The position numbers and the translations under genes are program-made. From positions 2,709,202-2,773,201 of the forward strand of contig OZ252088.1 of the NCBI GenBank assembly GCA_965248065.1: a DNA stretch of 64,000 bases. The letters run 5' to 3'. Below the pieces are notes generated by a model. It did no database searches. It was not told the DNA's origin and saw only the letters and a program-made list of their open reading frames with translations. The stretch's first letter is position 1, and each line of letters opens with the position of its first letter. The stretch is from Dehalococcoidia bacterium. Its GTDB lineage: Bacteria > Chloroflexota > Dehalococcoidia > Lucifugimonadales > Australimonadaceae. Below are positions 1 through 64,000 of the stretch, piece after piece.

Positions 1-136
1 TTGCTACTAGCCGACCATGTGGCTACAATGCCGACGCCGCCGCCCCGTCCGCGCTCTAGCCGCTATGGCCAAGCCAAGCGGGTGGCGGCCGAACCTTTGC
101 GGCTCGAGCCATTGCGTTTTGATGGAGGTCCGGTTC

Positions 137-409
137 GTGGCTGAGGAAACCAATCGCCTATTCGTTGGGAACATGCCGTTCAAGATGACCCAGGACGAAC
201 TGGGGGACTTGTTCGCGCAAGCCGGGGGCGTGGCGTCGGTGCATATCCCGACAGACCGCGAGACCGGTCGCCCGCGCGGGTTTGGGTTCGTCGAGATGGA
301 GACCCCCACCGGCAAGGACCAGGCGGTCCAGATGTTCAACGGGTACTCTGTCGAGGGGAGGGCTCTCGTCGTCAACGAGGCCCGGCCTCGCGAGCAGCGC
401 TCCTACTAA
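137..409 (+). CDS. RRM-domain RNA-binding protein
   Basis: RNP2 (LFVGNM) and RNP1 (RGFGFVEM) motifs. GTG start chosen at 137 because GGAGG lies at 124-128. Confidence 0.9.
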   Translation: MAEETNRLFVGNMPFKMTQDELGDLFAQAGGVASVHIPTDRETGRPRGFGFVEMETPTGKDQAVQMFNGYSVEGRALVVNEARPREQRSY

Positions 410-526
410 CCGGCCTCTCTCCGGCGTCGGCCCGATGGGAACCGGGCGACGGTAGGATTCCCGCCTCCCTGACCTTAACCCTTCTGGAAGGGAATCCTCA
501 TGTGGGCCGCGCCCGCCTTTCGCCGC

Positions 527-1702
527 TTAGACCGGCATCGCCAAGTCCATGTACTTATAGCCGGAGCCGGTGTTCATCAGCACCGTCTCAGTCTCCGGCG
601 CCAGGAAGCCGGACTCCCGGAGCTTTCGGTAACCCACCAGCGTCGCCGCGCCCTCCGGCGCCGGCCAGATTCCCTCGGCGGCGCCCATCTCGCGCATGCC
701 GTCTAGGATCTCATCGTCCGTCACAGTGACGGCCGTGCCGCCGCTCTCGCGCACCGCATCGAGAATCAGATAGTCGCCGATGGCCGCAGGGACCCGGATA
801 CCGGCCGCGATGGTCGCCGCATTCTCCCAGGGCTCGGCGTGCCGTTCTCCGTTGCGGAACGCTCGCACAATGGGCGCGCAGCCCTCGGACTGCACGACGA
901 CCATCTTCGGGCGCTCGCCGCCTATCCAACCGAGCCGTTCCATCTCGTCGAACGCCTTCCACATGCCGACAATGCCCGTGCCGCCGCCCGTCGGATAGAC
1001 GATGGCCTCGGGCAGGCGCCAGCCGAGGTCCTCGGCAATCTCGTACCCCATCGTCTTCTTGCCCTCCACTCGATAGGGCTCACGCAGGGTGGAAACGTCG
1101 AACAGCCCCAGCTCCGCGGCCTTCTCGCGGGATAGGCGGCCCGCGTCGGATATCAGCCCGTCCACGAGCGTCAGGTGCGCCCCCGCCAGCAGGGTCTCTT
1201 TCTTGTTCGCCTCCGGCGCGTCCTGCGGCATGAAGACGTAAGACTCCATGCCCCCGCGGGCGCAGTAGGACGCCAGCGCCCCTGCGGCGTTCCCTGCCGA
1301 CGGCGTGATCAAGCGCATGAGCCCCAGCTCTTTCGCCCTCGATACGGCAGCGGACATGCCCCGCGCCTTGAACGACCCCGTCGGGTTGAGCCCCTCGTCC
1401 TTGATGAAGAGCGTTCGAGCGTCCAGCGCGGCCTCCAGCCTCCGCGCCCGGAGCATGGGCGTCCCCCCCTCGCCGAGCGTCACGACGTTCGCCGCGTCCC
1501 TGACGGGCATCAGCTCGAAGTACCGCCATATGCCGCGCGGACGCCCGGCGAAAGCCGACGGATCGACCTCTCGCCTTGCGCTTTCGAGGTCGTAGCGTGG
1601 GAAGAGGACCTTTTGCGCCTCGGGAGAGACGCCGTGCGGCTCGTCGGCGCTGTAGGTCCGGCCAGTCTCAGTGCATTCGAGGTGGGAGAGATAGCTTTTC
1701 AT
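527..1702 (-). CDS. thrC: Threonine synthase (PLP fold II)
   Basis: N-terminal Cys-containing knuckle region, EGLNPTGSFKARG PLP-lysine motif, PSAGNA and YPTGGGTG motifs. Confidence 0.88.
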   Translation of the reverse strand: MKSYLSHLECTETGRTYSADEPHGVSPEAQKVLFPRYDLESARREVDPSAFAGRPRGIWRYFELMPVRDAANVVTLGEGGTPMLRARRLEAALDARTLFIKDEGLNPTGSFKARGMSAAVSRAKELGLMRLITPSAGNAAGALASYCARGGMESYVFMPQDAPEANKKETLLAGAHLTLVDGLISDAGRLSREKAAELGLFDVSTLREPYRVEGKKTMGYEIAEDLGWRLPEAIVYPTGGGTGIVGMWKAFDEMERLGWIGGERPKMVVVQSEGCAPIVRAFRNGERHAEPWENAATIAAGIRVPAAIGDYLILDAVRESGGTAVTVTDDEILDGMREMGAAEGIWPAPEGAATLVGYRKLRESGFLAPETETVLMNTGSGYKYMDLAMPV

Positions 1703-1811
1703 GTTTCACCGCATATCCAACGCTCCACCGAACGTTGGATGCGGGACCGGAGGGTAAGTGCAACCACTATCCGCGGAGAAGGAGCGAGGCTCCTCGTTAC
1801 CAGGAAGCGTC

Positions 1812-2225
1812 CTAGCCCCTCGTGATCCATCGCCATAGGCGGGAGGCCGGCCCTGACCCCGGAGGGTCATCGAGGACCTGTCCGCGCCACCGGCGCTCCA
1901 CAGTTCGGCGGGGCCTCGTGAAGAAGGAGACGTAGGCGATGATGAACAGCGCGACGCCGATATAGGCGATAGGCGCGGCGAGGCTGATGCCCATGAGGTT
2001 GACGTCAATCCAGTTCACCACGACCGCGATGACGAGCAGTATGATGCCCGCCTGGAACAAGCGCCCCGGCGTGAAGCTGAGCGAGAAGCGGCGGGGTCTG
2101 CGGGGGGGCGCGGCCCGGTGAGCCGTGCGCTGCCCGCGCTTGGGGCGACCGGCACCCTCCTCAGGCGCCTCGTCGTCGTCCTTGCCGAGAATCTCCTCAA
2201 TCTCGCGCTGGTACCGCTGCGACAT
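1812..2225 (-). CDS. Hypothetical membrane protein
   Basis: SD GGAGGAG upstream, MSQRYQREIEEIL N-terminus, two hydrophobic helices. Confidence 0.7.
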   Translation of the reverse strand: MSQRYQREIEEILGKDDDEAPEEGAGRPKRGQRTAHRAAPPRRPRRFSLSFTPGRLFQAGIILLVIAVVVNWIDVNLMGISLAAPIAYIGVALFIIAYVSFFTRPRRTVERRWRGQVLDDPPGSGPASRLWRWITRG

Positions 2226-2390
2226 CCCTCGTTCTCCTCCGGGCTGGGCGAGATTCCCCGCCGGCGTGGCGGAGACCCTGCGCCCGCCTCCAGCCCACTG
2301 CCTAAAGCATAGCAGTCGACAAAAGGCAAGGGTAGGTGGGGTACAGCGTCCATTGGGGCTCCCACCGCGAGCGCGCCTATACTGACCGTG

Positions 2391-2614
2391 ATGATTAAGC
2401 GCGTTGTCCTCGACGTCCCCGACCGCATTGCGACGGCTGCATCGCGTCCGTTAGCCAGGTGCTGGAGACCTTCTCCGGCATCGGGGAGATCGTGGGCGGC
2501 CTCGAAAAGCTGACCCTAACGGTCGGATACGACCTCACGACGGTCACGCCGCACGCAATGAAGGCGCAGCTGGCGGCCATCGGCTATCCGGTGGCGGGCG
2601 CGCGCGACCTCTAG
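2391..2614 (+). pseudogene. Heavy-metal-associated (HMA/CopZ-like) metallochaperone, 1-nt frameshift at ~2424 (may be a sequencing error)
   Basis: Not in the ORF track. MIKRVVLDVPD, then after restoring one base (gac c[t]g cat tgc) LHCDGCIASVSQVLETFSG...GYPVAGARDL*. CxxC motif present; its stop shares CTAG 2611-2614 with the convergent CDF gene. Confidence 0.75.
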
Positions 2615-3519
2615 GCGCGGCCTGGCGCCGCGTCCGGGACGTGCGCCTCGTCGCACGCTCCGCCGTCCCCCCGTTCGAGTTGAATCGTGACGTGCCCGAT
2701 GGAGTAGCGGGCGTGCATCATTACGTGCAGCTCGTCCTGCAATGCCCGCACGCAGTCTCCCGTGCATTCGTCTGCAATGGTCACGTGCGCGCTGAGCGCG
2801 TGATAGCCGGACGTGATTGTCCAGATGTGGAGGTCGTGACAACCCTCGACGTGCTCGATGTCCTCGATGTCGGCGCGCAGCGAGGCCACGTCAACGTGCG
2901 CCGGCGTCCCCTCCAACAGGACGTGCGTCGCCTCTCGCACGACCCGCACGGCGCCGTAGACCAGGATGAGCGCTATGACGACGCTCAGGATTGGGTCCGC
3001 GATCCGCCAGTCGAACGCCAGCACCAGGACTCCCGCCACGACCGCCGCCAGCGAGCCCAGCGCGTCGCCCCCCACGTGGAAGAGCGCGGCTCGCACGTTC
3101 AGGTCCGAGTGCGACGACCGGAGCAGCAGCGTCGCGGCTATCACGTTGGCTGCGACGCCCCCGGACGCGACCGCTGAAACGATGCCTCCGCGCACTTCGG
3201 GGGGCGCGGCCATGCGCTGCGCGGCCTCGAACACGATGAGCGCAGCCATGGTAAGCAGGATGACGCCGTTGGTGAGCGCCACGAGTATCTCAGCCCGCAT
3301 GAACCCGAAGCTGCGTGACGCCGTGCCGGGCTTCGCAGCGAGCCACGCAGCGGCCAGCGCCAGCCCGAGCGCGAGCACGTCGGACACGGTATGCCCCGCG
3401 TCGGCGAGCAGGGCGAGGCTTCCGCTGATGAGCGCCCCCGCAACCTCGACCCCGAAGTAGGCCAGCACCACGCCGCCGGCGAGGGCGAGCGCCCGGCGCG
3501 ATGAGCTGTGCTCGTCCAT
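2611..3519 (-). CDS. Cation diffusion facilitator (CzcD/ZitB-like) metal efflux transporter
   Basis: SLALLADAGH and LHVGGD-like motifs, six TM helices, C-terminal HDLHIW...HVTIQLE. Confidence 0.92.
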   Translation of the reverse strand: MDEHSSSRRALALAGGVVLAYFGVEVAGALISGSLALLADAGHTVSDVLALGLALAAAWLAAKPGTASRSFGFMRAEILVALTNGVILLTMAALIVFEAAQRMAAPPEVRGGIVSAVASGGVAANVIAATLLLRSSHSDLNVRAALFHVGGDALGSLAAVVAGVLVLAFDWRIADPILSVVIALILVYGAVRVVREATHVLLEGTPAHVDVASLRADIEDIEHVEGCHDLHIWTITSGYHALSAHVTIADECTGDCVRALQDELHVMMHARYSIGHVTIQLERGDGGACDEAHVPDAAPGRA

Positions 3520-3600
3520 ATCTCCATCCTCACCGGGGTCGGCGCAAAGGTCAATCTGGCGCCGTTCCCGTCGACCAGCAGTTGAAGCCGCTCGCGCCGC

Positions 3601-4251
3601 TTATACGCCGAGGAACTTGATCGTGCTGTGGGCCTTGTGGATGCGGTTGATGTTCACTAGCAGCGCTGTCAGCTCCTCCACGTACCGGGAGTTGGAGAGC
3701 GGGCCCGCGTCGATCGCGCGCAGGCCGGATATGCCGCCGGCGAGGTCGAGCGTTTCCCGGCGCGCGTCGTCATCGTCCGCGCAAACGGCCACGTCGCCGT
3801 TGAGCTCCAGGTCCGGCTTGAGCAGGTCGCGCGCGCTCAGGTTCTGGAACGCCGACGCGACGCGGCTCTCCGGGAGCAGGTCGCGGGTCAGCTCGCCCGC
3901 GGAGCCTTCCGGCACGGACACGGCCCGCATCTGACCGTCCGCGAACTCCAGCGGCGCGATGATGCTGATGACGAGCTTCCCCGCCAGCCCGTCCCTCAGC
4001 GCCAAGGCCGTTGGGCGCAGGCCCTCGAACGGCACGGACAGCAGCACGGCGTCGGCGCCGCTCACGGCCTCCTCGTTGGCCGCGCCGGTGATGGGGAGGC
4101 CGGGCCTTGTTTCGAGCAGCCCTGCTGCCGCCTCGGCCGCTCGGCCCGCGTCGCGCGATCCGATGACGATCTCGTGGCCGGCCATGGCGAGGCGCAGACC
4201 AAGCCCCCGGCCCTCCGGTCCCGTGCCCCCAACGATAGCTATGCGCGGCAT
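3601..4251 (-). CDS. npdG: NADPH-dependent F420 reductase
   Basis: IAIVGGTGPEGRGL Rossmann motif, GSRDAGRA, VASAFQN, DAGPLSNSRYVE. Start set at 4251 (SD AGGAG). Confidence 0.9.
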   Translation of the reverse strand: MPRIAIVGGTGPEGRGLGLRLAMAGHEIVIGSRDAGRAAEAAAGLLETRPGLPITGAANEEAVSGADAVLLSVPFEGLRPTALALRDGLAGKLVISIIAPLEFADGQMRAVSVPEGSAGELTRDLLPESRVASAFQNLSARDLLKPDLELNGDVAVCADDDDARRETLDLAGGISGLRAIDAGPLSNSRYVEELTALLVNINRIHKAHSTIKFLGV

Positions 4252-4279
4252 ACGGCTCCTGCCATCCCCGCCCCTTCTG

Positions 4280-5221
4280 TCATCCCCGCGAAAGCGGGGA
4301 AAGGCCGGTGATCTCGGCGAGGCGCTCGGCGTGCTCTTCCAGGTCGAACACCGGATTGAGCAGCACCTCGTCCACGCCCATCTCCGACCACTCTTCAAGT
4401 AGCTCTTGTATCTTGGACGCGCTGCCCCAGACCGCTGCCCGGTCGGCGTTGTCGGCATTGCCGTAGTAGTAGCCGTACCACTCCCGCAGCCGCCGGTGGG
4501 CGCGCGCCTCGTCGTCGTCGACCGCCAGGTACAGGCGTTTCGATATGGGGAAGGTCGCGGGGTCGCGGTCCGCCTCGGCCAGCAGCGATTGCACCAGCTC
4601 CACCTTGCGCGGGAAATCGTCGAGCGCCGAACTCCCCGCGCCCATCCAGCCGTCGGCGATGCGGACGGCCCGCTTGAGGGCTTGGTCCACGTTCGCGCCG
4701 AACCAGATGGGCGGGTGCGGCTTCTGCAGAGGCTTCGGCTCGATGTTCACGCCGTCGAGGTTGTGGAAGGTCCCGGAGTAATGCGCAGGCGTCTGGGTCC
4801 AGAGCGCCCGGAGGACTTCGACCTGCTCGGTGAAACGGCTCACCCGACGCTCGGGGCTGACGCCGTACATCGGAAGCTCGTCGGCGTTGTTTCCGAGGCC
4901 AACGCCCAGGATGAGACGCCCGCCGCTCATCTGGTCGACGTCCGCCATGAGCTTGGCCAGGTGTATGGGGTTGTGCCTCGGCAGCACGAGCACGGAAACG
5001 CCCAGCCGCGCCCTGGACGTCTGTCCCGCGATGTAGGCGAGGAAGGTCGTCGGGTGAAGCACGTTGGGCCGCCCCGTCACGCGCTCTTGGGTCCAGAGGC
5101 TGGAATACCCCAGCGTCTCGGCCCTCCGGACGAACCGGCCCACGAATTCCATGTCCACCTTGCCGTCGGGAAATATGTGCGGCGAGGCGATTCCTATCTT
5201 CATCCCATCTGCTATCGACAT
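4280..5221 (-). CDS. Luciferase-like (LLM) flavin/F420-dependent oxidoreductase
   Basis: AETLGYSSLWTQE, RLILGVGLG, PKPLQKPHPPIWFG, AVRIADGW. The stop lies inside a REP palindrome (4279-4300). Confidence 0.9.
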   Translation of the reverse strand: MSIADGMKIGIASPHIFPDGKVDMEFVGRFVRRAETLGYSSLWTQERVTGRPNVLHPTTFLAYIAGQTSRARLGVSVLVLPRHNPIHLAKLMADVDQMSGGRLILGVGLGNNADELPMYGVSPERRVSRFTEQVEVLRALWTQTPAHYSGTFHNLDGVNIEPKPLQKPHPPIWFGANVDQALKRAVRIADGWMGAGSSALDDFPRKVELVQSLLAEADRDPATFPISKRLYLAVDDDEARAHRRLREWYGYYYGNADNADRAAVWGSASKIQELLEEWSEMGVDEVLLNPVFDLEEHAERLAEITGLSPLSRG

Positions 5222-5292
5222 TGCTCTTTCCTCTCAGGGGAGGAGTCATGGTAGGGGATGGGCGGCGCCGGGGAAAGTGGGCTCCTCCCCCC

Positions 5293-5533
5293 CTAGAGTG
5301 TCAGTTTGAGCAAAAAATTCAAAATCTGACCAAAACCTCCGGCATAGGCGTGACGGGATGAGTTCGGGGTCAGCTGAGGCGCGTTGAAGCCCCTCCTTGA
5401 CGGGCGATGTAGACTGACCCTTGCCTAGGGAAGCCTCGCCATGCTCAAAGTAGCTGGGGCGCGGACTCGACGCGCCCCCTTGTGAACATCGCTGGCACAG
5501 GGCTTCCCTAGGCAAGGAGTCCAAACGCTCTAG
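5293..5533. mobile_element. Possible MITE/IS remnant bounded by CTAG, with an internal 17-bp perfect inverted repeat
   Basis: CTAG at 5293 and 5530, weak inverted end similarity (CTAGAGTGT / CTAGAGCGT). Perfect IR CCTTGCCTAGGGAAGCC at 5419-5435 and 5501-5517. Confidence 0.3.
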
Positions 5534-5551
5534 CGTCACAAGGGGGTTTCC

Positions 5552-6517
5552 ATGAATAAGGCCAGCGTGTTTGCCCTGCTCGTTGCCACGCTCCTCATAG
5601 TCGCCTGTGGGCAGCCTACTCCGACTCCGACTGCTACTCCCATGCCAACGCTTACTCCTTCGCCAACGCCTGAACCAACGCCTACCCCTACAGCTACTCC
5701 TATCTCGATGCCTACTCCGACTCCGACTGCTACTCCCATGCCAACGCTTACTCCCTCGCCAACCGCTACATCTACACCTACTCCCTCGCCGACGCCTGAA
5801 CCTACGCCTACACCGACACCAAACATTGGACTATGGACGACTTTCGACACGGCTGACCCAGTAACAGAGGATCGCACTCATGGCATCAAACTCTTAGGAG
5901 ATACGCCTGGGCAATCGTTGACCATCCAATGCCAAACATCTGATAGCTCAGTTTATCCTTGGTCGTTTGACCTGATAGTTGAGTTTGGAACTCAACTGAC
6001 GCCAGGAGGAGTTCCATATGCCGGAAGCAGGTGGTTTATTTCCACAATACAAAACGTATACAGAGTCCAAACAGAAAGCAATCCATCGAGTATCAATTCA
6101 TGGGATGCTTTGCCGTCCGGTTCCGAACTTGTTTGGTCGAGAGTCAACTCCCGAATATATCAATCGTACAACGATTATCCTAGCGCAGCAGACTTTAGCA
6201 ATCCCACTCCAGAAGAACAAGCCGCTATAGATGCTTACGTGCGAGGAGCACAAGAGGCACAAAACAAAGACAAAGCAGCTCTGCGTGAGTTCGTGAAGCG
6301 ATTGACCAATGCCGATATGTTTGCTATACGCGCGTTCGGAGGTCAACGAATTGAAAGCAGCAGGTTCGAGTTCCCAGAAGGTTCTTTTGGAGAGACATTA
6401 GCTCAACTTGTCGTGCCCGAGCACCCGCACCTTGCTGTTTTCGATATCCGAGGTCTAGATGTCGCGATACAGCCCATATATGAATCGTGTTGGGAATATC
6501 CTGAGCCAACAGCTTGA
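5552..6517 (+). CDS. Lipoprotein with Pro/Thr-rich linker, unknown function
   Basis: Signal peptide ending LIVA-C (lipobox), ~65 aa PT-repeat with an internal duplication, globular C-terminus, lower GC than the backbone. Confidence 0.8.
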
Positions 6518-6547
6518 CAGCCGAAGAAATAGGAGGAGGCAAGGTCG

Positions 6548-6787
6548 ATGACAGAAACTCCGAGAGACCCCATCGACGATGTCCGATTCGCCACGCAAAG
6601 CATCATAAGAGTTGATCTTCTTCGTCAGAAGATTCATCTGGTGTTTCAAACACGACAACGGAACCAATCGGAAGATTCTCAATCTCAGCCATTGTCGGTA
6701 GAGTTGCCGGCGGAGGATGCAGTGGCCCTTGCCAAAGCAATATTGTCGGATGCTGAGACTCTCCTAGATATAGACGTACAACCATGA
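6548..6787 (+). CDS. Small hypothetical protein
   Basis: SD GGAGGAGG upstream, 79 aa, directly follows the lipoprotein gene. Confidence 0.6.
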   Translation: MTETPRDPIDDVRFATQSIIRVDLLRQKIHLVFQTRQRNQSEDSQSQPLSVELPAEDAVALAKAILSDAETLLDIDVQP

Positions 6788-6850
6788 TGTTCTACCCCTC
6801 CTTGTCTCTAAGTAGACACGCGAGGTAGAAATGACAAGGATTGCCCTCCC

Positions 6851-7183
6851 CTACGGCGGGATCGAGCGGGCAAGCTGCTCCAGGGTAAACGGCTCTCCGG
6901 TCAAGCCAGCGGCCATCGCGGGCGTTACGTCCAGCCCGTTCTTGCGGAGGGTCGAGTGCGGGCGAATGTAGTTGTAGTAGACCGTATGCAAGGCGACCGC
7001 ATGACGGTGCTTCAATAGGCTCTTGGAGAAGGAGTCGGCCTGGCGGGTATAGCGCTTCACCGACATGCGTAGGGTCTTGTTGTATCGTTCGATGTAATTC
7101 GTGTGCATGATGGACGTGTCGGGGTCGCCTATGACGATTTCCTTCCTGATGCCGAACAAGCCGCCAGGAGAGCCGCCCGGCAC
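6851..7183 (-). pseudogene. IS1-family transposase C-terminal remnant
   Basis: GDPDTSIMHTNYIERYNKTLRMSVKRYTR...SFSK...YYNYIRPHSTL...TPAMAAGL. 5' part is missing and truncated next to REP sequence. Confidence 0.75.
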
Positions 7184-7426
7184 TCAATCCGTCATTGCCT
7201 CGAAAATAGGGCTCCGCAGAGGTGGCTTTAGCCATCCTCTACCCCCCTCCCGTCATTCCCGCGAAGGCGGGAACCTAGGATGCCCCCCGCGCCCCACGTA
7301 CCTGTAGGGGCGTCCCTTGTGGGCGCCCCCGCCCAATAGGTTCGCCGTCCCCAACGCTCCCGTCCCCTCCTTGCCAAGGAGGGGCTAGGGGTGGTTCCGT
7401 CTGCGCGGGGGAGGACACCCACCCCC

Positions 7427-7456
7427 TTGACGCCATAGACAATCCTATGTCATAAT
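7427..7456 (+). promoter_or_regulatory. Putative sigma70 promoter upstream of terL
   Basis: TTGACG (7427) - 18 nt - CATAAT (7451), with TG at 7448-7449 (extended -10 position). Confidence 0.5.
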
Positions 7457-7504
7457 AACATCACACGCCAACATACACCCAACACACCGAACCCCCGAGC
7501 GGAC

Positions 7505-7542
7505 GAGCCGCCGGAGCCACAGCAAGGCCCGGCGGCTCTTTT
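7505..7542 (+). terminator. Terminator/attenuator-like hairpin in the terL leader
   Basis: GAGCCGCCGG (7505-7514) pairs with CCGGCGGCTC (7529-7538), followed by TTTT. Confidence 0.5.
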
Positions 7543-7578
7543 CGTTCCGCCGGGCGCCGCCCACGAAAGGAGGACCCC

Positions 7579-9028
7579 ATCAAACGCTCACGCCCCAAGG
7601 ACACCCCCATCGACCTCTCACCATACCGCGACGACCCCCTCGGCTTCGTCAAAGACATCCTCTCCGGCTCCGGCACGCCCTACGCCAAGCAGGAAGAGCT
7701 CCTCCGAGCCCTCGTCAGCGACAAACGCCGCGTCTCCGTCGTCGGATGCAACTCCTCCGGCAAGGACTGGGCCGCCGCTCGCGCCATCCTCTGGTGGATC
7801 GAGACACGCCCCAAAGCCAAGGTCATCGTCACCGCCCCCACCCTCCGCCAGGTCAAGGAGATCGTCTGGGAGGAGCTCCGCGCCGCCCACGCCGCCGCCA
7901 AACACCGCCTCTCCGGTTCCGTCCGCGTCGGCGAGTACCGCGCCGGCCCCGACCGCGTCGGCCTCTGCATCACCTCCAACAACCAGCACAATCTTCAGGG
8001 CTTCCACTCCCCGGAGCTCCTCGTCATCGTCACCGAGGCCCAGGGCGTCAAGCAGCCCTACTTCGAGGCCCTCAAACGCCTCAACCCCAAGAAGATGCTC
8101 CTCCTCGGCAACCCCCTCTCTCTCACCGGCGAGTTCTACGACTCCCACCACGGCAAGAGCCCCCTCTACGAGCGCGTCTCCATCTCCGCCTACGACTCCC
8201 CCAACGTCCAGGAGGGCCGCCTCGACGCCCTCCCCGGCCTCGTCACCCCCGAGGACGTGGAGGAGCGCCGCCAGGAGTGGGGCCCGGACTCCCCCCTCTA
8301 CATCGCCTCGATCCTCGGCGAGTTCCCCGAGGCCCTCGAAGACTCCCTCACCTCCCGCCCCCACGTGGACGCCGCCGTCGAGCGCTGGCGCCGCGAGTCC
8401 CCTTCCGTCATTCCCGCCTGCGGGAGGGGACGCGCGAGCGCAGCAAAGCGCGGGGGAGGCGGCCCCCCTCATCCCGCCCAGCGACGGCCCCCACCTCAAC
8501 CAGCCCTGGCGCATGGGCGTGGACGTCGCCCGGTTCGGCAACGACAAATCCGTCATCTGCCTCCGCCGCGGCGACCGCGTCGAGCGCCTCATCGCCTTCG
8601 AACGCAAGGACACCATGCGCCTCGCCGACGAGGTACGCGAGATCGCCGAGACCCTGCGCGTCCCCGCCGTCTTCGTCGACGAAACCGGCGTCGGCGGAGG
8701 CGTGGTCGACCGTCTGAAGCAGCTCCGCGTCCCCGTCATCGGCGTCGAGGGCGGCGGCAAAGCCTACCGCCCCGCCCAGTTCGCCGACATGCGGGCCGAG
8801 ACGTTCTGGGAGGTGGCGCGCCGCCTCCGCGAGGGCCAGATGTCCCTCCCGCCCGACGACGAGCTGGCAGGCCAGCTCCTGGCCCAGCGCTACGACATCT
8901 CGTCGGCGGGGCGCATCCACCTCGAAAGCAAGGCGACGCTCCGCCGTCACGGCGTCCCCTCCCCCGACAAAGCCGACGCCCTAGCCCTCGCCTTCATGGA
9001 GCCCCCCAACATGAACGTCTGGTTCTAA
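7579..9028 (+). CDS. Solitary phage terminase large subunit (ATPase + RNase H-like nuclease); ATC start; 2-nt frameshift at ~8421
   Basis: The frame open from 7459 encodes DPLGFVKDIL...YAKQEELL...GCNSSGKD...IVTAPTLRQVK...VIVTEAQG...LLGNP...ILGEFP. The second frame encodes GVDVARFGND, FVDETGVGGGVVDRL and SPDKADALALAF. SD AAAGGAGG at 7566-7573 precedes ATC 7579. Confidence 0.85.
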
Positions 9029-9096
9029 CCATGCCCCGCCATTCCGTCCCGGTATCCTGCTGCGCTCCCTGCGCCCGGTGGGTGTACAATCGCGCG

Positions 9097-11124
9097 GTGG
9101 CAAGGCTCTACCGCTACTCCCGGTGGGACGGCTCGCAGGAGCCGTTCGAAGCCGATGCCGGAGCGCTCCTCGACGCCATGGCCGAGGACGTTATCGACCA
9201 CGGCGATGTTCGCCGCGCTCTTCGCGACCTCCTCCGGCGCGGCGCCAACGGAGACGACACCCGTCTTCCCGGACTCCAAGACCTTCTCGAACGGCTGGGC
9301 TCGCGCCGCAGGGAGACCCTCGACCGGTACGACATGGACTCGGTCATGCGCGATCTCAAGGAGCGTCTCGACGACGTGCTCCAGACCGAGCGCGCGGGCA
9401 CGGACCGGCGCCTCGGCGAGATCGAACAGGACCTCGCCCGCATGAGCGGCGAGGAGGCGGAGCAGGCCGGCAAGCTGCGCGACCTCTTCCGGCAGCGGGC
9501 CGACCGCAATCGCGAACGTCTCGATCAGCTCCCCCCGAGCACCGCGGGCGCTCTGCGCGAGCTCCAAGATTTCGACTTCATCGACCCCGAGGCCCAGCGG
9601 AAGTTCCAAGAGCTGATGGACGAGCTCCGCAAGGAGATGCTCGGCTCCGTCGCCTCCGAGATGCGGCAGCAGATAGAGAGCATGGACCCGGAGCAGATGG
9701 CCCAGGCGCGCGAGATGCTGCGCGACCTGAACCAGATGATGCGGGACAAGCTCGCCGGTCTGGAGCCCGACTTCGAGGGCTTCATGGACAAGTGGGGGGC
9801 CATGTTCGGCGACGACCCGCCGCGCAGCTTCGACGAGCTCATGGAGATGCTCGCGCGCCAGATGGGGCAGATGCAGTCCCTGCTCGACAGCATGTCGCCG
9901 GAGCAGCGGCGCGAGCTGTTCGAGGCGATGAACTCCGCCATGGACGGCGACACCGCCGGCGAGCTCGCCGAGCTCGCCGCGAACCTCGGCCAGCTGCTCC
10001 CGTTCGACGACTTCTCGGAGCAGTACCCGTTCCTGGGCGAGGAGAACCTGACCCTGGAACAGGCGATGAACGTCATGGGCGAGATGCAGTCGATGGACGA
10101 CCTCGAAGCGCAGATCCAGCAGGCGATGCGCCGGGGCGACCTCGACGAGCTCGACGCCGACATGCTCGAAACCATCCTCGGGGAGGAGGCCCGCCAAGAC
10201 CTGGACCGGCTCGCGGAGATGGCGAAGCGGCTGGAAGAGGCGGGCTATCTGCGGCGGAACGGCGACCGCTTGGAGCTGACCCCGGCCGGCGTGCGGAAGA
10301 TCGGCCAGAAGGCGCTGCGCGACCTGTTCGGCGACCTCCGCAAGGGCCGCGCGGGCGACCACGAGCTAACGCTGAGGGGCTCCGGCGGCGAGCACACGGA
10401 CGAGACCAAGCCCTACGAGTTCGGCGATCCGCTGGAGATTCACCTGCACCGCACCATCATGAACGCCATCGAGCGTCAAGGCATCGGGACGCCGGTCAAG
10501 GTCGGCATCCAGGACTTCGAGGTCAGACGCACCGAGCACATGGTGCAAGCCGCCACCGTTCTGCTCATCGACCAGAGCCGGTCGATGGGGCTGTTCGGCT
10601 CGTGGGGGGCGGCCAAGCGGGTGGCGCTGGCGTTGGAGGCGCTGATACGCGGCAAGTTCCCCCGCGACCGCTTCTGGATGCTCGGCTTCTCCGACTACGC
10701 CGTCCCCATCAGCGCCGACGACCTCCCGACGCTCTCGTGGAACGCGTGGGTGTCGGGCACGAACATGCAGCACGCCTTCGCCATGTCGCGCCGTCTGCTC
10801 GCCCCCTACAAGGACTGCTCCAAGCAGATCCTGATGATCACGGACGGCGAGCCCACGGCCCACCTGGAAGGGACGCGGGCCTACTTCAACTATCCCCCGA
10901 CGCACCGCACCATCCAGGAGACCCTGCGGGAGGTCCGCCGCTGCACCGCCGAGGGCATCACCATCAACACCTTCATGCTGGAGACGAGCTACTACCTCCT
11001 CGATTTCATCGACCACGTAACCCGGATCAACAACGGCCGGGCGCTATATACGTCGCCGTCCAATCTGGGGCAGTACGTGCTGGTGGACTATCTGAATAAT
11101 CGGCGTCGGCGGGTGGTGAGTTAG
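9097..11124 (+). CDS. VWA-domain protein (YRYSRWDGSQ N-terminus; mycobacterial Rv0959-like)
   Basis: GTG 9097, coiled-coil N-region, MIDAS DQSRSMG, GTN and ITDGEPTAH motifs. Confidence 0.87.
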   Translation: MARLYRYSRWDGSQEPFEADAGALLDAMAEDVIDHGDVRRALRDLLRRGANGDDTRLPGLQDLLERLGSRRRETLDRYDMDSVMRDLKERLDDVLQTERAGTDRRLGEIEQDLARMSGEEAEQAGKLRDLFRQRADRNRERLDQLPPSTAGALRELQDFDFIDPEAQRKFQELMDELRKEMLGSVASEMRQQIESMDPEQMAQAREMLRDLNQMMRDKLAGLEPDFEGFMDKWGAMFGDDPPRSFDELMEMLARQMGQMQSLLDSMSPEQRRELFEAMNSAMDGDTAGELAELAANLGQLLPFDDFSEQYPFLGEENLTLEQAMNVMGEMQSMDDLEAQIQQAMRRGDLDELDADMLETILGEEARQDLDRLAEMAKRLEEAGYLRRNGDRLELTPAGVRKIGQKALRDLFGDLRKGRAGDHELTLRGSGGEHTDETKPYEFGDPLEIHLHRTIMNAIERQGIGTPVKVGIQDFEVRRTEHMVQAATVLLIDQSRSMGLFGSWGAAKRVALALEALIRGKFPRDRFWMLGFSDYAVPISADDLPTLSWNAWVSGTNMQHAFAMSRRLLAPYKDCSKQILMITDGEPTAHLEGTRAYFNYPPTHRTIQETLREVRRCTAEGITINTFMLETSYYLLDFIDHVTRINNGRALYTSPSNLGQYVLVDYLNNRRRRVVS

Positions 11125-11161
11125 GGTTGTGCGGGCCTGCAACTTGGTTTAGTATGTAGTC

Positions 11162-11413
11162 ATGTCCACGACCACACTCAATATCCACGAGGCGAAGACG
11201 CACCTCTCCGAGCATCTTGCCAAGCTGAAAGAGGGCGACCGGATCGTCCTCTGCCGCCGCAACCACCCCATCGCGGAGATTCTGCCCATCCCAGAGCGCG
11301 ACTCCACCCCTCGCCCCTTTGGCCTCGGCAAGGGACTAGCGGAGATCCCCGACTCGTTCTTCGACCCGCTTCCCGACGATCTGCTCGACCTCTTCGAAGG
11401 CAAAGGCGAGTAG
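11162..11413 (+). CDS. Phd/YefM-family (VapB) antitoxin
   Basis: LNIHEAKTHLSEHL N-terminus, RPFGLGKG...FFDPLP C-terminus, directly upstream of a PIN toxin. Confidence 0.88.
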   Translation: MSTTTLNIHEAKTHLSEHLAKLKEGDRIVLCRRNHPIAEILPIPERDSTPRPFGLGKGLAEIPDSFFDPLPDDLLDLFEGKGE

Positions 11414-11426
11414 GGCGGTCGGGAGC

Positions 11427-11809
11427 GTGCGGCTGCTGCTCGACACCTCTGCGTTCATCTGGCTGGCGGAAGGCGAGAGGCTGAGCGAGTCGGCCCGCGA
11501 CCTGATCTCGGACGCCTCCAACGACGTCTTCCTGAGCGCCGTGTCCGCATGGGAGATATCCATCAAACACGGCCTCGGACGGCTCGTCCTGCATTTGCCC
11601 CCGGACGAGTATGTCCCGCAGCAGCGGCGGCTTCACCGAGTGGAGCCGCTGCCCGTCACCGAGGCCGCCGCGTTGCAGGTAGGCAAGCTGCCGGGTCTTC
11701 ACCGCGACCCGTTCGACCGGCTCATCGTGGCGCAAGCCATCGTCGAGGGCTGACCGTGGTGACTTCCGACCGCCTGATTAGCATGTACCCTGTACCGGTC
11801 GTGTGGTGA
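11427..11809 (+). pseudogene. VapC PIN-domain toxin, 1-nt frameshift at ~11749 (possibly sequencing error)
   Basis: LLLDTSAFIW...SAVSAWEI...HRDPFDRLIVAQAIVEG. The expected tail LTVVTSDRLISMYPVPVVW* continues in another frame after a G-run one base short. Confidence 0.85.
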
Positions 11810-11828
11810 TGCGGGGCGGCGGGGGGCG

Positions 11829-12167
11829 CTATCCGGCGAGGCTGTCCAGTTTCCGGAGGAGCTCCTCGACTTGGGAGAGGCCGTCCTTCACGGCTTCGCG
11901 GGGCAGCCAGCCCTCGTAGAAGTTCGCATGGAGGGACCCGGCGGTGTGGAAGTGGACCCGCATCTGACGGTCGCCGACGCCGTCCGCCAGGCGGTTGACG
12001 GCCTGCCAGAGGTCGCGATGCGTATTGTGGGGCCAGCTTCTGGCCTCGGCAACGCATTTGACCATTTCGGCGGCAGCCCCCCAACCTTTCTCGGAAGCTT
12101 GGAGGAGGTCGCCCTCGGCGAGGTATGTCCGCGCTTTGGCTAGGAAGTCTCGGCTCGGCTGGATCAT
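11829..12167 (-). CDS. PaREP1-family (HEPN-like) protein
   Basis: ARTYLAEGDLLQASEKGWGAAAEMVK...SLHANFYEG pattern. Confidence 0.72.
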   Translation of the reverse strand: MIQPSRDFLAKARTYLAEGDLLQASEKGWGAAAEMVKCVAEARSWPHNTHRDLWQAVNRLADGVGDRQMRVHFHTAGSLHANFYEGWLPREAVKDGLSQVEELLRKLDSLAG

Positions 12168-12218
12168 GGGGGAATGGTAGCACGAGCACCTCTCGCGGCA
12201 GGGGGTAGCTTGTCAGGG

Positions 12219-12272
12219 TCGTTCTTCGACCCGTTGCCCGATGAGCTGCTTGATTTGTTCGAGGGGAAGGGC
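12219..12272 (+). pseudogene. Remnant of a second vapB antitoxin 3' end
   Basis: Encodes SFFDPLPDELLDLFEGKG versus SFFDPLPDDLLDLFEGKG at 11354-11407; differences are almost all synonymous. Confidence 0.7.
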
Positions 12273-12292
12273 TGCCGGTTGAGCGGGTATGC

Positions 12293-13129
12293 TTAGAGCA
12301 AGCCAAGCCCGTGTTCGAGGTCTCGAAGCTGTTTCTTTAGATCATAGAGCCTTTGGAGCTGTTCTACTTCTAAGAAACGAATTGCCGAACGAATCTCATG
12401 GAATGTCCCGGAGAGCAGCGCATTGATGGACTGGCGTTGTTTCTCCTGCGCAACGATGAAGATACGGCTATTCCAGAGGTCGTAGGCGTGCTTTAGCTTT
12501 CCGAGAGCATGGTAAATGTCGCCGCCTATCTGTACCTCGAACACAAAAGTGGGAACGGAGTTCGCTACTCGACGCCATACAACATCGAGGCGTTCGTTCT
12601 CCATCTTGTATTCCTGTTCCGCAAAATATCGCTGCATAATGCCCGCTTCGACAAGCTGTTCTTTCAGCCGGTTGTGCAGGGAAGGTTGTGGCTGAGACGA
12701 TGGCCCCGTCGTGATTGCTTGCCCGGTGAAGCTAAGCATCAGTTCTTCTGCGAGGGATGGATCAATCGATTGAAAGCCGCCTCTCGCTAGAGTTCTGACT
12801 CTCTGGTCTGCTAGGGCACTCTCCTTCCATTGTTCAAAAGGAACCGTCCGCTCTATGTCAAATTCGAAGCGAAGCGGCCATAGGACTGAGTTCTGTTCAA
12901 TTTCTTGAGTCCATAAAGGCTTGTCTTGTCTAAACTTCTTGCGTACTGTTCCATGACCGATAATCCCTGCTATTGGAGTCGTTGCATAGAAGAGGACTTT
13001 GTCATTTTCAGCAATCAGTTCCCACATCAGGGCAGGCCTGCCGTCGTTCTTCAGTCCCCAGATGTTTTCTTGCTCGAACGCTTCGAGCCATTGTTTAGGC
13101 TGCCCAACTGCTAACCACCACCGTGGCAT
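12293..13129 (-). CDS. EVE-domain / PD-(D/E)XK-type nuclease fusion (candidate modification-dependent endonuclease)
   Basis: N-terminal EVE-like pattern (WGLK...NDKVLFYAT...GIIGHGTV...LWPLRF). C-terminal RLDVVW...FVFEVQ nuclease-like motif. Lower GC. Confidence 0.7.
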   Translation of the reverse strand: MPRWWLAVGQPKQWLEAFEQENIWGLKNDGRPALMWELIAENDKVLFYATTPIAGIIGHGTVRKKFRQDKPLWTQEIEQNSVLWPLRFEFDIERTVPFEQWKESALADQRVRTLARGGFQSIDPSLAEELMLSFTGQAITTGPSSQPQPSLHNRLKEQLVEAGIMQRYFAEQEYKMENERLDVVWRRVANSVPTFVFEVQIGGDIYHALGKLKHAYDLWNSRIFIVAQEKQRQSINALLSGTFHEIRSAIRFLEVEQLQRLYDLKKQLRDLEHGLGLL

Positions 13130-13253
13130 TCTTTTCTCCAAAATTGAGAATTCGAACAGGAGTATAGCAGTTGGGCGCGAGATGCCGTTGCCCCCTTGAC
13201 AACCCCCGCCCCGGTCCGATATGGACCCGCGACTACTTGCGGGAGGCGTCGTC

Positions 13254-13626
13254 ATGGGGTTGAGCATCGGCATTATGAAGGTTGAATACCTGGAGAGGCC
13301 CGATGGGGCGGCGTACAAGTTCGCGCAGCACATGGCCGAGGAAGGCGCGATGGACGCCTATATGTTCGGCGACGGCGGCAGCTGGATCCCGTTCACGCAG
13401 CGCCAAGTGTTGGAGTTGTTGGACGTATTCGCCGCCAGGAGGGGTCTGAGCGCGGTCGACCGGCGGCTGGTTGTTGAGTGGCTGATGGAGTTGCCGTGGA
13501 TTGGGGGGGTGGCGGGACGCGCTGCCGCCGGACGACGGCCGCGACAGCGAGGACGGCTATCACGCCGTGATGGACAACGACGACCTCCGCGACGGCGGCC
13601 TCATCGAGCTGCACTTCAACTGGTGA
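13254..13626 (+). CDS. Hypothetical protein, probable frameshift in the G7 run at 13503-13509
   Basis: SD GGGAGG then ATG 13254. Removing one G gives a coherent end WRDALPPDDG...GGLIELHFNW*. Confidence 0.5.
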
Positions 13627-13952
13627 TTCCCCGCCCGGAGACCCGTTCGCCGCGACAGTTGCCCATTGCCCGGTCGGCCCATGCCCCCTACCCTGTCTCC
13701 TAGAGCCCGCGTCCGGCGCCCTGGCCGCCCTGGCCGCTCACCAAGGAATGTCACCAGATGTCACCTTTTCTCAGAACCATCTCCTCTGAGAACGCCTAAC
13801 CCAGGCGTGCGCGGGGCTTCACTCTTGGGTCCAACCTTCCGCTGGGAATACCTTACATAGAGCTTGCGAGCTCCTATCGTGGGGGCCTCCAGTCCACCGG
13901 AACCTTAACCTGCCGCTCATTGACCGGGGGGCGGGGCAGCCGTAGAGTGGGA

Positions 13953-14360
13953 ATGTCGGGTGGAGCGCGGGAAGCCACTTTCCGGGACCCCCAAAGGGGG
14001 AGCAGATTGCGTAGACATGCCTTCGGCACGGAGTTCGAGCTTCAGAAGCTGCCCTCCGACTGCGAGCTAACCCGGTTCGGCTGGCTGTTCGGGGCCTCGC
14101 GGCAGTGGCGCGGGAGCGACGGGCTCCACGTTCGAGAGTACGGAAGGCGCCTCCTCGCTCACTACGACCGGGTCGACCCGCGGCGCAACATGGTGGGGCA
14201 CTGGATCGTGGACGCGCCTTTCGAGCTGGCCGTCGGCAGCGCCGGAGTCGTCGGGATGCTGGCGAGCTTCACCATCAGCGCGGGCGCGACGCTGGCCTGG
14301 ATCACGGCGACCGTCGTCACCTCCGTCACGGCGAGCGCTCTCGGGCGCACGCGCTTCTAG
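13953..14360 (+). CDS. Hypothetical protein with hydrophobic C-terminus
   Basis: Uninterrupted ORF in an otherwise empty interval, two predicted C-terminal TM helices. Confidence 0.55.
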   Translation: MSGGAREATFRDPQRGSRLRRHAFGTEFELQKLPSDCELTRFGWLFGASRQWRGSDGLHVREYGRRLLAHYDRVDPRRNMVGHWIVDAPFELAVGSAGVVGMLASFTISAGATLAWITATVVTSVTASALGRTRF

Positions 14361-14440
14361 CCCGCCCCCTCCCTAACCCTCCCCCGCAGAAGACGGGAGA
14401 GGTAACCGGACACCCCCCTCCACAGTCCTCCCCCGCAGAC

Positions 14441-14627
14441 CGGATCTTTGCGTAACCCTATTATCTGGCGGGCGTAACTGTTCCCGCCCACCCACCCGTC
14501 ATGTTGTGGAGGACACCCCCACGCCCCCGGCAGAGGGGCGACGCCCCTCTGCGCTCCCCCGTATTCCAAGCCGGTCCATGGTCAGACAGGCCCACTACGA
14601 ACCCGGTTGAGGTTACGCAAAGGTCTC
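14441..14627. mobile_element. 187-bp MITE, copy 1 (TIR GAGACCTTTGCGTAA, 6-bp TSD GCAGAC)
   Basis: Right TIR TTACGCAAAGGTCTC at 14613-14627, degenerate left TIR, GCAGAC at 14435 and 14628. Inverted homologue at 53299-53486. Confidence 0.75.
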
Positions 14628-14773
14628 GCAGACGGGAGAGGGAACCGGAGCGATGACGGAGGAGGCGTCCTGCGGGGCGTTGATTGGCAGGCCCCGTGGT
14701 TCGACAGGCTCACCCGCGAACCGCTTAGAGGTGACGAACCGATTGGGAAGGGCGCGGGAGCGACGGACGGGGC

Positions 14774-14803
14774 TTGCCGGGGACTGCTTGGGCTCTTTAT
14801 ACT
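14774..14803 (+). promoter_or_regulatory. Putative pyr operon promoter
   Basis: TTGCCG - 18 nt - TATACT just upstream of the PyrR leader. Confidence 0.5.
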
Positions 14804-14831
14804 CAATCGCACAACAGAAGACCGCGACCGA

Positions 14832-14943
14832 CCTTTAAATCCAGTCCTGTGAGGCTGGCAAGGCGGGGACCGGGGCCGTGGGCGTTCGCGTCCGGGGCCT
14901 GATTACGAGACCTCTTTGCCGGCCGGCTGAGAGGTTTTTCTTT
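14832..14943 (+). promoter_or_regulatory. PyrR-binding attenuator leader (binding loop plus terminator)
   Basis: CCTTTAAATCCAGTCCTGTGAGGCTGGCAAGG matches the PyrR consensus ARUCCNGNGAGGYU. Terminator ACCTCT...AGAGGTTTTTCTTT precedes pyrR. Confidence 0.88.
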
Positions 14944-15493
14944 GCCCGACGAGCGTCAGATACTGACAGGCGACGACATGCGGCGCGTGATCAGCCGCAT
15001 CGCCCACGAGGTCGTCGAGCGCAACCACGGCGCCGCCGACCTGCTGCTCGTCGGGCTCCAGCGGCGCGGCGTGCCACTGGCGAACCGCATCGCCGCCGCC
15101 ATCGCCGCCTTCGAGGGCGCCGACGTTCCGGTCGGCTCGCTCGACATCAACCTCTACCGGGACGACTTCACGAGCCGCCCCCAGCCCTTGGTGAGGCCGA
15201 CAGAGCTCCCCGCCGGCGTGGACGGCAAGATCGTCGTCCTGGTGGACGATGTCTTCTACACGGGCCGCACCGCGCGGGCCGCCCTCAACGCGCTGATGGA
15301 CCTGGGTAGGCCGCGAGCGGTGCAGCTGGCGGTGATGGTCGACCGGGGCCACCACGAGCTGCCCATCCGGGCCGACTACGTGGGCAAGAACGTGCCCACC
15401 AGCCTGAACGAAGAAATACAGGTGCGGGTGACGGAGTTCGACGCCGCCGAAGAGGTGGCGCTGGTCAGGCACGACGGGCGGGCGCTGTCATGA
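14942..15493 (+). CDS. pyrR: Pyrimidine operon regulator / uracil PRTase
   Basis: [41 protein letters not shown]. Confidence 0.95.
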
Positions 15494-15521
15494 CGACGAA
15501 CGCCCCGCCCCCCTCCTCAAT

Positions 15522-15649
15522 CCTCCCCCCGGATGGGGGAGGAGGACAAACGAACCTCCCCCCGGACGGAGGAGGACAAGCGAAGCTTCCTTGCAAGAGG
15601 GAGAGGGCCAAATGAACGTTCCTCTGCAAGGGGGAGGGGGACAGACGAA
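15522..15649. repeat. Four degenerate ~30-33 bp palindromic units at the pyrR-pyrB junction
   Basis: Units of the form CC-rich / GGAGGAGGAC / CGAA starting near 15522, 15555, 15585 and 15617. Confidence 0.55.
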
Positions 15650-16667
15650 TCAGCGGCGCAAGCACGTTCTCGACCTCGACGACTTTTCGCGCGAGGAGAT
15701 TCTCGGCGTGCTCGACCTGGCCGAGGCGATGCGCGAGCTGCTGGGGCGCAGCATCAAGAAGGCGCCCTCGCTGCGGGGGAAGGTCGTCATCACCGTGTTC
15801 CTCGAACCGAGCACGCGGACGCGGGTCTCGTTCGAGCAGGCGGGGAAGATGCTCAGCGCAGACGTCATCAACGTCAGCGGGTCGGGCAGCAGCGCGGAGA
15901 AGGGCGAGTCGCTCCTCAACACGGCGCTGACGCTCCAGGCGATGCGCGCGGACCTCATCGTCATCCGCAGCCCGCACTCGGGCGCGCCCTACTTCCTCGC
16001 CAGGAACCTCAACCGCGCAGGCGTCGTCAATGCGGGCGACGGCCGCCACGCCCACCCGACGCAGGCGCTCCTCGACCTGATGACGATGCGGCATCACCTG
16101 GGCGACCTCGCCGGCAAGAAGGTCGTGCTCGTGGGCGACTCGCTGCACAGCCGCGTCGCGCGGTCGGACATCTTCGGACTGACCGCGATGGGCGCTTCGG
16201 TCGTGCTCTCCGGGCCTCCGACGATGATCCCGCTCGACCTGCTCAAGGGCAATGGTTCCCGCCTTCGCGGGGATGACGGAGAGGGAGGGCTGCGAGGTTC
16301 CCGCCTTCGCGGGAATGACGGAGGAGCCCCTAGCCTCACGGTCGAGCCCGACCTTGACGCCGCTATAGAGGACGCCGACGCGGTTATCGCGCTCCGCATC
16401 CAGAAGGAACGGCAGGAGGCCGGGATGCTCCCGAGTATGCGCGAGTACACGCGCCGCTGGATGATTTCGGAGGCGAGGCTCCGCCGGGCCAAGCCGGGGG
16501 CGCTGCTCATGCACCCCGGCCCGATGAACGAGGGCCTCGAAATCGCGTCCTCGCTGGCGCACGGGCCCGGCGCGCAGATCGAGGAGCAGGTCACGAACGG
16601 CGTGGCGATTCGGATGGCGTTGCTTTATCAGCTACTTACCGGCGCGCAAGAAGAGGCCACGGAGTGA
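15612..16667 (+). CDS. pyrB: Aspartate carbamoyltransferase catalytic subunit with in-frame REP insertion
   Basis: FLEPSTRTRVSFE, NAGDGRHAHPTQALLD, VGDSLHSRVARS, MHPGPMN. Confidence 0.95.
   Translation: MNVPLQGGGGQTNQRRKHVLDLDDFSREEILGVLDLAEAMRELLGRSIKKAPSLRGKVVITVFLEPSTRTRVSFEQAGKMLSADVINVSGSGSSAEKGESLLNTALTLQAMRADLIVIRSPHSGAPYFLARNLNRAGVVNAGDGRHAHPTQALLDLMTMRHHLGDLAGKKVVLVGDSLHSRVARSDIFGLTAMGASVVLSGPPTMIPLDLLKGNGSRLRGDDGEGGLRGSRLRGNDGGAPSLTVEPDLDAAIEDADAVIALRIQKERQEAGMLPSMREYTRRWMISEARLRRAKPGALLMHPGPMNEGLEIASSLAHGPGAQIEEQVTNGVAIRMALLYQLLTGAQEEATE
16254..16320. repeat. Two GTCATTCCCGCG-type REP palindromes inside pyrB
   Basis: GGTTCCCGCCTTCGCGGGGATGACG and GGTTCCCGCCTTCGCGGGAATGACG, translated as GSRLRGDDG...GSRLRGNDG. 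Confidence 0.85.
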
Positions 16668-18001
16668 GCCGCGCCATCCTCATCAAGGGCGCCAGACTCA
16701 TCGATCCCGCCGCCGGGACCGACGGCGTGGGCGACCTGCTCCTGCAAGACGGCTGCATCCAGGCATCCGGGGCCGCCGCGCCCGGCGATGCGCTGATCGT
16801 CAACGGCTCGGGTCTGGTCGCGGCGCCGGGGTTCATCGACCTGCATACGCACCTGCGGGAGCCCGGATTCGAGGACAAGGAGTCAATCGCGACGGGAACG
16901 GCCGCCGCCGCCGCGGGCGGCTTCACGACGGTCTGCGCCATGCCCAACACGGAGCCGGCCATCGACTCGGCGACGGTCGTCGATTTCATCGCCCAGCAAG
17001 CGAGGTCGGCGGGGCCGGTGCGCGTGCTCTCGTTCGGCGCCGTCTCCAAGGGGCGGAAGGGCGTCGAGCTTACGGACATGGAGGAGCTCGCCAAGGCGGG
17101 AGTCGTGGGCTTCACCGACGACGGCAGCCCCGTCGCCACGGGCCATCTGATGGAGATGGCGCTGCTCTACGCCGGCCAGCTCGGCCTGCCCATCATGGAC
17201 CACTGCGAGGACCACACGATAACCAAGGGCCTCGGCATGAACGAGGGCCCGGTAGCGTCGCGGTTGGGTCTCGCGGGCTATCCGGCAGCGGCGGAGGAGT
17301 CGCTCATCGCCCGCGACATCGCGGTGCTGGGGCTGACCGGCGGCCGCTTCCACGTCGCGCACCTGAGCACGGCGGGGGGCGTCGAGATGGTGCGAGCGGC
17401 CAAGAAGCGCGGACTGAACGTGACCGCCGAGGTCACGCCCTCGCATCTGACGATGACCGACGAGTGGGTGCTCGGCACGCAGGGCGCCACGTCGAGCGCG
17501 CAGGCGTTGACCGCAGCCGCCTACGAGACGCGGGCCAAGGTGAGCCCGCCGCTGCGCTCGGACTTCGACCGCGCAGCGCTCATCGAAGGCTTGCGCGACG
17601 GAACCATCGACGCCATCGCGACGGACCATGCTCCGCATACGTTCGGGGACAAGGCGGTGCCCTTCGACGAGGCGGCGGTCGGCATCTCGGTGCTCGAAAC
17701 GGCGTTCGCGTCGCTGATGGGCCTCGTTCACGCAGGGGCCGTAGACCTGCCCCTGCTCGTCGCGCGCCTCACGGCGGGGCCTGTCGGCGTACTCGGCGAA
17801 CGTTTCGCCGGACTCGCCACGCTGGCGGAAGGGACGCCGGCCGACGTGACGCTGTTCGACCCGGACGAGAGCTGGGTCGTCGACCCCGCTACGTTCGCTT
17901 CGAAGGGGAAGAACACGCCGCTGGCGGGGGCCGCGCTGAGGGGGAGGGTGAAGCTGACCATCGCGGACGGGCAAATCGCCTACGACGGCATCGGCCTATG
18001 A
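16664..18001 (+). CDS. pyrC: Dihydroorotase (type I)
   Basis: PGFIDLHTHLREPG, CAMPNT, TAEVTPSH, ATDHAPH. Confidence 0.95.
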   Translation: MSRAILIKGARLIDPAAGTDGVGDLLLQDGCIQASGAAAPGDALIVNGSGLVAAPGFIDLHTHLREPGFEDKESIATGTAAAAAGGFTTVCAMPNTEPAIDSATVVDFIAQQARSAGPVRVLSFGAVSKGRKGVELTDMEELAKAGVVGFTDDGSPVATGHLMEMALLYAGQLGLPIMDHCEDHTITKGLGMNEGPVASRLGLAGYPAAAEESLIARDIAVLGLTGGRFHVAHLSTAGGVEMVRAAKKRGLNVTAEVTPSHLTMTDEWVLGTQGATSSAQALTAAAYETRAKVSPPLRSDFDRAALIEGLRDGTIDAIATDHAPHTFGDKAVPFDEAAVGISVLETAFASLMGLVHAGAVDLPLLVARLTAGPVGVLGERFAGLATLAEGTPADVTLFDPDESWVVDPATFASKGKNTPLAGAALRGRVKLTIADGQIAYDGIGL

Positions 18002-19065
18002 CCAAGGCCTACCTGGTCCTGAGCGACGGCACCGTCTACGAGGGGCGCTCCTTCGGCGCGGAAGCCTCCGCGTTCGGGGAGGTCGTGTTCAACACGAGCA
18101 TGTTCGGCTACCAGGAGATGCTCACGGACCCGTCGTACGCGGGCCAAATCGTCGTTCCGACGTACCCGCTCCAGGGCAACTACGGCATCAATGACACGGA
18201 CGCGGAGTCGCGCCGCATACAGGTGGCGGCGTTCGTCGTGCGGGAGCACTCCACGACGCCCAGCCACTACGACTCGACGCGCACGATGCACGAGTACCTC
18301 GCGGACGCGGGCGTCCCCGGCGTCTGGGGCGTGGACACGCGGGCGATCACGCGGCGCATCCGCTCCTCGGGGGTGATGATGGGGGCCGTAGCGATTGGCG
18401 ATCCCCAGGAGGCGCTGCGGGAGCTGACCTCCCGCCCGGCGTACGACACGGTCAATTTCGTCGAGCGCGTCACGGTCGGCGCCGGGTACGAATGGAGCGG
18501 CGACGGCGATAAACGGGTGGCGGTCGTGGACTGCGGGGTGAAGTACAACATTTTGCGCTTGCTCGCCCGGCGCGGCTGTCAGGTGCGCGTGTTCCCAGCG
18601 GCGGCGACCGCCGAGGAGGTGCTGGCGAGCAAGCCCGACGGCGTGGTCTTCTCCCCCGGTCCCGGCGACCCGGTCCACAATGGCCCGACCGTCGCAACGG
18701 CCAAGACGATCATCGAGCGAGTCCCGACGCTCGGCATCTGCCTCGGGCACCAGATCATCGCCAGGGCGCTGGGGGGCGACACGTATAAGCTGAAGTTCGG
18801 CCATCGCGGCGGGAATCATCCGGTGCAGGACCTGGCCACCGGGCGCGTCTACATCACCGCACAGAACCACGGCTATGCAGTGTCCGACGACGGCCTGCCC
18901 GACGACATCGTCGTCACGCACCGGAACCTGAACGACGGCACCATCGAGGGCCTGCGCCACCGCAGCCGTCCCGTGCTGACGATCCAGTACCACTCCGAGG
19001 CGTCGCCTGGGCCGCTGGACAACGAGTACATCTTCGACGAGTTCGTGGAGATGGTGCGCGGGTGA
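17998..19065 (+). CDS. carA: Carbamoyl-phosphate synthase small subunit
   Basis: GEVVFNTSMFGYQEMLTDPSYAGQ, SPGPGDP, GICLGHQ, QYHSEASPGP. ATG overlaps the pyrC stop. Confidence 0.95.
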   Translation: MTKAYLVLSDGTVYEGRSFGAEASAFGEVVFNTSMFGYQEMLTDPSYAGQIVVPTYPLQGNYGINDTDAESRRIQVAAFVVREHSTTPSHYDSTRTMHEYLADAGVPGVWGVDTRAITRRIRSSGVMMGAVAIGDPQEALRELTSRPAYDTVNFVERVTVGAGYEWSGDGDKRVAVVDCGVKYNILRLLARRGCQVRVFPAAATAEEVLASKPDGVVFSPGPGDPVHNGPTVATAKTIIERVPTLGICLGHQIIARALGGDTYKLKFGHRGGNHPVQDLATGRVYITAQNHGYAVSDDGLPDDIVVTHRNLNDGTIEGLRHRSRPVLTIQYHSEASPGPLDNEYIFDEFVEMVRG

Positions 19066-19158
19066 CGGGAATGATGTATTGTAATGATGTAGTATTTCGA
19101 TGCGACAGGTTCTTCCATTCTAGGGAGGCAATTGAACGGCAGGACGGGAGAAAGCGCA

Positions 19159-19569
19159 ATGGAAAATCACTTTGAATGTATGGTGTTAGCAGGACAGATG
19201 GGAGTCTTCGGAGTTGTTATGGATGTCATGCAGAAGCATAGCGGCGCCGGCGAACGATTGTCAGCGTCCGTCATTTCAGTAAATTCCTCGCGGTTTGGTT
19301 CGGACGAAGCGATTAGCATTAGGCTGAAGAGCGGACATCGAGAAGGAGAAATTGGGAAAGTCTTGGTGCGCCCGCTCCACGGCAACCTCCATCTGCTCAT
19401 GGTTCCCGGGAACAGGACGGGAGGAGCGGAGCCTGAGCTGGACTCCGACGGCGCGCGCTTCGCGGTAGTCCTCCAATCGTTGCTAGGCAGACTGGAGAAG
19501 CAGGGACTCCGCGTGCCGAACAGCCCTCCGCCGGAAAAGGAGCCTGCGGGCTTCCGGAGACCGACGTAG
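19159..19569 (+). CDS. Hypothetical protein (insert in pyr operon)
   Basis: ORF with upstream GGGAG, lower GC, closely followed by the HEPN gene. Confidence 0.65.
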   Translation: MENHFECMVLAGQMGVFGVVMDVMQKHSGAGERLSASVISVNSSRFGSDEAISIRLKSGHREGEIGKVLVRPLHGNLHLLMVPGNRTGGAEPELDSDGARFAVVLQSLLGRLEKQGLRVPNSPPPEKEPAGFRRPT

Positions 19570-19573
19570 GAGC

Positions 19574-19996
19574 ATGCGCGTTGAGACGCAACGGTGGCTC
19601 AGACAAGCAGAGGCGGACTTGCGCGCCGCTAGGGACAGTCTCTCTGCGAGACATTACGAGTGGACATGCTTTCAGTCTCAACAATCGGGAGAAAAAGCGC
19701 TTAAATGTTTTCTTCTCGAAAGGGGATATTCTTCCGATGCGATACGCACAATAAGGCACTCCCTTCATGGCCCGGGCAGCGCCTTGGAATCATGCCAATA
19801 TCTCCAGCCGGAATTCGGCTCTCTCGGTACGCACGCGGACTTGTTGAACCAACTTAGTATTGCAACCCGTTATCCCGACAGCGACACACTCATGGGCGGA
19901 GCGGCGCCTGTGGACTTCTTCGTTGAAGATCACGCTCAACGTTCCATAGAGGCCGCTGAAGCTATCATGGAAGCAGTGAGGCGCTTTGTCGAATAA
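19574..19996 (+). CDS. HEPN-domain protein
   Basis: WLRQAEADLRAA...CFQSQQSGEKALK...HSL...ATRYPD...AEAIMEAV pattern. SD AGGAG. Confidence 0.88.
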   Translation: MRVETQRWLRQAEADLRAARDSLSARHYEWTCFQSQQSGEKALKCFLLERGYSSDAIRTIRHSLHGPGSALESCQYLQPEFGSLGTHADLLNQLSIATRYPDSDTLMGGAAPVDFFVEDHAQRSIEAAEAIMEAVRRFVE

Positions 19997-20014
19997 CCCG
20001 GAGAGGAGAGCGCG

Positions 20015-20236
20015 GTGATTACAGCATCCTATACATTCGAGCATGGCTACGCTAAACCGGTATACAGAGGGGTAGTCCTTTGGAACGGAAGCCGAGACGA
20101 CATCGGCCCCGAAAACCCGCAGCGATGGTTTGATGACTTGATTTACGAGTTAATCGATGCGGAAGGTCCGTGGCCGTCCGTTTATGACCTCAAAGACGTG
20201 AAGGTCACTATCGAGATCGGGGAAGTGACTAAGTAA
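20015..20236 (+). CDS. Small hypothetical protein, translationally coupled to carB
   Basis: SD GGAGAGGAG, GTG start, TAATG overlap with carB. Confidence 0.6.
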   Translation: MITASYTFEHGYAKPVYRGVVLWNGSRDDIGPENPQRWFDDLIYELIDAEGPWPSVYDLKDVKVTIEIGEVTK

Positions 20237-23200
20237 TGACCGCTAAGCCCCAAAAGGTCCTCGTCATCGGCAGCGGGCCTATCGTCATCGGTCAGGCAGC
20301 CGAGTTCGACTACGCGGGCGCGCAGGCGTGTAAGTCGCTGCGCGAGGAGGGCATGACCGTCGTCCTCGTCAACTCCAATCCGGCGACGATCATGACCGAC
20401 GAGGAGATTGCGGACGCCGTCTACATCGAGCCGCTGACCGTCGATGTAATCGAGCGAATCATCGCCCGCGAAAGGCCGGATGGGCTATTGCCGACGCTGG
20501 GGGGGCAGACCGGGTTGAACCTCGCCGTCGACCTCCATGAGGCCGGCGTGCTCGACCGGCACAACGTGCGGCTGCTCGGCACGTCCATCGAGACCATCAA
20601 GACCGCGGAGGACCGTGAGCTGTTCCGCTCACTGCTGAACCGCCTGGGCGAGCCCGTGCCGCCTAGTGAGATAGCGAACTCGTTGGACGAGGCGATGGCC
20701 GTCGGCCGTGATCTGGGGCTGCCGCTCGTGGTGCGTCCCGCGTACACCCTCGGCGGGACCGGCGGCGGCTTCGCCACTACCATGGAGGAACTCGAACAGG
20801 TCGCGTCGAGCGGCCTTGCGGCGAGTCCTATCCGCCAAGTCCTGGTCGAGCGCTCGGTGCGGGGCTGGCGCGAGGTCGAGTACGAGGTGATGCGCGACTC
20901 CGCGGATACGTGCATCACCATCTGCAACATGGAGAACCTGGACGCGATGGGCGTCCACACGGGCGATAGCATCGTCATCGCGCCGAGCCAGACGCTGTCC
21001 GATAAGGAGCACCAGATGCTCCGCTCGGCCAGTATCCGCATCATTCGCGCTCTGGGCATCGAGGGAGGCTGCAACATCCAGTTTGGACTGTCGCCGAGTC
21101 CGGTGGTCGGCGAATCGCTTCCCGGCGGGGCGCCCGAGCCGATGCGGTATTTCGTAATCGAGGTCAACCCGCGAGTCAGCAGGTCGTCCGCCCTCGCGTC
21201 CAAGGCAACGGGGTACCCGATAGCGAGAGTCGCCGCCAAGATCGCGGTCGGGCGCAGGCTCGACGAGATACCGAACGCCGTCACCCGGCGCACCAAGGCC
21301 GCTTTCGAGCCTGCGCTCGATTACTGCGTCATCAAGATTCCGCGCTGGCCGTTCGACAAGTTCGCGACGGGCGACCGGGTCATCAGCACGCAGATGAAGG
21401 CGACGGGCGAGGTGATGGCGATCGATCGCGGGTTCGAGGCCGCTCTGCAAAAGGCCGTGCGGTCGCTGGAGCTTGGCGGCAAGTCGCTGCTCTGGGAGGA
21501 CCCCGATTGGGCCGGCGACGGCCTCGACACGCTGCCGCTGGAGCCAACCGACCTACGCTTATGGGCGATGACCGCGGCCCTGCGCAGGGGCGTCGAAATC
21601 GACGCCCTCGCCAAGGCCGCGCAGGTCGACCCGTGGTTCCTGCACGGCCTCAAGCGCATCGTGGAGATGGAGGAGCGGCTGCGCTCCGAGGAGCTTTCGC
21701 GCGATCTCCTGTGGGACGCCAAGCGTCTCGGTATGCCGGACGAAAGCATCGGGACGCTGACCGGCCGCACCCAGGAGCAGGTGCGGGCGCTGCGGCATGA
21801 GCTCGATGTCACGCCCGTCTACAAGATGGTGGACACCTGCGCCGCCGAGTTCGAGGCGGTTACGCCCTACTTCTACAGCACGTACGACCAAGAGAACGAA
21901 TCGAGTCCCTTGCCGGGCGAGAAGGCCATCGTCATCGGCAGCGGTCCAATCCGCATAGGGCAAGGCATCGAGTTCGACTACTGCTCCGTCCATGCGGCGT
22001 GGGCGCTGGACGGCGCGGGCGTCAGCTCGATCATGGTGAACTCGAACCCGGAGACCGTGTCTACGGACTTCGACACGAGCGACCGCCTGTACTTCGAGCC
22101 GCTCGACGAGGAAAGCGTGCGTGACGTCATCGAGAACGAGGGCGTCGATGGAAGCTATCCCCCGTCGGTCGTGCAGTTCGGCGGGCAGACCGCCATCAAC
22201 CTCAGCCAGGCGATAAGCGCCGCTGGACTGCCCATCCTCGGCTCATCGGCGGACGCCATCGACATCGCCTCCGACCGCGAGCGTTTCGGCCAGCTCATGG
22301 CGAGTCTTGGCGTGCCGCAGCCGCCCGGCTCCACCGCGACCTTCCTCGAGGAGGGTATCGAGACCGCCACCAAGCTCGGTTTCCCGCTGGTTGTCAGGCC
22401 GAGCTACGTGCTGGGCGGACGGGCGATGGAGATCGTCGATAACATCACGGAGTTCGTGCGCTATCTGAATCGTGCGTTCGAGGCGGCTCCCGGAAGGCCC
22501 ATCCTCATCGATAAGTACTTCCAAGGCCGCGAGGTCGAGGTCGACGCGGTTGTGGACGGCGAAGAGGTGCTGATCCCCGGCATCATGGAGCACATCGAGC
22601 GGGCAGGAGTGCATTCGGGCGACTCCATGGCCATCTACCCCGCCAGCGGACTTTCCGACCACGAGCGGCGCACCATCGTCGACTACACCACGCGCATCGG
22701 CCTGGCCATCGGCGTTCGCGGACTGATGAACATCCAGTACGTGATCATGAACGAGAGCAAACCCTACGGCCTGACCGTCGCCGCCGACACCGGGCTATCG
22801 TCGGTCTATGTCATCGAGGTCAACCCGCGCTCCAGCCGAACGATCCCGTTCATCTCGAAGGTGACGGGCATTCCGATGGTGCAGATGGCGACGAACGTGA
22901 TGCTGGGCCGGACGATTGCAGAGCAGGGATACACCGGCGGACTACAGCCCGACCCGCCGATGACCAGCGTGAAGGCGCCTGTGTTCTCCATGTCCAAGCT
23001 GACCGGCGTCGACACATACCTAGGGCCCGAGATGAAGTCTACGGGCGAGGTGATGGGCATCGACGTGGCGCCGCGCCCCGCTGTGGCGAAGGCGCTCATC
23101 GCCGCCGGGCTGATGCTCCCGCCGTCCGGGGCGCTGCTCGTGACCATCGCCGACCGCGACAAGGCCGAGGCGGTCCCCTGGCTCAAGACCATGGGCGGCC

Positions 23201-23556
23201 TCGACTACCGCTTCTACGCGACGACAGGCACCGCCGCCCTGATGCGGGGCCTGGGCCTCGAGGTGACGGAAATCAACAAGGTTGGCGAGGCCGAGCCGAA
23301 TGCCTACTCGGTGGTCGCCGACGGCACAGTCGATGCGGTCGTGAACACGATAGCCGAGGTCGCGCAGGCGCTGCGGGACGGGTTTGAGATACGCCGGTCG
23401 GCGACGGAGCGCAGGATCCCCTGCTATACGTCGATGGACACGGCGAGGGCCGCCGTCGAGGCGCTGGCGCACGGCGGCTCCGAGTACCACGTCGCCCGGA
23501 CCGCTGAGTACGTAGGCGGGACCGTAAGAGCCGCTCCGGAGCGGTCTGTACAATAA
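20236..23556 (+). CDS. carB: Carbamoyl-phosphate synthase large subunit
   Basis: IGSGPIVIGQAAEFDYAG, two ATP-grasp halves, IEVNPR motifs, C-terminal MGS domain. Confidence 0.97.
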   Translation: MTAKPQKVLVIGSGPIVIGQAAEFDYAGAQACKSLREEGMTVVLVNSNPATIMTDEEIADAVYIEPLTVDVIERIIARERPDGLLPTLGGQTGLNLAVDLHEAGVLDRHNVRLLGTSIETIKTAEDRELFRSLLNRLGEPVPPSEIANSLDEAMAVGRDLGLPLVVRPAYTLGGTGGGFATTMEELEQVASSGLAASPIRQVLVERSVRGWREVEYEVMRDSADTCITICNMENLDAMGVHTGDSIVIAPSQTLSDKEHQMLRSASIRIIRALGIEGGCNIQFGLSPSPVVGESLPGGAPEPMRYFVIEVNPRVSRSSALASKATGYPIARVAAKIAVGRRLDEIPNAVTRRTKAAFEPALDYCVIKIPRWPFDKFATGDRVISTQMKATGEVMAIDRGFEAALQKAVRSLELGGKSLLWEDPDWAGDGLDTLPLEPTDLRLWAMTAALRRGVEIDALAKAAQVDPWFLHGLKRIVEMEERLRSEELSRDLLWDAKRLGMPDESIGTLTGRTQEQVRALRHELDVTPVYKMVDTCAAEFEAVTPYFYSTYDQENESSPLPGEKAIVIGSGPIRIGQGIEFDYCSVHAAWALDGAGVSSIMVNSNPETVSTDFDTSDRLYFEPLDEESVRDVIENEGVDGSYPPSVVQFGGQTAINLSQAISAAGLPILGSSADAIDIASDRERFGQLMASLGVPQPPGSTATFLEEGIETATKLGFPLVVRPSYVLGGRAMEIVDNITEFVRYLNRAFEAAPGRPILIDKYFQGREVEVDAVVDGEEVLIPGIMEHIERAGVHSGDSMAIYPASGLSDHERRTIVDYTTRIGLAIGVRGLMNIQYVIMNESKPYGLTVAADTGLSSVYVIEVNPRSSRTIPFISKVTGIPMVQMATNVMLGRTIAEQGYTGGLQPDPPMTSVKAPVFSMSKLTGVDTYLGPEMKSTGEVMGIDVAPRPAVAKALIAAGLMLPPSGALLVTIADRDKAEAVPWLKTMGGLDYRFYATTGTAALMRGLGLEVTEINKVGEAEPNAYSVVADGTVDAVVNTIAEVAQALRDGFEIRRSATERRIPCYTSMDTARAAVEALAHGGSEYHVARTAEYVGGTVRAAPERSVQ

Positions 23557-23594
23557 ACGATGATGGCGCGGCGGAGAGCCGCGCGCGAGGTCTG

Positions 23595-25262
23595 ATGGTC
23601 GAAGATTCACGAGAAACTCAGCAGCCGGAGGACGCCCCGCGTCCATCACGGCGGCGGTCGCCGCGACGGCCCGCCCCGGACGCCGAATCGCCGGACGCCC
23701 CCATCGTCGGGGCGCAACCGGACAGCGAGCCGGCCAAGCCCCCTGCGCGCCGCCGCAGGGCCACCCGGACACGGACGGAAACGTCGGCGGACGCAACTCC
23801 GGAGGCTGCCGCGGCGGCGCAGCCCGACGCGACGGCGGACGAGCAGCCGAGGCCGTCGCGCCGGAGGCGTCCTCGCAGATCGCCTGCCGAGGCCCCTACA
23901 GCGGACGCCGACGAGTCGGCGTCCCAAACTGCGCCGCTGGCCGAGCCCGCCACGGAAAGTCCCTCGCGACGTCGGCGCGGACGCGGCGGGCGTCAGACGG
24001 ATGCTCCAGATATCACAGGCGGTGTGGCATCCAAGGCTGAGCCCCCCGAGGCGAAAGGCGATGCCGTCGAGCAGCCGTCTCGTTCGGGACGCGGACAGCG
24101 GGGGCGCGGCGGGCGTCAGACGGATGCTCTAGACCCCGCTGGCGTCTCGGCATCCAAGGCTGAACCCCCCGAGGCGAAAGGCGACGACGCCGAGCAGCCG
24201 TCTCGTTCGGGACGCGGACGCCGGGGGCGCGGCGGGCGTCAGACGGATGCTCTAGACACAGCGAGCGTCTCGGCGTCCAAGGCGGAATCCTCCGAGGCGA
24301 AAGGCGATGCTGCCGAGCAGCCGTCTCGTTCGGGACGCGGACGCCGGGGGCGCGGCGGGCAGTCGGAGGCCGGCAAGGTCACGGCTGAGAAGCCCCAGAA
24401 AGCCTTCATGCATCCGAGCGAGAAGGAATTCGCCGACCTCCTGGACTACTACCACATCAACTATCTCTACGAGCCCCGGTCCTTCCCTCTACGCTGGGAT
24501 GGAAACCGGGTCGTCGAGATGTTTACGCCCGACTTCTACCTGCCGGAGTACGACCAGTACTTCGAGCTGACGACGATGAAGCAGAGCCTGGTCACGCAGA
24601 AGAACCGGAAGCTCCGCCACGTCCGGGAGATGTACCCGGAGGTCAGCGTCCAACTGCTCTACCGGCGCGACCTCATGCGCCTCATGGGCAAGTACGGATT
24701 CGGGCCGCTCTCGGACGTCTCTGTCGAGGGCACGGAGCGAGTGCTGTTCAACGAGGAGCAAGTGCAGGCGCGGGTGAGGGAGCTTGGCAAGCAGGTGTCG
24801 CGAGACTACGCCGGCAAAGAGCCGGTGCTGGTCGGCGTGCTGCGCGGGGTAGTGGTCTTCATGGCCGACCTCATGCGAATGATCGATCTCCCGCTCCAGA
24901 TCGAGTTCATGGAGATATCGCACTATGGCGAGCGCGAGGAGAGCATCGACATCATCAGGGACGTAATGACAGAGCTGAAAGGCCGCCACGTGCTCGTCGT
25001 CGAGGACATCGTCGACACCGGGCTGACCTTGCGCTACCTGCTGGAGCACTTGCAGGCGAAGGGCCCCGTCAGCCTCAAGGTCTGCACGCTCTTGGACAAG
25101 TCGGTGCGCAGGATGGCGGACATTCCCATCGAGTACGTGGGTTTCGAGGTCCCGGACGAATTCGTCATCGGGTATGGCCTCGACTACGGCGGCCGCTACC
25201 GAAACCTTCCGTATATCGGCGTGCTCCAACCCGTCGAGCCCAAGGCGGTCGCTCAGCGGTAG
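23595..25262 (+). CDS. hpt: Hypoxanthine phosphoribosyltransferase fused to a disordered Arg-rich N-terminus and a nuclease-like middle domain
   Basis: C-terminal VLVVEDIVDTGLTL and FVIGYGLDY. Middle domain HPSEKEF...YEPRSF...FTPDFYLPEYDQYFELTT (~24402-24690). Confidence 0.88.
   Translation: MVEDSRETQQPEDAPRPSRRRSPRRPAPDAESPDAPIVGAQPDSEPAKPPARRRRATRTRTETSADATPEAAAAAQPDATADEQPRPSRRRRPRRSPAEAPTADADESASQTAPLAEPATESPSRRRRGRGGRQTDAPDITGGVASKAEPPEAKGDAVEQPSRSGRGQRGRGGRQTDALDPAGVSASKAEPPEAKGDDAEQPSRSGRGRRGRGGRQTDALDTASVSASKAESSEAKGDAAEQPSRSGRGRRGRGGQSEAGKVTAEKPQKAFMHPSEKEFADLLDYYHINYLYEPRSFPLRWDGNRVVEMFTPDFYLPEYDQYFELTTMKQSLVTQKNRKLRHVREMYPEVSVQLLYRRDLMRLMGKYGFGPLSDVSVEGTERVLFNEEQVQARVRELGKQVSRDYAGKEPVLVGVLRGVVVFMADLMRMIDLPLQIEFMEISHYGEREESIDIIRDVMTELKGRHVLVVEDIVDTGLTLRYLLEHLQAKGPVSLKVCTLLDKSVRRMADIPIEYVGFEVPDEFVIGYGLDYGGRYRNLPYIGVLQPVEPKAVAQR
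23982..24361 (+). repeat. 123-bp (41-aa) tandem repeat x3 within the hpt N-terminus
   Basis: CGCGGCGGGC anchors at 23982, 24105, 24228 and 24351. Confidence 0.9.
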
Positions 25263-25338
25263 CGCGGGCGGCGGGCCGTTTGTGCGTTCCGCCCGCATGA
25301 TGTACCCTCGCGCGAAAGACTGCGGAGGAGAGAGCGCT

Positions 25339-26493
25339 ATGGTTATGCAAGGCACTGACATGAAGGTCGCCGAGACCCCAACCGGCGGCCTCGAGGACTT
25401 CCGAGTTCCCGACGCCTACGAGGAATGGCTGGAGAAAGAGGGGGTGATGGTCCACAAGACCTTCTACATCCCCAACTGGCATGAGGTCGAGGTCGGCCCG
25501 TGGGAGCGCAAGGGCGGCGAGGGCGCGGTCGTCCACATCGACAACGCGCACATGCCGAACGACCTCCACGTCGTGGACATCAAGCCCGGCGGCGTCTCCG
25601 AGCCCGAGCACCACATGTACGAGATCAACTTCTACATCGTCTCAGGCCGGGGGGCCACGACCGTCTGGATGGACGAGGACAGCAAGCAGACGTTCGAGTG
25701 GAAGGCCGGTTCCCTCTTCACGATTCCGCTGAACGCTTGGTACCAGCACTTCAACGGCTCGGGCGACGAGAAGGTGCGCTACATGGCCACGACCAACGCT
25801 CCGCCGATGATGCGTCTCTTCCGCGACACGGACTTCATGTTCAACAACGACTTCCAGTTCCGCTCCCGCTACTCCGACGACGAGACGTACTTCTCCGGCA
25901 ACGGCACGCTCTACAACAAGCGCATCTGGGAGACGAACTTCATCCCGAACGCGCCCGACATGGCGCTTTACGGCTGGAAGGAGCGGGGCGCGGGCGGCAT
26001 CAACGCCATGCTCCAGATGGGCAAGAACGACATGGGGAACCACATCTCGGAGTTCCCCATCGGCACCTACAAGAAGGCCCACCGCCACGGGCCGGGCGCG
26101 CACCTCTTCCTCCTCAGCGGCGACTCCGGCTTCTCGCTGCTGTGGACGAAGGAGGACCGCTCCGACATGGTCAAGTGCGACTGGCAGGTCGGCTCTATCG
26201 TTGTTGTTCCGAACGACGGCACCTACCACCAGCACTTCAACTCCGGCACGAAGCGGGCCCGGTACATGGCCCTGCGGGGCGGCAACGGCGGCTTCTACGC
26301 CCCCAACCAGCGGCAGTCCGCCGACGTCAGCATCAAGGACGGCGGCATCCAGGTCGAGTACGAGGACGAGGCGCGGGAGATCCACGAGATCTTCGAGAAG
26401 GAGCTCGCCAAGAGCGGTGCCCAGTGCAACATGAAGGCATTCGTCCCCTACTGCACCGGCGCCGCAGGCGTCACCGACGAGCGCGCAACCTAA
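25339..26493 (+). CDS. Bicupin protein (gentisate 1,2-dioxygenase-like fold)
   Basis: EPEHHMYE...GRG...WYQHFN and KAHRHGPG...HQHFN cupin metal motifs. Confidence 0.85.
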   Translation: MVMQGTDMKVAETPTGGLEDFRVPDAYEEWLEKEGVMVHKTFYIPNWHEVEVGPWERKGGEGAVVHIDNAHMPNDLHVVDIKPGGVSEPEHHMYEINFYIVSGRGATTVWMDEDSKQTFEWKAGSLFTIPLNAWYQHFNGSGDEKVRYMATTNAPPMMRLFRDTDFMFNNDFQFRSRYSDDETYFSGNGTLYNKRIWETNFIPNAPDMALYGWKERGAGGINAMLQMGKNDMGNHISEFPIGTYKKAHRHGPGAHLFLLSGDSGFSLLWTKEDRSDMVKCDWQVGSIVVVPNDGTYHQHFNSGTKRARYMALRGGNGGFYAPNQRQSADVSIKDGGIQVEYEDEAREIHEIFEKELAKSGAQCNMKAFVPYCTGAAGVTDERAT

Positions 26494-26518
26494 GCGCAGC
26501 CCGGCACGAGCAACAAGC

Positions 26519-26550
26519 AAAAGGGCGGGGGCTTGGCCCCCCGCCCTTTT
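26519..26550. terminator. Intrinsic (bidirectional-looking) terminator
   Basis: AAAAGGGCGGGGG-CTTGG-CCCCCCGCCCTTTT after the cupin gene. Confidence 0.8.
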
Positions 26551-26658
26551 CTTTACCCCGTTGCGGCGAGGACTGCGGAAGGGCCGCGTAAAGAACGGCC
26601 TGAGTACACCCGCATTACCTGAGCCACGGACAAGCGGAAGACGTGAGGGGGAGCTGCC

Positions 26659-27166
26659 ATGATTGACTTGGTTGTGAGGGAAGCAACGGTCGCTGACGCA
26701 GCCGGTATTGTGGGCGTGTTCAATCCAATAATCGAGAGCGGCCTCTACACCGCCATCCTTACTCCGTTTTCGGTTGAAGAGGAGGAGCAGTACATTCGCA
26801 ACCTCCCCGAGAGGGCAGTGTTACACGTTGCTGTCCAGTCGCCTGAAGAACGTGTAGTTGGGTTCCAAGGCCTGCAGCCGTTCCCAGCGCACACCAGCGC
26901 GTGGGCGCACATCGGGATAATGGGCACGTTCGTGGATGAAGCGCTCCGGCGTCGGGGGGTCTCGAAGCGCCTCTTTGCGGCCACTTTGCGGGCTGCGCCT
27001 GCCAGGGGATACGAAAAAATCTTGACCTACGTGCGGGCGGACAACCCCGAGGCCCTGTTCGCGTACCAAGCTCAGGGGTTCCACGGTTGTGGGGGTCTCG
27101 ACGCGGCATACGAAACTGGCAGACCGATATGTAGACGAAATAATCATCGAGAAGCTGCTCGCCTAG
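26659..27166 (+). pseudogene. GNAT N-acetyltransferase, +1 frameshift at ~27080 (possibly sequencing error)
   Basis: VDEALRRRGVSKRL acetyl-CoA motif, DNPEALFAYQAQGF. The expected tail TVVGVSTRHTKLADRYVDEIIIEKLLA* is in the next frame. Confidence 0.8.
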
Positions 27167-27212
27167 GCCCAGCAGTACAGACTGTTGATTGGTCCCCTTA
27201 CTACACGGCCCC

Positions 27213-28079
27213 TCACCACCGGATGGCGTGCAGGGTTTGGGCGGCGGCGGCGTAGTCGCGGGCGCCGGTCTTGAGAATCGGCGGGACGAGGTAGACGCCT
27301 CGGACGCCGCCGGCGATGAACTCGCCAAGCATCTCGGCTGCGATCTCGGCGCCGGGGCGGCCCTTCTCCAGGTCGGAGCGCACGCCGTCCGGGACGTTCC
27401 CGAAGACTAGCCCGTCGGCGGTGAGGACTTGCAGTCCCCAGAAGACGGGCACAGGGAGAGGCCCACCGGCGATCGACTCGTAGAGGTCGAGGAAGCGCTC
27501 GCGCTCCTCCAAGGAGTAGATGGGCTGGGTCATCAGGAACTGGACACCCGCTTCCACCTTTGCCGCCGCGAGCTTGGCCTCTCGCTCGAAGTCCTTCTCC
27601 AGGTCAGCGGCTCCGCCGACGCAGAGATCGGCCGGGCCTTGGAGGTTCGCTCCTCGGTAGTCCACCCCTTCCTTCAGCGCCGCCACGTCCCTTATCAGCG
27701 CGGTGGGGGCAATGTCGCGTACCTGCTTCACGCCGTGCCGCATCTCGCGCTCGGTGAGGTTGTCGCCGCCAAGGACGAGGACGTTTTCCAGGCCGAGCAT
27801 CGCCGCGCCCAGCAGCTGCGACTGCAGAGCGATCTTGTTCATGTCGCGGGGCGAGAGGGCGAAGAGGGTCTGCTTGCCGAGGCGCTGCCGGATGACGCTC
27901 GCGACGGTGATGGAGTCGGCGCGCGGGAGACGGCCGGGATTGTAGGCGACCGAGATGAAGTCGGCGGGCACGTCGGCGACGCGGTCGACGAACGCCGGGT
28001 CCGCGGAGCGCGGCGGCGAGAAGTCGCAAATCACGACAGGCCCCGCAGCCTGATTGTAGGCGTCGACGACGGTGGTCAT
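27213..28079 (-). CDS. metF: Methylenetetrahydrofolate reductase family protein
   Basis: CDFSPPR, SPRDMNKIALQSQLLGA...NVLVLGGD, KVEAGVQFLMTQPIY. Confidence 0.82.
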   Translation of the reverse strand: MTTVVDAYNQAAGPVVICDFSPPRSADPAFVDRVADVPADFISVAYNPGRLPRADSITVASVIRQRLGKQTLFALSPRDMNKIALQSQLLGAAMLGLENVLVLGGDNLTEREMRHGVKQVRDIAPTALIRDVAALKEGVDYRGANLQGPADLCVGGAADLEKDFEREAKLAAAKVEAGVQFLMTQPIYSLEERERFLDLYESIAGGPLPVPVFWGLQVLTADGLVFGNVPDGVRSDLEKGRPGAEIAAEMLGEFIAGGVRGVYLVPPILKTGARDYAAAAQTLHAIRW

Positions 28080-28771
28080 GGCGCGCTCGCCTTCATCCCC
28101 CGCCGGCCCGTCGCGCAGAGGTCGGCGAGCACGCACGACGCGCATCGCGGCTCACGCTTCACGCATACCTCCTTGGCGTGGGCGTCGAGGAGCGCATGGT
28201 ACTCGTTGTAAAGCTGGGCGTCGTGCGGGAGATTCTGCTCGAAAAGCGCCTGATAGGCATCGTAGCCCCTCAGCGCGCGGCGCGGCATCATGCGATCGAT
28301 GATGCGCTGGGTGTAGACGTCGATCACAAAGGACGGGAGGCCTGCTGCGTAGAGAACGATGTCATCCGCGGTCTCCGGCCCTATGCCGTGGACGGCGAGC
28401 AGCTCGGCGCGCAGCCGGCGGGGGTCCATGCGGCGCCACTCCTCGACGCTGTCGCCGTAGCGTCCCAGGAAATCGGCCATGGCCTTGAGCTTGCGGGCCT
28501 TGGCGTTGAAATAGCCGCTGGGCCGGACCGTCTCGGCGAGGTCGGGCTCCGGCGCGGCGCGCAGGGCCGACGCGGACATCAGCCCAGCCGCCCTGAGGTT
28601 GGCGATGGCTCGCGCGGCGTTCATCCACGCCGTGTTCTGGGTGAGTATCGCGCCGATGATCGTCTCGAACGGGCCGTCGCCGGGCCACCAGCCCTGGGGG
28701 CCGTAGTGGTCGAAGAGCCGCCGGTACACCTCGCCGAGCAGCTGGGCCGCGCGCGCGGAGCGGGGCGTCAC
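28076..28771 (-). CDS. Endonuclease III-like HhH-GPD DNA glycosylase
   Basis: FETIIGAILTQNTAW, LLAVHGIGPETADDI, C-terminal CxxxxPxCxxCxLxxxC Fe-S motif. Confidence 0.9.
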   Translation of the reverse strand: MTPRSARAAQLLGEVYRRLFDHYGPQGWWPGDGPFETIIGAILTQNTAWMNAARAIANLRAAGLMSASALRAAPEPDLAETVRPSGYFNAKARKLKAMADFLGRYGDSVEEWRRMDPRRLRAELLAVHGIGPETADDIVLYAAGLPSFVIDVYTQRIIDRMMPRRALRGYDAYQALFEQNLPHDAQLYNEYHALLDAHAKEVCVKREPRCASCVLADLCATGRRGMKASAP

Positions 28772-29535
28772 GCTGGCTCCGTGACGACGTCGACGCGCTT
28801 CACCGGCGTGATGGACGCCGTCGTCACCTCGCAGCCGATGCCGTAGAACTCGACGCCCGCGCGGGCGGACGCGGCCACAGCGACGGCGAAGGCAGGGTCA
28901 GCGGGATGCATGGCGACGGCGCGGGCGTCGGCGCGCTGGACCACGAAGAAGACGGCGGCCCGCTCGCCTTGGGCGACCGCCTTGGCCAGCTCCTCGACGT
29001 GCTTGCGGCCGCGGACGGTAGGGGCGTCCGGAAACAGCGCCACGCCGTCCTCGACGAGATTGCAGTTCTTCGCCTCGCCCCAGCACCGGTCCTCCCCTAC
29101 CCTCGCGGACGGGCGGCCGGGAAGCTGGGCCGGGCCCTCGAACAACAAGTCGAGCCTGCTCGCACCGTAGGCAACCTCCCTCCGGACGCGCTCGAAGTCG
29201 TTGAACTCAGGGAGTAGCCCGGCCCGCCACGCCTCGATCACGATGCCAGGAGGCCGCCGGGAGTCAACGCCGACCCACCGCCCTCCGTACTCGACCAGCT
29301 CGACATCGAAGCTCGTCCGGCGTTTGGGGGACGCGGCATGCCGCAGCAGGACGCTTGCGCCCGGCACGAAGAGCTCCGCCATGCGCCCCGAATTGGGGAC
29401 GTGCGCCAGCTGCAACGAGCCGTCAATCTCCACCTCGGCGGCGAACCGGTTGGGCCGGCGGACGAACGTTGCGATTAGGCTCGGGGCGGGAGCGGGGGGT
29501 ACGGAAGTTGTCGGTCTGCTATCGTCGTTCGTCAT
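28768..29535 (-). CDS. sfsA: SfsA-family DNA/RNA nuclease
   Basis: RRPNRF...AHVPNSGRMAEL, SRLDLL, EAKNCNLV, FPDAPTVRGRKHVEEL. Start uncertain. Confidence 0.88.
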   Translation of the reverse strand: MTNDDSRPTTSVPPAPAPSLIATFVRRPNRFAAEVEIDGSLQLAHVPNSGRMAELFVPGASVLLRHAASPKRRTSFDVELVEYGGRWVGVDSRRPPGIVIEAWRAGLLPEFNDFERVRREVAYGASRLDLLFEGPAQLPGRPSARVGEDRCWGEAKNCNLVEDGVALFPDAPTVRGRKHVEELAKAVAQGERAAVFFVVQRADARAVAMHPADPAFAVAVAASARAGVEFYGIGCEVTTASITPVKRVDVVTEPA

Positions 29536-29719
29536 ATCATCCGGCGGCTCCGAGGCCTTTGGGCGGCGTCCCGGCCCCGTCCAGTGGCTCTGTGGAGCGG
29601 GGGGTGGCGACACTCCATCGTAGGGGGCGCGGGGGGATTGGGCAATGGGCAAGTGTCAGTGGTAACTGTTCAGAGCTGATGAGGCGGTTGAGACGATTCT
29701 AAGTCTGATGCGTGAATCT

Positions 29720-30332
29720 TCACGGGGCAATGCCGATAAGAACCAGCGGGACCGCGGGAACTCCGCGCCCTTGCCGGAGCACGTTCAGCAAATCTCGTTC
29801 GTAGTAAGGAACACCGGAGGACATTTCCCGTTCCAGTTCCTTCATAGGAAGTATCTCGATACCCACGTCAATGATGTCCGACACGTAGAAGCTGAGATGC
29901 TTCACAAACAGGTCGTGTGCAACAAAAGCGTACTTGCCTAATTGGACTTCCACCGCAACACGATCTTTCACGAAGTCGGTCTGGTTGTAAGACATTATCG
30001 GCGATTGCCCGGGCTTGCTCTATCGCCTGTTTCTGTTGGCCCTCTGGCAAATCGTAAATGCTACGTAGGAGCTTCTCGTCAGCAGTTACCCAGAAGGTAT
30101 TCCGACGCTCGCTCCATCCTAACGCTTCAAACCCATCCTTGAAGGCTTGATTCATGTCGGCGGGGGAGAACAGCGTTCTGCCTCGCATCGTCTTCTCCTT
30201 TGAGACTTTGGTCCGGCAGGCGAAGGCATCGATCCCTACTATCACGCTTTGCACTTCCTCCCACAACTGCTTGCGGTGAACGAGCAGATATTCCTCGCCA
30301 TTGAGGTGTGAGTAGCGAGCCTTGATCTGCAT
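29720..30332 (-). pseudogene. BstYI/BglII-family type II restriction endonuclease, +1 frameshift at ~30011-30013
   Basis: YSHLNGEEY...SYNQTDFVKDRVAVEVQLGKY...GRGVPAVPLVLIGIAP closely follows the BstYI sequence as I recall it. Removing one base gives 203 aa. Confidence 0.88.
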
Positions 30333-31258
30333 CAGTGTCCCCCATTGGGCTTCGCAGGATCGTAGATTGGCTTCCCCATTGGGCGAGTCCGGAGGTTCCC
30401 CATATGCAATTGGTGTACTCGTTGTCGAGCAATATCCACATACTCAGAAACAATGTCACACCCGTAGGCGGCACGGCTGTGCCTGAGCGCGGCAACGACG
30501 GATGACCCAACTCCCATATATGGATCGAATACCGCGTCCTTCGCATTGGTCATGGAAAGGACGAGGCGCTCCACTAGTTCAACGGGAAACTGGCAAGGAT
30601 GGATCGTCTTCTCCGGGTGGTTGTTCTTGACATTCGGGAATTCCCACACATCGCTCGGATTCTTACCCTTTGGGTTTCCCGACAGCTTGCCGATGTTCGG
30701 ACCCTTGAAATAGCGCTTGCCTGGATACTTTGACGGAACCCTGATCGGATCGAGATTCCATGTATAGTCGTCATTCTTCATCCACCAGTTAATAGTCTCG
30801 TATCGCCCGGATAACCGCCTTGTGGAATGCAGACCGTGCCCGAAGTGCCAGATGATCCGATTGCGGAGCTTGAGTCCCTGATTGCGGAACATGGGGTAGA
30901 GGACGGCGTCGAGGGGGACGATCTCCCCGTTATTGACGTAGTTTCCGACCTGCCAGCAAATCGATCCCTGAGGATGGAGAACTCGAACACACTCGCTGAT
31001 TACGCGCTCTTGTGCCTTAAGATAGTCGTCGAGTGACGTCTTGGCCTCGTAGTCCTTGCCCAAGTTGTACGGGGGTGAAGTAACGACTAGCTTCATCTGC
31101 CCATCGGGAAGCCTCTTCATAAAGGCAAGGTTGTCTTCGCAGGCTAGGACGATTTGGTCGTTAGTGGTCACTCGACCAGCCAGCGATGCCGCAGAGGCGA
31201 AAGCCAGCTTCCCTGAGGTGCCTTTCGTGAAGGGTTGAGACTCACTGGTATATTGCAT
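30332..31258 (-). CDS. Beta-class N4-cytosine/N6-adenine DNA methyltransferase (cognate of the BstYI-like REase)
   Basis: TSPPY motif IV, HPCQFP, FDPYMGVGSS motif I. TGATG overlap with the REase start. Confidence 0.92.
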   Translation of the reverse strand: MQYTSESQPFTKGTSGKLAFASAASLAGRVTTNDQIVLACEDNLAFMKRLPDGQMKLVVTSPPYNLGKDYEAKTSLDDYLKAQERVISECVRVLHPQGSICWQVGNYVNNGEIVPLDAVLYPMFRNQGLKLRNRIIWHFGHGLHSTRRLSGRYETINWWMKNDDYTWNLDPIRVPSKYPGKRYFKGPNIGKLSGNPKGKNPSDVWEFPNVKNNHPEKTIHPCQFPVELVERLVLSMTNAKDAVFDPYMGVGSSVVAALRHSRAAYGCDIVSEYVDIARQRVHQLHMGNLRTRPMGKPIYDPAKPNGGH

Positions 31259-31345
31259 GGGAGAAGACCTCTCTCAGCGCATTTCGAGTCAATCCTGTAT
31301 ACTACGATACTCTCAATATGCAAGGGGGCGTTGGCATGCAAGGGG

Positions 31346-31470
31346 GTAACTGTTCAGACTTCGTGTGGTCCGTCTCGCCCAGCGGTCTCACCGATAGCAC
31401 GGTTTACCTCTGACCAGATCGTTACCCACGCTCTCCGCAGGCATTCGCCTCATCAACTCTGAACAGTTAC
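31346..31470. mobile_element. 125-bp MITE with TIR GTAACTGTTCAGA
   Basis: GTAACTGTTCAGA at 31346-31358 and TCTGAACAGTTAC at 31458-31470. No ORF; no TSD found. Confidence 0.65.
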
Positions 31471-31659
31471 GCGGGAAGGCCCACTGTCCATGCCGCGGGG
31501 GTGGACGGCGAGACCGGCGTCCCTCAGCGTCTCCCTCCGGCTTAGAGTGACGCTGCCGAAGGTTCCCGCCTTCACCAAGGACCGCATCGCCTGGGCAGGC
31601 AGGTTGAACAGGGGATGTTCGAACGCAGGTCCGCCGCGCCGCTGTTGTATAGTCCGGAC

Positions 31660-31839
31660 ATGGAAATTCGCCAGTGCGACGAGTGCGGGACGCCGGTCGA
31701 GACAAGCGTCGACGGCGTGGTCCAGTGCCCCACGTGCCTGACGACGTACGTCGATTCCCAGCTCACGGACGACACCATCATCGAGGAGAGTCTCTCCCTC
31801 AGCGACGTCCTACGCATGGTCAGCGAGGCCCAGCGGTGA
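31660..31839 (+). CDS. Small zinc-ribbon protein
   Basis: CDEC...CPTC, 59 aa. Stop overlaps the GTG start of the enoyl-CoA hydratase. Confidence 0.7.
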   Translation: MEIRQCDECGTPVETSVDGVVQCPTCLTTYVDSQLTDDTIIEESLSLSDVLRMVSEAQR

Positions 31840-32624
31840 GCGACGAGCTTCTCGTGCAGCGCGACGGCCCCGTTGCGACCGTCATCATCAACCGGCCCGA
31901 GCAGCGCAACGCCATCTCCCACGCCATGTGGCAAGCCTTCCCCAGCCTTCTGGCCGAGCTGGATGCCGACGATTCGGTGCGGGTCGTCGTCTTTACCGGC
32001 GCGGGCGACAAGGCCTTCTCCGCAGGGGCCGACATCAAGGACTTCGAGGAGACCCGCAGCACACCGGAGAGTGCGCGCGGCTACCGCGGCACGGTCAACG
32101 CCGCCTGCGAGGCCATCGGACGCTTGTCCAAGCCCACCATCGCCTCCATACGCGGCTACTGTCTCGGCGGCGGCTTCGAGCTCGCGCTCTACGCGGACAT
32201 CCGCATCGCCGCCTCCGACGCGCAGCTTGGCCTGCCCGCCGCGAAACGCGGCATCGTCATCTCCCACGGCCACGTGGACCGGGTCATGCGCCTGGCGGGC
32301 TCCGGGGGCGCGAGCTATCTCCTCCTGACGGGACGCTCCATCTCCGCCGACCGAGCCCTTGCCGCCGGCCTCGTCAGCGTCGTGGTCGAGCCGGAGAATT
32401 TGCAGGACGAGACCGGCGTTCTCGCCGCCGAGATTGCCGAGCTGTCGCCGGTGTCACACCGCTTCCACAAGGAAGTCGTGCGCGACCTCCTCGAGTTCGG
32501 ACCGGCGGACCAAGTCCCCCAGGAGCGTCACGACGCGCTGCGGACAACCGAGGCCAGCGAGGACTTTCTGGAGGGCGTCCGCTCCTTCAAAGAGAAGCGC
32601 AAGCCCCAATTTCCTGGACGCTGA
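31836..32624 (+). CDS. Enoyl-CoA hydratase/isomerase family protein
   Basis: INRPEQRNA, FSAGADI, CLGGGFELA...DIRIA. Confidence 0.92.
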   Translation: MSDELLVQRDGPVATVIINRPEQRNAISHAMWQAFPSLLAELDADDSVRVVVFTGAGDKAFSAGADIKDFEETRSTPESARGYRGTVNAACEAIGRLSKPTIASIRGYCLGGGFELALYADIRIAASDAQLGLPAAKRGIVISHGHVDRVMRLAGSGGASYLLLTGRSISADRALAAGLVSVVVEPENLQDETGVLAAEIAELSPVSHRFHKEVVRDLLEFGPADQVPQERHDALRTTEASEDFLEGVRSFKEKRKPQFPGR

Positions 32625-32751
32625 CTAGACAAACGCCCTCCCGCGTGCCATCGTTCACCTCCTAGGACATGCCCCCTCTCTAGCTCTCCCCCGTCGACGG
32701 GGGAGAGGACCTGATAAGCCTCGATAGAGGGGAAGCGCGAAAGGAGACGTT

Positions 32752-33738
32752 ATGGCAGAAATCGTACTTGGACTCGGCACGTCCCACTCGCCTCTCCTCA
32801 GCATCCCCAACGGGCTCTGGGCCTCGTACGCGGAGCGAGACAAGGAGAACCGGAGCCTCTATCGCGTCCCGGACGGCAAGCACGTCAACTACGAAGAACT
32901 CCTCTCCGAGGCCGACCCCGCCGTCAGGAAGGAGCTGACCGAGGACGTGTTCGAACGGCGACACGAGGCCAACCAGCGCGGCATCGCAAAGGTGGCCGAG
33001 GCCCTCGCCCAAGCCGACCCGGACGTGCTCATCATGTTCGGCGACGACCAGAGCGAGATCTTCGACAAGGAGGCGATGCCTCCCTTCTGCGTCTTCTGGC
33101 AGGACGAGGTGTCGTTCGCGCCCCGCGCCGGCCGCAACCAAGAGTCAGACCGGGCCCGCATCGACTATTACGGCGGAGACGACGCTCGCCTCTACCCCGT
33201 CCACGCTGAGCTGGGCAGGCATATCGTCCAGTCGTTGAACGACCAGAACTTCGACACGATGCACGTCCGCCGGATGAGGGAAGGGCAGAACATGAGCCAC
33301 GCCTTCGGGTTCGTCTGGCGCCGGCTGATGTCCGGCAAGATCGTGCCGACGGTCCCCGTCCACATCAACACTTATTTCCCGCCCAACCAGCCGACGCCCG
33401 AGCGCTGCTGGAACTTCGGCAAGGCGGTCCGGGAGGCCGTGTCGAGCTGGGACAGCGGGACGCGCGTCGCGGTCCTCGGCTCCGGCGGCTTCAGCCACTT
33501 CATCGTCGACGAGGAGATCGACCAGCGCTGCCTCAAGCTCATCGAGGAGCGCGACGAGCAAGGAGTCGCCGCCCTGCCGACGGAGCGGCTCCAAGCCGGG
33601 ACCTCCGAGATACGAAACTGGTTCGCAGCGGCCGGCGCGATGGGCGACGACATGGAGTTCGACCTGTTCGATTACGTCCCCTGCTACCGCTCCGAGGCAG
33701 GCACGGGCTGCGGCATGGCGTTCGCCAAGTGGTCGTAG
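32752..33738 (+). CDS. LigB-family (class III) extradiol ring-cleavage dioxygenase
   Basis: LGTSHSP, GDDQ, SHAFGFV, GSGGFSH, GTSEIRNW. Confidence 0.88.
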   Translation: MAEIVLGLGTSHSPLLSIPNGLWASYAERDKENRSLYRVPDGKHVNYEELLSEADPAVRKELTEDVFERRHEANQRGIAKVAEALAQADPDVLIMFGDDQSEIFDKEAMPPFCVFWQDEVSFAPRAGRNQESDRARIDYYGGDDARLYPVHAELGRHIVQSLNDQNFDTMHVRRMREGQNMSHAFGFVWRRLMSGKIVPTVPVHINTYFPPNQPTPERCWNFGKAVREAVSSWDSGTRVAVLGSGGFSHFIVDEEIDQRCLKLIEERDEQGVAALPTERLQAGTSEIRNWFAAAGAMGDDMEFDLFDYVPCYRSEAGTGCGMAFAKWS

Positions 33739-33774
33739 CCTAGCTGCCGGCGGGTCGTTTGGCGCTCGCCTGCG

Positions 33775-34641
33775 TCACCAAGGCAGCATTGGCTCAGCCG
33801 CGAAGGCGACGAACGCTAACGCCAGGTACACTAGCGAGAACTTGTACGCCGCGACGATTTCGCGCACGCCGTAGCTGTCGAGCAACGGCCATGCGGTCCG
33901 CAGCCAATTCACGCCGAGCAGCGTCGTAACCACCGCGAAGGTCAGCCCGCCGTAGCCCGCAGCCAGTGGAAGCCACGCCATCGCCGTGAGCAGGGCGATG
34001 TACAGCAGCACTTGCCGCACGGTGTCGCGCCGGCTGGCCACCGCCGCCAGCATCGGCACCTTCGCGGCGGCGTAGTCCTCCCGCAGCAGCATCGAGAGCG
34101 TCCAGAAGTGCGGGGGGGTCCAGAAGAAGACGAAGGCGAACATGTAGACTCCCACCGGCGTGATCTCCGAAGAGACGGCGGCCGCGCCGATGAGGGGAGG
34201 GAACGCTCCCGCGGCCCCGCCGATGACGATGTTGTTCCACGAGCGGCGCTTCAGGAGCATGGTGTAGACCAGCACGTAGACAGCCGCAGCGCCGAGGGTG
34301 AGCGCCGCCGCCAGCAGGTTCGCCCCCGCCGCCATGAGCGCCGTCGCCACCGCCACCAACGCCACCCCAATGACGGCGGCGCCGCGCGGACTCACCTCCT
34401 GCGCGGGCACGGGGCGCGTCCGGGTGCGGCGCATCACCGTGTCAATGTCCGCGTCCAAGCCCTGATTGATGGCGTTGGCGCCCGCGGCGGCGAGTGCGCC
34501 CGCGACGACGACCGTCAGCAGCACACCCACGTCCGGCGGCCCCTCCGCCGCCCGCCAGGCTCCCGCGGCCCCGGTCAGCACGAGCAGGGATATGACCCGC
34601 GGCTTGGAGAGCGCGACGACACGGCGTAGGAACGCCGCCAT
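33775..34641 (-). CDS. ctaB: Protoheme IX farnesyltransferase (heme o synthase)
   Basis: LSKPRVISL, DADIDTVMRRTRTRP, VYTMLLKRRS, GGAAGAFPPLIG, WTPPHFW. Confidence 0.93.
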   Translation of the reverse strand: MAAFLRRVVALSKPRVISLLVLTGAAGAWRAAEGPPDVGVLLTVVVAGALAAAGANAINQGLDADIDTVMRRTRTRPVPAQEVSPRGAAVIGVALVAVATALMAAGANLLAAALTLGAAAVYVLVYTMLLKRRSWNNIVIGGAAGAFPPLIGAAAVSSEITPVGVYMFAFVFFWTPPHFWTLSMLLREDYAAAKVPMLAAVASRRDTVRQVLLYIALLTAMAWLPLAAGYGGLTFAVVTTLLGVNWLRTAWPLLDSYGVREIVAAYKFSLVYLALAFVAFAAEPMLPW

Positions 34642-35519
34642 CAGCGCGACCGTCCGAGCAGCGCGAAGCTCAGCTGGGCCACGACGGCCCACCACACCGC
34701 GGCAGCCAGTCCTAGGTGCAACACCCTCAGCGCTTGGGGCAGCTGCAGCGCCACCGCGCTCACCCCTACCGCGATCTGCACGCCCGCCAGCAGCGCGGCT
34801 ATGACGCTCAGCCGCAGCGTCCAGCCGCCCGCATTGCGCGCCTGCCACGCGGTCCACGCGAGCGCCAGCAGCAGCAGCGTCGCCGCTACACGGTGCGTGA
34901 GATGCAAGCCCGTGGCCTCCGCGCTGCTGCGCGCGTCGCACAGCGGCAGACCGGGGCACCCCGCGCTCTGCCCCGTGCCTACGATCGCTCCGCCCGCGAG
35001 CAGGACGAACCCCGCTGCGACGGCGAGAGTCCGCCATCGCTCGACGCCCGGCGGCGGGGTTAGGCGCACGTCGAGCGCTCGGACCGCGCCTGCCGTGAGC
35101 AGCGCCAGCGTCAGCATCGAAAAGGCCAAGTGCGCCAGCCGCACCATGCCGTGCAGCTCCGTGAGCACGGTGACGCCCCCCAGCACCGCCTGCGCAAGGA
35201 CCGCCGCCAGCGCGCCGACAAGCAGGCGGGCGCTCAGCCAGTCGGCGCGACGGGCGCGGAACGCGAACAGCGCAGAGACGGCAACGAGCAGCATCGTCAC
35301 GCCAGCGTAGGCGCGATGCCCGAACTCGATGGCCGTCGCGCCCTCGATCTCCGGGATGAGCACTCCCTCGCACAGCGGCCAGTCCGGGCAGCCCAGGCCG
35401 GAGCCCGATACGCGCACCCACGCTCCGTAGGCGATGAGACCGAATGTCAGCACTGCCGATCCGAGCGCAAGCCATCCGGCGCGGCGGGTATACGCCGTAC
35501 GAGGTTCCCGCGCCTGCAT
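34641..35519 (-). CDS. ctaA: COX15/CtaA-family heme A synthase
   Basis: GAWVRVSGSGLGCPDWPLC, EFGHR, GCPGLPLC, LHLTHR, VLHLGLA. Confidence 0.88.
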   Translation of the reverse strand: MQAREPRTAYTRRAGWLALGSAVLTFGLIAYGAWVRVSGSGLGCPDWPLCEGVLIPEIEGATAIEFGHRAYAGVTMLLVAVSALFAFRARRADWLSARLLVGALAAVLAQAVLGGVTVLTELHGMVRLAHLAFSMLTLALLTAGAVRALDVRLTPPPGVERWRTLAVAAGFVLLAGGAIVGTGQSAGCPGLPLCDARSSAEATGLHLTHRVAATLLLLALAWTAWQARNAGGWTLRLSVIAALLAGVQIAVGVSAVALQLPQALRVLHLGLAAAVWWAVVAQLSFALLGRSR

Positions 35520-35524
35520 GGGCC

Positions 35525-35725
35525 CTACACACTCCTCGATGACATGACCGCCAGCAGGACAATCAGCCCCGCGGGCAGCAATGTCCACACGACCTCAGCC
35601 GAGCGCGCTCCCCAGATGCCGCGCGCGGCATGCGTGCGCACGGGCATACGCAAGGCCGTGACGATAATGGCTGCTTCGGCCAGCGCCATCAGGCTAACGA
35701 CTATCCAGAATCCTGCGGTGGGCAT
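35525..35725 (-). CDS. Small two-TM protein resembling the cytochrome c oxidase subunit II transmembrane segment
   Basis: EVVWTLLPAGLIVLLAV resembles the COX2_TM EIxWTxxP motif. No CuA domain; first gene of the ctaAB run. Confidence 0.65.
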   Translation of the reverse strand: MPTAGFWIVVSLMALAEAAIIVTALRMPVRTHAARGIWGARSAEVVWTLLPAGLIVLLAVMSSRSV

Positions 35726-35850
35726 TTATGATGCGCTACATGAACCGCGCGCGGTTTGCCGTGTGGCAAGGCCGCGCGCTTACTCTATGGTAGCGTAACC
35801 GAGTCCGCCGCCGCTACGGCGCGAGAGTCCCAGGGCTCGCCGGAGGGAGT

Positions 35851-36615
35851 ATGGACATTCGAGAAGAAGAACTCGATCTACCCGTGGGCGAGGGGACGAT
35901 GGCCACGTTCCTGTACCGGCCCGACGACGACGAGCCCCGGCCGGCCATCATCATGGTCCACGACGCGCTCGGCCTCAGCGTCGACGCCCGCGCCCAAGCG
36001 CGATGGATCGCTGAGCAGGGCTACGTGGTCGCCGCGCCGGACACGTTCCACCGGGCGGGGTGCCTGCTGACCACGACCGCCCTCGGCGGCGGCGACCAAG
36101 CGACCCGCCGCATCCGCGAGGGTATGACCAACGACGGGCACCGCGCCGATATGGCCCGCCTCGCCGCCTTCCTCAGAGAGCAGCCGGGCGTTAACGGGCG
36201 CGTGGGGCTGACCGGCTTCTGCCTGGGCGGACGCATCGCCTACCTGGGCGCGACGATGGGCGGCGTGTTCGACGCCGTCGTCGCTTTCTATCCGACGCGC
36301 CTCCGCGAGCCGGACCCCGCCATCCCCGGCTCACCGCGCCCTATCGACGACGCAGGCAATATCACGCAGCCCCTGCTCATGTTCTTTCCGGAGCTCGACG
36401 GCTCCAACCCGGCGGAGGGAGTGGAAGTCATCCGCGCCGCCTCCGAGGACTCTCCCGGCGAGGTCGAGGCGGTCTGGGTCGAGGGGGCAGACCACGGGTT
36501 CGCCCAGCCCGCAGGCGGCAAGCATCACCCCCAGCGCAGCGCCGAGGCGTGGGAGCGGGCGCTCTCATTCTTCGCCGAGCATCTCAGCGCCACGCCCTCG
36601 CGGACGGGGCAATAG
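35851..36615 (+). CDS. Dienelactone hydrolase family protein
   Basis: GFCLGG nucleophile elbow, GADHGF. Confidence 0.9.
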   Translation: MDIREEELDLPVGEGTMATFLYRPDDDEPRPAIIMVHDALGLSVDARAQARWIAEQGYVVAAPDTFHRAGCLLTTTALGGGDQATRRIREGMTNDGHRADMARLAAFLREQPGVNGRVGLTGFCLGGRIAYLGATMGGVFDAVVAFYPTRLREPDPAIPGSPRPIDDAGNITQPLLMFFPELDGSNPAEGVEVIRAASEDSPGEVEAVWVEGADHGFAQPAGGKHHPQRSAEAWERALSFFAEHLSATPSRTGQ

Positions 36616-36630
36616 CGACAAGGAGCGCAC

Positions 36631-37365
36631 ATGGACATCATCGAGCAAATCATCGACATCCAGACAGCCGACGGACCGATGGCAGCGCCGGGCGCGCGCC
36701 CGGCAACCGGCGGCCCCCATCCCGCCGTCATCGTCGTCATGGAAGCGTTTGGGGTGAACCTGAACATCATCGGCATCGCCTCGCGCTTCGCCGAGCAGGG
36801 CTACGTCGCCGTCGCGCCCGACCTCTTCCATCGTTCGGGCCGCCTCCGCTACGCCCCCTACGACAAGCTCCAAGAGATGCGAGCCGAGCTCCGCGTCGGC
36901 TTCAGCGACGCATCGGTCGACGCGGACATTCAGTCCACCATCGACCACCTCAATGCCGACCCCGGCGTCAGCGGCGCCATCGGCATCGTGGGCTTCTGCC
37001 TCGGCGGGCGCATCTCCATGCAGTCCGCCGTTCGAGCAAGCGGCCTCTCCGGAGCGGCCATTTACTACGGCGGCTTCATGTTCCCCGGCGGCGACCAGCC
37101 CGAGGCGTTCTCCGCGCTCGCCGAGTCCCCGGACCTGAACATCCCCGTCGTCGGTTTCTTCGGCAACGGCGACCAGAACCCCACGCCCGAGCAGGCCCAC
37201 GCCTTGGACGACCGCCTAACTGCCCTGGGCAAGGAGCACCGCTTCCACTACTACGACGGCGCCGGTCATGGCTTCTTCTGCGACGACCGCGGCAGCCACA
37301 ACTCCCAAGCCGCTGCCGACGCGTGGGAGAAAACCCTCGCGTTCTTCGCCCAAAGCCTTCGCTGA
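36631..37365 (+). CDS. Dienelactone hydrolase family protein (tandem paralogue)
   Basis: MEAFGVN, APDLFHR, GFCLGG, GAGHGF. Confidence 0.92.
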   Translation: MDIIEQIIDIQTADGPMAAPGARPATGGPHPAVIVVMEAFGVNLNIIGIASRFAEQGYVAVAPDLFHRSGRLRYAPYDKLQEMRAELRVGFSDASVDADIQSTIDHLNADPGVSGAIGIVGFCLGGRISMQSAVRASGLSGAAIYYGGFMFPGGDQPEAFSALAESPDLNIPVVGFFGNGDQNPTPEQAHALDDRLTALGKEHRFHYYDGAGHGFFCDDRGSHNSQAAADAWEKTLAFFAQSLR

Positions 37366-37374
37366 GGCCCCTCC

Positions 37375-37521
37375 TCAGTCCTCCCCCTCAGACGAGGGAG
37401 GAGATTAATAGTGCTCCCCCTCAGACGGGGGAGGTGGTGGTAATACTCCCCCGCAGACGGGGAAAGACGGGCTGCGAGGTTCCCGCCTGCGCGGGAATGA
37501 CGGGTGAGGACGGGAATGACG
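37375..37521. repeat. Cluster of REP palindromes (three CTCCCCC-CAGAC-GGGG units plus a GGGAATGAC unit)
   Basis: Between convergent genes; intact units at 37446-37462 and 37478-37502. Confidence 0.75.
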
Positions 37522-37540
37522 GGTGGGACGGGGGAGAAGG

Positions 37541-38941
37541 TTAGAGCCCGTAGGTCTCCAGGAAGCGCAGCCAGATCTCGCTGAGGGTGGGGAATGACGG
37601 CGTAGCGTGCCAGAGTCGGTCCAGCGTCACCTCGCCAACGATGGCGATGGTGGCCGCGTGGGTGAGCTCGCCCACGCCCGGCCCCACGAACGTCGCGCCC
37701 ACCAGCACCCGGCGGTCCTCGTCGACGACGAACTTCACGCCGCCCTTGAACCCTTCGCCAAGCAGCGGCGCGGCTGCGACGCCCCATCCCATCTCGACCA
37801 CGCGAACATTTAGCCCCTTGTTGCGCGCCGCCCGCTCCGTCAACCCCACGCTCCCCACCTGCGGGTCCGTGAATACGACGGCGGGCACGGCGCCGTTGTC
37901 CGCCCATGCCGACGCATCCTTGCCGAGGATGTGGTCGCCCGCTTGGCGCGCCTGGTACTTGCCCTGATGCGTGAGCAGCGCCCGGCCGTTCACGTCGCCC
38001 ACCGCGTATAGCCAACCCCCCTCCACGCCCTCGACCTGCAGGTGATCGTTGACCGAGACGAAACGGCCCGCCGTTACGCCGACGGTGTCGAGGCCGACGC
38101 CATCCACGACGCCTGTCCTGCCCGCCGCCACGACGATCTCCTCCGCCGAGATCTCTTCGCCGTTGTCCATCGTCGCCTTCACGCCTGCTTCCGTGCGCTC
38201 CACTGACGCCACCACGCAGCCGAGGCGGAACACGACTCCCTGCTCTTCGAGCGACGAGATAACCGCCTCCATCGCGAACGGCTCCATCGTGGCCGAGTCC
38301 TGGGGCTGCAGCCGTTCCAGCACCGTCACGCTGCCCGTCCCGAGCGACTTCCACGCCTGCGCCATCTCGAGGCCCACAACGCCGCCGCCGATGATGATCA
38401 AGCTCTCGGGCGCGCTCTGCGCGGACGTGATTTCGCGGCTCGTCCACGGCTTGGCCTCCGCCAGCCCCGGAATCGGCGGAACGAACGCGACCGACCCCGT
38501 CGCCAGGACGACGGCCTTCCGCGCCTCGATCTCGACCTCCGCGCCGTCGGCCTGCTCGACCACCACGCGCCTCTCGCCCGTCAGCCGGCCCTTCCCGCGG
38601 ACGAGGGCAGCGCCCACCGAATCGACCCATGCCGCCTGATGCCTGTCGTCCCATCTGCTGGCGAAGGCGTCGCGGGCCCGCAGCGCGCGGGCGACGTCCA
38701 CCGTTCCCGTCACGGCGTCGCGCGCCGCCGGAACGCGCCGCGCCGCGGCGAGCGCCTCGGCTGGCCTCAGCAGCGCCTTGCTGGGCATACAAGCCCAGTA
38801 GGTGCACTCCCCGCCCACCAGCTCGGACTCCACGATGACGGTGCTGAGGCCGCCAGGCGACGTTCGCCCCGCCACGTTCTCGCCCGCCGAACCGCCGCCG
38901 ATAATGATTACGTCGTAGGTCTCGGTCATGTTCGTCCCCAC
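37541..38941 (-). CDS. Pyridine nucleotide-disulfide oxidoreductase (LpdA/MerA-like class I)
   Basis: IIGGGSAG, GGECTYWACMPSK redox motif, YAVGD, FTDPQVGSVG. Confidence 0.9.
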   Translation of the reverse strand: MGTNMTETYDVIIIGGGSAGENVAGRTSPGGLSTVIVESELVGGECTYWACMPSKALLRPAEALAAARRVPAARDAVTGTVDVARALRARDAFASRWDDRHQAAWVDSVGAALVRGKGRLTGERRVVVEQADGAEVEIEARKAVVLATGSVAFVPPIPGLAEAKPWTSREITSAQSAPESLIIIGGGVVGLEMAQAWKSLGTGSVTVLERLQPQDSATMEPFAMEAVISSLEEQGVVFRLGCVVASVERTEAGVKATMDNGEEISAEEIVVAAGRTGVVDGVGLDTVGVTAGRFVSVNDHLQVEGVEGGWLYAVGDVNGRALLTHQGKYQARQAGDHILGKDASAWADNGAVPAVVFTDPQVGSVGLTERAARNKGLNVRVVEMGWGVAAAPLLGEGFKGGVKFVVDEDRRVLVGATFVGPGVGELTHAATIAIVGEVTLDRLWHATPSFPTLSEIWLRFLETYGL

Positions 38942-39406
38942 GTTCCTAGGTTGATTGAGTCTTAGGTTACCGGCATTGTTCGGAATAGGAGGAGCCGCAG
39001 CGCTCCCGCCCCATCGCGCCCCTCGTCTGCACAGACGGGAGAGGAGGCCGGATGGTCTCTGCGGCGCCTAATGGGGCGCGCCCCCTGTTTTATGACGGTA
39101 AAACACCTTCTTGATGGGAGTTTTTACTCGTAAAGGCGAAGCGCATATGCCGCCGAAAGGGGGGTCTTCACCTTCTTGATCGGGGCTGTTTAGCAGGCCA
39201 CGGCCTGCTTCCTGCGATCAAGAATGCGATTGAAACGCGAAAACACACATTCGTCGAGGGGCCCTTCTCCTCTGGGGCATGGCCTCTGGGGCATGGCCCC
39301 AAGGGCCTCGCCGGAGGTCCAAATCCATGGTAGCTGCCCGGAGGCAGTTGGAGTAAGGGGCTGATGTCCGGGGTACGTCCCCGGTATCCCTGCGTTACGA
39401 GGCTAG

Positions 39407-40933
39407 TTACTCAGTCTCTGCCGCTTCTGCCTGATGCATCTCCATCTCCAAGGGCACTCGCAGAAGGCGGTCCTTCAGAATCTTGATGGTGTCCGGATCC
39501 AGGTTCGAAGCTTGGTGGCGCGCCTGCCATTCCGCTATCGCATCGTATGTGCAGTGGCGTAAGTAATTCAGGACGCCTTCGCTCCCCTGTAGCTGACTCC
39601 AGTGAGGATGTTGAGTATTTATAGTAACCATGACTCTGTGGTCAGCGGTGGAGTCCACGGCGACGTAAGGATCACTGAGAGAACCGTCGCCCACAAGGTA
39701 GCCAACTATCTCAAACTGGCCTGCCTGGGCCTGGAACGTCGGGGTCCGTCCATCCATCGCTTGGGTAAGGCTTACGAAAGCTTGCGCTACGGCCTGTGGG
39801 GGCGGAACAATCTGAAGTGACACCGTATCCGCAAATTCCGGTGAACTCAGCTCATTCACTAGCTCGTCAATGGCTGTTCGCGTTTCAATGTCACTGGGTC
39901 CGCGATTATCGTCATCTCTCCTGCGCGCTCGGCGGGCGACGGCCGCGTAGTCACTACATGCCGCGCTCAAGTGTTCCTGAATTTCTTCCTCCTCATCCCC
40001 AAGCCAGAGAATGTCGTCCTTGGTATGGCTAACGTCGAACTCATCTAAGTGAATCTCACCTATCAGGCGTTGATTGATTAGGTCATTGGAGCCTTGGAAT
40101 TGCCCATATAAAGCTTCGGGGCGCCAGCTGTCAGGCCAACCACGGATGACACGGCCTGCATGCAGTATGGAAAACCCAGCACTCGATCGACTCCCTCGGT
40201 CTAAAATCCCAACCCAACCATGGACTGATTTCCCGTGAATCGTGAAGGCGAAATCTTTTCGGTAGCGCGAACCATCAGGAGCAGCTAAGAACTGGAACTC
40301 TGAGTCATCCCATTCAAGGGCTGTCCCCTGCCACTCAAGAGTAATTAGGTCATTTCGAAGATCTTGTCGGTACATAGATCGGAGAAATTGCTGAATCTTG
40401 CCTAGGGTTCGCCCTTGGAAAACTCTATTATGACTGTTTACCTCAATTACGGTATAGTGGAGATCGATCGGTTTATTGCTGGCCTCTGAGTGCGGCAAGT
40501 TACCGGTACCGGATGCAATAGCATTGACATCGACTGTAACTTTGTGTTCAGTAGTTTCACCTAATTTCTTCGTCCTAATAGTCCATATATTGCCTATCCA
40601 ACATGCTGAAGTTTTCATTCCCATGCCGAATTGAGAGCGCCCTGTAGTATTCTCAGGAGGGAATCCAACCTTGAGAGCATTCGTGAGTTCGTTATACGAC
40701 ATTCCCATAGCATTATCCGAGACTCGGAGCATCCCGCCATCATTCCTATCGTAGACGATGCCTATCGTAAGACGTTCATTGGCAGAGTTCAAGGCAGCGT
40801 CAAGCACACCCCGGTTGTCGAAGTATGACTGCGTCGCATTATCAACCAGCTCTGCAATTGCGTGCCATGGCGTATACGAAAGGCGCTTGTAGGACTGGAT
40901 AACCTCTAAGCCTAACTGCAACTGTATTGTCAT
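39407..40933 (-). CDS. MORC/GHKL-family ATPase
   Basis: AIAELVDNA, VSDNAMGM, SQFGMGMKTSA, HYTVIEV Bergerat motifs, followed by an S5-like domain. Confidence 0.88.
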   Translation of the reverse strand: MTIQLQLGLEVIQSYKRLSYTPWHAIAELVDNATQSYFDNRGVLDAALNSANERLTIGIVYDRNDGGMLRVSDNAMGMSYNELTNALKVGFPPENTTGRSQFGMGMKTSACWIGNIWTIRTKKLGETTEHKVTVDVNAIASGTGNLPHSEASNKPIDLHYTVIEVNSHNRVFQGRTLGKIQQFLRSMYRQDLRNDLITLEWQGTALEWDDSEFQFLAAPDGSRYRKDFAFTIHGKSVHGWVGILDRGSRSSAGFSILHAGRVIRGWPDSWRPEALYGQFQGSNDLINQRLIGEIHLDEFDVSHTKDDILWLGDEEEEIQEHLSAACSDYAAVARRARRRDDDNRGPSDIETRTAIDELVNELSSPEFADTVSLQIVPPPQAVAQAFVSLTQAMDGRTPTFQAQAGQFEIVGYLVGDGSLSDPYVAVDSTADHRVMVTINTQHPHWSQLQGSEGVLNYLRHCTYDAIAEWQARHQASNLDPDTIKILKDRLLRVPLEMEMHQAEAAETE

Positions 40934-40957
40934 GCGAGATCTCCTATTCGACCTTCA

Positions 40958-41746
40958 CTACCGTACTTCTTCAAAATAGAACTTCCCTTCATCGTCGCGC
41001 ATTATTCGGTAGTCTTGGCCGACTTTGAGGGGGTTGCGCTTTATGGGGCTAAGCCATACCTGATCGGATACATCGGTGCGTTCCCATTCCGTGAGTCCAT
41101 CTCGAAAAGCTATAGCAACTCGCTGTCCATGTGCTACGTCTAGCGCAGCTGGAGAGTCGACTTGAAGTAGGCGAGGAATCGTACGGTCGAGGCGACACGA
41201 AGATACTAGATGTTCCGCACTGATTGCGGGATCATCGCCGTTGATACGGAAAGCGTGATGGTTTCTGAAAGAGCGAAATACCTCAACGACCGTCACGAGC
41301 CCATTCAATAGCCGTATAGGCTCAACCCAGCTAAGCATAGTCTGGTTCACTACAACCAGAACTCTCGGCTGAGCCCCTTTAATCATATCACGTATCAGTG
41401 CTGAGTCGATCGCTGCCGATGACGAGTGCGTAGCAATGTACTCTGCATGCTCGGATCCATACCTGCCCTCAGCGAACACCTCTACTTGAGGAAGAACGTG
41501 TCCAGCAAGTGAGTGATGCGCCATCTCAATTTCTACTATCCACCAATGACGGTATCGTTTGTCGATGAGAACGAGATCGGGGATTTTGACTCCTGCCTCG
41601 GACTCGACACGAGCTCTGAATGGGATAGTATGATACTCAGGAAACAGCAAAGCTGCATGGCTAACGACAATCGATTCAAAATCTGACTCATATTGCGCCT
41701 CTGACGACAAGGGCTCAAACCATTCATTATTAATCAGCAGTCGCAA
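40958..41746 (-). CDS. Hypothetical protein with NucS-like PD-(D/E)XK nuclease motif
   Basis: ESDFE...PDLVLID...WWIVEIEM. TTG start chosen 2 nt after the helicase stop. Confidence 0.65.
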   Translation of the reverse strand: MRLLINNEWFEPLSSEAQYESDFESIVVSHAALLFPEYHTIPFRARVESEAGVKIPDLVLIDKRYRHWWIVEIEMAHHSLAGHVLPQVEVFAEGRYGSEHAEYIATHSSSAAIDSALIRDMIKGAQPRVLVVVNQTMLSWVEPIRLLNGLVTVVEVFRSFRNHHAFRINGDDPAISAEHLVSSCRLDRTIPRLLQVDSPAALDVAHGQRVAIAFRDGLTEWERTDVSDQVWLSPIKRNPLKVGQDYRIMRDDEGKFYFEEVR

Positions 41747-41748
41747 GT

Positions 41749-42966
41749 CTATACACCATACGTCGAGCGCATCCAAGTAATCTCGCCCGCTCCTATCAAG
41801 TCTCGTGCTTCCTCAATCAACCGCTCTTGCTCAGGTGCGGTTAAATAGATCGTATAAATAGTGGCTCGTTCCTTATTGACCGCGGGTCTCAGTGCGCGCC
41901 CTAGCCGTTGAATCCGTTGGCGAACGCTTGCCGTGGAGGATACAATAATCGCGACACTAGTCTCTGGAATATTCACTCCTTCATCAAGTGCTCTGCATGT
42001 AACCAAAATATTGAACACTCCCGTCCGGTACAGCCGCAGGTTATCACGCCTCAGTTCCGGACGAAGGCGCGAGTGATAGAGTGTAGCATTCAAGCCTCTT
42101 GCAGTGAGCACCGTCTGTATGGCTTCCGCCCATTGGATGCTTTCGTGGAACACCAGCACTCGGGCGTTGCGATTGTCTTCGATTAGCCGAATAGCAACTG
42201 GTATTCGGCGTTCTGAAGTAGCTGCGATTCTAGCGCGATTTTGAAGTTTACGAACCAGCACCGGGCTATTCACCGAGTCGCCATCAAGCCTTCGGAGGGT
42301 TTTTGCGATGTCAAGCGTAGCCTGATCGTACCGGCTCTGCTCCTCAACCGTCATCTCTGCTGCGACATTGATGAGGTCAAACGGAACAATCACGCCATCG
42401 GCCAGTGCGCTTCGGTAATCGTAGCGATAAATGAGAGGCCCCAGCGATGGCACTAGAACTTCATCAAACAAGTTGTCGTACTGCCGTTCCGGTGTCGCTG
42501 AGATGCCCAGCGTCGCTGTATGTGAGCCTCGGAGTGCTGCTGCGTTGGCCTCGCTAGCAGTCCGGTGGCACTCATCCACGATAAGCATCGTTTTATACAT
42601 GCCTGCAATCTTCGGAGCATATGTGCGGGCTGTGTTGGCAACCATGAGGTTTACGACGGCTGGCTCAGCCGGACGCCCTTCGCCTGAGTAGGTAGCAATG
42701 GATTCGGCTGGCACTGCGAAATCTTCGCGCAAGCTGATGTACCACTGGTCAAGGAGCACTGTCGTTGGAACGATAATAACGAACCGTCCATCCGCGTACA
42801 ACTTTCGAAAATGGCTCATGCACATCTGCGCGAACGTAGTCTTGCCAGCGCCTGTGACCACTGAAGCAATGCCCCGAAGCGCCTCGATCCAGGTAACGAG
42901 GGCTTCCGATTGCCATCGCCGTGGAAGCTGAGCAACGGTCCATGAAGGAATGGGAGCGTGCGTCAC
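41749..42966 (-). CDS. SF2 helicase (ResIII/XPB-like)
   Basis: TGAGKT, DECH, GISATP, LDEGVNIP, QRLGRALR. Confidence 0.92.
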   Translation of the reverse strand: MTHAPIPSWTVAQLPRRWQSEALVTWIEALRGIASVVTGAGKTTFAQMCMSHFRKLYADGRFVIIVPTTVLLDQWYISLREDFAVPAESIATYSGEGRPAEPAVVNLMVANTARTYAPKIAGMYKTMLIVDECHRTASEANAAALRGSHTATLGISATPERQYDNLFDEVLVPSLGPLIYRYDYRSALADGVIVPFDLINVAAEMTVEEQSRYDQATLDIAKTLRRLDGDSVNSPVLVRKLQNRARIAATSERRIPVAIRLIEDNRNARVLVFHESIQWAEAIQTVLTARGLNATLYHSRLRPELRRDNLRLYRTGVFNILVTCRALDEGVNIPETSVAIIVSSTASVRQRIQRLGRALRPAVNKERATIYTIYLTAPEQERLIEEARDLIGAGEITWMRSTYGV

Positions 42967-43976
42967 TTAGCACTTTTCCCCTTGAGTTTAGGGAATCGAC
43001 TCATTGAAGCTTTAGCATAGTGCTCCACCGGCTCGATTGATAGCCACCGCCGGCCTAACGACTCAGCAGCGGCACCAGTGACATTGCTCCCCGCAAATGG
43101 GTCGATTACCAGGTCTCCCGGCTCGGTCAGGAACTCAATAAAGAACCTAGCTAGCAGGAAGGGCATCCTTGCGGGATGCGAAGGGATACCTCTGTCCCTG
43201 CAATATTGCTGATAAGGATCGTTCGCCTGAGTATTCGAGACGGTGATTACATTTGAGGGGATGGCCCCACCATTGTCTTTGAGGAATGATTTCTTACCAA
43301 TGGCGTGTTCCGAAGGGCGCTTACCGGCATTGTACCGCTTGGTTTTCAGTAGGTTCAGCATCGCTGCGCTATAAGGTGATAAGACTCGACGGTTGTCTGC
43401 TTTTGGCCGTTCTGTAGGAGACATCCACCATACATGAGTAAAGGCATCCTTCACACGAATCCGCTCTACATTCACCCATTGCGCTGGGGAGGGCAGCCGT
43501 GCCGGGTTAGGACAGACAAATTGCTGACACAAGAAGAGTTCCCCCTGCTTAATGAACTTAAGGAGCGCCTCTAGCGCCAAGGTCGACATCACCGGTTGGC
43601 CAGGCTCCCATGCATTGCCTAACTCTAGGACAATCGAACCCTCCGGTTGCAAGTATCTCTTGAATCGCGTGGCGAAATCGGCTAACCAGTCAACATACGC
43701 ATCGCCGACAAGGTTGCCGTAAGCCTTCTTCCGGTTGAGAGGGAACGGCGGGGAAGTAAAGATAAGCTGAGCCGAGGAGAGGTACTCCTCAAAATACGGG
43801 CCGTCGAGTGCGCGCTCAGCAGTCGCAATGAACATCTTGCCGAGTTCAGTCGAGTACGCCCTCCGAGGACGCGCTTGCCGCCTTGTAAGCGGTCGAGCTT
43901 GGGTTCGTGCCACCAGCGGCCTACTTTCCGTAGGTGTTTGGCGGGTAGCATCGACGAGAGTGAATACCGGCGTCAA
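42963..43976 (-). CDS. M.PvuII-like beta-class DNA methyltransferase (probably m4C)
   Basis: FTSPPF, NPARLPSPAQWVN, RVKDA, DNGGAIPSN, HPARMP and DPFAGSNVTG parallel M.PvuII motifs as I recall them. ATGA overlap with the helicase. Confidence 0.9.
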   Translation of the reverse strand: MTPVFTLVDATRQTPTESRPLVARTQARPLTRRQARPRRAYSTELGKMFIATAERALDGPYFEEYLSSAQLIFTSPPFPLNRKKAYGNLVGDAYVDWLADFATRFKRYLQPEGSIVLELGNAWEPGQPVMSTLALEALLKFIKQGELFLCQQFVCPNPARLPSPAQWVNVERIRVKDAFTHVWWMSPTERPKADNRRVLSPYSAAMLNLLKTKRYNAGKRPSEHAIGKKSFLKDNGGAIPSNVITVSNTQANDPYQQYCRDRGIPSHPARMPFLLARFFIEFLTEPGDLVIDPFAGSNVTGAAAESLGRRWLSIEPVEHYAKASMSRFPKLKGKSAK

Positions 43977-44003
43977 CTTAGCTCTGTCCCGTGAAGGGCG
44001 CTA

Positions 44004-44525
44004 CTACCGGGGGTGGCCCTTGTAGATGGCGACGGGGAGGCGGGACCAGCGGAGGTGCTCGATGAGCAGGGTCTCGCCGGGCTCGAATTGTTGGTAGGTC
44101 GCGAGGTCAATGGGGAAGCGCACTCGCCCGAGCGTGGTTACGTACGGCTTCGGCGGGAGGGGGTTGTAGGGGCTGCGGCGGACGATGGGGCCGAGTCTGC
44201 CCGGCACGAACCCATGCCGCGTGTACAGCTCGAATCCTCCCAGCAGCGAGCGAGTGAAGAACAGCACCGCGACCATCAGGAAGATGCTGGACACCTGGAA
44301 GCCTTGCACCTGAACGCCCAACAGCTGGGAGACGGCGAGAAGCGCGACGCTGGCTAGGGCGATGACCAGGTTGCGCGTCGTGGGGCGCAGCAGCGCGCGG
44401 CGCTCGGACGCCCACGCCAGCCGGAACTGCACGCCGCAGTGAACACATGTGGCGTCGCGGGTGAGGTAGAGATGCCGGCAATCGCCGGACTCGTCGGTCT
44501 GTTTCGGCGGGATGGGTCTATTCAT
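44004..44525 (-). CDS. Hypothetical membrane protein with N-terminal Cys motif
   Basis: CRH...CVHC, two TM helices, ATGA overlap with the upstream C26 gene. Confidence 0.7.
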   Translation of the reverse strand: MNRPIPPKQTDESGDCRHLYLTRDATCVHCGVQFRLAWASERRALLRPTTRNLVIALASVALLAVSQLLGVQVQGFQVSSIFLMVAVLFFTRSLLGGFELYTRHGFVPGRLGPIVRRSPYNPLPPKPYVTTLGRVRFPIDLATYQQFEPGETLLIEHLRWSRLPVAIYKGHPR

Positions 44526-45229
44526 GCGGGCATCTCTCCAGCCTCGTACCGTTCGGCCCATCCTATGAGCCAGTCGAACAGCTTGAGGAAGCTCTTGGGG
44601 ACCTCGCGCTCGCGCTCGGGGTGGCATTGAACGCCGATCAGCCAGGGGTGCTCCGGGCTCTCGACGGCCTCGATTATCCCGTCGTCGGGGCTGTAGGCGC
44701 AGGCCATGAGGCCCGGGGCGCGCTGCGCTTCCTTGAAGCCCTGGTGATGGCGGCTGTTGGCGCGGTAGATGGCGCCCGCGCCGATGATGGCGCCGAGCCG
44801 GCTCCCCGGCGAGACGTAGACGGGGTGCATCGCCGACGTTTCGCTCGGAGGGGGGTAGCCGATGGTGTGGCCCGGCAGGTCTTGAATCAGCTTTCCGCCC
44901 ATGGCGACGTTGATGAGCTGCATGCCCCGGCATATGCCGAAGGTGGGCATGTCGCGCTCGACGGCGCAGTGGAGCAGGGCCGTCTCCATCGCGTCGCGCT
45001 CCGGGTAGGTCTGCCCGGCGCCGCCTGGTTGCGGCTGCTCGCCGTACAGGCTGGGTTGGATGTCGTAGCCGCCGGCGAGGAGGAGGCCGGAGACGCCGTC
45101 GAGGGCGTCGTCGATGGTGGTGTAGGTCTTGGGCGTGAGGACGCGGACCTCGCCGCCCCTGGAGGTGATGGAGGCCGCGTAGGGCTCCGCCTCACGGGGG
45201 CCGGTGGCTGTCACTGCGATGAGGGGCAC
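44522..45229 (-). CDS. Gamma-glutamyl-gamma-aminobutyrate hydrolase family (peptidase C26)
   Basis: GLLLAGGYDI, GICRGMQLINVAMGG, NSRHHQ, GVQCHPE. Confidence 0.92.
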   Translation of the reverse strand: MPLIAVTATGPREAEPYAASITSRGGEVRVLTPKTYTTIDDALDGVSGLLLAGGYDIQPSLYGEQPQPGGAGQTYPERDAMETALLHCAVERDMPTFGICRGMQLINVAMGGKLIQDLPGHTIGYPPPSETSAMHPVYVSPGSRLGAIIGAGAIYRANSRHHQGFKEAQRAPGLMACAYSPDDGIIEAVESPEHPWLIGVQCHPEREREVPKSFLKLFDWLIGWAERYEAGEMPA

Positions 45230-45239
45230 GGCCCCGCGC

Positions 45240-46229
45240 CTATGCCGCGCCGACGGCCAAGCTCATCGCCGCCATGTCGACGTTTGCGTCGAGCAGCTCG
45301 GCGGCGCGCCGGGCCTTGTCCGGGTGATGGACCGTGACCGCCGCGCTCAGCGATTCCAGCGCGGCGGCGGCCTCGTGGGTGTTCTGCGGCACGGCGATGA
45401 GAGGCGCGTCGAGGTCGTCGGCGCGCTGGTAGACGTACTGGGAGGGGGTGTCGCAACCGGTGAGGATGAGGGCGCTGAGAGGGAAGTTGAGGGCGGACAT
45501 CTGGATGTCGATGCGCCCGGCGCGGACGATGACGGCCTGGTTGGGGAGGCGGCCGAAGTAGTTGCCGCCCCACTCGGCAATCAGGCCGCCGATGAGGAAG
45601 TGCTCGATGAGCGCGCCGGCCGCGTCGGGAGCGGTGAAGTAGACGCCGCCCAGGCAATCGACGACCTGCTGCACGGTCGGCGCCAGCAGCAGCCGGTCCT
45701 CGGGCAGCGCGCCGAACGCGGGGACGCCATCCCCCGCGAGCTCCGGGAGGAGGCGGGCTTCGGCGTCGTGCTCGGCATAGAGGGTGCGCTTGTTCACGAG
45801 GAGGCCGGCGAGCCGCGAGCCAAAGGCGCTTCGCCAAGCGTCGGCGGTCTCGCCGCCGAGCGAGCGAGCGTAGGGGATGACGCCGACGACGCGGGCGTCG
45901 AGTCCCTCGGCAAGGGCCGGTGACGATCTGATGTCCAACGGAAAACCCTCGACGACGACGATGTCCGAGGACTCGTCCAAGGCCTGGACGAGCCGTCCGA
46001 CTCCACCTTGTTCTCCGAGGAGGTCAACTGCGCGGAAGCCGTCAATGAGCACCTTGTCTGCTCCGCCGCCCAGTTCCGCGAAGAAAGCGGAGTCAGCGTC
46101 GCCGCGCGTCGGTATGGACTTGACCAGGGAGACCCGCTTGCCGGCGGACCGCCAGGAAGCAGCCAACCCAGCCGCCACCGCCGTGACGCCTGAGCCGGAA
46201 GTCTGACCTGCAAGATAAACGATGCTCAT
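45240..46229 (-). CDS. BioD-like/DRTGG-domain protein (Pta N-terminal-like)
   Basis: Degenerate P-loop N-terminus, GRIDIQ DRTGG-like motif, LILTGC. Confidence 0.8.
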   Translation of the reverse strand: MSIVYLAGQTSGSGVTAVAAGLAASWRSAGKRVSLVKSIPTRGDADSAFFAELGGGADKVLIDGFRAVDLLGEQGGVGRLVQALDESSDIVVVEGFPLDIRSSPALAEGLDARVVGVIPYARSLGGETADAWRSAFGSRLAGLLVNKRTLYAEHDAEARLLPELAGDGVPAFGALPEDRLLLAPTVQQVVDCLGGVYFTAPDAAGALIEHFLIGGLIAEWGGNYFGRLPNQAVIVRAGRIDIQMSALNFPLSALILTGCDTPSQYVYQRADDLDAPLIAVPQNTHEAAAALESLSAAVTVHHPDKARRAAELLDANVDMAAMSLAVGAA

Positions 46230-46514
46230 CTAGTCCCGTGGCTCCGTCAATGGGAGGGTTGCGGGATTATAGCAGCCCCCTCCGTCATACCCCGCAGCCG
46301 AGGCCTTGCGTAACCCCGCGTTGGGGCGGAGGGAGCGACGGGGAGGGGCTTGGCATGACGAGTCCTCGTCATTCTCGCGAACGCGGGAATCCAGGGTGGC
46401 CGACAGGCCACATCCGGAGCGTCGGCAGGGGGAGGGCGACCGATACCTAGGTTCCCGCTTTCGCGGGAATGACGGGTGAGGACCGCGCCGCTGTCGCGCC
46501 GCTACGAGGTTCCC

Positions 46515-47397
46515 TGAATCCACAAACGAAGTGCAACACCAGATTAGGGTGTTGCCATGGAATACAGACAGCTCTGCATTGAGGAACGGTGTGAGATTGC
46601 CCGCTTACGCGCCAAGGGCTCCTCGGTCCGGCAAGTCGCTACAACTCTGGATCGCGCGGCATCGACCGTGGCTCGGGAGCTGAAGCGGAACGCGCTGCGA
46701 ACGGACGGGTACCAAGCGTCGCCGGCCCAGGAGCGTGCCCGCGCGCGGCGCTGGACGGGGGCGCGGCTGGAACGGGACGAGGAGTTGCGGGAGCGGGTCT
46801 TGGCGGGCCTGAAGTGGGGGTGGTCGCCGGAGCAGGTCGCCCATGAGATGCGCAGAGAGGAGGGCCGGACGGTGACCTCGGACGAGAGCATCTACCGGTT
46901 CGTCTACGCCCAGGCCGCGCGGCGGACCTTCGGGCACTGGGAGGCGGACACGATGCAGTTCGGGAGGTCGGGAGAGGTGGTGTTGGCCCTGCAGGAACGC
47001 TCCTCGCGCCTCTTGCTCCTCGCGCGGGCGCCGTCGAAGGAGGCGGGGCCGATCGCGGAGTCCATCGCCCGGATGCTGGGGCCGTTGCCGCCGGAGTTTC
47101 GCCAGACGGTGACCTTCGACAATGGGACCGAGTTCACCCGTCACTACGAGCTCCACCGGTTGGGCATCGAGACGTTCTTCTGCGACACGTACTCGCCGTG
47201 GCAGAAGGGGGGAGTGGAGAACGCGATCGGCCGGCTGCGGCGGTTCCTGCCGCGGGGGACGAATCTGGGGGAGGTGTCGGATGAGCGGTTTGCGCTGATC
47301 GGGCAGGCGTACAACAATACGCCGCGCAAGTGCCTGGGCTACCGGACACCGGCGGGGGTCGTCGAGGAGCAGGTGTTGCACTTCAAATGTGGATTCA
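46515..47397 (+). mobile_element. IS30-family element, copy A (141-bp in-frame deletion in transposase 46557-47420)
   Basis: 26-bp IRs (TGAATCCACAAACGAAGTGCAACACC; 23/26 match). GHWEADT, TFDNGTEF, SPWQKGGVEN and NNTPRKCLGY motifs. Confidence 0.92.
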
Positions 47398-47479
47398 CCT
47401 TCCCGCCTTCGCGGGAATGACGGAAGGGGGCGGCCTGTATAATCGCTGTCCGGTAGGAGACGGCGAGGCAGGCGTGGTT

Positions 47480-48439
47480 ATGTCAGACTCAGTGAACATC
47501 CGGGTCCCGGCGACGACGGCCAATCTTGGCCCAGGCTTCGATTGCCTGGGCATGGCGCTGTCGCTGTGGAACACGATGCGCGTTGGTTGGTCGGAGCGCC
47601 CGCACCTGGCGATTCACGGTTCGGGCGAGGGACGACTGTCGCTCGACGAGCGAAATCTGATGTACCGCTCGGCGCAACGGGTCCTCGACGAGACCGGCGC
47701 CAGCCGCCGGAGCCTGTCAATCGAGAGCTGGCAGGAGATACCGCTCAGCCGCGGCCTCGGGAGCAGCTCAGCGGCAATCGTCGGCGGGCTGTACGGAGCG
47801 AACGCTCTTCTCGACCACCCCATCGACCCGCATGGGCTGCTGCAGCTCGCTGCCCAGATCGAGGGGCACCCCGACAACGTCGCGCCGGCGCTGATGGGCG
47901 GGTTGAGCATCGCCGTCGCGGACGGAGACACCGTCCACGCCGCGCCCGTTCCACTGCCCGCCAATCTTCAATGCGTGGCGTACATACCCGACACGCCGAT
48001 GGCGACGAAGCAGGCGCGGAGCGTGCTCGAGCCGCAAACGGCGCGGATCGACGCGGTGTTCAACGTGGGACGCGCCGCGCTGCTCGTGGCGAGCCTCGCG
48101 CTGGACCGGCCGGAGTACCTGCGTCTTGCGACGCAGGACCGGCTGCACCAGCCTCAACGGCAGAAGGTGTACCGTCAGATGAAGGTCATCTTCGACCACG
48201 CGCTGGCGGCGGGCGCGCGCGGCGTGTTCTTATCCGGCGCGGGGTCGTCAATCGTCGCGTTCACGACGCGGGAGGAGAACCGCGCGTTCACCATCGGTTA
48301 CGAGATGGCGGACGCGGGGGACAAGTCAGGGCTGACGGGCACGTTCCGCGTGCTCGAACCCGCAGCGATGGGCGCCGGCCCTGTTGACCAAGTCCCGGAG
48401 GCTGCCGTTCCTCCTCCCTCGTCTGCGGGGGAGGACTGA
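47480..48439 (+). CDS. thrB: Homoserine kinase
   Basis: VPATTANLGPGFDCLG, IPLSRGLGSSSAA, EGHPDNVAP, LSGAGS. Confidence 0.95.
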   Translation: MSDSVNIRVPATTANLGPGFDCLGMALSLWNTMRVGWSERPHLAIHGSGEGRLSLDERNLMYRSAQRVLDETGASRRSLSIESWQEIPLSRGLGSSSAAIVGGLYGANALLDHPIDPHGLLQLAAQIEGHPDNVAPALMGGLSIAVADGDTVHAAPVPLPANLQCVAYIPDTPMATKQARSVLEPQTARIDAVFNVGRAALLVASLALDRPEYLRLATQDRLHQPQRQKVYRQMKVIFDHALAAGARGVFLSGAGSSIVAFTTREENRAFTIGYEMADAGDKSGLTGTFRVLEPAAMGAGPVDQVPEAAVPPPSSAGED

Positions 48440-48455
48440 GGAGGGGGTCTGCGTG

Positions 48456-49682
48456 ATGGGAACGCTCGTCCAGAAGTACGGCGGCACGTCGGTAGGCGAC
48501 GCCGAGAAGATCAGGCGCGTCGCGCAGCGCATCGCCGCAACCCGTGCGGCGGGGAACCAAGTAGCGGTGGTCGTGTCGGCGATGGGAGACACGACGGACC
48601 GGCTAATCGAGCTGGCGGAGTCCATCTCCTCGGCGCCGGAGCCTCGGGAGCTCGACATCCTGCTATCGACGGGGGAACTCGTGTCCTGCACGCTGCTGAC
48701 GATGGCGCTGCGCGAGCTGGGGGAGCAGGCAATCAGCATGAGCGGTGCCCAGGCGGGAGTGCGCACGGACACCGCCCACGGACGGGCGACCATCGTGCGA
48801 TTCGACGCCGAGCGCGTCCGGAACGAGCTGGACGCCGGGCGAATAGTCATCGTGGCCGGCTTCCAGGGAATCAACGAGGAGATGGACGTGACGACGCTGG
48901 GCCGCGGCGGCTCGGACACCACGGCGGTCGCGCTCGCAGCGGCGCTGGGGGCCGTCCGCTGCGAGGTCTACACGGACGTCGACGGCATCTACACAGCCGA
49001 CCCACGCATCGTGCCGAACGCGCGCAAGCTGAGCGAGATCGGCTACGAGGAGATGCTGGAACTGGCGAGCTACGGGGCGAAGATGCACCCGCGGTCAATC
49101 GAGCTGGGCGCGTGGTACAAGGCCCCCATCCTGGTGGCGTCGAGCCGCGAGGACTTGCCCGGCACGCTGATCCACGACGTGGAAACGGAAGGACAGGGAA
49201 TGGAAGTCTCGAACAAAGTCAGAGGCGTGACCTACGACCGGGACGTGGCGCGCATCACGGTGCGGGCCGTGCCCGACCGGCCCGGAATCGCGGCGTCCGT
49301 GTTCAAGCCGCTCTCCGACGCCAACGTGAGCGTCGACACCATCGTGCAGAACGCGAGCGCCGAGCGGCTAACGGACCTCTCATTCACGGTCGATCGCACG
49401 GACCTCCGCCTCGCGCTGGAGCTGACGAGCCGGGTCGCGGACGAAATCGGCGCGGCGGACTGCGTGTCGCACGACCACCTGGGGCAGGTGAGCATCGTGG
49501 GGACGGGGATGCAGAACGCGCCGGGAGTCGCGTCCCTGATGTTCTCGACGCTGGCGCAGGCGGGAGTGAACATCGAGATGATCACGACGTCGCAGATCCG
49601 CATCACCTGCATCGTGGACGAAGAACAGGTCAACACGGCGGTGCAGGCGCTGCACGGCGCGTTCGAGCTCGACCAGGAGTAG
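48456..49682 (+). CDS. lysC: Aspartate kinase
   Basis: VQKYGGTSV, VSAMGDTTD, TTLGRGGSD, DVDGIYTADP, two ACT domains. Confidence 0.95.
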   Translation: MGTLVQKYGGTSVGDAEKIRRVAQRIAATRAAGNQVAVVVSAMGDTTDRLIELAESISSAPEPRELDILLSTGELVSCTLLTMALRELGEQAISMSGAQAGVRTDTAHGRATIVRFDAERVRNELDAGRIVIVAGFQGINEEMDVTTLGRGGSDTTAVALAAALGAVRCEVYTDVDGIYTADPRIVPNARKLSEIGYEEMLELASYGAKMHPRSIELGAWYKAPILVASSREDLPGTLIHDVETEGQGMEVSNKVRGVTYDRDVARITVRAVPDRPGIAASVFKPLSDANVSVDTIVQNASAERLTDLSFTVDRTDLRLALELTSRVADEIGAADCVSHDHLGQVSIVGTGMQNAPGVASLMFSTLAQAGVNIEMITTSQIRITCIVDEEQVNTAVQALHGAFELDQE

Positions 49683-49784
49683 GGTCCCGCCTCCGCCAGA
49701 GGCGCGCCCTCTTCCTCAGTCCTCCCCCATAGATGGAACCTTTGCATAATTGCTCAACGCCGGGGATTCGGGGGCGAGGTTCCC

Positions 49785-50809
49785 TGAATCCACAAACGAA
49801 GTGCAACACCAGATTAGGGTGTTGCCATGGAATACAGACAGCTCTGCATTGAGGAACGGTGTGAGATTGCCCGCTTACGCGCCAAGGGCTCCTCGGTCCG
49901 GCAAGTCGCTACAACTCTGGATCGCGCGGCATCGACCGTGGCTCGGGAGCTGAAGCGGAACGCACTGCGAACGGACGGGTACCAAGCGTCGCCGGCCCAG
50001 GAGCGTGCCCGCGCGCGGCGCTGGACGGGGGCGCGGCTGGAACGGGACGAGGAGTTGCGGGAGCGGGTCTTGGCGGGCCTGAAGTGGGGGTGGTCGCCGG
50101 AGCAGGTCGCCCATGAGATGCGCAGAGAGGAGGGCCGGACGGTGACCTCGGACGAGAGCATCTACCGGTTCGTCTACGCCCCAGGCCGCGCGGCACAAAG
50201 ACCATGATTGGCGGCGCTACTTGCCGAGGGCGAAGTGGAAGCGGGGGAGGCGGGGCCGCAGGGGGGGAAGCTCGGTTTCCTTCATTCCCCTCCGCCGACC
50301 CGTTGCTGAGCGGCCGGCGGCGGCGGCCGACCGGCGGACCTTCGGGCACTGGGAGGCGGACACGATGCAGTTCGGGAGGTCGGGAGAGGTGGTGTTGGCC
50401 CTGCAGGAACGCTCCTCGCGCCTCTTGCTCCTCGCGCGTGCGCCGTCGAAGGAGGCGGGGCCGATCGCGGAGTCCATCGCCCGGATGCTGGGGCCGTTGC
50501 CGCCGGAGTTTCGCCAGACGGTGACCTTCGACAATGGGACCGAGTTCACCCGTCACTACGAGCTCCACCGGTTGGGCATCGAGACGTTCTTCTGCGACAC
50601 GTACTCGCCGTGGCAGAAGGGGGGAGTGGAGAACGCGATCGGCCGGCTGCGGCGGTTCCTGCCGCGGGGGACGAATCTGGGGGAGGTGTCGGATGAGCGG
50701 TTTGCGCTGATCGGGCAGGCGTACAACAATACGCCGCGCAAGTGCCTGGGCTACCGGACACCGGCGGGGGTCGTCGAGGAACAGGTGTTGCACTTCAAAT
50801 GTGGATTCA
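49785..50809 (+). mobile_element. IS30-family element, copy B (full length; +1 C frameshift at ~50180)
   Basis: Same IRs as copy A. It is 142 bp longer and differs by three synonymous SNPs in the shared part. Confidence 0.92.
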
Positions 50810-50895
50810 CCTTCCCGCCTTCGCGGGAATGACGGAAAGGGACGTGAGAGGACGTATTCACCCCGGCGCCAGCCGTGACGGTGAGGAGAGAGACC

Positions 50896-51612
50896 GTGAG
50901 TATTCTGCTGCCCAAGGCCATTTTCTTCGACATGGACAACACCATCCTGGCCTACGACAGCGTCTCTCCCCAGAGCTGGGAACAGGCGTTCATCAGGTTC
51001 GCGCACCGGTTCGACGGCCTGAACGTTCAACAGTTCGGAGAGACCGTGAGCGCAATGCGCGCGTGGTTCTGGAGCGACCCGGCGCGCGACCAGCGAGGGC
51101 GCTCGGACCTGGCGGCGGCCCGGCGTGAGATGGTTGCCTTGGCCTTTTCTCACCTGGGGTTGGACGCAGGTGAGACGACCAACGAGATAGCCGACGCCTA
51201 CGCTGAGATTCAGGAAGCGTCGGTAGAGCCGTACCCCGGCGCCATGGAAACGCTGCAACGTCTTCGAAAGATGGGGAAGGGGATGGCGCTCATCACCAAC
51301 GGCGCCTCCCGGTCCCAACGGCCCAAGATCGACCGCTTCGGGCTAGAGCGCTTCTTCGACTGCATCATCATCGAAGACGAGTTTGGCGTGGGCAAGCCGG
51401 ACCCCCGGGTCTACCGGCACGCCATGGAGCAGCTGGCGGTACAACCGTCGGAGGCGATAATGGTGGGCGACAACTTGCATGCCGACATCGCCGGCGCTCA
51501 GTCCCTGGGCATATACGCGGTGTGGGTCGACTGGAAGGGCGGCGGGCTGCCGGAGAACAGTCCAACCACGCCGGATAGCACGGTGCGGGCGATTTTGGAG
51601 CTGTTGGCGTAG
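50896..51612 (+). CDS. HAD-superfamily hydrolase
   Basis: FFDMDNT, ITNG, GKPD, MVGDNLHADI. Confidence 0.92.
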   Translation: MSILLPKAIFFDMDNTILAYDSVSPQSWEQAFIRFAHRFDGLNVQQFGETVSAMRAWFWSDPARDQRGRSDLAAARREMVALAFSHLGLDAGETTNEIADAYAEIQEASVEPYPGAMETLQRLRKMGKGMALITNGASRSQRPKIDRFGLERFFDCIIIEDEFGVGKPDPRVYRHAMEQLAVQPSEAIMVGDNLHADIAGAQSLGIYAVWVDWKGGGLPENSPTTPDSTVRAILELLA

Positions 51613-51896
51613 GAGACAAGCCCTCCGGGGAGCGGCGCAGGGAGCCGCTCGCGGCAAGGCAAGCGCGCTCGAGCGCATTCGAGCGCGCGTTCCGCGCTGA
51701 GGAGTTGCTGGGCGTTCTCCCGATGCCTCTCCCGCGCTTCTCCGGCCTGGGCGCGCCCGCCCCGCCGCGGCCTGCTGCGAGGGCGGCGACGGGAAACGCA
51801 AAATCTCGCCGCAAACCCGCGGGAATCTGCTTGACGGCGCCCGCCGGCTACGCCAATCTAGCGTCCCTAACCGAAGCGCCACCCAGGAGACCAACC

Positions 51897-52307
51897 TTGG
51901 CGACGGTCGAAGAGATACTGACCAAGAGCAGGGTGATTGCGGTGGTGGGGCTGTCGGATAGGCCGGACCGGCCATCTCATGGGGTGGCGCGGTACCTGCA
52001 AGCGCAGGGGTACCGGGTGATTCCGGTGAACCCCGCGCTGACCGGGCCGGTGCTGGGCGAAGCGCCGTACCGCAGACTGGAGGACGTAGAAGAGCGCGTC
52101 GACCTCGTCGACATATTCAGGAGACCGGTAGATGTGCCGCCCGTCGTAGAAGCGGCCATCGAGATCGGCGCCTCCGCAGTGTGGATGCAACTGGGGATCA
52201 TCCACGAGGAGGCCGCCGCAAAAGCAAGGGCGGCAGGGCTTGACGTCGTGATGGACAAATGCACGGCAATCGAGCACCGGGCCTTGCTCGGAGACCGAAC
52301 AATCTAA
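51897..52307 (+). CDS. CoA-binding protein (YccU-like)
   Basis: IAVVGLSDRPDRPS, VIPVNP, VDLVDIFR, VWMQLG, VVMDKC. Confidence 0.92.
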   Translation: MATVEEILTKSRVIAVVGLSDRPDRPSHGVARYLQAQGYRVIPVNPALTGPVLGEAPYRRLEDVEERVDLVDIFRRPVDVPPVVEAAIEIGASAVWMQLGIIHEEAAAKARAAGLDVVMDKCTAIEHRALLGDRTI

Positions 52308-52355
52308 GAACAGACCGCCGTCACGAAAGGGGGTAAGTGCGCTGTCGAGCGGAGT

Positions 52356-53219
52356 GTGGAGATGGTTTACCGTGAAGCGGACCACGTCAGGTTGCTGAAG
52401 GAGCGGACGCGCGCGTCGATCAGCCTCGCCATGGAAGGCAGGTGGGAAGATGCGGCGCAGCTCAACCGGGAGATTCTCGAAGCGCGCCCCGATAACACCC
52501 AAGCCCTGAACCGGCTCGGCAAGGCGCTGATCGAGCTCGGCCATATGGAGGATGCGCTCCAAGCGTTCGAGCTGGCGCTGGAGATGGAGCCGGACAACCC
52601 CATCGCCGCCAAGCACGTCACGCGGCTCAACTGGGCGGCCGAGAAGGGCCCCTCCGCCAACGCTCATTCGAACGGGCTTCCGGGCCTCAGCGTCAAGATG
52701 TTCACCGGCGATAGCGGGAAGAGCGCGGAGGTCGTCCTGCTGGCCTCCGACCATGCGGGCCATCCGTCGCCCGGCACGCCGGTTTCGCTGGAGCGCAACG
52801 GCTCGACCCTTGCGGTGATCGACGCCGCGGGCGTCTGTCTCGGGCTCACGCCGCCCAAACTGGCGCACCGGCTCATCGCCCTCATGGAAGGCGGCAACCG
52901 TTACGACGGCGCCGTGTCCGGCCTGACGAACGGCGCGGTGCGGGTGGTGCTGCGCGAGGCTTATCAAGACCCGAGCCAGCGGTCGAAGGTCTCATTCCCG
53001 CCATCCTCGGCGTCGACCCCGGAGCCGGAGCCCGTCGAGGAGGCGCCCGCGCCGGAGTGGGCGGAGAATGGACCGCCGATTGCCGAGGCCCCGCCGGTCT
53101 TCAGCGAGGAGGAGTCGCGGACGCTGGAGCTGGTCGGCGTCGGGGCCGCGCTCGACAGCGGGCTGGTCGACGACCTGCTGCTCCCCGACCTGATCGAGGA
53201 GGACGAGCCGCCGCTGTAG
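52356..53219 (+). CDS. TPR-containing protein
   Basis: TPR helices (ALNRLGKALIELG...ALELEPDNP-like) and an acidic C-terminus. Confidence 0.85.
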   Translation: MEMVYREADHVRLLKERTRASISLAMEGRWEDAAQLNREILEARPDNTQALNRLGKALIELGHMEDALQAFELALEMEPDNPIAAKHVTRLNWAAEKGPSANAHSNGLPGLSVKMFTGDSGKSAEVVLLASDHAGHPSPGTPVSLERNGSTLAVIDAAGVCLGLTPPKLAHRLIALMEGGNRYDGAVSGLTNGAVRVVLREAYQDPSQRSKVSFPPSSASTPEPEPVEEAPAPEWAENGPPIAEAPPVFSEEESRTLELVGVGAALDSGLVDDLLLPDLIEEDEPPL

Positions 53220-53298
53220 AGTGGCCCCTTCCGTCATTCCCGCGCAGGCGGGAGAGGGGATTAAGAGGGACATGCGTCCGGCCTCCTCCCCCGTCTGC

Positions 53299-53486
53299 GA
53301 GACCTTTGCGTAAATCTCAAACTGGTTCGTGGTGAGCCTGTCGAACCATGGACAGGCTTGGAATACCGGGGAGCGCAGAGGGGCGTCGCCCCTCTGCCGG
53401 GGGTGTGGGGGTGTCCCCCACAACATAATGGGTGGGTGGGTGGGAAGAGCTACGCCCGCCAGAAAATAGGGTTACGCAAAGGTCTC
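53299..53486. mobile_element. 188-bp MITE, copy 2 (inverted relative to copy 1)
   Basis: Perfect 15-bp TIRs GAGACCTTTGCGTAA, flanked by GTCTGC at 53293 and 53487. Confidence 0.8.
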
Positions 53487-53528
53487 GTCTGCGGGGAGGA
53501 TTGAGGAGGGGGTCTGCGGAGGACCGCC

Positions 53529-55619
53529 TCACTCAGCGAGCGACTCCGCCAGGAGCTCCAGGAGGTCTTTGGCGGCCTTGTGGTCGGCGGCGCCTTTGGC
53601 GGTGATGCCTTCTTCCATCATCTGGAGGCAGAAGGGACAGGAGACGCCCACGACTTCGGCTTCGGTCTCCAGGAAATGGTCGGTCCGTATGTGATTGACG
53701 CGGACCCCCTGCTCTTCCATCCACATGCGACCGCCGCCGGCTCCGCAGCAGAAGCCTCGCTCGCGGCATCTGCCCTCGCCCATCTCGACGAGCTCCAGGC
53801 CGGGGATGGCGCGGGCAATCTCTCGCGGCGGATCGTAGATGTCGTTGTGCCGGCCCAGGTAGCAAGAGTCATGGTAGGCGACGGAGATGGGGACGGCCTT
53901 CTTGGGCCGGATGCGGCGCTCGCGGAGAAGCTGGGCGACGAGCTCGGTGTAGTGGACGACCTCGAAATCGCCGCCTAGCTGCGGATATTCGTTCTTGATC
54001 GTGTTGAAGCAGTGGGGGCAGAGGGTGACGACCTTCCGCACGCCGTAGCCCTTCATCGTCTCGATGTTCTGCTCGGCCATCATCTGAAAGAGGTACTCGT
54101 TGCCAAGGCGGCGCGCCGGGTCGCCCGTGCAGGTCTCCTCGCTCCCGAGCACGCGATACTTCACCCCGGCCAGCTTGAGCACGGACGCCATGGCCCGCGC
54201 CGTCTGCTGGCCGCGCCCATCGAGCGCCGAGGTGCAGCCGACCCAGAGCAGTAGCTCGTTGTCGGGGTCGTCGGCCATGGCGACGGCTTCGGTCCCCTCC
54301 ATCCAGTCGGTCCGCGTGGCCTGCGTGCCGCGCCATGGATGGCCGCGCTGCTCCATCGAGTTGAGGGCGCCCATCGCGGTCTCGGGAACGTCGGCCTCCT
54401 CCATCGTGAGGTAGCGGCGCATGTCAACGATGGAGTCGATGTGCTCGACGAATGCGGGGCAGGCCTCCATGCAGGCGCGGCAGGTCGTGCAGGACCAGAG
54501 GACCTCGGGGCTGATGAAGCCGTGGACGAGGTCGCCCTCCGGCTCCGGCGGCGGGGCGTCGGCGCCCTCGGCGAGGAGGACCGGAGCGCGGGAGACCATG
54601 TAGGCTTTCGCGTCCTGCACGAGCTTCCTCGGCGAGAGAGGCTTGCCGCTGCGCCATGCGGGACACTGGTCCTGGCAGCGTCCGCAGTTCGTGCAGGAGT
54701 CGTAATCGAGCAGCTGCTTGGAAGTGAGCTGGGTGAGCTCGCGCGCGCCGAAGACCTCCAGCGTATCGAGGTCGCCCATCGAGCGGAGCGCGCCCTTGGG
54801 GCGGGTGACGGAGGAGCGCATGACGAGGTTGAGGGGGCTCACGAAGATGTGCATGAGGGGCCCGAACCGCCATGCGGCGTAGACGAACGTGGCCGACATG
54901 AGCGCGGCGTGGGCCCACCAGAGGACGAAGTGCGATACCTCCATGCCGTAGACGGTGGCGCCCACTGCCCGGATGCCTTGGGCGATGACGTAGGAAAAGG
55001 GCGACCAGTAGGCGGACGACACGCTGTAGAGGTCGCTCGCCGGCTCGAGCTCGGTGGCTGCCATGCGCAAAGACTGCAACACGAAGCCGGAAAGGGCCAT
55101 GCTCAGGAGTAGGACGAGGAGCACGCCGTTCTCCAGCATCGTGTTCAGACGGGGCGGCCTGACAACGTAGCGGCGGTAGGCGGCGAGCCCGACGCCCGCG
55201 ATGAGCATCATGCCGCCGATGTCCCAGACGAGCTCCAGCTGCACGCCGATGCGGCGGCTCGCCAGATGCCAGCCAAACCATTTCTCAGCGTTGAACTCGA
55301 CGGCATCGAGGCTCGTCGCGATGAAGAGGATGGCCATGCCCCAGAAGATGAGGAAGTGCATCGCGCCGGGGTAGCGCTCATGTTTCGCAAACCGCCGGTG
55401 GCCGGCGGCGTCGGTGAACAGCGTGCTGAGAGCGGCCCTGAGCCTCGCGCCCCAAGGTCCGACATCCGGGTTGGGCTTCCCAAGCCGCCAGTACCGCGAC
55501 CGCCGCCAGAGCGCCCAGGCGACAGCCGCAAGCGAGATGACGCCGACAAGATAGACGACGGCGCCCAACGGGTAGCCGATGTTCCAGAAGTCGAGGCGTC
55601 CGTTCAGCTCAGGGGGCAA
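53529..55619 (-). CDS. FadF/HdrD-like membrane Fe-S oxidoreductase (TM region + 4Fe-4S + two CCG domains)
   Basis: CTNCGRCQDQCP, CTTCRACMEACP, VTLCPHC, YHDSCYLGRHN, CCGAGGG, SCPFC. Confidence 0.92.
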   Translation of the reverse strand: MPPELNGRLDFWNIGYPLGAVVYLVGVISLAAVAWALWRRSRYWRLGKPNPDVGPWGARLRAALSTLFTDAAGHRRFAKHERYPGAMHFLIFWGMAILFIATSLDAVEFNAEKWFGWHLASRRIGVQLELVWDIGGMMLIAGVGLAAYRRYVVRPPRLNTMLENGVLLVLLLSMALSGFVLQSLRMAATELEPASDLYSVSSAYWSPFSYVIAQGIRAVGATVYGMEVSHFVLWWAHAALMSATFVYAAWRFGPLMHIFVSPLNLVMRSSVTRPKGALRSMGDLDTLEVFGARELTQLTSKQLLDYDSCTNCGRCQDQCPAWRSGKPLSPRKLVQDAKAYMVSRAPVLLAEGADAPPPEPEGDLVHGFISPEVLWSCTTCRACMEACPAFVEHIDSIVDMRRYLTMEEADVPETAMGALNSMEQRGHPWRGTQATRTDWMEGTEAVAMADDPDNELLLWVGCTSALDGRGQQTARAMASVLKLAGVKYRVLGSEETCTGDPARRLGNEYLFQMMAEQNIETMKGYGVRKVVTLCPHCFNTIKNEYPQLGGDFEVVHYTELVAQLLRERRIRPKKAVPISVAYHDSCYLGRHNDIYDPPREIARAIPGLELVEMGEGRCRERGFCCGAGGGRMWMEEQGVRVNHIRTDHFLETEAEVVGVSCPFCLQMMEEGITAKGAADHKAAKDLLELLAESLAE

Positions 55620-55668
55620 GACCGACCTCCATGTGAGGTGGCCGCGAGTTTAGCAGGTCGCCCTCGCC

Positions 55669-55942
55669 CCCCTTCCGCCATTCCCGCCCCCTTCCGCCAT
55701 TCCCGCCCCCCTCCGTCGTTCCCGCGAAAGCGGGAATCCAGGGTGCGCGCCACGCCCCACCCCTAGCACCCTTCCCAATCGGTTCGTGGTGAGCCCGTCG
55801 AACCACGCCGCCCGCCAACCAACCCCAATCCTCTCCACCGTCTGCGGGGGAGAGTTAGAGAGGGGGCCGTCTGCTGGGAACCTCGCCCCCCTCATTCCCT
55901 CGCGCCCCCTTCCGTCATTCCCGCGCAGGCGGGAATCCAGGG
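55669..55942. repeat. Mosaic of REP palindromes from three families
   Basis: Tandem CCGCCATTCCCG units, TTCCCGCGAAAGCGGGAATCC, GGTTCGTGGTGAGCCCGTCGAACC and GTCATTCCCGCGCAGGCGGGAATCC. Confidence 0.75.
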
Positions 55943-55977
55943 TGCTTTGGTCTTAGGCTGGCTTCGTCGAACAGCGG

Positions 55978-56391
55978 TCATCGCGCTTCCCCTTCGAATG
56001 GGTTCTCCATCTCCACGCCAAGCTGGGCAAAGTCACCCACATTCCTGGTGACCACCGTCAGTCGATGCACCATGGCCGTCGCTGCAATCATGGCGTCTTC
56101 CGTCATGGTGTCCGACCTCCCGTGCATGAGTCGCGCCCACTCCCGGAAAGCGGGCGCGTCCATGGGCAGTACACCATAGGAAGGCAGCACCTTGTCCAGC
56201 CAGGCTTCCAGCTCCTCCGCCTTGGCCTCATCCTGCTCGCGGGTGATCTCGATCCCCGCCTGTATCTCACCAACCGTAACCGCAGACACGAAGAGCTGGT
56301 CCGCCGGCGCATGTGCGATCCAGTCCACGACAGCCCCGTGGGGACGGGGGCGGCGTAGTTCCGAAACCACGTTGGTGTCGAGGAGGTACAT
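55978..56391 (-). CDS. VapC PIN-domain toxin
   Basis: YLLDTNVVSE, SAVTVGEI, DAMIAATA, VTRNVGDF. Confidence 0.92.
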   Translation of the reverse strand: MYLLDTNVVSELRRPRPHGAVVDWIAHAPADQLFVSAVTVGEIQAGIEITREQDEAKAEELEAWLDKVLPSYGVLPMDAPAFREWARLMHGRSDTMTEDAMIAATAMVHRLTVVTRNVGDFAQLGVEMENPFEGEAR

Positions 56392-56395
56392 GGGC

Positions 56396-56656
56396 TTACT
56401 CTACGGTCGGGGGTATACGGTGGCGGTGCTGTCGGCGCAGCGGCGTAAGGTCCTCGGTCCGCGCCTCAGAGGTGAGGAGCAACTCCTTCAGGTCGGGCCT
56501 CGCCATCCGCTCCAGCCTCCGCCACTGCTCGATGGGAAGGAGCACGGCGGTCTCCACCCCACGCTTGGTCACGATCTGCGGCCCTTCAGCGATAGCGGTA
56601 TCGAGAAACTCGCTGAACCTCGACTTGGCGTCTTGGACCGGCCATCTCTTGCTCAT
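56396..56656 (-). CDS. Phd/YefM antitoxin
   Basis: WPVQDAKSRFSEFL...GPQIVTKRG. Confidence 0.92.
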   Translation of the reverse strand: MSKRWPVQDAKSRFSEFLDTAIAEGPQIVTKRGVETAVLLPIEQWRRLERMARPDLKELLLTSEARTEDLTPLRRQHRHRIPPTVE

Positions 56657-56859
56657 GGTTCGCTCCGGTTGCTATCGTCCTGACTGGCTATCAGACTAGT
56701 CTAATCCGCATTGGTGTCAAGCGACAGTGACAACCTACGTCCACCAACGTATACGGTAGACAGAACCGTCTTCGAGATGTGGCTCGGCGGACTATGAGCC
56801 TTGGTGCCGCGCCCCACGTGACGTTCGACATCTGAACGAGTACCCATGGCGACCCCCCG

Positions 56860-57085
56860 GTGCGGTTCAGACCTCGGTAGCGCGTCCTCCGGAATCCGCC
56901 CACCGGTCTTCATCCACCCGAAGATGTCCTCAACCCGCTTCCTCAGCCGTTGACTGAGGGCATAGCTGCGATGCCGGGTCGTGCGTCCATCAATAGCGCT
57001 AGAGCGCCTGCTCGTGTTTTGCGCCATGTGCGGGGTGACCCCGCGGGCGCGCATGGCCCTCACGCAACCCCTCGTGTCTCCGTTT
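56860..57085 (-). pseudogene. IS5-family transposase internal remnant (frameshifted)
   Basis: RGVTPHMAQN...SAIDGRTTRH...SQRLRKRVEDIFGWMKT, then GGFRRTRYRG in another frame. Boundaries approximate. Confidence 0.85.
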
Positions 57086-57507
57086 CGAGTGCTCCTATCT
57101 TCACCTCTCCCCTCCCTCAGCCGCCGCCATGTGCATCGACAGCCTGCTAGAGGGCGATCCCGTTCCCGGCGGTCCTGTTGAGGTGAACTTCGCTGATCAC
57201 CAGCGACTCCCTGCCGAGCTGCGGCGGGGTTCCAGTTCCGCCGTTTCGCGAGTTAGCCAGAAGGCCCGCGAAGGCGGGCGGGGCGTCAACTGAGCGCCGT
57301 GCGACGGCCGCCGCTGTTAGCCTGCGGAAGGAGCCCGGCATCGACGTTGAAACGAACAGGGCGACGCCTTCTGACTGGCGTCCCTGCGTTCACTGGTGTA
57401 CGACAACCTTGCGAGAATCGCGCGCCTGGGGCAAGCTAGCTCCTCACGCCGAGGCGTGCCGCGACGGAGATGCCGAGGGTCCTATTCAGGGACAGGCGGT
57501 GGGCCGA

Positions 57508-58166
57508 ATGACGAACATGGGAACGACTAGCAGTCCCGAGGGACTGCCGCACTACCTGACAAAGCACTTCCTGGCCCAGCGGTTGGGGAAGTGCCTGCGA
57601 GACGACGTTGGCTTCTGGTTCTGCTTCGTCGAGCAGTGCAACGCCTGCGGCGGCGGCTTTGTGATCGAGAACATACTGGAAGGCGTCCGGCGTATTGAGT
57701 ATGAGACGCCGTTCCTCGGCTACCAGCCCGACATCCTCCTATGGGGCAAGAGCGAGGAGAAGCCCCTCCGGGCGGTGGAGGTCGTCGCCACGAGCGAGCC
57801 GTCGCGGCAGGGAAGAGGAGGATGTTCAAGGAGCAAGGCGTGGACCTCTACATCGTGCGGTCCCGCACGGCGGAGCAAGCTCAAGCCGTCAAGCAGTGCA
57901 TCGACGGCTTCTACATACTGCCGGCGGACGCCCAAGTCTCCTGCCAGCACAAGGCGAGGAAGAGGCTGAACGAGTCCCTTAGACGCCTAGAGGCCAGGAC
58001 GACGCTCGACTTGGCGTTCACCTTGCATCCCCGCCAAGTCCGTTTCCTACCGGAATGGACCGGCCCCACTAACTACCATCACGCCGGGCGACTCCGTCAG
58101 GGTGATAGCGAGGCGGTTGAATGCTACGCTCAGCACGCTCAATATGATCGGGCAACCGGCTTATGA
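57508..58166 (+). pseudogene. Hypothetical CoiA-like PD-(D/E)XK protein, frameshift at ~57803-57812
   Basis: PHYLTKH...IEYE...YQPDILL...AVEVVAT continues as KRRMFKEQGVDLYIV in another frame. May extend to 58374 through a second shift. Confidence 0.45.
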
Positions 58167-58376
58167 CTTCATTATCGCGTGGAAAACCGATGAGGGCACG
58201 GCCACTGCCCATTCCGATTTTGAGTACGTCGATTGGGCCACACAGAGCAACAACGACTTGGCAGCGGCGTATGCGCTTCCGCGCGGGCTGAAGTTTGACT
58301 CGGACACTTCCGGCGCAGCGGCAGTATTCGCCACCGTGAGGTCCGGCACCGCCCGTCGCAACCAGGAGATCTGACA

Positions 58377-59774
58377 ATGCGCGCCCTAATCACAGTAATC
58401 CCGATCATCGCTCTTATCCTGTCAATTGCTGCCTGCCAGGGAGCCGCCGGGCCCGCTGGGGGGCTGAGGCCTCCCGGGCCGCAGGGCTCCTCAGGCGCAC
58501 CCGGACCAGCCGGACCTCCAGGGCCCGCGGGCGCACCCGCCCTCGTGGATGAGGCCACCGTCGCGTCTCTCATTGAGCAGATACAGGAGCAGTTGGACAC
58601 GGGTTATGCCACGGCGACCGTACCTCCCAAGTCGACGCCCGCCGACTACACCAAGTTCCTAGTAAGAGACGCCATCAGCAGATACGAATCGGAAGGACTA
58701 GATGCCACCGTCGCCTACTACAACACCAAGGAGAGCGTTGACGGCCAGTGGTATGTCTTCATCATCAATGAGAACCAGACCATCATCGCTCATGCCCCCG
58801 ACCCCGACCTGGTGGGCAAGCACATCTCCCAGGCTCTGGGACCCAACTCCTACCCCACCGGGTCCGCCGTCGCCGCCTCCGCCGACCAGGACGGCGCCTG
58901 GTTCGACTACACCTATGCCAATCCCGCCTCTGGCGTTGTGGAGACCAAGCACTCCTGGATGGTGACCCACGACGGCATTACCTTCGGCTCCGGCTGGTAC
59001 GAACGCGGCCCCGGCAAGTCCGACGCCCCCGCCTACACCAGGGCCTTCGTGCAGCAGGCCATGAACCTCTACGTCGCCCTCGGCCTGGAGGAAACCGTCG
59101 CCTACTACAACACCAAGGAGAGCGTTGACGGCCAGTGGTACGTCTTCATCATCGATGAGAACCAGACCATCATCGCTCATGCCCCCGACCCCGACCTGGT
59201 GGGCAAGCACGTTTCCCAGGCTCTGGGACCCAACTCCTACCCCACCGGGTCCGCCGTCGCCGCCTCCGCCGACCAGGACGGCGCCTGGTTCGACTACACC
59301 TATGCCAATCCCGCCTCTGGCGTTGTGGAGACCAAGCACTCCTGGATGGTGACCCACGACGGCATTACCTTCGGCTCCGGCTGGTACGAACGCGGCCCCG
59401 GCAAGTCCGACGCCCCCGCCTACACCAGGGCCTTCGTGCAGCAGGCCATGAACCTCTACGTCGCCCTCGGCCTGGAGGAAACCGTCGCCTACTACAACAC
59501 CAAGGAGAGTGTTGACGGCCAGTGGTACGTCTTCATCATCGACCCAGACGGCTACACGATAGCCCACCATAACCCGCAGTTTCGAGGGCGTGATCCCAGC
59601 CTCCGTGTGGACGCCACGGGGTATTTCTATGGCGACGACTTACAGAGCGCCACTGAGGCGGGTCATTGGGTGGACTATGTGTTGCTCAACCCGGAATCGG
59701 GCGAGAACCGTCAGAAGCACACTTGGATTGTGCGACATGACGGACTGCTATTTGGGTCGGGCTGGTATGAGTAG
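58377..59774 (+). CDS. Lipoprotein with collagen-like linker and three tandem single-Cache domains
   Basis: Lipobox SIAA-C, short GXY run, three WYVFII...AH...WFDY/WVDY...KHSW...FGSGWYE units. No TM or cytoplasmic output domain. Confidence 0.85.
   Translation: MRALITVIPIIALILSIAACQGAAGPAGGLRPPGPQGSSGAPGPAGPPGPAGAPALVDEATVASLIEQIQEQLDTGYATATVPPKSTPADYTKFLVRDAISRYESEGLDATVAYYNTKESVDGQWYVFIINENQTIIAHAPDPDLVGKHISQALGPNSYPTGSAVAASADQDGAWFDYTYANPASGVVETKHSWMVTHDGITFGSGWYERGPGKSDAPAYTRAFVQQAMNLYVALGLEETVAYYNTKESVDGQWYVFIIDENQTIIAHAPDPDLVGKHVSQALGPNSYPTGSAVAASADQDGAWFDYTYANPASGVVETKHSWMVTHDGITFGSGWYERGPGKSDAPAYTRAFVQQAMNLYVALGLEETVAYYNTKESVDGQWYVFIIDPDGYTIAHHNPQFRGRDPSLRVDATGYFYGDDLQSATEAGHWVDYVLLNPESGENRQKHTWIVRHDGLLFGSGWYE
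58708..59540 (+). repeat. 387-bp near-identical tandem duplication (2 copies plus partial third)
   Basis: CCGTCGCCTACTACAACACC at 58708, 59095 and 59482; only a few substitutions between units. Confidence 0.92.
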
Positions 59775-60247
59775 TAGCAACCCGCCTCGAAACTAGGTAG
59801 CGTTCTACGATCCGGCCTTCATATTGAGACGGCCCACCGAAAAGTTCGCAATTCAGTCCCTTTAGGCCCACCAGAGGAAACTCGAACCGATGATTTAGGC
59901 CAAGGACGGCGATTAGCAGCGGCGGGGGAGTGCGGCGGGCGTGGTTCGACAGGCTCACGGCGAACCCATTGGGGAACGGAACGCATCGGCAATGGCGCTT
60001 GGGGCCTGGCCTGTTGACCACCCTACAATTCTCGCGCAGGCGGGAACCTCGCACCCTCCCTGTCGTTCCCGCGTAGGCGTGAATCCAGGCGCGCGGGAGT
60101 GCGGACAGGGCAGGCGGCAAGGAGAACGCCCTCCAATCGGCAGTCACGCAAAAGGGACCATTGAGCAGATTACAAAGGGCTCCTGACGATGGCGGAGCGG
60201 ACCGTAAGGGCGGCGGCTTCTGCTAGACTGACGCGGCGAAGAACGAC

Positions 60248-60478
60248 ATGAGCACACAGGGATCAGCAATGACGCAGTACATCATCTGCTGCTACACACA
60301 AGGCAGACCTGACTGCCGGATACACAAGGACACATGCAGGCACTATCGTAACCGCAAGCCGGCTGCACCGAGCATGCGCTGGAGCGGTCCATATCCCGGC
60401 CTGCAGGCAGCCGAAAACGCTATGTACGCCAGTGGCGATGAGGGCAAGTATTGCGGCGCCTGTCACCCCGAACGGTGA
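60248..60478 (+). CDS. Small Cys/His-rich hypothetical protein
   Basis: RIHKDTC...WSGPY...YCGAC, a possible metal-binding pattern. Confidence 0.6.
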   Translation: MSTQGSAMTQYIICCYTQGRPDCRIHKDTCRHYRNRKPAAPSMRWSGPYPGLQAAENAMYASGDEGKYCGACHPER

Positions 60479-60492
60479 AGGGGGCGAACAGA

Positions 60493-62529
60493 GTGCGAAT
60501 CGCGCTGTCGGCAGTACTGGTCATACTCACGGCTGTTGCCGTCTTGTCCGTAACCTCGGCGACGGACCTATGGGTGCCGGACCACAGGCACGATCCGGTC
60601 ACAGGCGACGTGATTCGGCCAACCCCCGCTGCTCCCTCGCAAACTCCCGCCCTAACGCCAGAGCCAACCTCCGCCCCAACGCCGGAGCCAACTCTTGAAT
60701 CAACGCCGGAGCCACAGACGCCGACAGCCACGCCATGCCCGGCATCGGTATGGTACTGCTCGCTTCCTCCTCACCTGAGGCCCACGCCCACGCCAAAAGC
60801 GACCCCCACTCCATCCCCGCTTGGGGAAAATCTCGACAACTGCTCGGAATACGGTTGGGCTTGGGGAAGAGGAAACCTGCCATCTATCGACTGGCTCGAG
60901 GTAGCAACGCCCCAATATTCGATATGCTACACAGCGGAATACGCGCGCGACATCCATCCCGTGCAGTATTGGATGGAGCATGCGGTACGCCTGATGCAGG
61001 ACGAGTACGGGGTGGCCGAAATCCGCAGCGGCGGCACTCCGGTGCGTGTTAATTTGCTGCTTCTCCCTGAGCCGTACGGCAACTGGGGTACACCACGCTC
61101 TGGGTCGTGGTGCTGTTACCGCAGCGAAATAGATAGCGATTTAAGAGCCTACATGCCCTATCTGACTCCGTCGCATCCGGACTGGTCGCAGCGTTCTGAT
61201 TTCGGTCAGCTACTGCTCCCCCGCGCTGACTATCAGGCGCAGGCCCTTGTGCGAGTGTTTATGTACATGGTTAACGGTGCTGTCTCGGATTACCGAAAAC
61301 CTACATGGGCAAGAACCGCAATGGCCGGCTACGCAGGAATGTTCCAGACCACAGATTACAACCGTACTGAGGGTTTCAAGTCGCTCGTAGAGCGTGTCTC
61401 CCTGCGAGGCAGCATCATGTGCTGCATCTCGACAACAGACGGTTACTTCAGCGGAACGTTGATAATGAAATACATCGCCGACGCCTACGGCGGAGACACG
61501 CTTATGCGACTCGCGAAATCCCCCCGACCATTCAGCGCAGCCTTAGTGAGTGAGTTGGAAAAAATCGGCGTCACGCTCCCTGAGATGTACGATGACCTCC
61601 TGACATGGATGCGCAATCCAGTAGCGACAGCTGTAACTCCTACCCCCACCCCGGAGCCAGTGCCAGAGTCCGGCTCGGCAGCGGCGCAGGGTCAGTGCTC
61701 GGCGTACGACTCCACAGTTTCCTGGCTGGAAGCTCCATACCCCACTTACTCAATCTGCTACACGGCGGAGTACGCCGCCGATGTGGCGTTCGTGAAGCGC
61801 TGGATCGATCACGCCGAGGAACTGATGCTCGACAAGTACCAAGCCGACCTGCGCAACGCTCGAGGTCGGACTAGGCTCTATGTGAACGTCCTGCTCCTCC
61901 CCCAACCGAACGATCAGGCAAACACGGGAAAGACCGGCTTCTATTGCTGCCAAGATGCATCGGGAAGGGAGAGCTGGAGGTCAGGGGAGTTTGCGCAGAT
62001 TCCGTATCTGACGCCCTCACACCCTGACTGGGACACCCGCCCGACGTGGGGCGTGATGCGGCTTCCTCCCGACGACTTCCACGCCAAGAACCTCGTTCAC
62101 GAGTTCACCCATGCCGGACAACGCGTCATCTGGGGATCCGTGAACACGAGACCGGCGCCGCAGTGGGTCAGCGAAGGACTTGCCGAGTACGAGGGCATGT
62201 TCAACGCCACTGAGCACAACCGGACGGTCGGATTCGACTCCCTCGTACGGTATGTACATGACAGGATTCCTGACCGAATCTTCTTAGCCACGTCGCTCGG
62301 CAACGACACGCCATCGCTCACCACGTCGGACGTGTACTTCGGCGGATCGTTGATCATGAAGTACCTGGCCGACAGGTTCGGCGAGGACATCCACGGGCGT
62401 CTTGTCCGGCACACACATCCCTCCTTCGACGAAGCGATGGCAGCCGAGTTCGAGGCTTCCGGCACGACGGCGGCCGAGGTGTTCGAGGACCTACAGACAT
62501 GGCTCAGGGAGCACCGGCAGCGGCTGTAA
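60493..62529 (+). CDS. Secreted protein with two tandem gluzincin-like domains (first degenerate, second HEFTH-intact)
   Basis: Signal-like N-terminus and PT linkers. Domain 2 has LVHEFTH...WVSEGLAEY; homologous domain 1 has LVRVFMY...WARTAMAGY. Confidence 0.82.
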   Translation: MRIALSAVLVILTAVAVLSVTSATDLWVPDHRHDPVTGDVIRPTPAAPSQTPALTPEPTSAPTPEPTLESTPEPQTPTATPCPASVWYCSLPPHLRPTPTPKATPTPSPLGENLDNCSEYGWAWGRGNLPSIDWLEVATPQYSICYTAEYARDIHPVQYWMEHAVRLMQDEYGVAEIRSGGTPVRVNLLLLPEPYGNWGTPRSGSWCCYRSEIDSDLRAYMPYLTPSHPDWSQRSDFGQLLLPRADYQAQALVRVFMYMVNGAVSDYRKPTWARTAMAGYAGMFQTTDYNRTEGFKSLVERVSLRGSIMCCISTTDGYFSGTLIMKYIADAYGGDTLMRLAKSPRPFSAALVSELEKIGVTLPEMYDDLLTWMRNPVATAVTPTPTPEPVPESGSAAAQGQCSAYDSTVSWLEAPYPTYSICYTAEYAADVAFVKRWIDHAEELMLDKYQADLRNARGRTRLYVNVLLLPQPNDQANTGKTGFYCCQDASGRESWRSGEFAQIPYLTPSHPDWDTRPTWGVMRLPPDDFHAKNLVHEFTHAGQRVIWGSVNTRPAPQWVSEGLAEYEGMFNATEHNRTVGFDSLVRYVHDRIPDRIFLATSLGNDTPSLTTSDVYFGGSLIMKYLADRFGEDIHGRLVRHTHPSFDEAMAAEFEASGTTAAEVFEDLQTWLREHRQRL

Positions 62530-62565
62530 GTAGGGCGATATGAATGTCAGGAGCAGCGGGGGTAC

Positions 62566-62922
62566 GTGTGGAGGATTCCGATAGACGCAGGCGCAGAGGC
62601 CATCTATAACAAGCTCCGCGAAGTCGCCAGGAGCAGAGGCATCACCTACTACTCCGAGATAGCTCCTCTGGCTGGTCTTAACATGGACTCACCCGGAGAC
62701 CGCGAGCGCATTTCTCGCATCCTGGGGGATATCAGCACGGCTGAACACCACGCTGAGGGGCCGCTCTTATCGGCGGTTGTGATTCGAATCGAGGAGAACT
62801 CGCCTGGCTCGGGTTTCTTCGGCCTCGCCAAGGACCTGGGTTTGCATGATGGAGGCGACGACTTCCGTTATTGGGTGCAAGAGCTTCAGCGCGTCCATGA
62901 TCATTGGGCCAAGCAGCCGTAA
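62566..62922 (+). CDS. Hypothetical protein, possibly winged-HTH DNA-binding
   Basis: ITYYSEIA...LGDIS...PLLSAVV...PGSGFF...WVQELQRV pattern. Confidence 0.7.
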   Translation: MWRIPIDAGAEAIYNKLREVARSRGITYYSEIAPLAGLNMDSPGDRERISRILGDISTAEHHAEGPLLSAVVIRIEENSPGSGFFGLAKDLGLHDGGDDFRYWVQELQRVHDHWAKQP

Positions 62923-63317
62923 CGAGAGTGGACGACGCGCAGTCAGGCTTACCTTGCTCGCGTTGCCGCGTAACTGCCCTTGGCAGGCGTGCTCTTGCTA
63001 CCTGTCCTGTCTGCGCTCTCTCGCGCACTCTGGATTCCCGCGAAGGCGGGAACCTCGCCTCCTCTGTCGGGGCGGATTTCAGACCCGTCCCCTCCCTCCC
63101 TAACCTCTCCCCCGCAGACGGCGAGGAGGACAGCCCACTGCGACACTTGCCCCTTACCCCGAACCCCCAAACCCTCGTAAAATTAATCCCTGCCATGCCC
63201 TCCCCCAAGCCGAGAACTGCCTCCTCCCCGGCGCCCGCGCCCTCCGACGCGGCAACCTCCCTTGTGCCCATTACGCCGCCGGCCCCGCTCGCCTCGCGTA
63301 ACAAGAAAATCTCGAAT

Positions 63318-63523
63318 CGGGAACTTCTGAGACCCCGGAAGCAGGCCACGGCCATGAAAACACCCCCCAAAACTCCCGTCTCGCCCCCCGTTTTCCGGGA
63401 ACTTTCACGCCTGGCCAACGTGCAAACCGGGAACTTTTCACGCCTAGCCAAAATGCAGTCGGGAACTTTTTCACTCGTAACGAAAATGCAGCCGGGAACT
63501 TTTTTCACCCAAACGGGGAACTT
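63318..63523. repeat. Array of GGGAACTT direct repeats, core spacing 32-33 bp
   Basis: Copies at about 63319, 63397, 63429, 63461, 63494 and 63516. Confidence 0.75.
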
Positions 63524-63846
63524 CCCGCCTCACCCCAATCCTTCCTGCCGCCCTACGCAGGTCGTTGGGCCTGCTCGTCTGTGGGAGAGCCTCGCGCCTA
63601 CGCGTAAATGGCTCACCATGTCTCACAATGTCTCACCTACAGCGCCAAGGCGCCCCCGCGCACTCGGAGGACCAGGGAAGGTTACGAGTGCGGGAGGTGG
63701 GACACAGCAGGACATCCGCAGCCGCGCGGCGCCCCTGCTGGCGCGAGCGGGGATTCCTTGACGCGCGGGGCGCGCGGAGATAGTGTCGGGGGCGCCGCGC
63801 AACGCGGCCCGGCGGCGCGCCGGAAACACAGCGAAGGAGGAGCAAG

Positions 63847-64000
63847 ATGACGAACAAAGAGATTGTCGTGCAAAGCTACGACCCGGCGGCACTGCAGCCT
63901 TTCGAGCGCATCGACACCTACGAGGAGTGGCAGAAGGACGAGGGGGCCAAGCTCCACGGAGGCCTCTACGTCAAGAGCCTCCTCACGCTGGAGCTGGACT
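63847..64000 (+). CDS. Cupin-family protein, 5' part (paralogue of 25339-26493), truncated by window edge
   Basis: SD GGAGGAG. DTYEEWQKDEG matches DAYEEWLEKEG of the first cupin. Confidence 0.7.
   Translation, partial: MTNKEIVVQSYDPAALQPFERIDTYEEWQKDEGAKLHGGLYVKSLLTLELD

Follow-up and report, generated by a model that had tools for sequence, protein, structure and literature searches.

What is the gene for a terminase large subunit (TerL) doing by itself in a bacterial chromosome? In the window, by which we mean the whole 64,000-nt stretch of the Dehalococcoidia bacterium contig OZ252088.1 that was analysed, a TerL-like gene lies on the + strand and the TerS/portal/capsid module expected beside a phage TerL is absent. 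A sequence-only reading had taken the gene for a domesticated terminase, possibly a packaging gene of a dispersed GTA, a decoy against phage packaging or a repurposed nuclease, rather than a prophage scar. Here we consider what the gene is, how it is controlled, where its relatives are found and which of several explanations fits best.

The terminase gene of the window

Searches of the window by tblastn with family-specific queries found no homologue of the portal, protease, capsid or adaptor proteins, and none of the four appeared in a Pfam scan of about 30 window ORFs. The earlier view that the 64 kb hold no terS, portal, capsid or integrase gene stands, with no phage integrase seen, and is qualified by the presence of transposases, including IS30-like rve transposases at 46557-47420 and 49827-50832. 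The window also holds defence-type genes, namely an R-M-like island (39407-43976), toxin-antitoxin pairs and an EVE-domain protein. The gene itself occupies a low-GC variable slot (5292-9079) that differs from the syntenic locus L020, in that the window has a subfamily 1 (sf1) terminase on the + strand and L020 has one of subfamily 2 (sf2) in the opposite orientation. The features in and around the gene are the following.

6851-7183, - strand: C-terminal fragment of an IS1-like transposase (rve_3 and DDE_Tnp_IS1), within the variable slot 5292-9079, given for context only
7236-7420, no strand: REP-like repeat cluster of the left flank, outside the conserved unit, with repeat families D7, D9, D10, D12 and D13 and inverted pairs I3, I6, I12 and I13
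7427-7456, + strand: promoter-like site with a -35 box TTGACG (7427-7432), an 18-nt spacer, TG (7448-7449) and a -10 box CATAAT (7451-7456)
7499-7542, + strand: leader element with the box GCGGACGAGCC (7499-7509), a 10-bp GC stem GAGCCGCCGG/CCGGCGGCTC (7505-7514 and 7529-7538) and a T-run (7539-7542)
7565-7611, + strand: translation start region with the SD GAAAGGAGGA (7565-7574), ATC (7579-7581) and a 30-nt duplication that gives AAGGA and a second ATC (7609-7611)
7579-8400, + strand: predicted TerL ATPase domain, starts at 7579/7609, read in the frame whose codons begin at remainder 1 modulo 3, with a dN/dS of 0.12-0.20 relative to other copies
8401-8500, + strand: interdomain linker of 100 nt made of REP-like repeat modules (CCTTCCGTCATTCCCGCCTGCGGGAGGGGACGCGCGAGCGCAGCAAAGCGCGGGGGAGG, repeat family D10), where the frame changes
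8501-9028, + strand: predicted TerL RNase H-like nuclease domain, read in the frame whose codons begin at remainder 2 modulo 3, with a dN/dS of 0.07-0.12

Both halves of the gene match the PHROG family phrog_2, 'terminase large subunit' (6e-24 for the N half and 1.5e-11 for the C half), and the matches of a PDB profile search are the TerL nucleases 8dkr and Sf6 gp2. Structures were compared on the AF2 model of P0055, a homologue 60% identical to the window protein (pLDDT 88.8), which in Foldseek matched Sf6 gp2 at 5e-21 and also T4 gp17 and HK97 TerL. PHROG, PDB profile and AF2/Foldseek agree, and confirm the presence of a TerL-like gene with a predicted ASCE ATPase fold in its N-terminal part and a predicted RNase H-like nuclease fold in its C-terminal part. 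The ATPase half carries the Q motif PYAKQ, a Walker A motif (GCNSSGKD, 7744-7767), LLVIVTEA at the Walker-B position (8017-8040) and the coupling motif GNP (8107-8115). The nuclease aspartates lie in GVDVA (codon 8522-8524), FVDE (8678-8680) and SPDKADA (8966-8977, with Asp codons at 8966-8968 and 8975-8977). That both domains keep their motifs had been noticed from the window alone, and the Q motif and the Walker A, Walker B, GNP and nuclease Asp residues are invariant across the family alignments A1 and A2. A loss of ATPase activity through TE instead of DE in Walker B was considered and rejected, as TE is common to the viral members of the clade.

Against curated thresholds, Pfam, NCBIfam and PADLOC returned nothing for the window halves and the intact homologues, the exceptions among the homologues being P0082, which alone reached Terminase_6C, and P0067, which carries an N-terminal HTH_3. 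The PADLOC defence-protein models gave no significant match for P0001, P0055 or P0067, and an exact-sequence lookup of the 171-aa ORF returned no record. The C-rich third codon positions that had been pointed out are real: C makes up 0.75 and 0.67 of these positions in the two halves, whereas neighbouring genes have 0.31-0.57, apart from a single one at 0.67.

The stretch 7427-9028 is not a single open reading frame, a point that the sequence-only reading overlooked, together with the lack of a canonical start codon. The ATPase and nuclease halves lie in different frames, the 100-nt linker being 1 modulo 3, and 7427 belongs to the -35 box and offers no start codon. The window copy, as sequenced, cannot make a two-domain enzyme: a shift of one base falls in the REP-derived linker region, which has been invaded by the REP-like repeat of the host. 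The linkers of 14 other copies range from 102 to 273 nt in 11 different lengths, and all 14 are multiples of 3 without stops; most other copies of the family are continuous reading frames. No in-frame ATG, GTG or TTG precedes 8095. The SD is a strong one and is followed by ATC, an arrangement kept in all sf1 copies (with ATT in one of them), and at the matching place sf2 has ATG. Neither the standard start codon nor the single continuous frame expected of a TerL is found in the window copy.

Either the window copy has been disabled very recently, or one or two bases were gained or lost in its assembly. The latter explanation, in which the gene is intact in the organism and the offset was introduced by an assembly or consensus error within GC-rich DNA derived from repeats, has in our estimate a chance somewhat below even; the gene would then be a normal full-length solo TerL. 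This concerns the window copy only and fits either of the functional readings, packaging enzyme or mobile cassette, that are weighed below. It is favoured by the purifying selection and freedom from stops of both halves (dN/dS 0.07-0.20), by the few and conservative amino-acid changes unique to the window, by the in-frame linkers of the 14 other copies, by the position of the shift in homopolymer-rich repeat DNA (runs of G5 and C6 at about 8450-8470), and by an IS30 copy of the same window that differs from its twin by a 1-nt indel in a C-run. However, relative to the most similar linker (L016), the 2-nt difference in length falls in a different REP module (CCTTCCGTCATTCCCGCC vs GGCGACTCCCTTCTCCCGTCC) and not of a homopolymer run. 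Moreover, other assemblies have about 12 frameshifted or truncated copies among 60 (about 20%, with the window copy counted too), so that real decay is common.

Promoter and leader

The promoter, leader hairpin and SD with which the gene had been credited are all borne out. The promoter-like site has 10 of 12 consensus matches and is the one such site in 2.6 kb, where 0.1 would be expected. Fifteen other copies keep it, and it is here that the copies begin to resemble one another, so that it forms the left edge of a cassette that ends with the stop codon (9026-9028) as its right edge. Its -10 region, TGTCATA, is common to the promoters of the protease operons. The leader hairpin (7505-7538) is directly followed by TTTT and folds at -49.9 kcal/mol (z -3.4), and the element is predicted to be an intrinsic terminator. 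A promoter closely followed by a terminator-like hairpin, as upstream of late genes, is what the window cassette presents, judged by sequence only.

The leader box, in its conserved form GGAC(G/A)AGCC, occurs together with the hairpin once in the 64 kb, at the TerL. Scans for box and hairpin gave 47 hits; every one of them is on the gene strand and precedes an sf1 solo TerL, a protease-major capsid (MCP) operon or an adaptor operon, and the stem covaries across its occurrences. The scans used regular expressions, the leader stems being of different lengths and out of register in the MAFFT alignment. A second signal, the upstream motif TGACA-N3-GCCC-N-TTG, has 64 hits against about 0.5 expected and precedes solo TerLs, solitary portals, cluster TerLs and MCP operons, as well as at least one ordinary gene (SfsA, window 29658, - strand). 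The TGACA-N3 half of this promoter motif is lacking in sf1. Rfam searches of 5000-9300 and of L001 9000-10200 found no family.

A multicopy family and a dispersed set of head genes

The gene is solitary within the window, but the description fails across genomes, where the family is multicopy, which the sequence-only reading had not seen. The promoter-to-stop unit of ~1.6 kb is a discrete cassette, which related Dehalococcoidia MAGs have at 5-12 scattered places each, and it exists in several subfamilies that are co-resident in genomes. Its copies always lie in REP-rich intergenic DNA and share identical boundaries, as those of an insertion sequence do, with edges that are sharp even between copies 95-97% identical. 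No packaging or head gene was found within 10 kb of about 45 solo copies, and no defence genes are conserved beside the copies. Comparison of the copies, a check that the sequence-only reading had called for, gave dN/dS values of 0.07-0.20 across both halves, which indicate purifying selection. Mosaic copies point to exchange between cassettes, and several copies are orthologous between species. A tRNA or tmRNA was sought as a common left flank of L001, L008, L011 and L013 and was not found, and the repeat beside L045 proved to be an ordinary IS5-like transposase unlinked to TerL. Our literature search found no description of this TerL family.

As to origin, the phage relatives in IMG/VR (about 40% identity) lie in TerL-portal-protease-capsid modules, and the relatives from Chloroflexota and Dehalococcoidia (53-62% identity) are portal-linked. 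In an NJ tree the solo TerLs are nested among portal-linked TerLs of phages and prophages, and copies from the same genome cluster together. Tree position and gene linkage show that the solo TerLs derive from the portal-linked TerL belonging to a head-gene set of phage origin, which comprises TerL, portal, protease-major capsid and adaptor.

Gene roles in the head-gene clusters were confirmed with PHROGs. The portal is found in at least 224 and the MCP in at least 257 species-level genomes of Dehalococcoidia/SAR202, nearly all listed loci coming from different genomes. As a rule the portal, the protease-capsid pair and the adaptor occur once per genome, often megabases apart; the distance from portal to MCP is 0.8-2 Mb in complete chromosomes, OZ251500.1 and OY282355.1 among them. 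Protease and MCP are paired in 63 of 63 loci, with the portal within 6 kb in only 12 of them. The closest relatives of the window (90-95% nt identity) carry the full linked cluster, portal-linked TerL included, and genomes whose solos are of sf3 type have a portal locus that lacks a TerL within 6 kb. The 64 kb of the window hold no head gene, and the link of its TerL to a head set is taken from relatives. The clusters examined yielded no genes for tails, lysis or TerS, nor did the cluster examined show any for integrase or replication. Synteny of the MCP with a CofE-like gene was dropped as a proof of vertical inheritance, being present in 4 of 63 loci only.

What the solo terminases may do

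The scattered TerL and capsid genes with the same control signals suggest a domesticated, dispersed phage-capsid system. In the reading that we prefer, to which we give a probability of about 0.5, the gene encodes a packaging-enzyme paralogue that acts in trans and is controlled together with the other genes of a dispersed GTA-like head system. The solo TerLs would be ATPase-nucleases that package DNA in trans and share a regulon with the capsid genes. Their promoter, which looks constitutive and of late type, would be held in check by the terminator about 45 nt downstream until a shared antitermination factor overcomes it, as in lambda PR'-tR'; in sf1 the non-canonical AUC start may throttle translation too. 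On induction, TerL would attach to the portal of procapsids whose genes lie elsewhere, and would then cut the DNA and pump it in, as in a GTA or a capsid-forming satellite. The earlier suggestion of a dispersed GTA-type packaging gene receives genuine support, as the head set is often scattered in relatives and the leader is common to the protease-capsid and adaptor operons. What a simple GTA does not explain is that the closest genomes already hold a portal-linked TerL, because of which the extra copies (at least six of sf1 and at least six of sf2) are superfluous for packaging. The frameshifted or truncated copies (about 20%) resemble decaying selfish repeats, an observation that speaks against a GTA-like reading, and no GTA is known that amplifies its TerL. 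The lack of the TGACA-N3 half in sf1, the upstream motif before SfsA, the absence of tail, lysis and TerS genes from the clusters examined and a window empty of head genes weigh on the same side.

Comparison with known systems places the solo genes between several of them. With the phage TerLs (Sf6 gp2, T4 gp17, HK97 and D6E/P74-26) they share the predicted two-domain fold (Foldseek 5e-21 to 1e-13), the Q motif, Walker A, the coupling motif and the acidic nuclease residues. However, phage TerLs of the same clade adjoin portal, protease and capsid genes, whereas the solo cassette has no adjacent TerS or portal and stands alone, in 5-12 copies per bacterial chromosome, with its own promoter, a terminator-like leader, an AUC start (in sf1) and an interdomain linker invaded by host REP repeats; its protein also falls below the thresholds of the Pfam Terminase models. 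A possible likeness to GTAs, of which RcGTA is one with unlinked accessory loci, lies in phage-derived head genes kept lineage-wide, as a rule once per genome, in split loci with common cis-regulatory signals, and in a cluster examined that showed no genes for integrase or replication. In contrast to GTAs, TerL is amplified into many paralogous cassettes, relatives also keep a cluster-linked TerL, and the clusters examined have shown no tail, lysis or TerS genes.

Capsid-forming phage-inducible chromosomal islands (cf-PICIs) resemble the present set in being tailless, head-only modules that combine TerL, portal, protease, HK97-type capsid and head-tail adaptor with a regulator of HTH/ImmA type. 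They differ in that no integrase/replication module was seen here, up to megabases separate the genes, hundreds of species have the set and the solo TerLs lie outside any island. Late control in lambda uses the PR' promoter, the tR' terminator and antitermination by Q. The present arrangement is similar in having a strong sigma-70-type promoter and an intrinsic-terminator-like hairpin within about 50 nt, directly upstream of packaging or head genes. It is unlike lambda in that this predicted promoter-terminator cassette is repeated before separate, dispersed operons and before each solo TerL, and in its conserved GGAC(G/A)AGCC box.

If the packaging-enzyme reading is right, Dehalococcoidia/SAR202, a group that ranks among the most abundant marine and sponge-associated bacteria, carry a conserved phage-derived capsid system whose chromosome-scattered genes are under one promoter-plus-terminator control cassette, and whose packaging enzyme has been multiplied into many genes. 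This would add a GTA-like system to a phylum where our literature search found none, and would provide an example of a regulon joined by antitermination leaders as well as a natural experiment on TerL paralogues with different linkers.

Alternatively, TerL and its promoter may form a selfish, IS-like cassette that spreads within genomes, either with its own ATPase and RNase H-fold nuclease acting like a transposase or by being mobilised or recombined through REP clusters; purifying selection would then act for the element and not for the host. We regard this as less probable but as a serious rival, at something like one chance in four. IS elements and RAYT/REPIN systems are the mobile and REP-associated elements with which such a cassette may be compared, and it resembles them in its copy number of 5-12 per genome with several co-resident subfamilies, its sharp edges, its constant setting in REP-rich intergenic DNA, its decayed and truncated copies, and the homogeneity of copies within a genome, which group together in the tree. 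The different occupants of a syntenic slot in related genomes and the mosaic copies, a sign of exchange, fit as well. Transposase genes are known for self-restraint, which the weak AUC start and leader terminator of the cassette resemble.

However, the protein is a terminase and not a transposase of a known family, and sf1 lacks a sequence-specific DNA-binding domain. Terminal inverted repeats do not exceed chance, the best inverted match between the ends (5-8 nt) equalling that of shuffled controls, and no target-site duplication is visible at the aligned cassette ends. Among 63 loci, a search for empty sites and target-site duplications recovered only orthologous filled sites, with no clean empty site. 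The right edge is simply the stop codon, and gene conversion alone can account for the similarity within genomes. The leader and promoter are common to the capsid operons, which argues for host or late-gene wiring, and the turnover of the cassette is slow, since several copies are orthologous between species. If the cassette were nevertheless selfish, it would be the first case of a terminase serving as the core of a transposon-like element.

An improbable combination of the two ideas, with perhaps one chance in eight, is that the cassette is a mobile gene of a new kind, in which a terminase set free from its phage, through its ATPase and RNase H-fold nuclease, copies or moves its own promoter-to-stop unit into REP-rich intergenic DNA, while it stays wired to the antitermination circuit for late genes in the dispersed, class-wide, GTA-like capsid system of Dehalococcoidia/SAR202.

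Another proposal is that of an anti-phage decoy or defence nuclease, in which TerL copies of the host, or the ATPase-only product of the broken window copy, poison or hijack the packaging motors of infecting phages. The retained catalytic motifs and the richness of the window in defence-type genes would suit it, and multiple copies could, speculatively, match diverse phages. We consider it very unlikely, however, as PADLOC gave no match, defence genes are not conserved beside the copies, the regulatory elements are common to the capsid genes of the host itself, and nothing links expression to infection. Of the roles suggested from sequence alone, the decoy and the repurposed nuclease thus gained no support, though neither is contradicted outright.

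Least credible is that the gene is simply the one gene left of an ordinary prophage that has decayed: the frameshift of the window copy, the adjoining IS fragment in a variable low-GC slot and the atypical codon usage would agree with it, but it is already contradicted by the same sharply bounded promoter-to-stop cassette at dozens of unrelated loci without other phage genes, strong purifying selection (dN/dS 0.07-0.20), a conserved promoter and leader and linkers kept in frame, so that the earlier rejection of a prophage scar is supported. Because TerL is a standard viral marker gene, solo copies of this kind will be mistaken for prophages in MAG surveys.

The window copy and its reading frames

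Both halves of the protein encoded at 7427-9028 matched the PHROG family phrog_2 'terminase large subunit' (6e-24 and 1.5e-11); Pfam, NCBIfam and PADLOC gave nothing above threshold for it. The motifs named in the sequence-only reading (PYAKQ, GCNSSGKD, GNP and the aspartates of GVDVA, FVDE and SPDKADA) are present and invariant across the family. The AlphaFold model of an intact homologue, 60% identical to the window protein (P0055, pLDDT 88.8), matched Sf6 gp2 at 5e-21, and also T4 gp17, D6E and HK97 TerL, with both domains covered. By fold and motifs, the window protein is a terminase large subunit (TerL). Some family members carry N-terminal extensions, namely an HTH_3 domain in portal-linked Chloroflexota proteins (L017/L018, P0067) and a basic AKPPKGHDDAPS repeat in the OZ251500 solo TerLs, i.e., those without adjoining head genes (L045-L053). 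These extensions may substitute for the small terminase.

That a TerL is encoded here, as first read, holds; that it forms a single ORF does not, the ATPase and nuclease halves lying in different frames.

Features of the window copy
7427-7456, +, predicted promoter, TTGACG-18-CATAAT with TG
7505-7538, +, leader hairpin, then TTTT
ATC 7579 or ATC 7609 to 8400, +, TerL ATPase domain, codon starts remainder 1 modulo 3 (three-frame translation)
8501-9028, +, TerL nuclease domain, codon starts remainder 2 modulo 3 (three-frame translation)

A mechanical ORF listing with canonical starts gives only 8513-9028 in the nuclease frame, and 8095 as the earliest start in the ATPase frame. The latter frame stays open across the out-of-frame nuclease region into the downstream vWA gene, which shares it (7579-11124); because of this, gene callers may report a chimeric ORF of ~1000 aa (8095-11124) that fuses the TerL ATPase frame with the vWA gene.

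The interdomain linker of the window copy, 100 nt long, is composed of the window's dispersed REP-like repeat, with the modules GTCATTCCCGC...GCGGGAA and CCCGTCTGCGGGAGGGGA...GCGCGGGG. In 14 other copies of the same subfamily (subfamily 1), the linkers measure 102 to 273 nt and combine REP-like modules in varied ways. All 14 are stop-free and a multiple of three in length, and the window's alone is out of frame (1 modulo 3); therefore, the family is translated through a REP-derived linker, with the window copy as the exception. In related genomes, these modules read in frame as RHSRESGNPE and VIPAQAGIQ. The offset might be an assembly error rather than a real break. However, the 2-nt difference from the closest linker (L016) falls in a different REP module and not in a homopolymer run, and we regard real inactivation as having a slight edge.

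Subfamily 1 lacks an ATG, GTG or TTG ahead of the ATPase domain. A strong SD (GAAAGGAGGA) is followed after 4-8 nt by ATC (ATT once) in 16 of 16 aligned subfamily 1 copies; at that codon, the second subfamily (subfamily 2) reads ATG. The alignment suggests that translation of subfamily 1 initiates at AUC.

The promoter, leader hairpin, SD and C-rich third positions described earlier for this gene were all recovered: the promoter is a single site where 0.1 is expected, and third-position C reaches 0.75 and 0.67 in the two halves versus about 0.45 in neighbours. The leader consists of a box (GCGGACGAGCC), a 10-bp GC stem and a T-run, and occurs once in 64 kb. Promoter, terminator and other regulatory functions are predicted here from sequence alone.

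A bounded, multicopy cassette with shared control elements

Scanning one genome per species turned up 63 TerL loci, nearly all in Dehalococcoidia MAGs and many per genome: at least 11 in OZ251500.1, 7 in OY282355.1, 12 in CBDHDB01 and 5 in OZ244741.1, all lower bounds from pattern-seeded scans in which the loci around matches were examined. Even at 95-97% identity, similarity between copies is limited to the stretch from the -35 box through the stop codon; outside it, copies are flanked by REP clusters and by genes with no relation to one another. The CBDHDB01 copies fall into two subfamilies, about 93% and about 64% identical to the window. One locus of this relative is syntenic with the window on both sides (90-94% nucleotide identity), but the intervening slot holds an oppositely oriented subfamily 2 copy there and a subfamily 1 copy in the window.

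Of 60 copies, about 45 read through without a break, and about 12, including the window's, are frameshifted or truncated. Pairwise dN/dS between the window copy and eight intact copies is 0.12-0.20 in the ATPase half and 0.07-0.12 in the nuclease half, and amino-acid changes private to the window copy are few and conservative. Mosaic pairs among the copies reflect exchange between them. No terminal inverted repeats were found at the cassette ends, no target duplications were visible and no clean empty site was found; by the available tests the cassette is not an insertion sequence.

The 146 viral relatives in IMG/VR are about 40% identical, and in one of these records (L093) the gene sits within a canonical TerL-portal-protease-major head module. 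Chloroflexota and Dehalococcoidia relatives, 53-62% identical to the window protein, immediately precede an HK97-type portal and prohead protease. In a neighbour-joining tree, the solo lineages branch within the portal-linked genes, and copies sharing a genome group together. The TerL cassette is a bounded, multicopy and selected unit derived from a portal-linked TerL, and its cis-elements are those of the same lineage's scattered capsid operons.

Across 3.2 Mb of fetched loci, the leader element (box, stem and T-run) has 47 occurrences, each on the same strand as the gene, before subfamily 1 solo TerLs, a protease-capsid operon (about 25 genomes) and a small-protein/adaptor operon. A box-only scan added one solitary portal (L169), with a box and an imperfectly paired hairpin immediately before it. 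Stem positions covary (GAGCCGCCGG/CCGGCGGCTC, GAGCCCCGG/CCGGGGCT, AAGCCCCCGG/CCGGGGGCTT), and the -10 region TGTCATA is also shared. A second motif reads TGACA-N3-GCCC-N-TTG and has a -10 some 17 nt downstream. Its 64 matches (about 0.5 expected) stand before solo TerLs of other subfamilies, solitary portals, cluster TerLs and capsid operons. The motif also precedes at least one ordinary gene, at 29658 (-) in the window, just upstream of an SfsA-like gene (28768-29652). Either the motif marks promoters more generally, or the regulon extends to SfsA, which has a nuclease fold. A similar sequence lies near 13653-13691 (+).

In lambda PR'-tR', a promoter is followed by a terminator within about 50 nt, ahead of the packaging and head genes. 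The predicted order of elements before packaging and head genes is the same here, but the predicted promoter-terminator unit is repeated before each dispersed unit.

Head genes in related genomes and rival readings

The portal search gave at least 224 matching stretches, and the 80 loci kept represent 80 different genomes (47-76% identity to the query). At least 257 matches were obtained for the major capsid protein (MCP; 58-100% identity); the loci kept are nearly all from different genomes, one genome having two. In complete chromosomes, long distances often separate the two genes.

Positions of portal and MCP genes
OZ251500.1: 1.54 and 3.02 Mb
OY282355.1: 0.46 and 2.23 Mb
OZ220673.1: 0.22 and 2.21 Mb

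The protease adjoins the capsid gene in 63 of 63 loci, with an adaptor (38/63), portal (12/63) or TerL (10/63) near the pair. Solitary portals have only the gene itself in common between genomes, amid ordinary host genes, and no TerL lies within 6 kb of the portal locus in genomes with solos of the third lineage. The window's nearest relatives have a linked cluster of HTH regulator, TerL, portal, protease, major head protein and head-tail adaptor, with roles confirmed by PHROGs, followed by host genes.

We infer that the products of the cassettes are packaging enzymes acting in trans for a head system that is dispersed, co-regulated and GTA-like (or like a capsid-forming satellite), and that the predicted leader terminator and, in subfamily 1, the putative AUC start would keep the cassettes nearly silent. 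What might tie the system to GTAs is the head genes and common signals in the relatives' genomes, seen at the level of sequence. This reading leaves amplification of TerL alone unexplained, which is its main weakness given that the closest genomes also retain the cluster TerL. The chief rival, a self-propagating cassette, explains why copies are numerous, set among REP repeats, in part decayed and polymorphic at one slot. Against it, the cassette shows neither ends nor duplications, and no known recombinase goes with it; both readings could hold at once. A role as a decoy or in defence is unsupported. The window lacks portal and capsid genes, as noted at first, and also protease and adaptor genes, and its TerL does not lie within a head module. 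A prophage scar, already disfavoured in the first reading, is effectively excluded.

Domesticated phage packaging and head genes are known, and the unusual part is the amplified stand-alone TerL with its repeated promoter-terminator cassette. No paper tying terminases, GTAs or capsid genes in this way to Dehalococcoidia/SAR202 was found in the literature searched, an incomplete set, and an earlier description may exist.

Surroundings of the window copy

The gene lies among housekeeping genes, toxin-antitoxin pairs, IS fragments and an R-M-like island. The REP-like palindrome CCCCTTCCGTCATTCCCGCGnAGGCGGGAAyC is dispersed at no fewer than 13 sites and fills the intergenic regions.

Other features of the window
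REP-like repeat, example sites: 4271-4306, 7244-7279, 16245-16326, 37469-37508, 46360-46480, 47389-47428, 50801-50840, 53225-53260, 55666-55945, 60028-60089, 63034-63064
5552-6787, +, lipoprotein-like ORF, GC about 0.55, 18-nt-periodic Pro/Thr-rich repeat at 5614-5835, small ORF next
11162-11753 and 55978-56656, Phd/YefM-PIN toxin-antitoxin pairs
39407-43976, -, low-GC island, GC about 0.50
46505-47428 and 49775-50840, two IS30-like copies (HTH_38 + rve), direct orientation

The lipoprotein-like ORF and its small neighbour matched no Pfam family and are missing from the syntenic locus of a related MAG (L020). The island, with a HATPase_c_3 protein, an unknown 272-aa protein, a ResIII/DEAD helicase and an N6/N4 DNA methylase, looks like a horizontally acquired restriction-modification or defence-type module. 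The IS30-like copies flank an aspartokinase-like gene (48384-49682) and differ by a ~142-nt deletion or insertion and a 1-nt C-run indel, which means that one or both are broken. An antitoxin C-terminal coding stretch recurs at about 12219-12272 (80% identical), adjoining a low-GC EVE-domain gene (12293-13333). A second dispersed non-coding repeat family, also present in two fetched loci (L025 and L057), forms an inverted pair of 184 nt, 89% complementary and 38.7 kb apart (14431-14614 and 53313-53496). In-frame tandem repeats of 123 nt (23973-24360) and 387 nt (58628-59540) lie within a phosphoribosyltransferase-domain ORF (23595-25262) and, as repeated Cache domains, within 58377-59774, respectively.

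Follow-up and report, generated by a model that had tools for sequence, protein, structure and literature searches.

The window analysed here, a stretch of 64,000 nucleotides from a Dehalococcoidia bacterium, carries a homologue of the large terminase subunit (TerL) in which the two residues that surround Mg2+ in P-loop ATPases are reciprocally exchanged: the Walker A lysine is followed by Asp, and the Walker B strand ends with Thr. Taken together, the observations are probably best explained by a large TerL clade with an exchange in the Mg-ATP site, which would still act as an active packaging ATPase. The window copy would be a dispersed SAR202 orphan of this clade, which has been under purifying selection and is now frameshifted.

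Among the proton-carrying residues of P-loop NTPases, only two are described as strictly conserved throughout, the Ser/Thr that follows the Walker A lysine and the Asp of Walker B, and it has been proposed that they act as a universal proton relay in catalysis (Kozlova et al. 2022, PMC9599734). In the canonical site, the Ser/Thr hydroxyl is a direct ligand of Mg2+, and the Walker B Asp is hydrogen-bonded to this hydroxyl and to a Mg-bound water (PMC9599734).

Terminase identity and placement of the Walker motifs

The gene is encoded on the plus strand of the window and consists of two domains, separated by a variable linker. The following features are used in the text:

7579..8402, plus strand: N-terminal ASCE P-loop ATPase domain, TerL homologue (phrog_2, phrog_5902, P0047 model, dN/dS)
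7744..7767, plus strand: Walker A, GCNSSGKD; Lys at 7762-7764, Asp at 7765-7767 in place of the canonical Ser/Thr
7822..7842, plus strand: strand-2 motif, VIVTAPT; a hydrophobic residue and then T-G/A-P-T in swapped relatives, T-T-A-P-T in canonical relatives
8017..8037, plus strand: Walker B, LLVIVTE; Thr at 8032-8034 in place of the canonical Asp, catalytic Glu at 8035-8037 retained
8041..8043, plus strand: Gln, three residues after the Walker B Thr; His/Gln in swapped relatives, a small residue in canonical ones
8098..8115, plus strand: LLLGNP, on the strand after Walker B (motif III / coupling-motif position); G165 and N166 (P0047 numbering) invariant
8403..8470, plus strand: hypervariable interdomain linker, with a degenerate REP-like palindrome at 8407-8425 and a run of six C at 8463-8468
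8468..9028, plus strand: C-terminal RNase H-like nuclease domain, in the frame of the open reading frame 8513-9028; stop codon at 9026-9028
8516-8539, 8672-8701 and 8960-8983, plus strand: nuclease acidic motifs GVDVARFG, FVDETGVGGG and SPDKADAL, respectively

Both halves of the window protein resemble terminases. In comparison with the PHROG families, the ATPase half matched phrog_2, annotated as ‘terminase large subunit’ (E = 4.9e-24), and the unnamed phrog_5902 (E = 1.8e-25), and the nuclease half (ORF 8513-9028) again matched phrog_2 (E = 2.2e-10). A full-length relative of 455 aa, P0047, which is 61% identical to the window protein, was used as a stand-in for structure modelling. Its AlphaFold2 model has a mean pLDDT of 90.5 and a pTM of 0.83. 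The best PDB matches of this model in Foldseek are all terminases, with Sf6 gp2 at the top (E = 4.6e-19) and T4 gp17, D6E, HK97, the E217 nuclease and the P74-26 ATPase as further matches. A search of the PDB with the single sequence returned marginal nuclease matches only; clear matches came from the family profile, which recognized the terminase nuclease domains of E217 (6.5e-17) and Sf6 (8.1e-16). The nuclease motifs GVDVARFG, FVDETG and SPDKADAL are conserved and are aligned by the profile to these same two domains.

Of the features that characterize a TerL, the ASCE ATPase joined to a C-terminal RNase H-like nuclease fold is present (P0047 model; PHROG on both window halves), as are the acidic metal-binding residues of the nuclease domain. 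The two Walker signatures deviate. The Walker A G-x4-G-K-[S/T] keeps its Lys and has Asp for the hydroxyl residue, and the Walker B hhhh-D with catalytic Glu has Thr for Asp and retains the Glu. General domain libraries hardly recognize the protein. The Pfam family Terminase_6N (PF03237) scored 14.9 bits on the ATPase half (E = 0.021), below its gathering threshold of 22 bits, full-length P0047 had no Pfam match at E <= 1e-3, and a precomputed Pfam domain is absent from nearly all homologues. Comparison with the PADLOC defence proteins and with NCBIfam gave matches at chance level only (E >= 0.0035).

The earlier note on this DNA had read Walker A as GCNSSGKD with Asp at 7765-7767 and Walker B as LLVIVTE with Thr at 8032-8034. 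Translation of 7744-7767 and 8017-8037 in the frame opening at 7459 gives exactly these residues. The alignment of the window with its relatives is ungapped and unambiguous at both motifs, because the flanking motifs VVGxNxxGK-x-W and QGFHSPxLLVxV-x-EA are common to the relatives. In an alignment of 29 sequences with a mean column identity of 33%, the Asp after the lysine is invariant and the Walker B Thr nearly so. In the family profile, GKD-W is aligned to GKS-W of the solved Sf6 gp2 terminase. In the P0047 model, strand 39-44 and helix 50-64 flank the P-loop, LLVIVT forms strand 134-140, and Glu141 comes directly after it, so that the Walker B position named in the note is kept by the model as well as by the profile alignment to solved terminases. 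Judged from these alignments, the GKD/TE pattern in the TerL relatives is not a product of chance.

Two other substitutions are associated with the swap, namely His/Gln at the third position past the Walker B Thr and, on the adjacent strand, Val in place of Thr. At the former position, 68 of 89 swapped sequences have H and 20 have Q; canonical ones have S/A/P/G. The latter (query position 88, in the strand-2 motif) holds V, I or L in swapped sequences and T in 43 of the 53 canonical ones. As the clade is mostly monophyletic, these substitutions can be read either as coupled to the swap or as merely co-inherited with it.

Covariation and origins of the exchange

A T/D exchange at precisely this pair had been taken in the earlier note as a sign of compensatory coevolution, to be recognized by covariation of GKD with hhhhTE. 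Covariation was followed among homologues at increasing distance. At the three positions, 112 of the 120 best homologues (49-93% identity) carry Asp/Thr/Glu, four carry Gly/Asp/Glu and one carries Asp/Thr/Asp; the N-terminus is missing from the rest. A diverse search, in which 15 billion proteins are represented by one sequence per 50%-identity cluster, gave 6,390 matches. Among the best 150 of these, GKD occurs with [T/S]E in 83 sequences, GK[S/T] with DE in 48, GKG with DE in eight and GKD with DE in three, and the combination of GK[S/T] with [T/S]E was found in none of the 150. A second search, with the outlier P0250 as the query, added 84 relatives with the same perfect association.

The combined set of 237 aligned relatives contains 99 sequences with GKD and [T/S]E, 125 with GK[S/T] and [D/E]E, six with GKG/DE and four with GKD/DE. 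No sequence among the 237 is devoid of a carboxylate at both positions, and GK[S/T] with [T/S]E has a count of 0/237, a strongly positive outcome for the predicted covariation. One carboxylate is always kept even in the rare mixed forms GKD/DE and GKG/DE. At the level of these sequences, the pattern shows that the real constraint on the Ser/Thr-Asp pair would be the presence of one carboxylate. The raw swapped counts mostly reflect shared ancestry, because most swapped sequences form one clade. The nearest cultured phages (30-35% identity) are all canonical, namely the Arthrobacter phages Ottawa and Amigo, Sinorhizobium phage phiM5, Enterococcus phage phiEf11, C72C1 and a Parageobacillus phage; therefore, no laboratory phage is known with a swapped site.

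The number of origins was estimated from neighbour-joining trees of 257-265 ATPase columns, from which both motif columns had been removed, with 100 bootstrap replicates on a 78-taxon subset. The main swapped clade was monophyletic in 72 of the 100 bootstrap trees. Two further sequences, P0250 and P0266, are both GKD/TE, are 51-58% identical to each other and form a clade in 100/100 trees, and their nearest neighbours are all canonical. They are taken as a second origin because their union with the main swapped clade, canonical sequences excluded, was recovered in only 3/100 bootstraps. Based on these trees, the full swap has arisen at least twice independently. P0347, which joined the main clade in 11/100 trees, is probably a third origin, and P0339, with the main clade in 42/100, may be either a separate origin or a member of that clade.

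One change in the opposite direction is seen as well. P0103 and P0112 (GKG/DE) form a clade with L134 and L159 (GKD/DE) in 100/100 trees, and this clade is nested in the swapped clade, also in 100/100. From its position in the trees, Asp has been regained at Walker B inside the swapped clade, and the Walker A Asp has then been lost in one branch (GKD/DE to GKG/DE). P0187 and P0196 (GKD/DE) are found within a separate GKG/DE clade (100/100). As the trees place it, the double-acid state GKD/DE is the one that connects the other states, and each observed state has at least one carboxylate. In total, about 3 to 5 independent events may be counted on the neighbour-joining trees. GKG would fit as a stepping stone, since in the genetic code one base change leads from Ser (AGC) to Gly (GGC) and another from Gly to Asp (GAC). 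A canonical sequence that fell in the swapped clade of the first tree (P0262) was considered as another reversal and rejected; its nearest neighbours are canonical, and its position is ascribed to long-branch misplacement.

It could be argued that the two changes are functionally uncoupled, having been fixed once in an ancestor and then co-inherited. A single clade holding most swapped sequences, with 72% bootstrap monophyly, and the other clade-specific substitutions that accompany the swap would be in line with such phylogenetic hitch-hiking. However, P0250/P0266, and probably P0347, gained both changes among canonical neighbours, a branch of the swapped clade itself regained the Walker B Asp and then lost the Walker A one (GKD/DE to GKG/DE), and the carboxylate-free combination GK[S/T] with [T/S]E is absent from the 237 sequences, all of which makes this explanation very unlikely. 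The view of the exchange as compensatory coevolution thus finds support in the covariation, in the two or more origins, in the nested reversal and in the mixed forms that keep a carboxylate.

A driving force other than catalysis was also considered, namely escape from Avs-type STAND sensors of the terminase ATPase site. Avs2 and related sensors are reported to detect the large terminase, which is circumstantial, and the swap arose more than once. The strict retention of one carboxylate points instead to a catalytic constraint, and immune escape as the driver of the swap appears very improbable.

Function of the swapped enzyme and a proposed arrangement of its site

Swapped TerLs are found in viral genomes in the setting of a packaging terminase. 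A scan of IMG/VR with a GKD-containing pattern gave 155 confirmed loci, and in all 80 loci that were retrieved from these, Walker B is TE and the reading frame, of 405-529 aa, is intact. A portal gene is present in 62 to 63 of the 80 viral loci. On the 32.7-kb contig L076, a small-terminase-like helix-turn-helix gene, the swapped TerL, the portal, the maturation protease and the major capsid gene follow each other in a row. A tailed phage without an active TerL ATPase cannot package its DNA. Because of this dependence of tailed phages on the terminase ATPase, the swapped viral TerLs would be expected to work.

Selection can also be followed in the window gene itself, which has a syntenic orthologue in L004 (ENA contig_13), with ~91% nucleotide identity across the neighbourhood. 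Between the two, dN/dS is 0.16 for the ATPase and 0.13 for the nuclease domain, with a dS of ~0.26. In addition, several swapped members carry inteins, located inside Walker A between GCNS and SGKD and just before the Walker B strand. Inteins typically sit in functionally critical motifs. The intact viral genes in packaging modules, the dN/dS of 0.13-0.16 and the motif inteins bear out the statement of the earlier note that the substitutions are not random decay, and support the swapped TerLs as a coevolved, non-canonical subfamily of presumably working ATPases.

The swapped clade might alternatively consist of pseudo-ATPases, which have lost Mg-ATP hydrolysis and are kept as a nuclease, a scaffold or an ATP-binding switch. 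In other P-loop enzymes, a single mutation of either residue abolishes activity (PMC9599734), and within 6 kb of most genomic copies there are no packaging partners, which makes these copies orphans. Such a loss is nevertheless rather hard to reconcile with the viral contigs, where a complete head module has the swapped TerL as its terminase, with the invariance of the Lys, the catalytic Glu and the strand motifs, and with the constant retention of at least one carboxylate at the pair, which is not expected of a dead site. A dead ATPase is accordingly regarded as quite unlikely.

In the swapped clade, the Asp at the end of the Walker B strand has been replaced by Thr/Ser, and the Ser/Thr after the Walker A lysine by Asp. 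In the proposed mechanism, the carboxylate of the Walker A Asp would then, most likely, serve as a direct inner-sphere ligand of Mg2+ in place of the Ser/Thr hydroxyl, and the hydroxyl of the Walker B Thr may be hydrogen-bonded to the Walker A Asp or to a Mg-bound water, as Asp normally is. A site of this kind would retain one carboxylate, one hydroxyl, the P-loop lysine and the catalytic Glu, by which the enzyme would stay an active packaging ATPase. The evolutionary route may have led from GKS/DE via GKG/DE and GKD/DE to GKD/TE, and in reverse, never passing through a form free of carboxylate.

Apart from this pair, the swapped clade resembles known terminases. The canonical TerLs (Sf6 gp2, T4 gp17, HK97, D6E, P74-26) are likewise built of an ASCE ATPase and an RNase H-like nuclease and share with the swapped clade the P-loop Lys, the catalytic Glu after Walker B and the nuclease acidic motifs. 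Both the canonical TerLs and the swapped TerLs of viral contigs adjoin portal, protease and capsid genes. Canonical TerLs, including the nearest cultured relatives (phiEf11, phiM5, Ottawa and Amigo), have GK[S/T] with hhhh[D/E]E, whereas the swapped clade has GKD with hhhh[T/S]E. In a 2026 review of terminases, lambda, SPP1 and Sf6 are the only deviations given (PMC13595956). In Sf6 gp2 and the other terminases with Glu for Asp, and also in TEE/SEE relatives such as phage C72C1, the deviation concerns the same Walker B position. The Glu of the Sf6 gp2 type differs from the swap, however, in that Walker B retains an acidic residue and Walker A its Ser/Thr.

Among P-loop proteins in general, the exceptions described after the Walker A lysine are Gly in nucleotide monophosphate kinases and Asn in torsinA and DnaC, and those described at Walker B are Glu and the case of MglA (PMC9599734). 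The kinases, torsinA and DnaC have lost the hydroxyl after the lysine too, and the GKG/DE branches of TerL resemble the arrangement of the kinases. These proteins differ from the swapped TerLs in keeping the Walker B Asp and in having no Asp after the lysine, and the kinases transfer phosphate instead of hydrolysing ATP. In the GTPase MglA of Myxococcus xanthus, Thr has replaced the Walker B Asp, which is compensated by an Asp on the neighbouring strand, and function is kept (supplement of PMC9599734). As in the swapped TerLs, a natural change of the Walker B Asp to Thr is rescued by an Asp elsewhere in the site, but MglA keeps its Walker A Ser/Thr, whereas the rescuing Asp of the swapped TerLs replaces the Walker A Ser/Thr itself. 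A second acidic rescuer, as in MglA, was looked for in the swapped TerLs and rejected, as the sole other clade-specific Asp (window 8254) lies far along the ATPase sequence, away from the motifs. Within the literature searched, MglA would be the closest case in logic, from which the swapped TerL differs as a reciprocal exchange inside the pair. Neither a GKD Walker A nor swapped Walker residues are described in the searchable literature on P-loop proteins or terminases.

The window copy and its dispersed relatives in SAR202

A scan of one genome per GTDB species gave 211 confirmed loci. The best 80 of these 211 come without exception from MAGs of Dehalococcoidia, SAR202 or Chloroflexota, and a single MAG can have as many as 10 loci. 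A portal gene lies beside the TerL in only 8/82 genomic loci, and both domains are in one reading frame in 72 of 81 genomic copies, the other nine being broken. The head-morphogenesis module of small terminase, portal and capsid genes is a feature of the clade members on viral contigs and of the eight genomic loci, and not of the window copy: no portal, protease, capsid or small-terminase homologue was found within the 64-kb window. The upstream neighbours of the window gene are a luciferase-like monooxygenase, a Pro/Thr-rich lipoprotein and a fragment of an IS1-like transposase (6851-7183, minus strand). Downstream, a VWA-domain protein starts 3 nt past the TerL stop codon.

Nucleotide identity among eleven window-type copies is 83-92%; it sets in at the -35 hexamer and ends at the stop codon. 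These copies sit in at least eight unrelated flanks, four of them within one MAG. In each orphan unit of ~1.6 kb, the TerL frame, with its ATC start, is preceded by a promoter, a hairpin leader and a ribosome-binding site. The chromosome OY282355.1 holds seven copies of a GKD/DE variant, which are mutually 85-91% identical. No terminal repeats are visible among the 10-11 aligned copies, in which the TerL homologue is the only reading frame. An insertion sequence or transposon was considered as an explanation of the dispersal and is not supported, as neither terminal inverted repeats nor a transposase were seen in the aligned copies. A conserved partner gene was sought in the flanks of 80 genomic loci, and none is constant for the window type; the flank families that recur comprise antisense reading frames and paralogues of metabolic enzymes (amidohydrolase, oxidoreductase, amidase). 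A 171-aa helix-turn-helix protein is encoded ~2.5 kb upstream in 10 loci, which belong to another subtype.

The leader of the unit contains three features in the window:

7427..7456, plus strand: promoter-like TTGACG-18 nt-CATAAT, with TG before the second hexamer; start of the homology between dispersed copies
7505..7538, plus strand: leader hairpin GAGCCGCCGG / CCGGCGGCTC followed by a T-run, terminator- or attenuator-like, between promoter and ribosome-binding site
7568..7581, plus strand: AGGAGG ribosome-binding site (7568-7573), 5-nt spacer and ATC (7579-7581), probable non-canonical start

The promoter-like site has 10/12 matches, against 0.1 such sites expected in shuffles, and is conserved in most of the 10 aligned copies; one copy (L168) lacks the -35 stretch. 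The hairpin is GC-rich and has a folding energy of -45.8 kcal/mol (z = -4.0). Both arms of its stem are kept in all aligned copies and the loop is variable; a comparison of the leader with Rfam gave no family match. An AAAGGAG core with ATC five bases on is found in 10/10 copies, the full AGGAGG in 9/10, and DLSPYRDDPLGF directly after the ATC in 4/10. The succession of TTGACR-N17/18-CATAAT, hairpin with T-run, AAAGGAG and ATC is thus common to the ten aligned copies. In the window, no ATG, GTG or TTG is in frame from the stop codons at 7453-7458 to position 8095, which is beyond Walker B, and 7 of the 11 window-type copies have no canonical start upstream of Walker A. The best reading is that ATC is the probable start codon of the window gene.

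The ATPase and nuclease halves of the window gene are in different frames; with one C fewer at 8463-8468, the two halves come into a single frame, which reads ...GGGGPLIPPSDGPHLNQPWRMGVDVARF. The linker in which this frameshift lies is ~160 bases longer in the orthologue in L004, and the linkers of relatives contain REP-like palindromes translated as VIPAQAGI or RHSRESGNP. The frameshift has two readings, a recent inactivation of the gene or a sequencing error in the homopolymer.

Whatever holds for the family, the window copy itself could be a dead remnant of a prophage. No ATG, GTG or TTG precedes its Walker A, its ATPase and nuclease are separated by a frameshift, the IS1-like transposase fragment lies just upstream, a portal, capsid or small-terminase homologue is found nowhere in the window, and 9/81 genomic copies are broken. 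Against this, the dN/dS of 0.13-0.16 in comparison with the syntenic orthologue indicates selection over most of the divergence, intact copies are also without a canonical start and yet have the conserved ribosome-binding site and ATC, and the frameshift is a single base in a six-C run of a non-conserved linker, which could be an assembly error. A dead remnant is therefore considered possible, though on the doubtful side. The activity of the window copy, an orphan with no canonical start and with a frameshift, is in any case less certain than that of the family.

For the orphan units as a group, a more speculative interpretation can be put forward, to which only a low probability is assigned. 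They may be self-dispersing elements, in which a terminase-derived, ATP-driven nuclease would drive its own spread, or units recruited by the host, which would favour many diverged copies. If either were true, it would be a fate of a terminase gene without earlier description. Nothing relevant on terminases in SAR202 was found in the literature searched.

The swapped terminases escape naming by Pfam and NCBIfam and are labelled hypothetical; they are therefore missed in the phage and prophage annotation of Chloroflexota and of marine viromes. Their orphan, multi-copy state in SAR202 raises the question of the role of a lone terminase in a bacterial chromosome. For the P-loop field, where the exchange would come as a surprise to the specialist, the swapped TerLs are a natural system in which the proposed catalytic module of Ser/Thr and Asp can be tested directly. 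Together with the natural intermediates (GKG/DE and GKD/DE) and the canonical sisters (35-45% identity), the swapped family provides a ready test set for the role of each residue.

The dispersed TerL unit and its surroundings

The TerL gene of the window belongs to a 1.6-kb unit (7427-9028), composed of a promoter, a leader and the gene itself. Eleven copies of this unit, sharing 83-92% nucleotide identity, were identified (the window, and loci L004, L111-L115, L118, L119, L122 and L168). They occupy at least eight unrelated chromosomal contexts, and a single MAG holds four of them. The sequence shared among the 11 copies extends from the -35 hexamer to the stop codon; no terminal repeats were seen at the ends of the unit. 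Two features were annotated upstream of the window copy:

5552-6517, predicted lipoprotein whose long repeat region is rich in Pro and Thr (PTPTPTATP and similar)
6851-7183, minus strand, IS1 or rve-type transposase fragment of 110 aa, directly upstream of the TerL unit

The predicted lipoprotein has no match in Pfam. At L004, which carries the syntenic orthologue of the window gene, the position orthologous to the transposase fragment holds a DDE transposase pair of another kind. In two other MAGs (loci L101 and L102), the stretch from a luciferase-like gene to a VWA gene is 92-94% identical to window 5000-11800. The TerL found in that neighbourhood is a different paralogue (73-76% identical). 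Compared with the window copy, it is inverted and occupies another point between the same flanking genes.

Leader and probable start codon

The 5' part of the unit contains three elements:

7427-7456, promoter-like site, 5' of the leader hairpin
7505-7538, conserved leader hairpin (10-bp, GC-rich) followed by a T-run, between the promoter-like site and the ribosome-binding site
7568-7581, AGGAGG, five bases, then ATC

The leader hairpin, with a folding energy of -45.8 kcal/mol (z = -4.0), matches no Rfam family and may be an attenuator. ATC, placed five bases 3' of AGGAGG, is the probable start codon of the window TerL. This arrangement is kept in all ten aligned copies of the unit, most of which are devoid of ATG, GTG and TTG 5' of Walker A. 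These TerL proteins have been shortened by gene callers, at varying internal codons.

Further differing positions, insertions and the domain linker

Two more positions separate swapped relatives (Walker A GKD with Walker B TE or SE) almost perfectly from canonical ones (GKS or GKT with DE or EE). They are listed with the linker and palindrome features:

7828-7830, Val/Ile replacing Thr on the neighbouring strand in swapped relatives
8041-8043, His/Gln three residues past the Walker B Thr in swapped relatives
8463-8468, run of six C in the domain linker
7252-7275 and 8407-8425; near 16298, 37480, 46452, 47400, 50812, 55719, 55918 and 63035, REP-like palindromes

Intein-like insertions of ~300-400 aa, with Cys at the start and His-Asn or Gly-Asn at the end, are present in swapped-clade proteins (P0136, P0149, P0174, P0190, P0203) and in canonical P0244, the only one of the six with a Pfam LAGLIDADG match on record. 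They interrupt the P-loop (GCNS|SGKD) and the nuclease SPD motif, or lie directly N-terminal to the Walker B strand (GFH|S.NLL).

The REP-like palindromes, of the form GTCATTCCCGCG-N-GCGGGAA, are dotted through the window. The linker of the window gene and its relatives carries in-frame REP-like insertions, read as VIPAQAGI or RHSRESGNP. With one C fewer in the run of six, the ATPase and nuclease frames would be fused; the extra C reflects either a genuine frameshift or an assembly error in the homopolymer.

The TerL clade across genomes

Among species-representative genomes (GTDB genome contigs), 211 loci of the clade were confirmed. The best 80 of these (L091-L170) all derive from MAGs of Dehalococcoidia, SAR202 or Chloroflexota, and one genome can contain as many as 10 diverged paralogues. 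A portal gene adjoins TerL in only 8 of 82 loci. The Dehalococcoidia chromosome OY282355.1 encodes seven double-acid (GKD/DE) copies, 85-91% identical (L134, L136, L138, L140-L143). The GKG/DE group has its nearest relative in this variant, which is also found at L159 and has a C-terminal extension with REP insertions inside.

Ten loci of the GANGSGKDW subtype (L131, L135, L139, L145, L147, L148, L152, L153, L156 and L157) encode a conserved helix-turn-helix protein (~171 aa) ~2.5 kb upstream of TerL. This protein may represent a retained small-terminase-like partner.

What the first reader, a model, noticed from the sequence alone, without database searches (positions are those of the whole stretch)
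29662..31470. BstYI-like R-M system packaged between MITE ends (transposase-free cassette)
A complete 125-bp MITE lies on the right and an inverted copy of its 25-bp right end lies on the left, bracketing only MTase and REase. Inference: a non-autonomous composite element mobilised in trans, a compact way to move R-M immunity. No target duplication was recognisable.
Basis: partly seen in the sequence, partly recalled or inferred. Interest (0 to 1): 0.65.

Follow-up and report, generated by a model that had tools for sequence, protein, structure and literature searches.

The report
Decayed restriction-modification genes between IS66 ends
A horizontally acquired BstYI-type restriction-modification gene pair, with an intact methylase and a frameshifted nuclease, sits between two ends of an IS66-family insertion sequence, so it looks like a transposase-free mobile cassette, but nothing shows it ever moved as one unit.

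Summary
The repeats are real. 31346-31470 is a 125-bp MITE, and 29662-29686 is an inverted 24/25 copy of its right end. The only genes between them are a methyltransferase and a BstYI-type nuclease.

New findings:
- **Parent element.** The ends belong to a ~1.43-kb single-ORF IS66-family element (ISBst12 group). It is abundant in Dehalococcoidia MAGs and makes 8-bp target duplications (42/56 IS copies, 14/24 MITEs).
- **Nuclease.** The gene carries a +1 frameshift upstream of its catalytic residues. Contigs of four sequencing runs show the same frameshift, so only the methylase is intact.
- **Left junction.** Synteny with three ~90%-identical relatives stops exactly at 29661, the base before the left terminus.
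- **Not a clean insertion.** Relatives carry a different gene there (orf218, with or without a hicB-like gene), and about 130 bp right of the MITE is unique to the window.
- **No sign of unit movement.** Neither the MITE nor the 1,809-bp unit has a target duplication. No second copy was found, and no other non-transposase cargo lies between such ends.
- **A proven vehicle elsewhere.** Homologous R-M pairs ride in autonomous IS1595-family transposons with perfect duplications.

Verdict: the architecture resembles a mobile insertion cassette, unit mobilisation is unproven, and it is a new member of a known kind.

The parts
29662..29686 (+). Solo 25-nt IS66-family terminus, of the type found at the transposase-proximal (IRL) end. 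It is inverted relative to the MITE's right end. Similarity to the family stops after nt 25.
   Evidence: It is 24/25 identical to the terminus at 31446-31470. Position 15 is C, where 212 of 223 family ends have T. Synteny with relatives ends at 29661.
29687..29719 (.). 33-nt spacer of unknown origin between the solo terminus and the nuclease stop codon.
   Evidence: It matches no IS/MITE copy, R-M homologue locus or relative.
29720..30332 (-). BstYI-type restriction endonuclease pseudogene. A +1 frameshift near 30008-30013 lies upstream of the codons aligned with BstYI D119/E128/Q130.
   Evidence: Logan contigs of four runs carry the same sequence with no gaps.
30332..31258 (-). Intact type II DNA methyltransferase, 308 aa, beta-class N6_N4 with an SPPY motif. 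Its stop codon overlaps the nuclease ATG.
   Evidence: Full-length homologues are 75-90% identical.
31259..31345 (.). Region upstream of the methylase. Homology to other R-M loci stops at 31291. The 11-nt direct repeat ATGCAAGGGGG lies at 31318-31328 and 31336-31346 and abuts the MITE.
31346..31470 (+). Complete 125-bp MITE of the ISBst12-group IS66 family, with termini 31346-31358 and 31458-31470. It is high-copy in the source metagenome. This copy has no target duplication.
   Evidence: (L060, 96% identical). Depth is 300-880 against about 3-8 in the bins either side, with many different flanks at 31470/31471.
31471..31601 (.). Right-flank DNA specific to the window (GC 0.70). It is absent from relatives, and synteny resumes at about 31602-31635.

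Best explanation
The segment is a horizontally acquired BstYI-family type II R-M gene pair. It now consists of a live methyltransferase and a frameshifted nuclease. It lies in a hypervariable spot between sfsA and a Zn-ribbon gene of a probable Dehalococcoidia genome. It is bracketed by termini of an ISBst12-group IS66-family element: one complete 125-bp MITE and one solo 25-nt terminus in inverted orientation. The 1,809-bp unit therefore has the build of a transposase-free mobile insertion cassette.

Shown: the ends belong to an active IS/MITE family that makes 8-bp duplications, the left terminus is joined to the chromosome exactly where synteny stops, and the cargo is foreign by composition.

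Inferred: an IS66 transposase supplied in trans placed the unit at the TGTCAGTG target. A later deletion or substitution adjacent to the right end then removed the right-hand duplication and the neighbouring orf218. After the nuclease decayed, the unit persisted as a solitary methylase.
For: - **Family.** The terminus pattern hit at least 115 stretches, almost all in Dehalococcoidia MAGs. ~1431-bp copies encode one IS66-family transposase (PF03050; NF033517, 244 bits). Perfect 8-bp duplications flank 42/56 IS copies and 14/24 MITEs. ISDge4, an ISBst12-group IS, has near-identical ends (GTAACTGCTCAGCA), a 449-aa transposase and an 8-bp repeat (PMC12898284).
- **Same MITE elsewhere.** L060 holds a 96%-identical copy with a perfect duplication.
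- **End pairing.** MITEs with an IRL-type terminus at both ends also have perfect duplications (L037, L039, L101).
- **Left junction.** Synteny with L120, L121, L122 and L124 ends at 29661.
- **Solo terminus.** Its 25 nt cover every conserved IR position, 1-13, 15-17, 20 and 22.
- **MITE without a duplication.** This is expected if the right end last moved together with the left end.
- **Foreign cargo.** GC is 0.53 against 0.66-0.69. The cargo is 85% identical at DNA level to R-M pairs at unrelated loci.
Against: - There is no 8-bp duplication around the unit, so one extra event must be assumed.
- About a quarter of full-length IS copies and about 4 in 10 MITEs also lack a perfect duplication, so its absence is weak evidence either way.
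- The unit is single-copy in the source metagenome.
- It was absent from 84 R-M homologue loci and from a junction-pattern scan.
- No non-transposase cargo was seen between such ends elsewhere.
- The solo terminus has a rare base at a conserved position.
- No transposase gene lies in the 64-kb window.
- Any such cassette must first form somewhere, and forming it in place needs no extra transposition step.
Confidence: 0.42

Rival explanations
1. The arrangement was assembled in place and never moved as a unit. An IS66-family element or MITE first inserted at the TGTCAGTG target. The R-M DNA arrived later by an unrelated route and replaced everything beyond nt 25 of that element. The 125-bp MITE inserted independently beside it. 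A deletion next to its right end then removed its duplication and orf218. On this reading the inverted termini are a by-product of a MITE-rich, hypervariable spot.
For: - The spot is hypervariable: relatives hold orf218 with or without a hicB-like gene, plus spacers of different lengths.
- The MITE family is very abundant in the sample, at 300-880x against about 3-8x in neighbouring bins.
- Neither the unit nor the MITE has a duplication.
- The unit is single-copy.
- The solo terminus carries a rare substitution.
- Other contigs in the same sample show a copy of the adjacent 47-nt motif followed at the same offset by an ordinary IS66 terminus.
- This route needs fewer events in total than forming the cassette elsewhere and then transposing it.
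Against: - The truncation must have stopped just after the last conserved IR position.
- The route by which the R-M pair arrived is left unexplained.
- No remnant of another vehicle, such as IS1595 repeats, was found.
Confidence: 0.35
2. The whole variable segment (cassette plus the ~130 bp of unique DNA) entered by homologous recombination in the conserved flanks (sfsA and the Zn-ribbon/enoyl-CoA hydratase genes), coming from a diverged relative. It is an allelic substitution of the kind described for many R-M loci. The termini played no part at this site.
For: The locus is a substitution, not an insertion or deletion. Furuta et al. 2010 classed 116 of 760 R-M locus pairs as substitutions (PMC2853133).
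Against: This only moves the question of how the cassette formed into the donor. The left breakpoint falls exactly at the IS terminus, not inside conserved flank DNA. No donor allele was found.
Confidence: 0.15
3. The arrangement is an assembly artefact: the contig was wrongly joined through the high-copy MITE.
For: No short-read contig spans 31398-31443, because the MITE is repeated.
Against: Single contigs bridge sfsA, the left terminus and the nuclease gene (29400-29794), then the methylase and the left half of the MITE (31033-31398), then the MITE's right end and the Zn-ribbon side (31443-31700), in four runs. In relatives, sfsA and the Zn-ribbon gene are neighbours.
Confidence: 0.03

Closest known systems
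Transposon-like R-M units flanked by inverted repeats (Furuta, Abe & Kobayashi 2010, PMC2853133: Xanthomonas oryzae 65-bp repeats, Neisseria gonorrhoeae 26-bp repeats)
   Same: Type II R-M genes without a transposase lie between terminal inverted repeats of about 25-65 bp. [quoted passage not shown]
   Different: Those units have 8-bp target duplications and clean empty sites, and their repeats were unique to the unit. Here the repeats belong to an identified high-copy IS/MITE family, there is no duplication or empty site, and the nuclease is dead.
Mobile insertion cassettes (MICs, e.g. the IS231-derived MIC231 of Bacillus cereus; from my own knowledge of the ISfinder nomenclature)
   Same: The ends come from an IS family, there is no transposase, and passenger genes lie between the ends.
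   Different: Defining evidence for MICs includes target duplications and mobilisation by the parent transposase. Neither is met here. One end is a whole MITE rather than a bare repeat.
ISBst12 group of the IS66 family (e.g. ISDge4, PMC12898284)
   Same: The parent IS found in related MAGs has a single ~450-466-aa DDE_Tnp_IS66 transposase, terminal repeats beginning GTAAC and an 8-bp duplication. Its ends differ from those of ISDge4 by only 1-2 bases over the first 13.
   Different: The window holds only non-autonomous derivatives: a 125-bp MITE and a solo terminus.
IS1595-family transporter IS carrying the same R-M family (L205 and L145, found here)
   Same: The same BstYI-type methylase-nuclease pair travels as cargo of a DDE transposon, with an 8-bp duplication.
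   Different: Those elements are autonomous: the transposase gene overlaps the methylase start. They have different terminal repeats (GGGA[AT]TTATAG...), perfect duplications and an intact nuclease. The window holds no remnant of these repeats.
BstYI R-M system (R^GATCY; PDB 1sdo)
   Same: The nuclease is colinear with BstYI over 202 of 203 residues (E 1e-85), and a beta-class methylase gene lies next to it, translationally coupled.
   Different: The nuclease reading frame is broken. The specificity and the methylated base were not tested.

Membership tests
IS66 family, ISBst12 group (the ends and their parent IS) | DDE_Tnp_IS66 transposase encoded as a single ORF, without tnpA/tnpB | tested here: met
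   L007 and L042 elements carry PF03050 (E 1e-36 to 1e-40), zf-IS66 and NF033517 (244 bits, cut-off 180). Each ~1431-bp element has one long ORF. The transposase is found in related MAGs, not in the window.
IS66 family, ISBst12 group (the ends and their parent IS) | Terminal inverted repeats beginning 5'-GTAA | tested here: met
   All three window termini and 223 ends in the loci begin GTAACTGTTCAGA.
IS66 family, ISBst12 group (the ends and their parent IS) | 8-bp target site duplication | tested here: met
   Met for the family: 42/56 IS copies and 14/24 MITEs are perfect. Not met for either element in the window.
MITE (31346-31470) | Short, non-coding, with terminal inverted repeats related to an IS, and multi-copy | tested here: met
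   125 bp with 13-nt perfect termini. Sample depth is 300-880 against about 3-8 in neighbouring bins, with many different flanks. A 96%-identical copy lies in L060.
MITE (31346-31470) | Target duplication flanking this copy | tested here: not met
   The flanks are GCAAGGGG and GCGGGAAG, matching at 4 of 8 positions.
Mobile insertion cassette / non-autonomous cargo transposon (29662-31470) | IS-family inverted repeats at both ends, no transposase, passenger genes inside | tested here: met
Mobile insertion cassette / non-autonomous cargo transposon (29662-31470) | Target duplication at the outer ends | tested here: not met
   The outer flanks are TGTCAGTG and GCGGGAAG.
Mobile insertion cassette / non-autonomous cargo transposon (29662-31470) | Evidence of movement: a second copy, or a clean empty site in a relative | tested here: not met
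   Inner junctions sit at single-copy depth. There were 0 hits for the junction pattern and no IS66 end near 84 R-M homologues. Relatives show a substitution, not an empty site.
Mobile insertion cassette / non-autonomous cargo transposon (29662-31470) | Mobilisation by the parent transposase in trans | not testable with these tools
   This needs a transposition assay.
Composite (compound) transposon | Two complete copies of the IS/MITE flanking the cargo | tested here: not met
   The left element is only 25 nt. Similarity to all family members ends at 29686.
Type II R-M system, BstYI/BglII family | Nuclease homologous to BstYI with an adjacent methyltransferase | tested here: met
   1sdo E 1e-85, PADLOC REase_II E 4e-90 and MTase_II E 2e-79, PF09195 and PF01555.
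Type II R-M system, BstYI/BglII family | Intact nuclease reading frame including the catalytic D119/E128/Q130 equivalents | tested here: not met
   The gene is 613 nt. A +1 frameshift at about codon 105-108 puts the catalytic motif in a separate 91-aa ORF. Contigs of four runs show the same frameshift.
Type II R-M system, BstYI/BglII family | RGATCY specificity and the type of base methylated | not testable with these tools
   The SPPY motif suggests N4-cytosine methylation. That is inference from established motif knowledge only.
IS1595-family transporter IS (considered as the vehicle) | IS1595 transposase next to the methylase gene and GGGA[AT]TTATAG terminal repeats | tested here: not met
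   No transposase hit and no such repeat in the window. Both are met in L205 and L145.

The most novel reading that the evidence does not exclude
The 1,809-bp unit is a working mobile insertion cassette. ISBst12-group IS66 transposases resident in Dehalococcoidia would then mobilise a methylase (with or without nuclease) cassette in trans. Together with the IS1595 transporter elements found here, this would mean BstYI-type R-M systems in this uncultured class spread mainly as cargo of DDE transposons. It would be the first R-M cassette tied to an identified IS/MITE family.
Probability: 0.2. Interest if true: 0.5.

Novelty: new member of a known kind. Interest (0 to 1): 0.3.

Why it matters
R-M genes flanked by inverted repeats, possibly mobilised in trans, were described in 2010, but the source of those repeats was unknown. 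Here the repeats can be traced to a specific, abundant ISBst12-group IS66/MITE family. That makes the trans-mobilisation idea directly testable with a known transposase.

The locus also illustrates the usual fate of such systems: the nuclease decays and the methylase is kept. Among the four closest homologue loci examined, the three L002-L004 loci independently carry truncated nucleases, while L001 has an intact one.

The side finding may be the more useful lead. The same R-M family rides in autonomous IS1595-family transposons with perfect target duplications. This bears on how defence genes move in uncultured Chloroflexota.

Tried and rejected
- **Exact-protein look-ups** of the window's methylase and SfsA found nothing on record.
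- **Rfam** scan of the whole window gave no hit.
- **Promoter and terminator scan** of 29500-31700 was no better than shuffles.
- **Junction-pattern scan** of metagenome contigs (IS66 core within 65-95 nt of the conserved 3' end of the nuclease gene) gave 0 hits.
- **Terminus scan of viral contigs** gave 0 hits.
- **Plasmid search** with the cassette found only distant methylase homologues, 65-72% identical.
- **Right flank 31471-31640**, the 33-nt spacer and the methylase upstream region were searched against the relatives and all loci. Nothing beyond the known synteny appeared.
- **Target-site consensus** was sought in 56 perfect duplications. None was found, so site preference does not explain the left joint.
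- **TSD-guided search for cargo units over 1.7 kb** between IS66 ends found only IS nested in IS.
- **IS1595 origin for the window cassette** was considered and rejected: there is no terminal repeat or transposase remnant.
- **A 5-nt match between the right flank (GCGGG) and L124's sequence after the target** was considered as a duplication remnant and rejected. Only 3 nt are shared by all relatives.
- **Plasmid homologues of the IS1595 transposase** (35-40% identity) have no adjacent R-M genes.

Full report
**Observation.**
Arms 29662-29686 and 31446-31470 form a 25-nt inverted repeat, 96% complementary. Arms 31346-31368 and 31448-31470 form the termini of a 125-bp unit. The 13-mer GTAACTGTTCAGA occurs exactly three times in 64 kb, at 29662(+), 31346(+) and 31470(-). 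With up to two mismatches allowed, 0.49 hits were expected, and no shuffle of 100 reached three.

The only credible genes between the outer ends are two. One is a 308-aa N6_N4 methyltransferase (30332-31258, minus strand; PF01555, E 3e-52). The other is a BglII/BstYI-fold nuclease. GC is 0.53 inside, against 0.69 to the left and 0.66 to the right.

The nuclease gene is broken. Pfam places profile positions 1-72 in ORF 29868-30332 and positions 71-163 in ORF 29720-29995. The gene is 613 nt long, one base too many. Alignment with an intact 203-aa homologue (L001) places the extra base in GCCCGGGC, near 30008-30013.

Read through, the protein is colinear with BstYI (PDB 1sdo) over residues 2-203, E 1e-85. 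The residues aligned with BstYI D119, E128 and Q130 lie downstream of the shift. That these are the catalytic residues is my own knowledge. Logan contigs from four runs of one sample cover 29828-30333 with no gap or mismatch, so the frameshift is not an error of this assembly alone.

The methylase is full length and 75-90% identical to thousands of homologues. Its TSPPY motif suggests N4-cytosine methylation, which is inference only.

**What the ends are.**
Almost all were Dehalococcoidia MAGs.

- In these loci the termini bound a ~1431-1455-bp element with one long ORF.
- That ORF is an IS66-family transposase: PF03050 E 1e-36 to 1e-40, zf-IS66, and NF033517 at 244 bits against a cut-off of 180.
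- The single-ORF build, repeats starting GTAAC and an 8-bp duplication match the ISBst12 group. Its member ISDge4 has ends GTAACTGCTCAGCA, a 449-aa transposase and an 8-bp repeat (PMC12898284).
- Perfect 8-bp duplications flank 42 of 56 full-length copies and 14 of 24 MITE-sized copies.
- The two IS ends differ beyond nt 17. The transposase-proximal end reads ...[GC]TTGATGAGG[CT]GAAT, with the start codon at nt 23-25. The distal end reads ...GTTGAGGGGAAG.

In the window, both outer termini are of the proximal type. The inner terminus at 31346 is the second end typical of this MITE subfamily. L060 holds a 126-bp copy 96% identical to the window's MITE, with a perfect duplication.

In the source metagenome, the right part of the MITE has depth 300-880, against about 3-8 in the bins either side. 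Many different sequences follow 31470/31471. The MITE is therefore a real, mobile, high-copy element, and its parent IS has been identified.

**The left end.**
The left copy is only a terminus. Similarity to every family member stops after nt 25. Those 25 nt cover all conserved positions, 1-13, 15-17, 20 and 22. Position 15 is C, where 212 of 223 ends have T.

**The site in relatives.**
SfsA homologues 86-92% identical led to four syntenic contigs: L120, L121, L122 and L124. DNA identity is ~90% up to 29587. A 61-76-nt block then runs to 29661, which is exactly the base before the left terminus. Identity resumes at 31602-31635.

In relatives...GGGCAAGTGTCAGTG is followed by CG.GGCTTGGGG and a 188-218-aa gene with no family match (orf218). 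L120 and L121 also carry a hicB-like gene there. The locus is therefore a substitution in a hypervariable spot, not a clean insertion. Positions 31471-31601 match nothing in the relatives.

The relatives are roughly equally distant from the window, so I cannot say which state is ancestral.

**Has the unit moved?**
I found no evidence that it has.

- The flanks are TGTCAGTG | unit | GCGGGAAG, and GCAAGGGG | MITE | GCGGGAAG.
- The unique inner junctions (29687-29720 and 31292-31345) sit at baseline depth in all four runs.
- The closest R-M homologues are L001 (methylase 88%) and L002-L004 (85%). They share 84-86% DNA identity only across 29720-31258/31291, lie at unrelated loci and lack the terminus.
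- None of 80 further homologue loci from JGI metagenomes has the terminus within 4 kb.
- A junction-specific pattern found nothing.
- Among larger units bounded by these ends, all cargo is nested IS: DDE_Tnp_1, IS1182-like and IS66.

**Weighing the models.**
Three points favour delivery as a unit. The left joint is exact. The solo terminus keeps precisely the conserved repeat. The MITE lacks its own duplication, which is expected if its right end last moved together with the left end.

Several points argue against it. One more event must be assumed, namely an end-adjacent deletion that removed the right duplication and orf218. Any such cassette must first form somewhere. Forming it in place needs no extra transposition.

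Roughly a quarter of IS copies and four in ten MITEs lack a perfect duplication, so its absence here is not decisive either way. I put unit mobilisation at about 0.4, assembly in place at about 0.35, allelic replacement through flanking homology at about 0.15, and misassembly at about 0.03. Against misassembly, contigs bridge each junction and relatives confirm that the flanks are neighbours.

**Comparison with what is known.**
Furuta et al. 2010 (PMC2853133) described R-M genes flanked by 26-65-bp inverted repeats with 8-bp duplications and empty sites. They proposed trans-mobilisation as a non-autonomous transposon. The idea is therefore known.

What is new here is that the repeats can be assigned to an identified IS/MITE family. 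What is missing is the duplication, the empty site or a second copy. The unit fits the architecture of a mobile insertion cassette but fails the mobility criteria. It is not a composite transposon, because the left element is only 25 nt.

**A more solid vehicle for this R-M family.**
- In L205 the gene order is IS1595-family transposase (NF033547, 175 bits), methylase (80% identical to the window's), intact 203-aa nuclease, then orf76. These lie between perfect 24-nt repeats (GGGAATTATAGTGAATTTTACCCA, 8942-11801) flanked by the 8-bp duplication ATTGGTTA.
- L145 holds a second such element, 2,668 bp long, with duplication CAAACTTG and a transposase 49% identical to that of L205.
- L127 and L128 keep only the first 135 residues of such a transposase.
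- No trace of these repeats exists in the window.

The family therefore does travel as transposon cargo, but the proven vehicle is a different, autonomous element.

**Verdict.**
This is a new member of a known kind, of modest interest.

Noticed in passing
L205:8942-11801 and L145:3052-5719 (related loci); truncated versions at L127/L128:3507-3917: Homologous BstYI-type methylase-nuclease pairs are cargo of autonomous IS1595-family transposons. The transposase gene overlaps the methylase start. The elements have perfect or near-perfect terminal repeats (GGGA[AT]TTATAG...) and perfect 8-bp duplications (ATTGGTTA, CAAACTTG). The two transposases are only 49% identical, which suggests an old partnership.
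   Followed up: partly
window 29609-29657: A 47-49-nt motif (GACACTCC...GCAAGTGTC) directly left of the solo terminus is 92-95% conserved in relatives while its surroundings vary. In the source metagenome it is multi-copy (depth 25-140 against 5-11) with unrelated flanks. In a few contigs a diverged copy is again followed, at the same offset, by an ordinary IS66 terminus. It has no Rfam match and its function is unknown.
   Followed up: partly
L002:6927-7226, L004:6927-7226, L003:6927-7034: Three of the four closest homologue loci examined (methylase 85% identical) have nucleases truncated to 99 or 35 aa beside an intact methylase. The L002/L004 truncation point (window equivalent about 30018) lies within about 10 nt of the window's frameshift. 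The nuclease has decayed repeatedly while the methylase was kept.
   Followed up: partly
window 1-64000: RGATCY is under-represented: 19 sites against 78.5 expected under a first-order Markov model. GATC is the most depleted 4-mer palindrome (ratio 0.58). Several other 6-mer palindromes (GTGCAC, ACGCGT, CCCGGG) are equally or more depleted and AGATCT is not depleted, so this cannot be attributed to BstYI alone. There is no RGATCY site inside the cassette.
   Followed up: partly
window 31318-31328 and 31336-31346: The 11-nt direct repeat ATGCAAGGGGG occurs twice, 18 nt apart, 60-88 nt upstream of the methylase start. The second copy abuts and overlaps the first base of the MITE. It could be an operator or promoter element, or a rearrangement scar.
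   Followed up: no
L120:7739-7957 (also L122, L124), corresponding to window 29587/29601: Relatives carry a ~220-nt insert upstream of sfsA that the window lacks. The insert is built of repeated GGGGAAGTT / AACTTCCCC units. It looks like another small repeat element.
   Followed up: no
L120:6462-6848 and 6954-7610; L122:6944-7600; L124:6901-7467: The sfsA/Zn-ribbon intergenic spot is a variable island. It holds orf218, which matches no Pfam, NCBIfam or PADLOC family, in all relatives. A hicB-like antitoxin gene is present in L120 and L121 only, and spacer lengths differ.
   Followed up: partly
window 31365-31449 (variants in runs X1, X3, X4): The sample contains mini-variants of the MITE that lack 80-83 internal nt, leaving essentially the two termini. 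It also contains tandem MITE copies separated by 23 nt.
   Followed up: no
window 7188-7276 and 55829-55866: Short stretches resemble internal parts of IS66-bounded MITEs from other MAGs (L009, L047). They include the hairpin GTCATTCCCGCGAAGGCGGGAAC, which also occurs inside the L078 and L097 MITEs. No IS66 terminus lies beside them.
   Followed up: no
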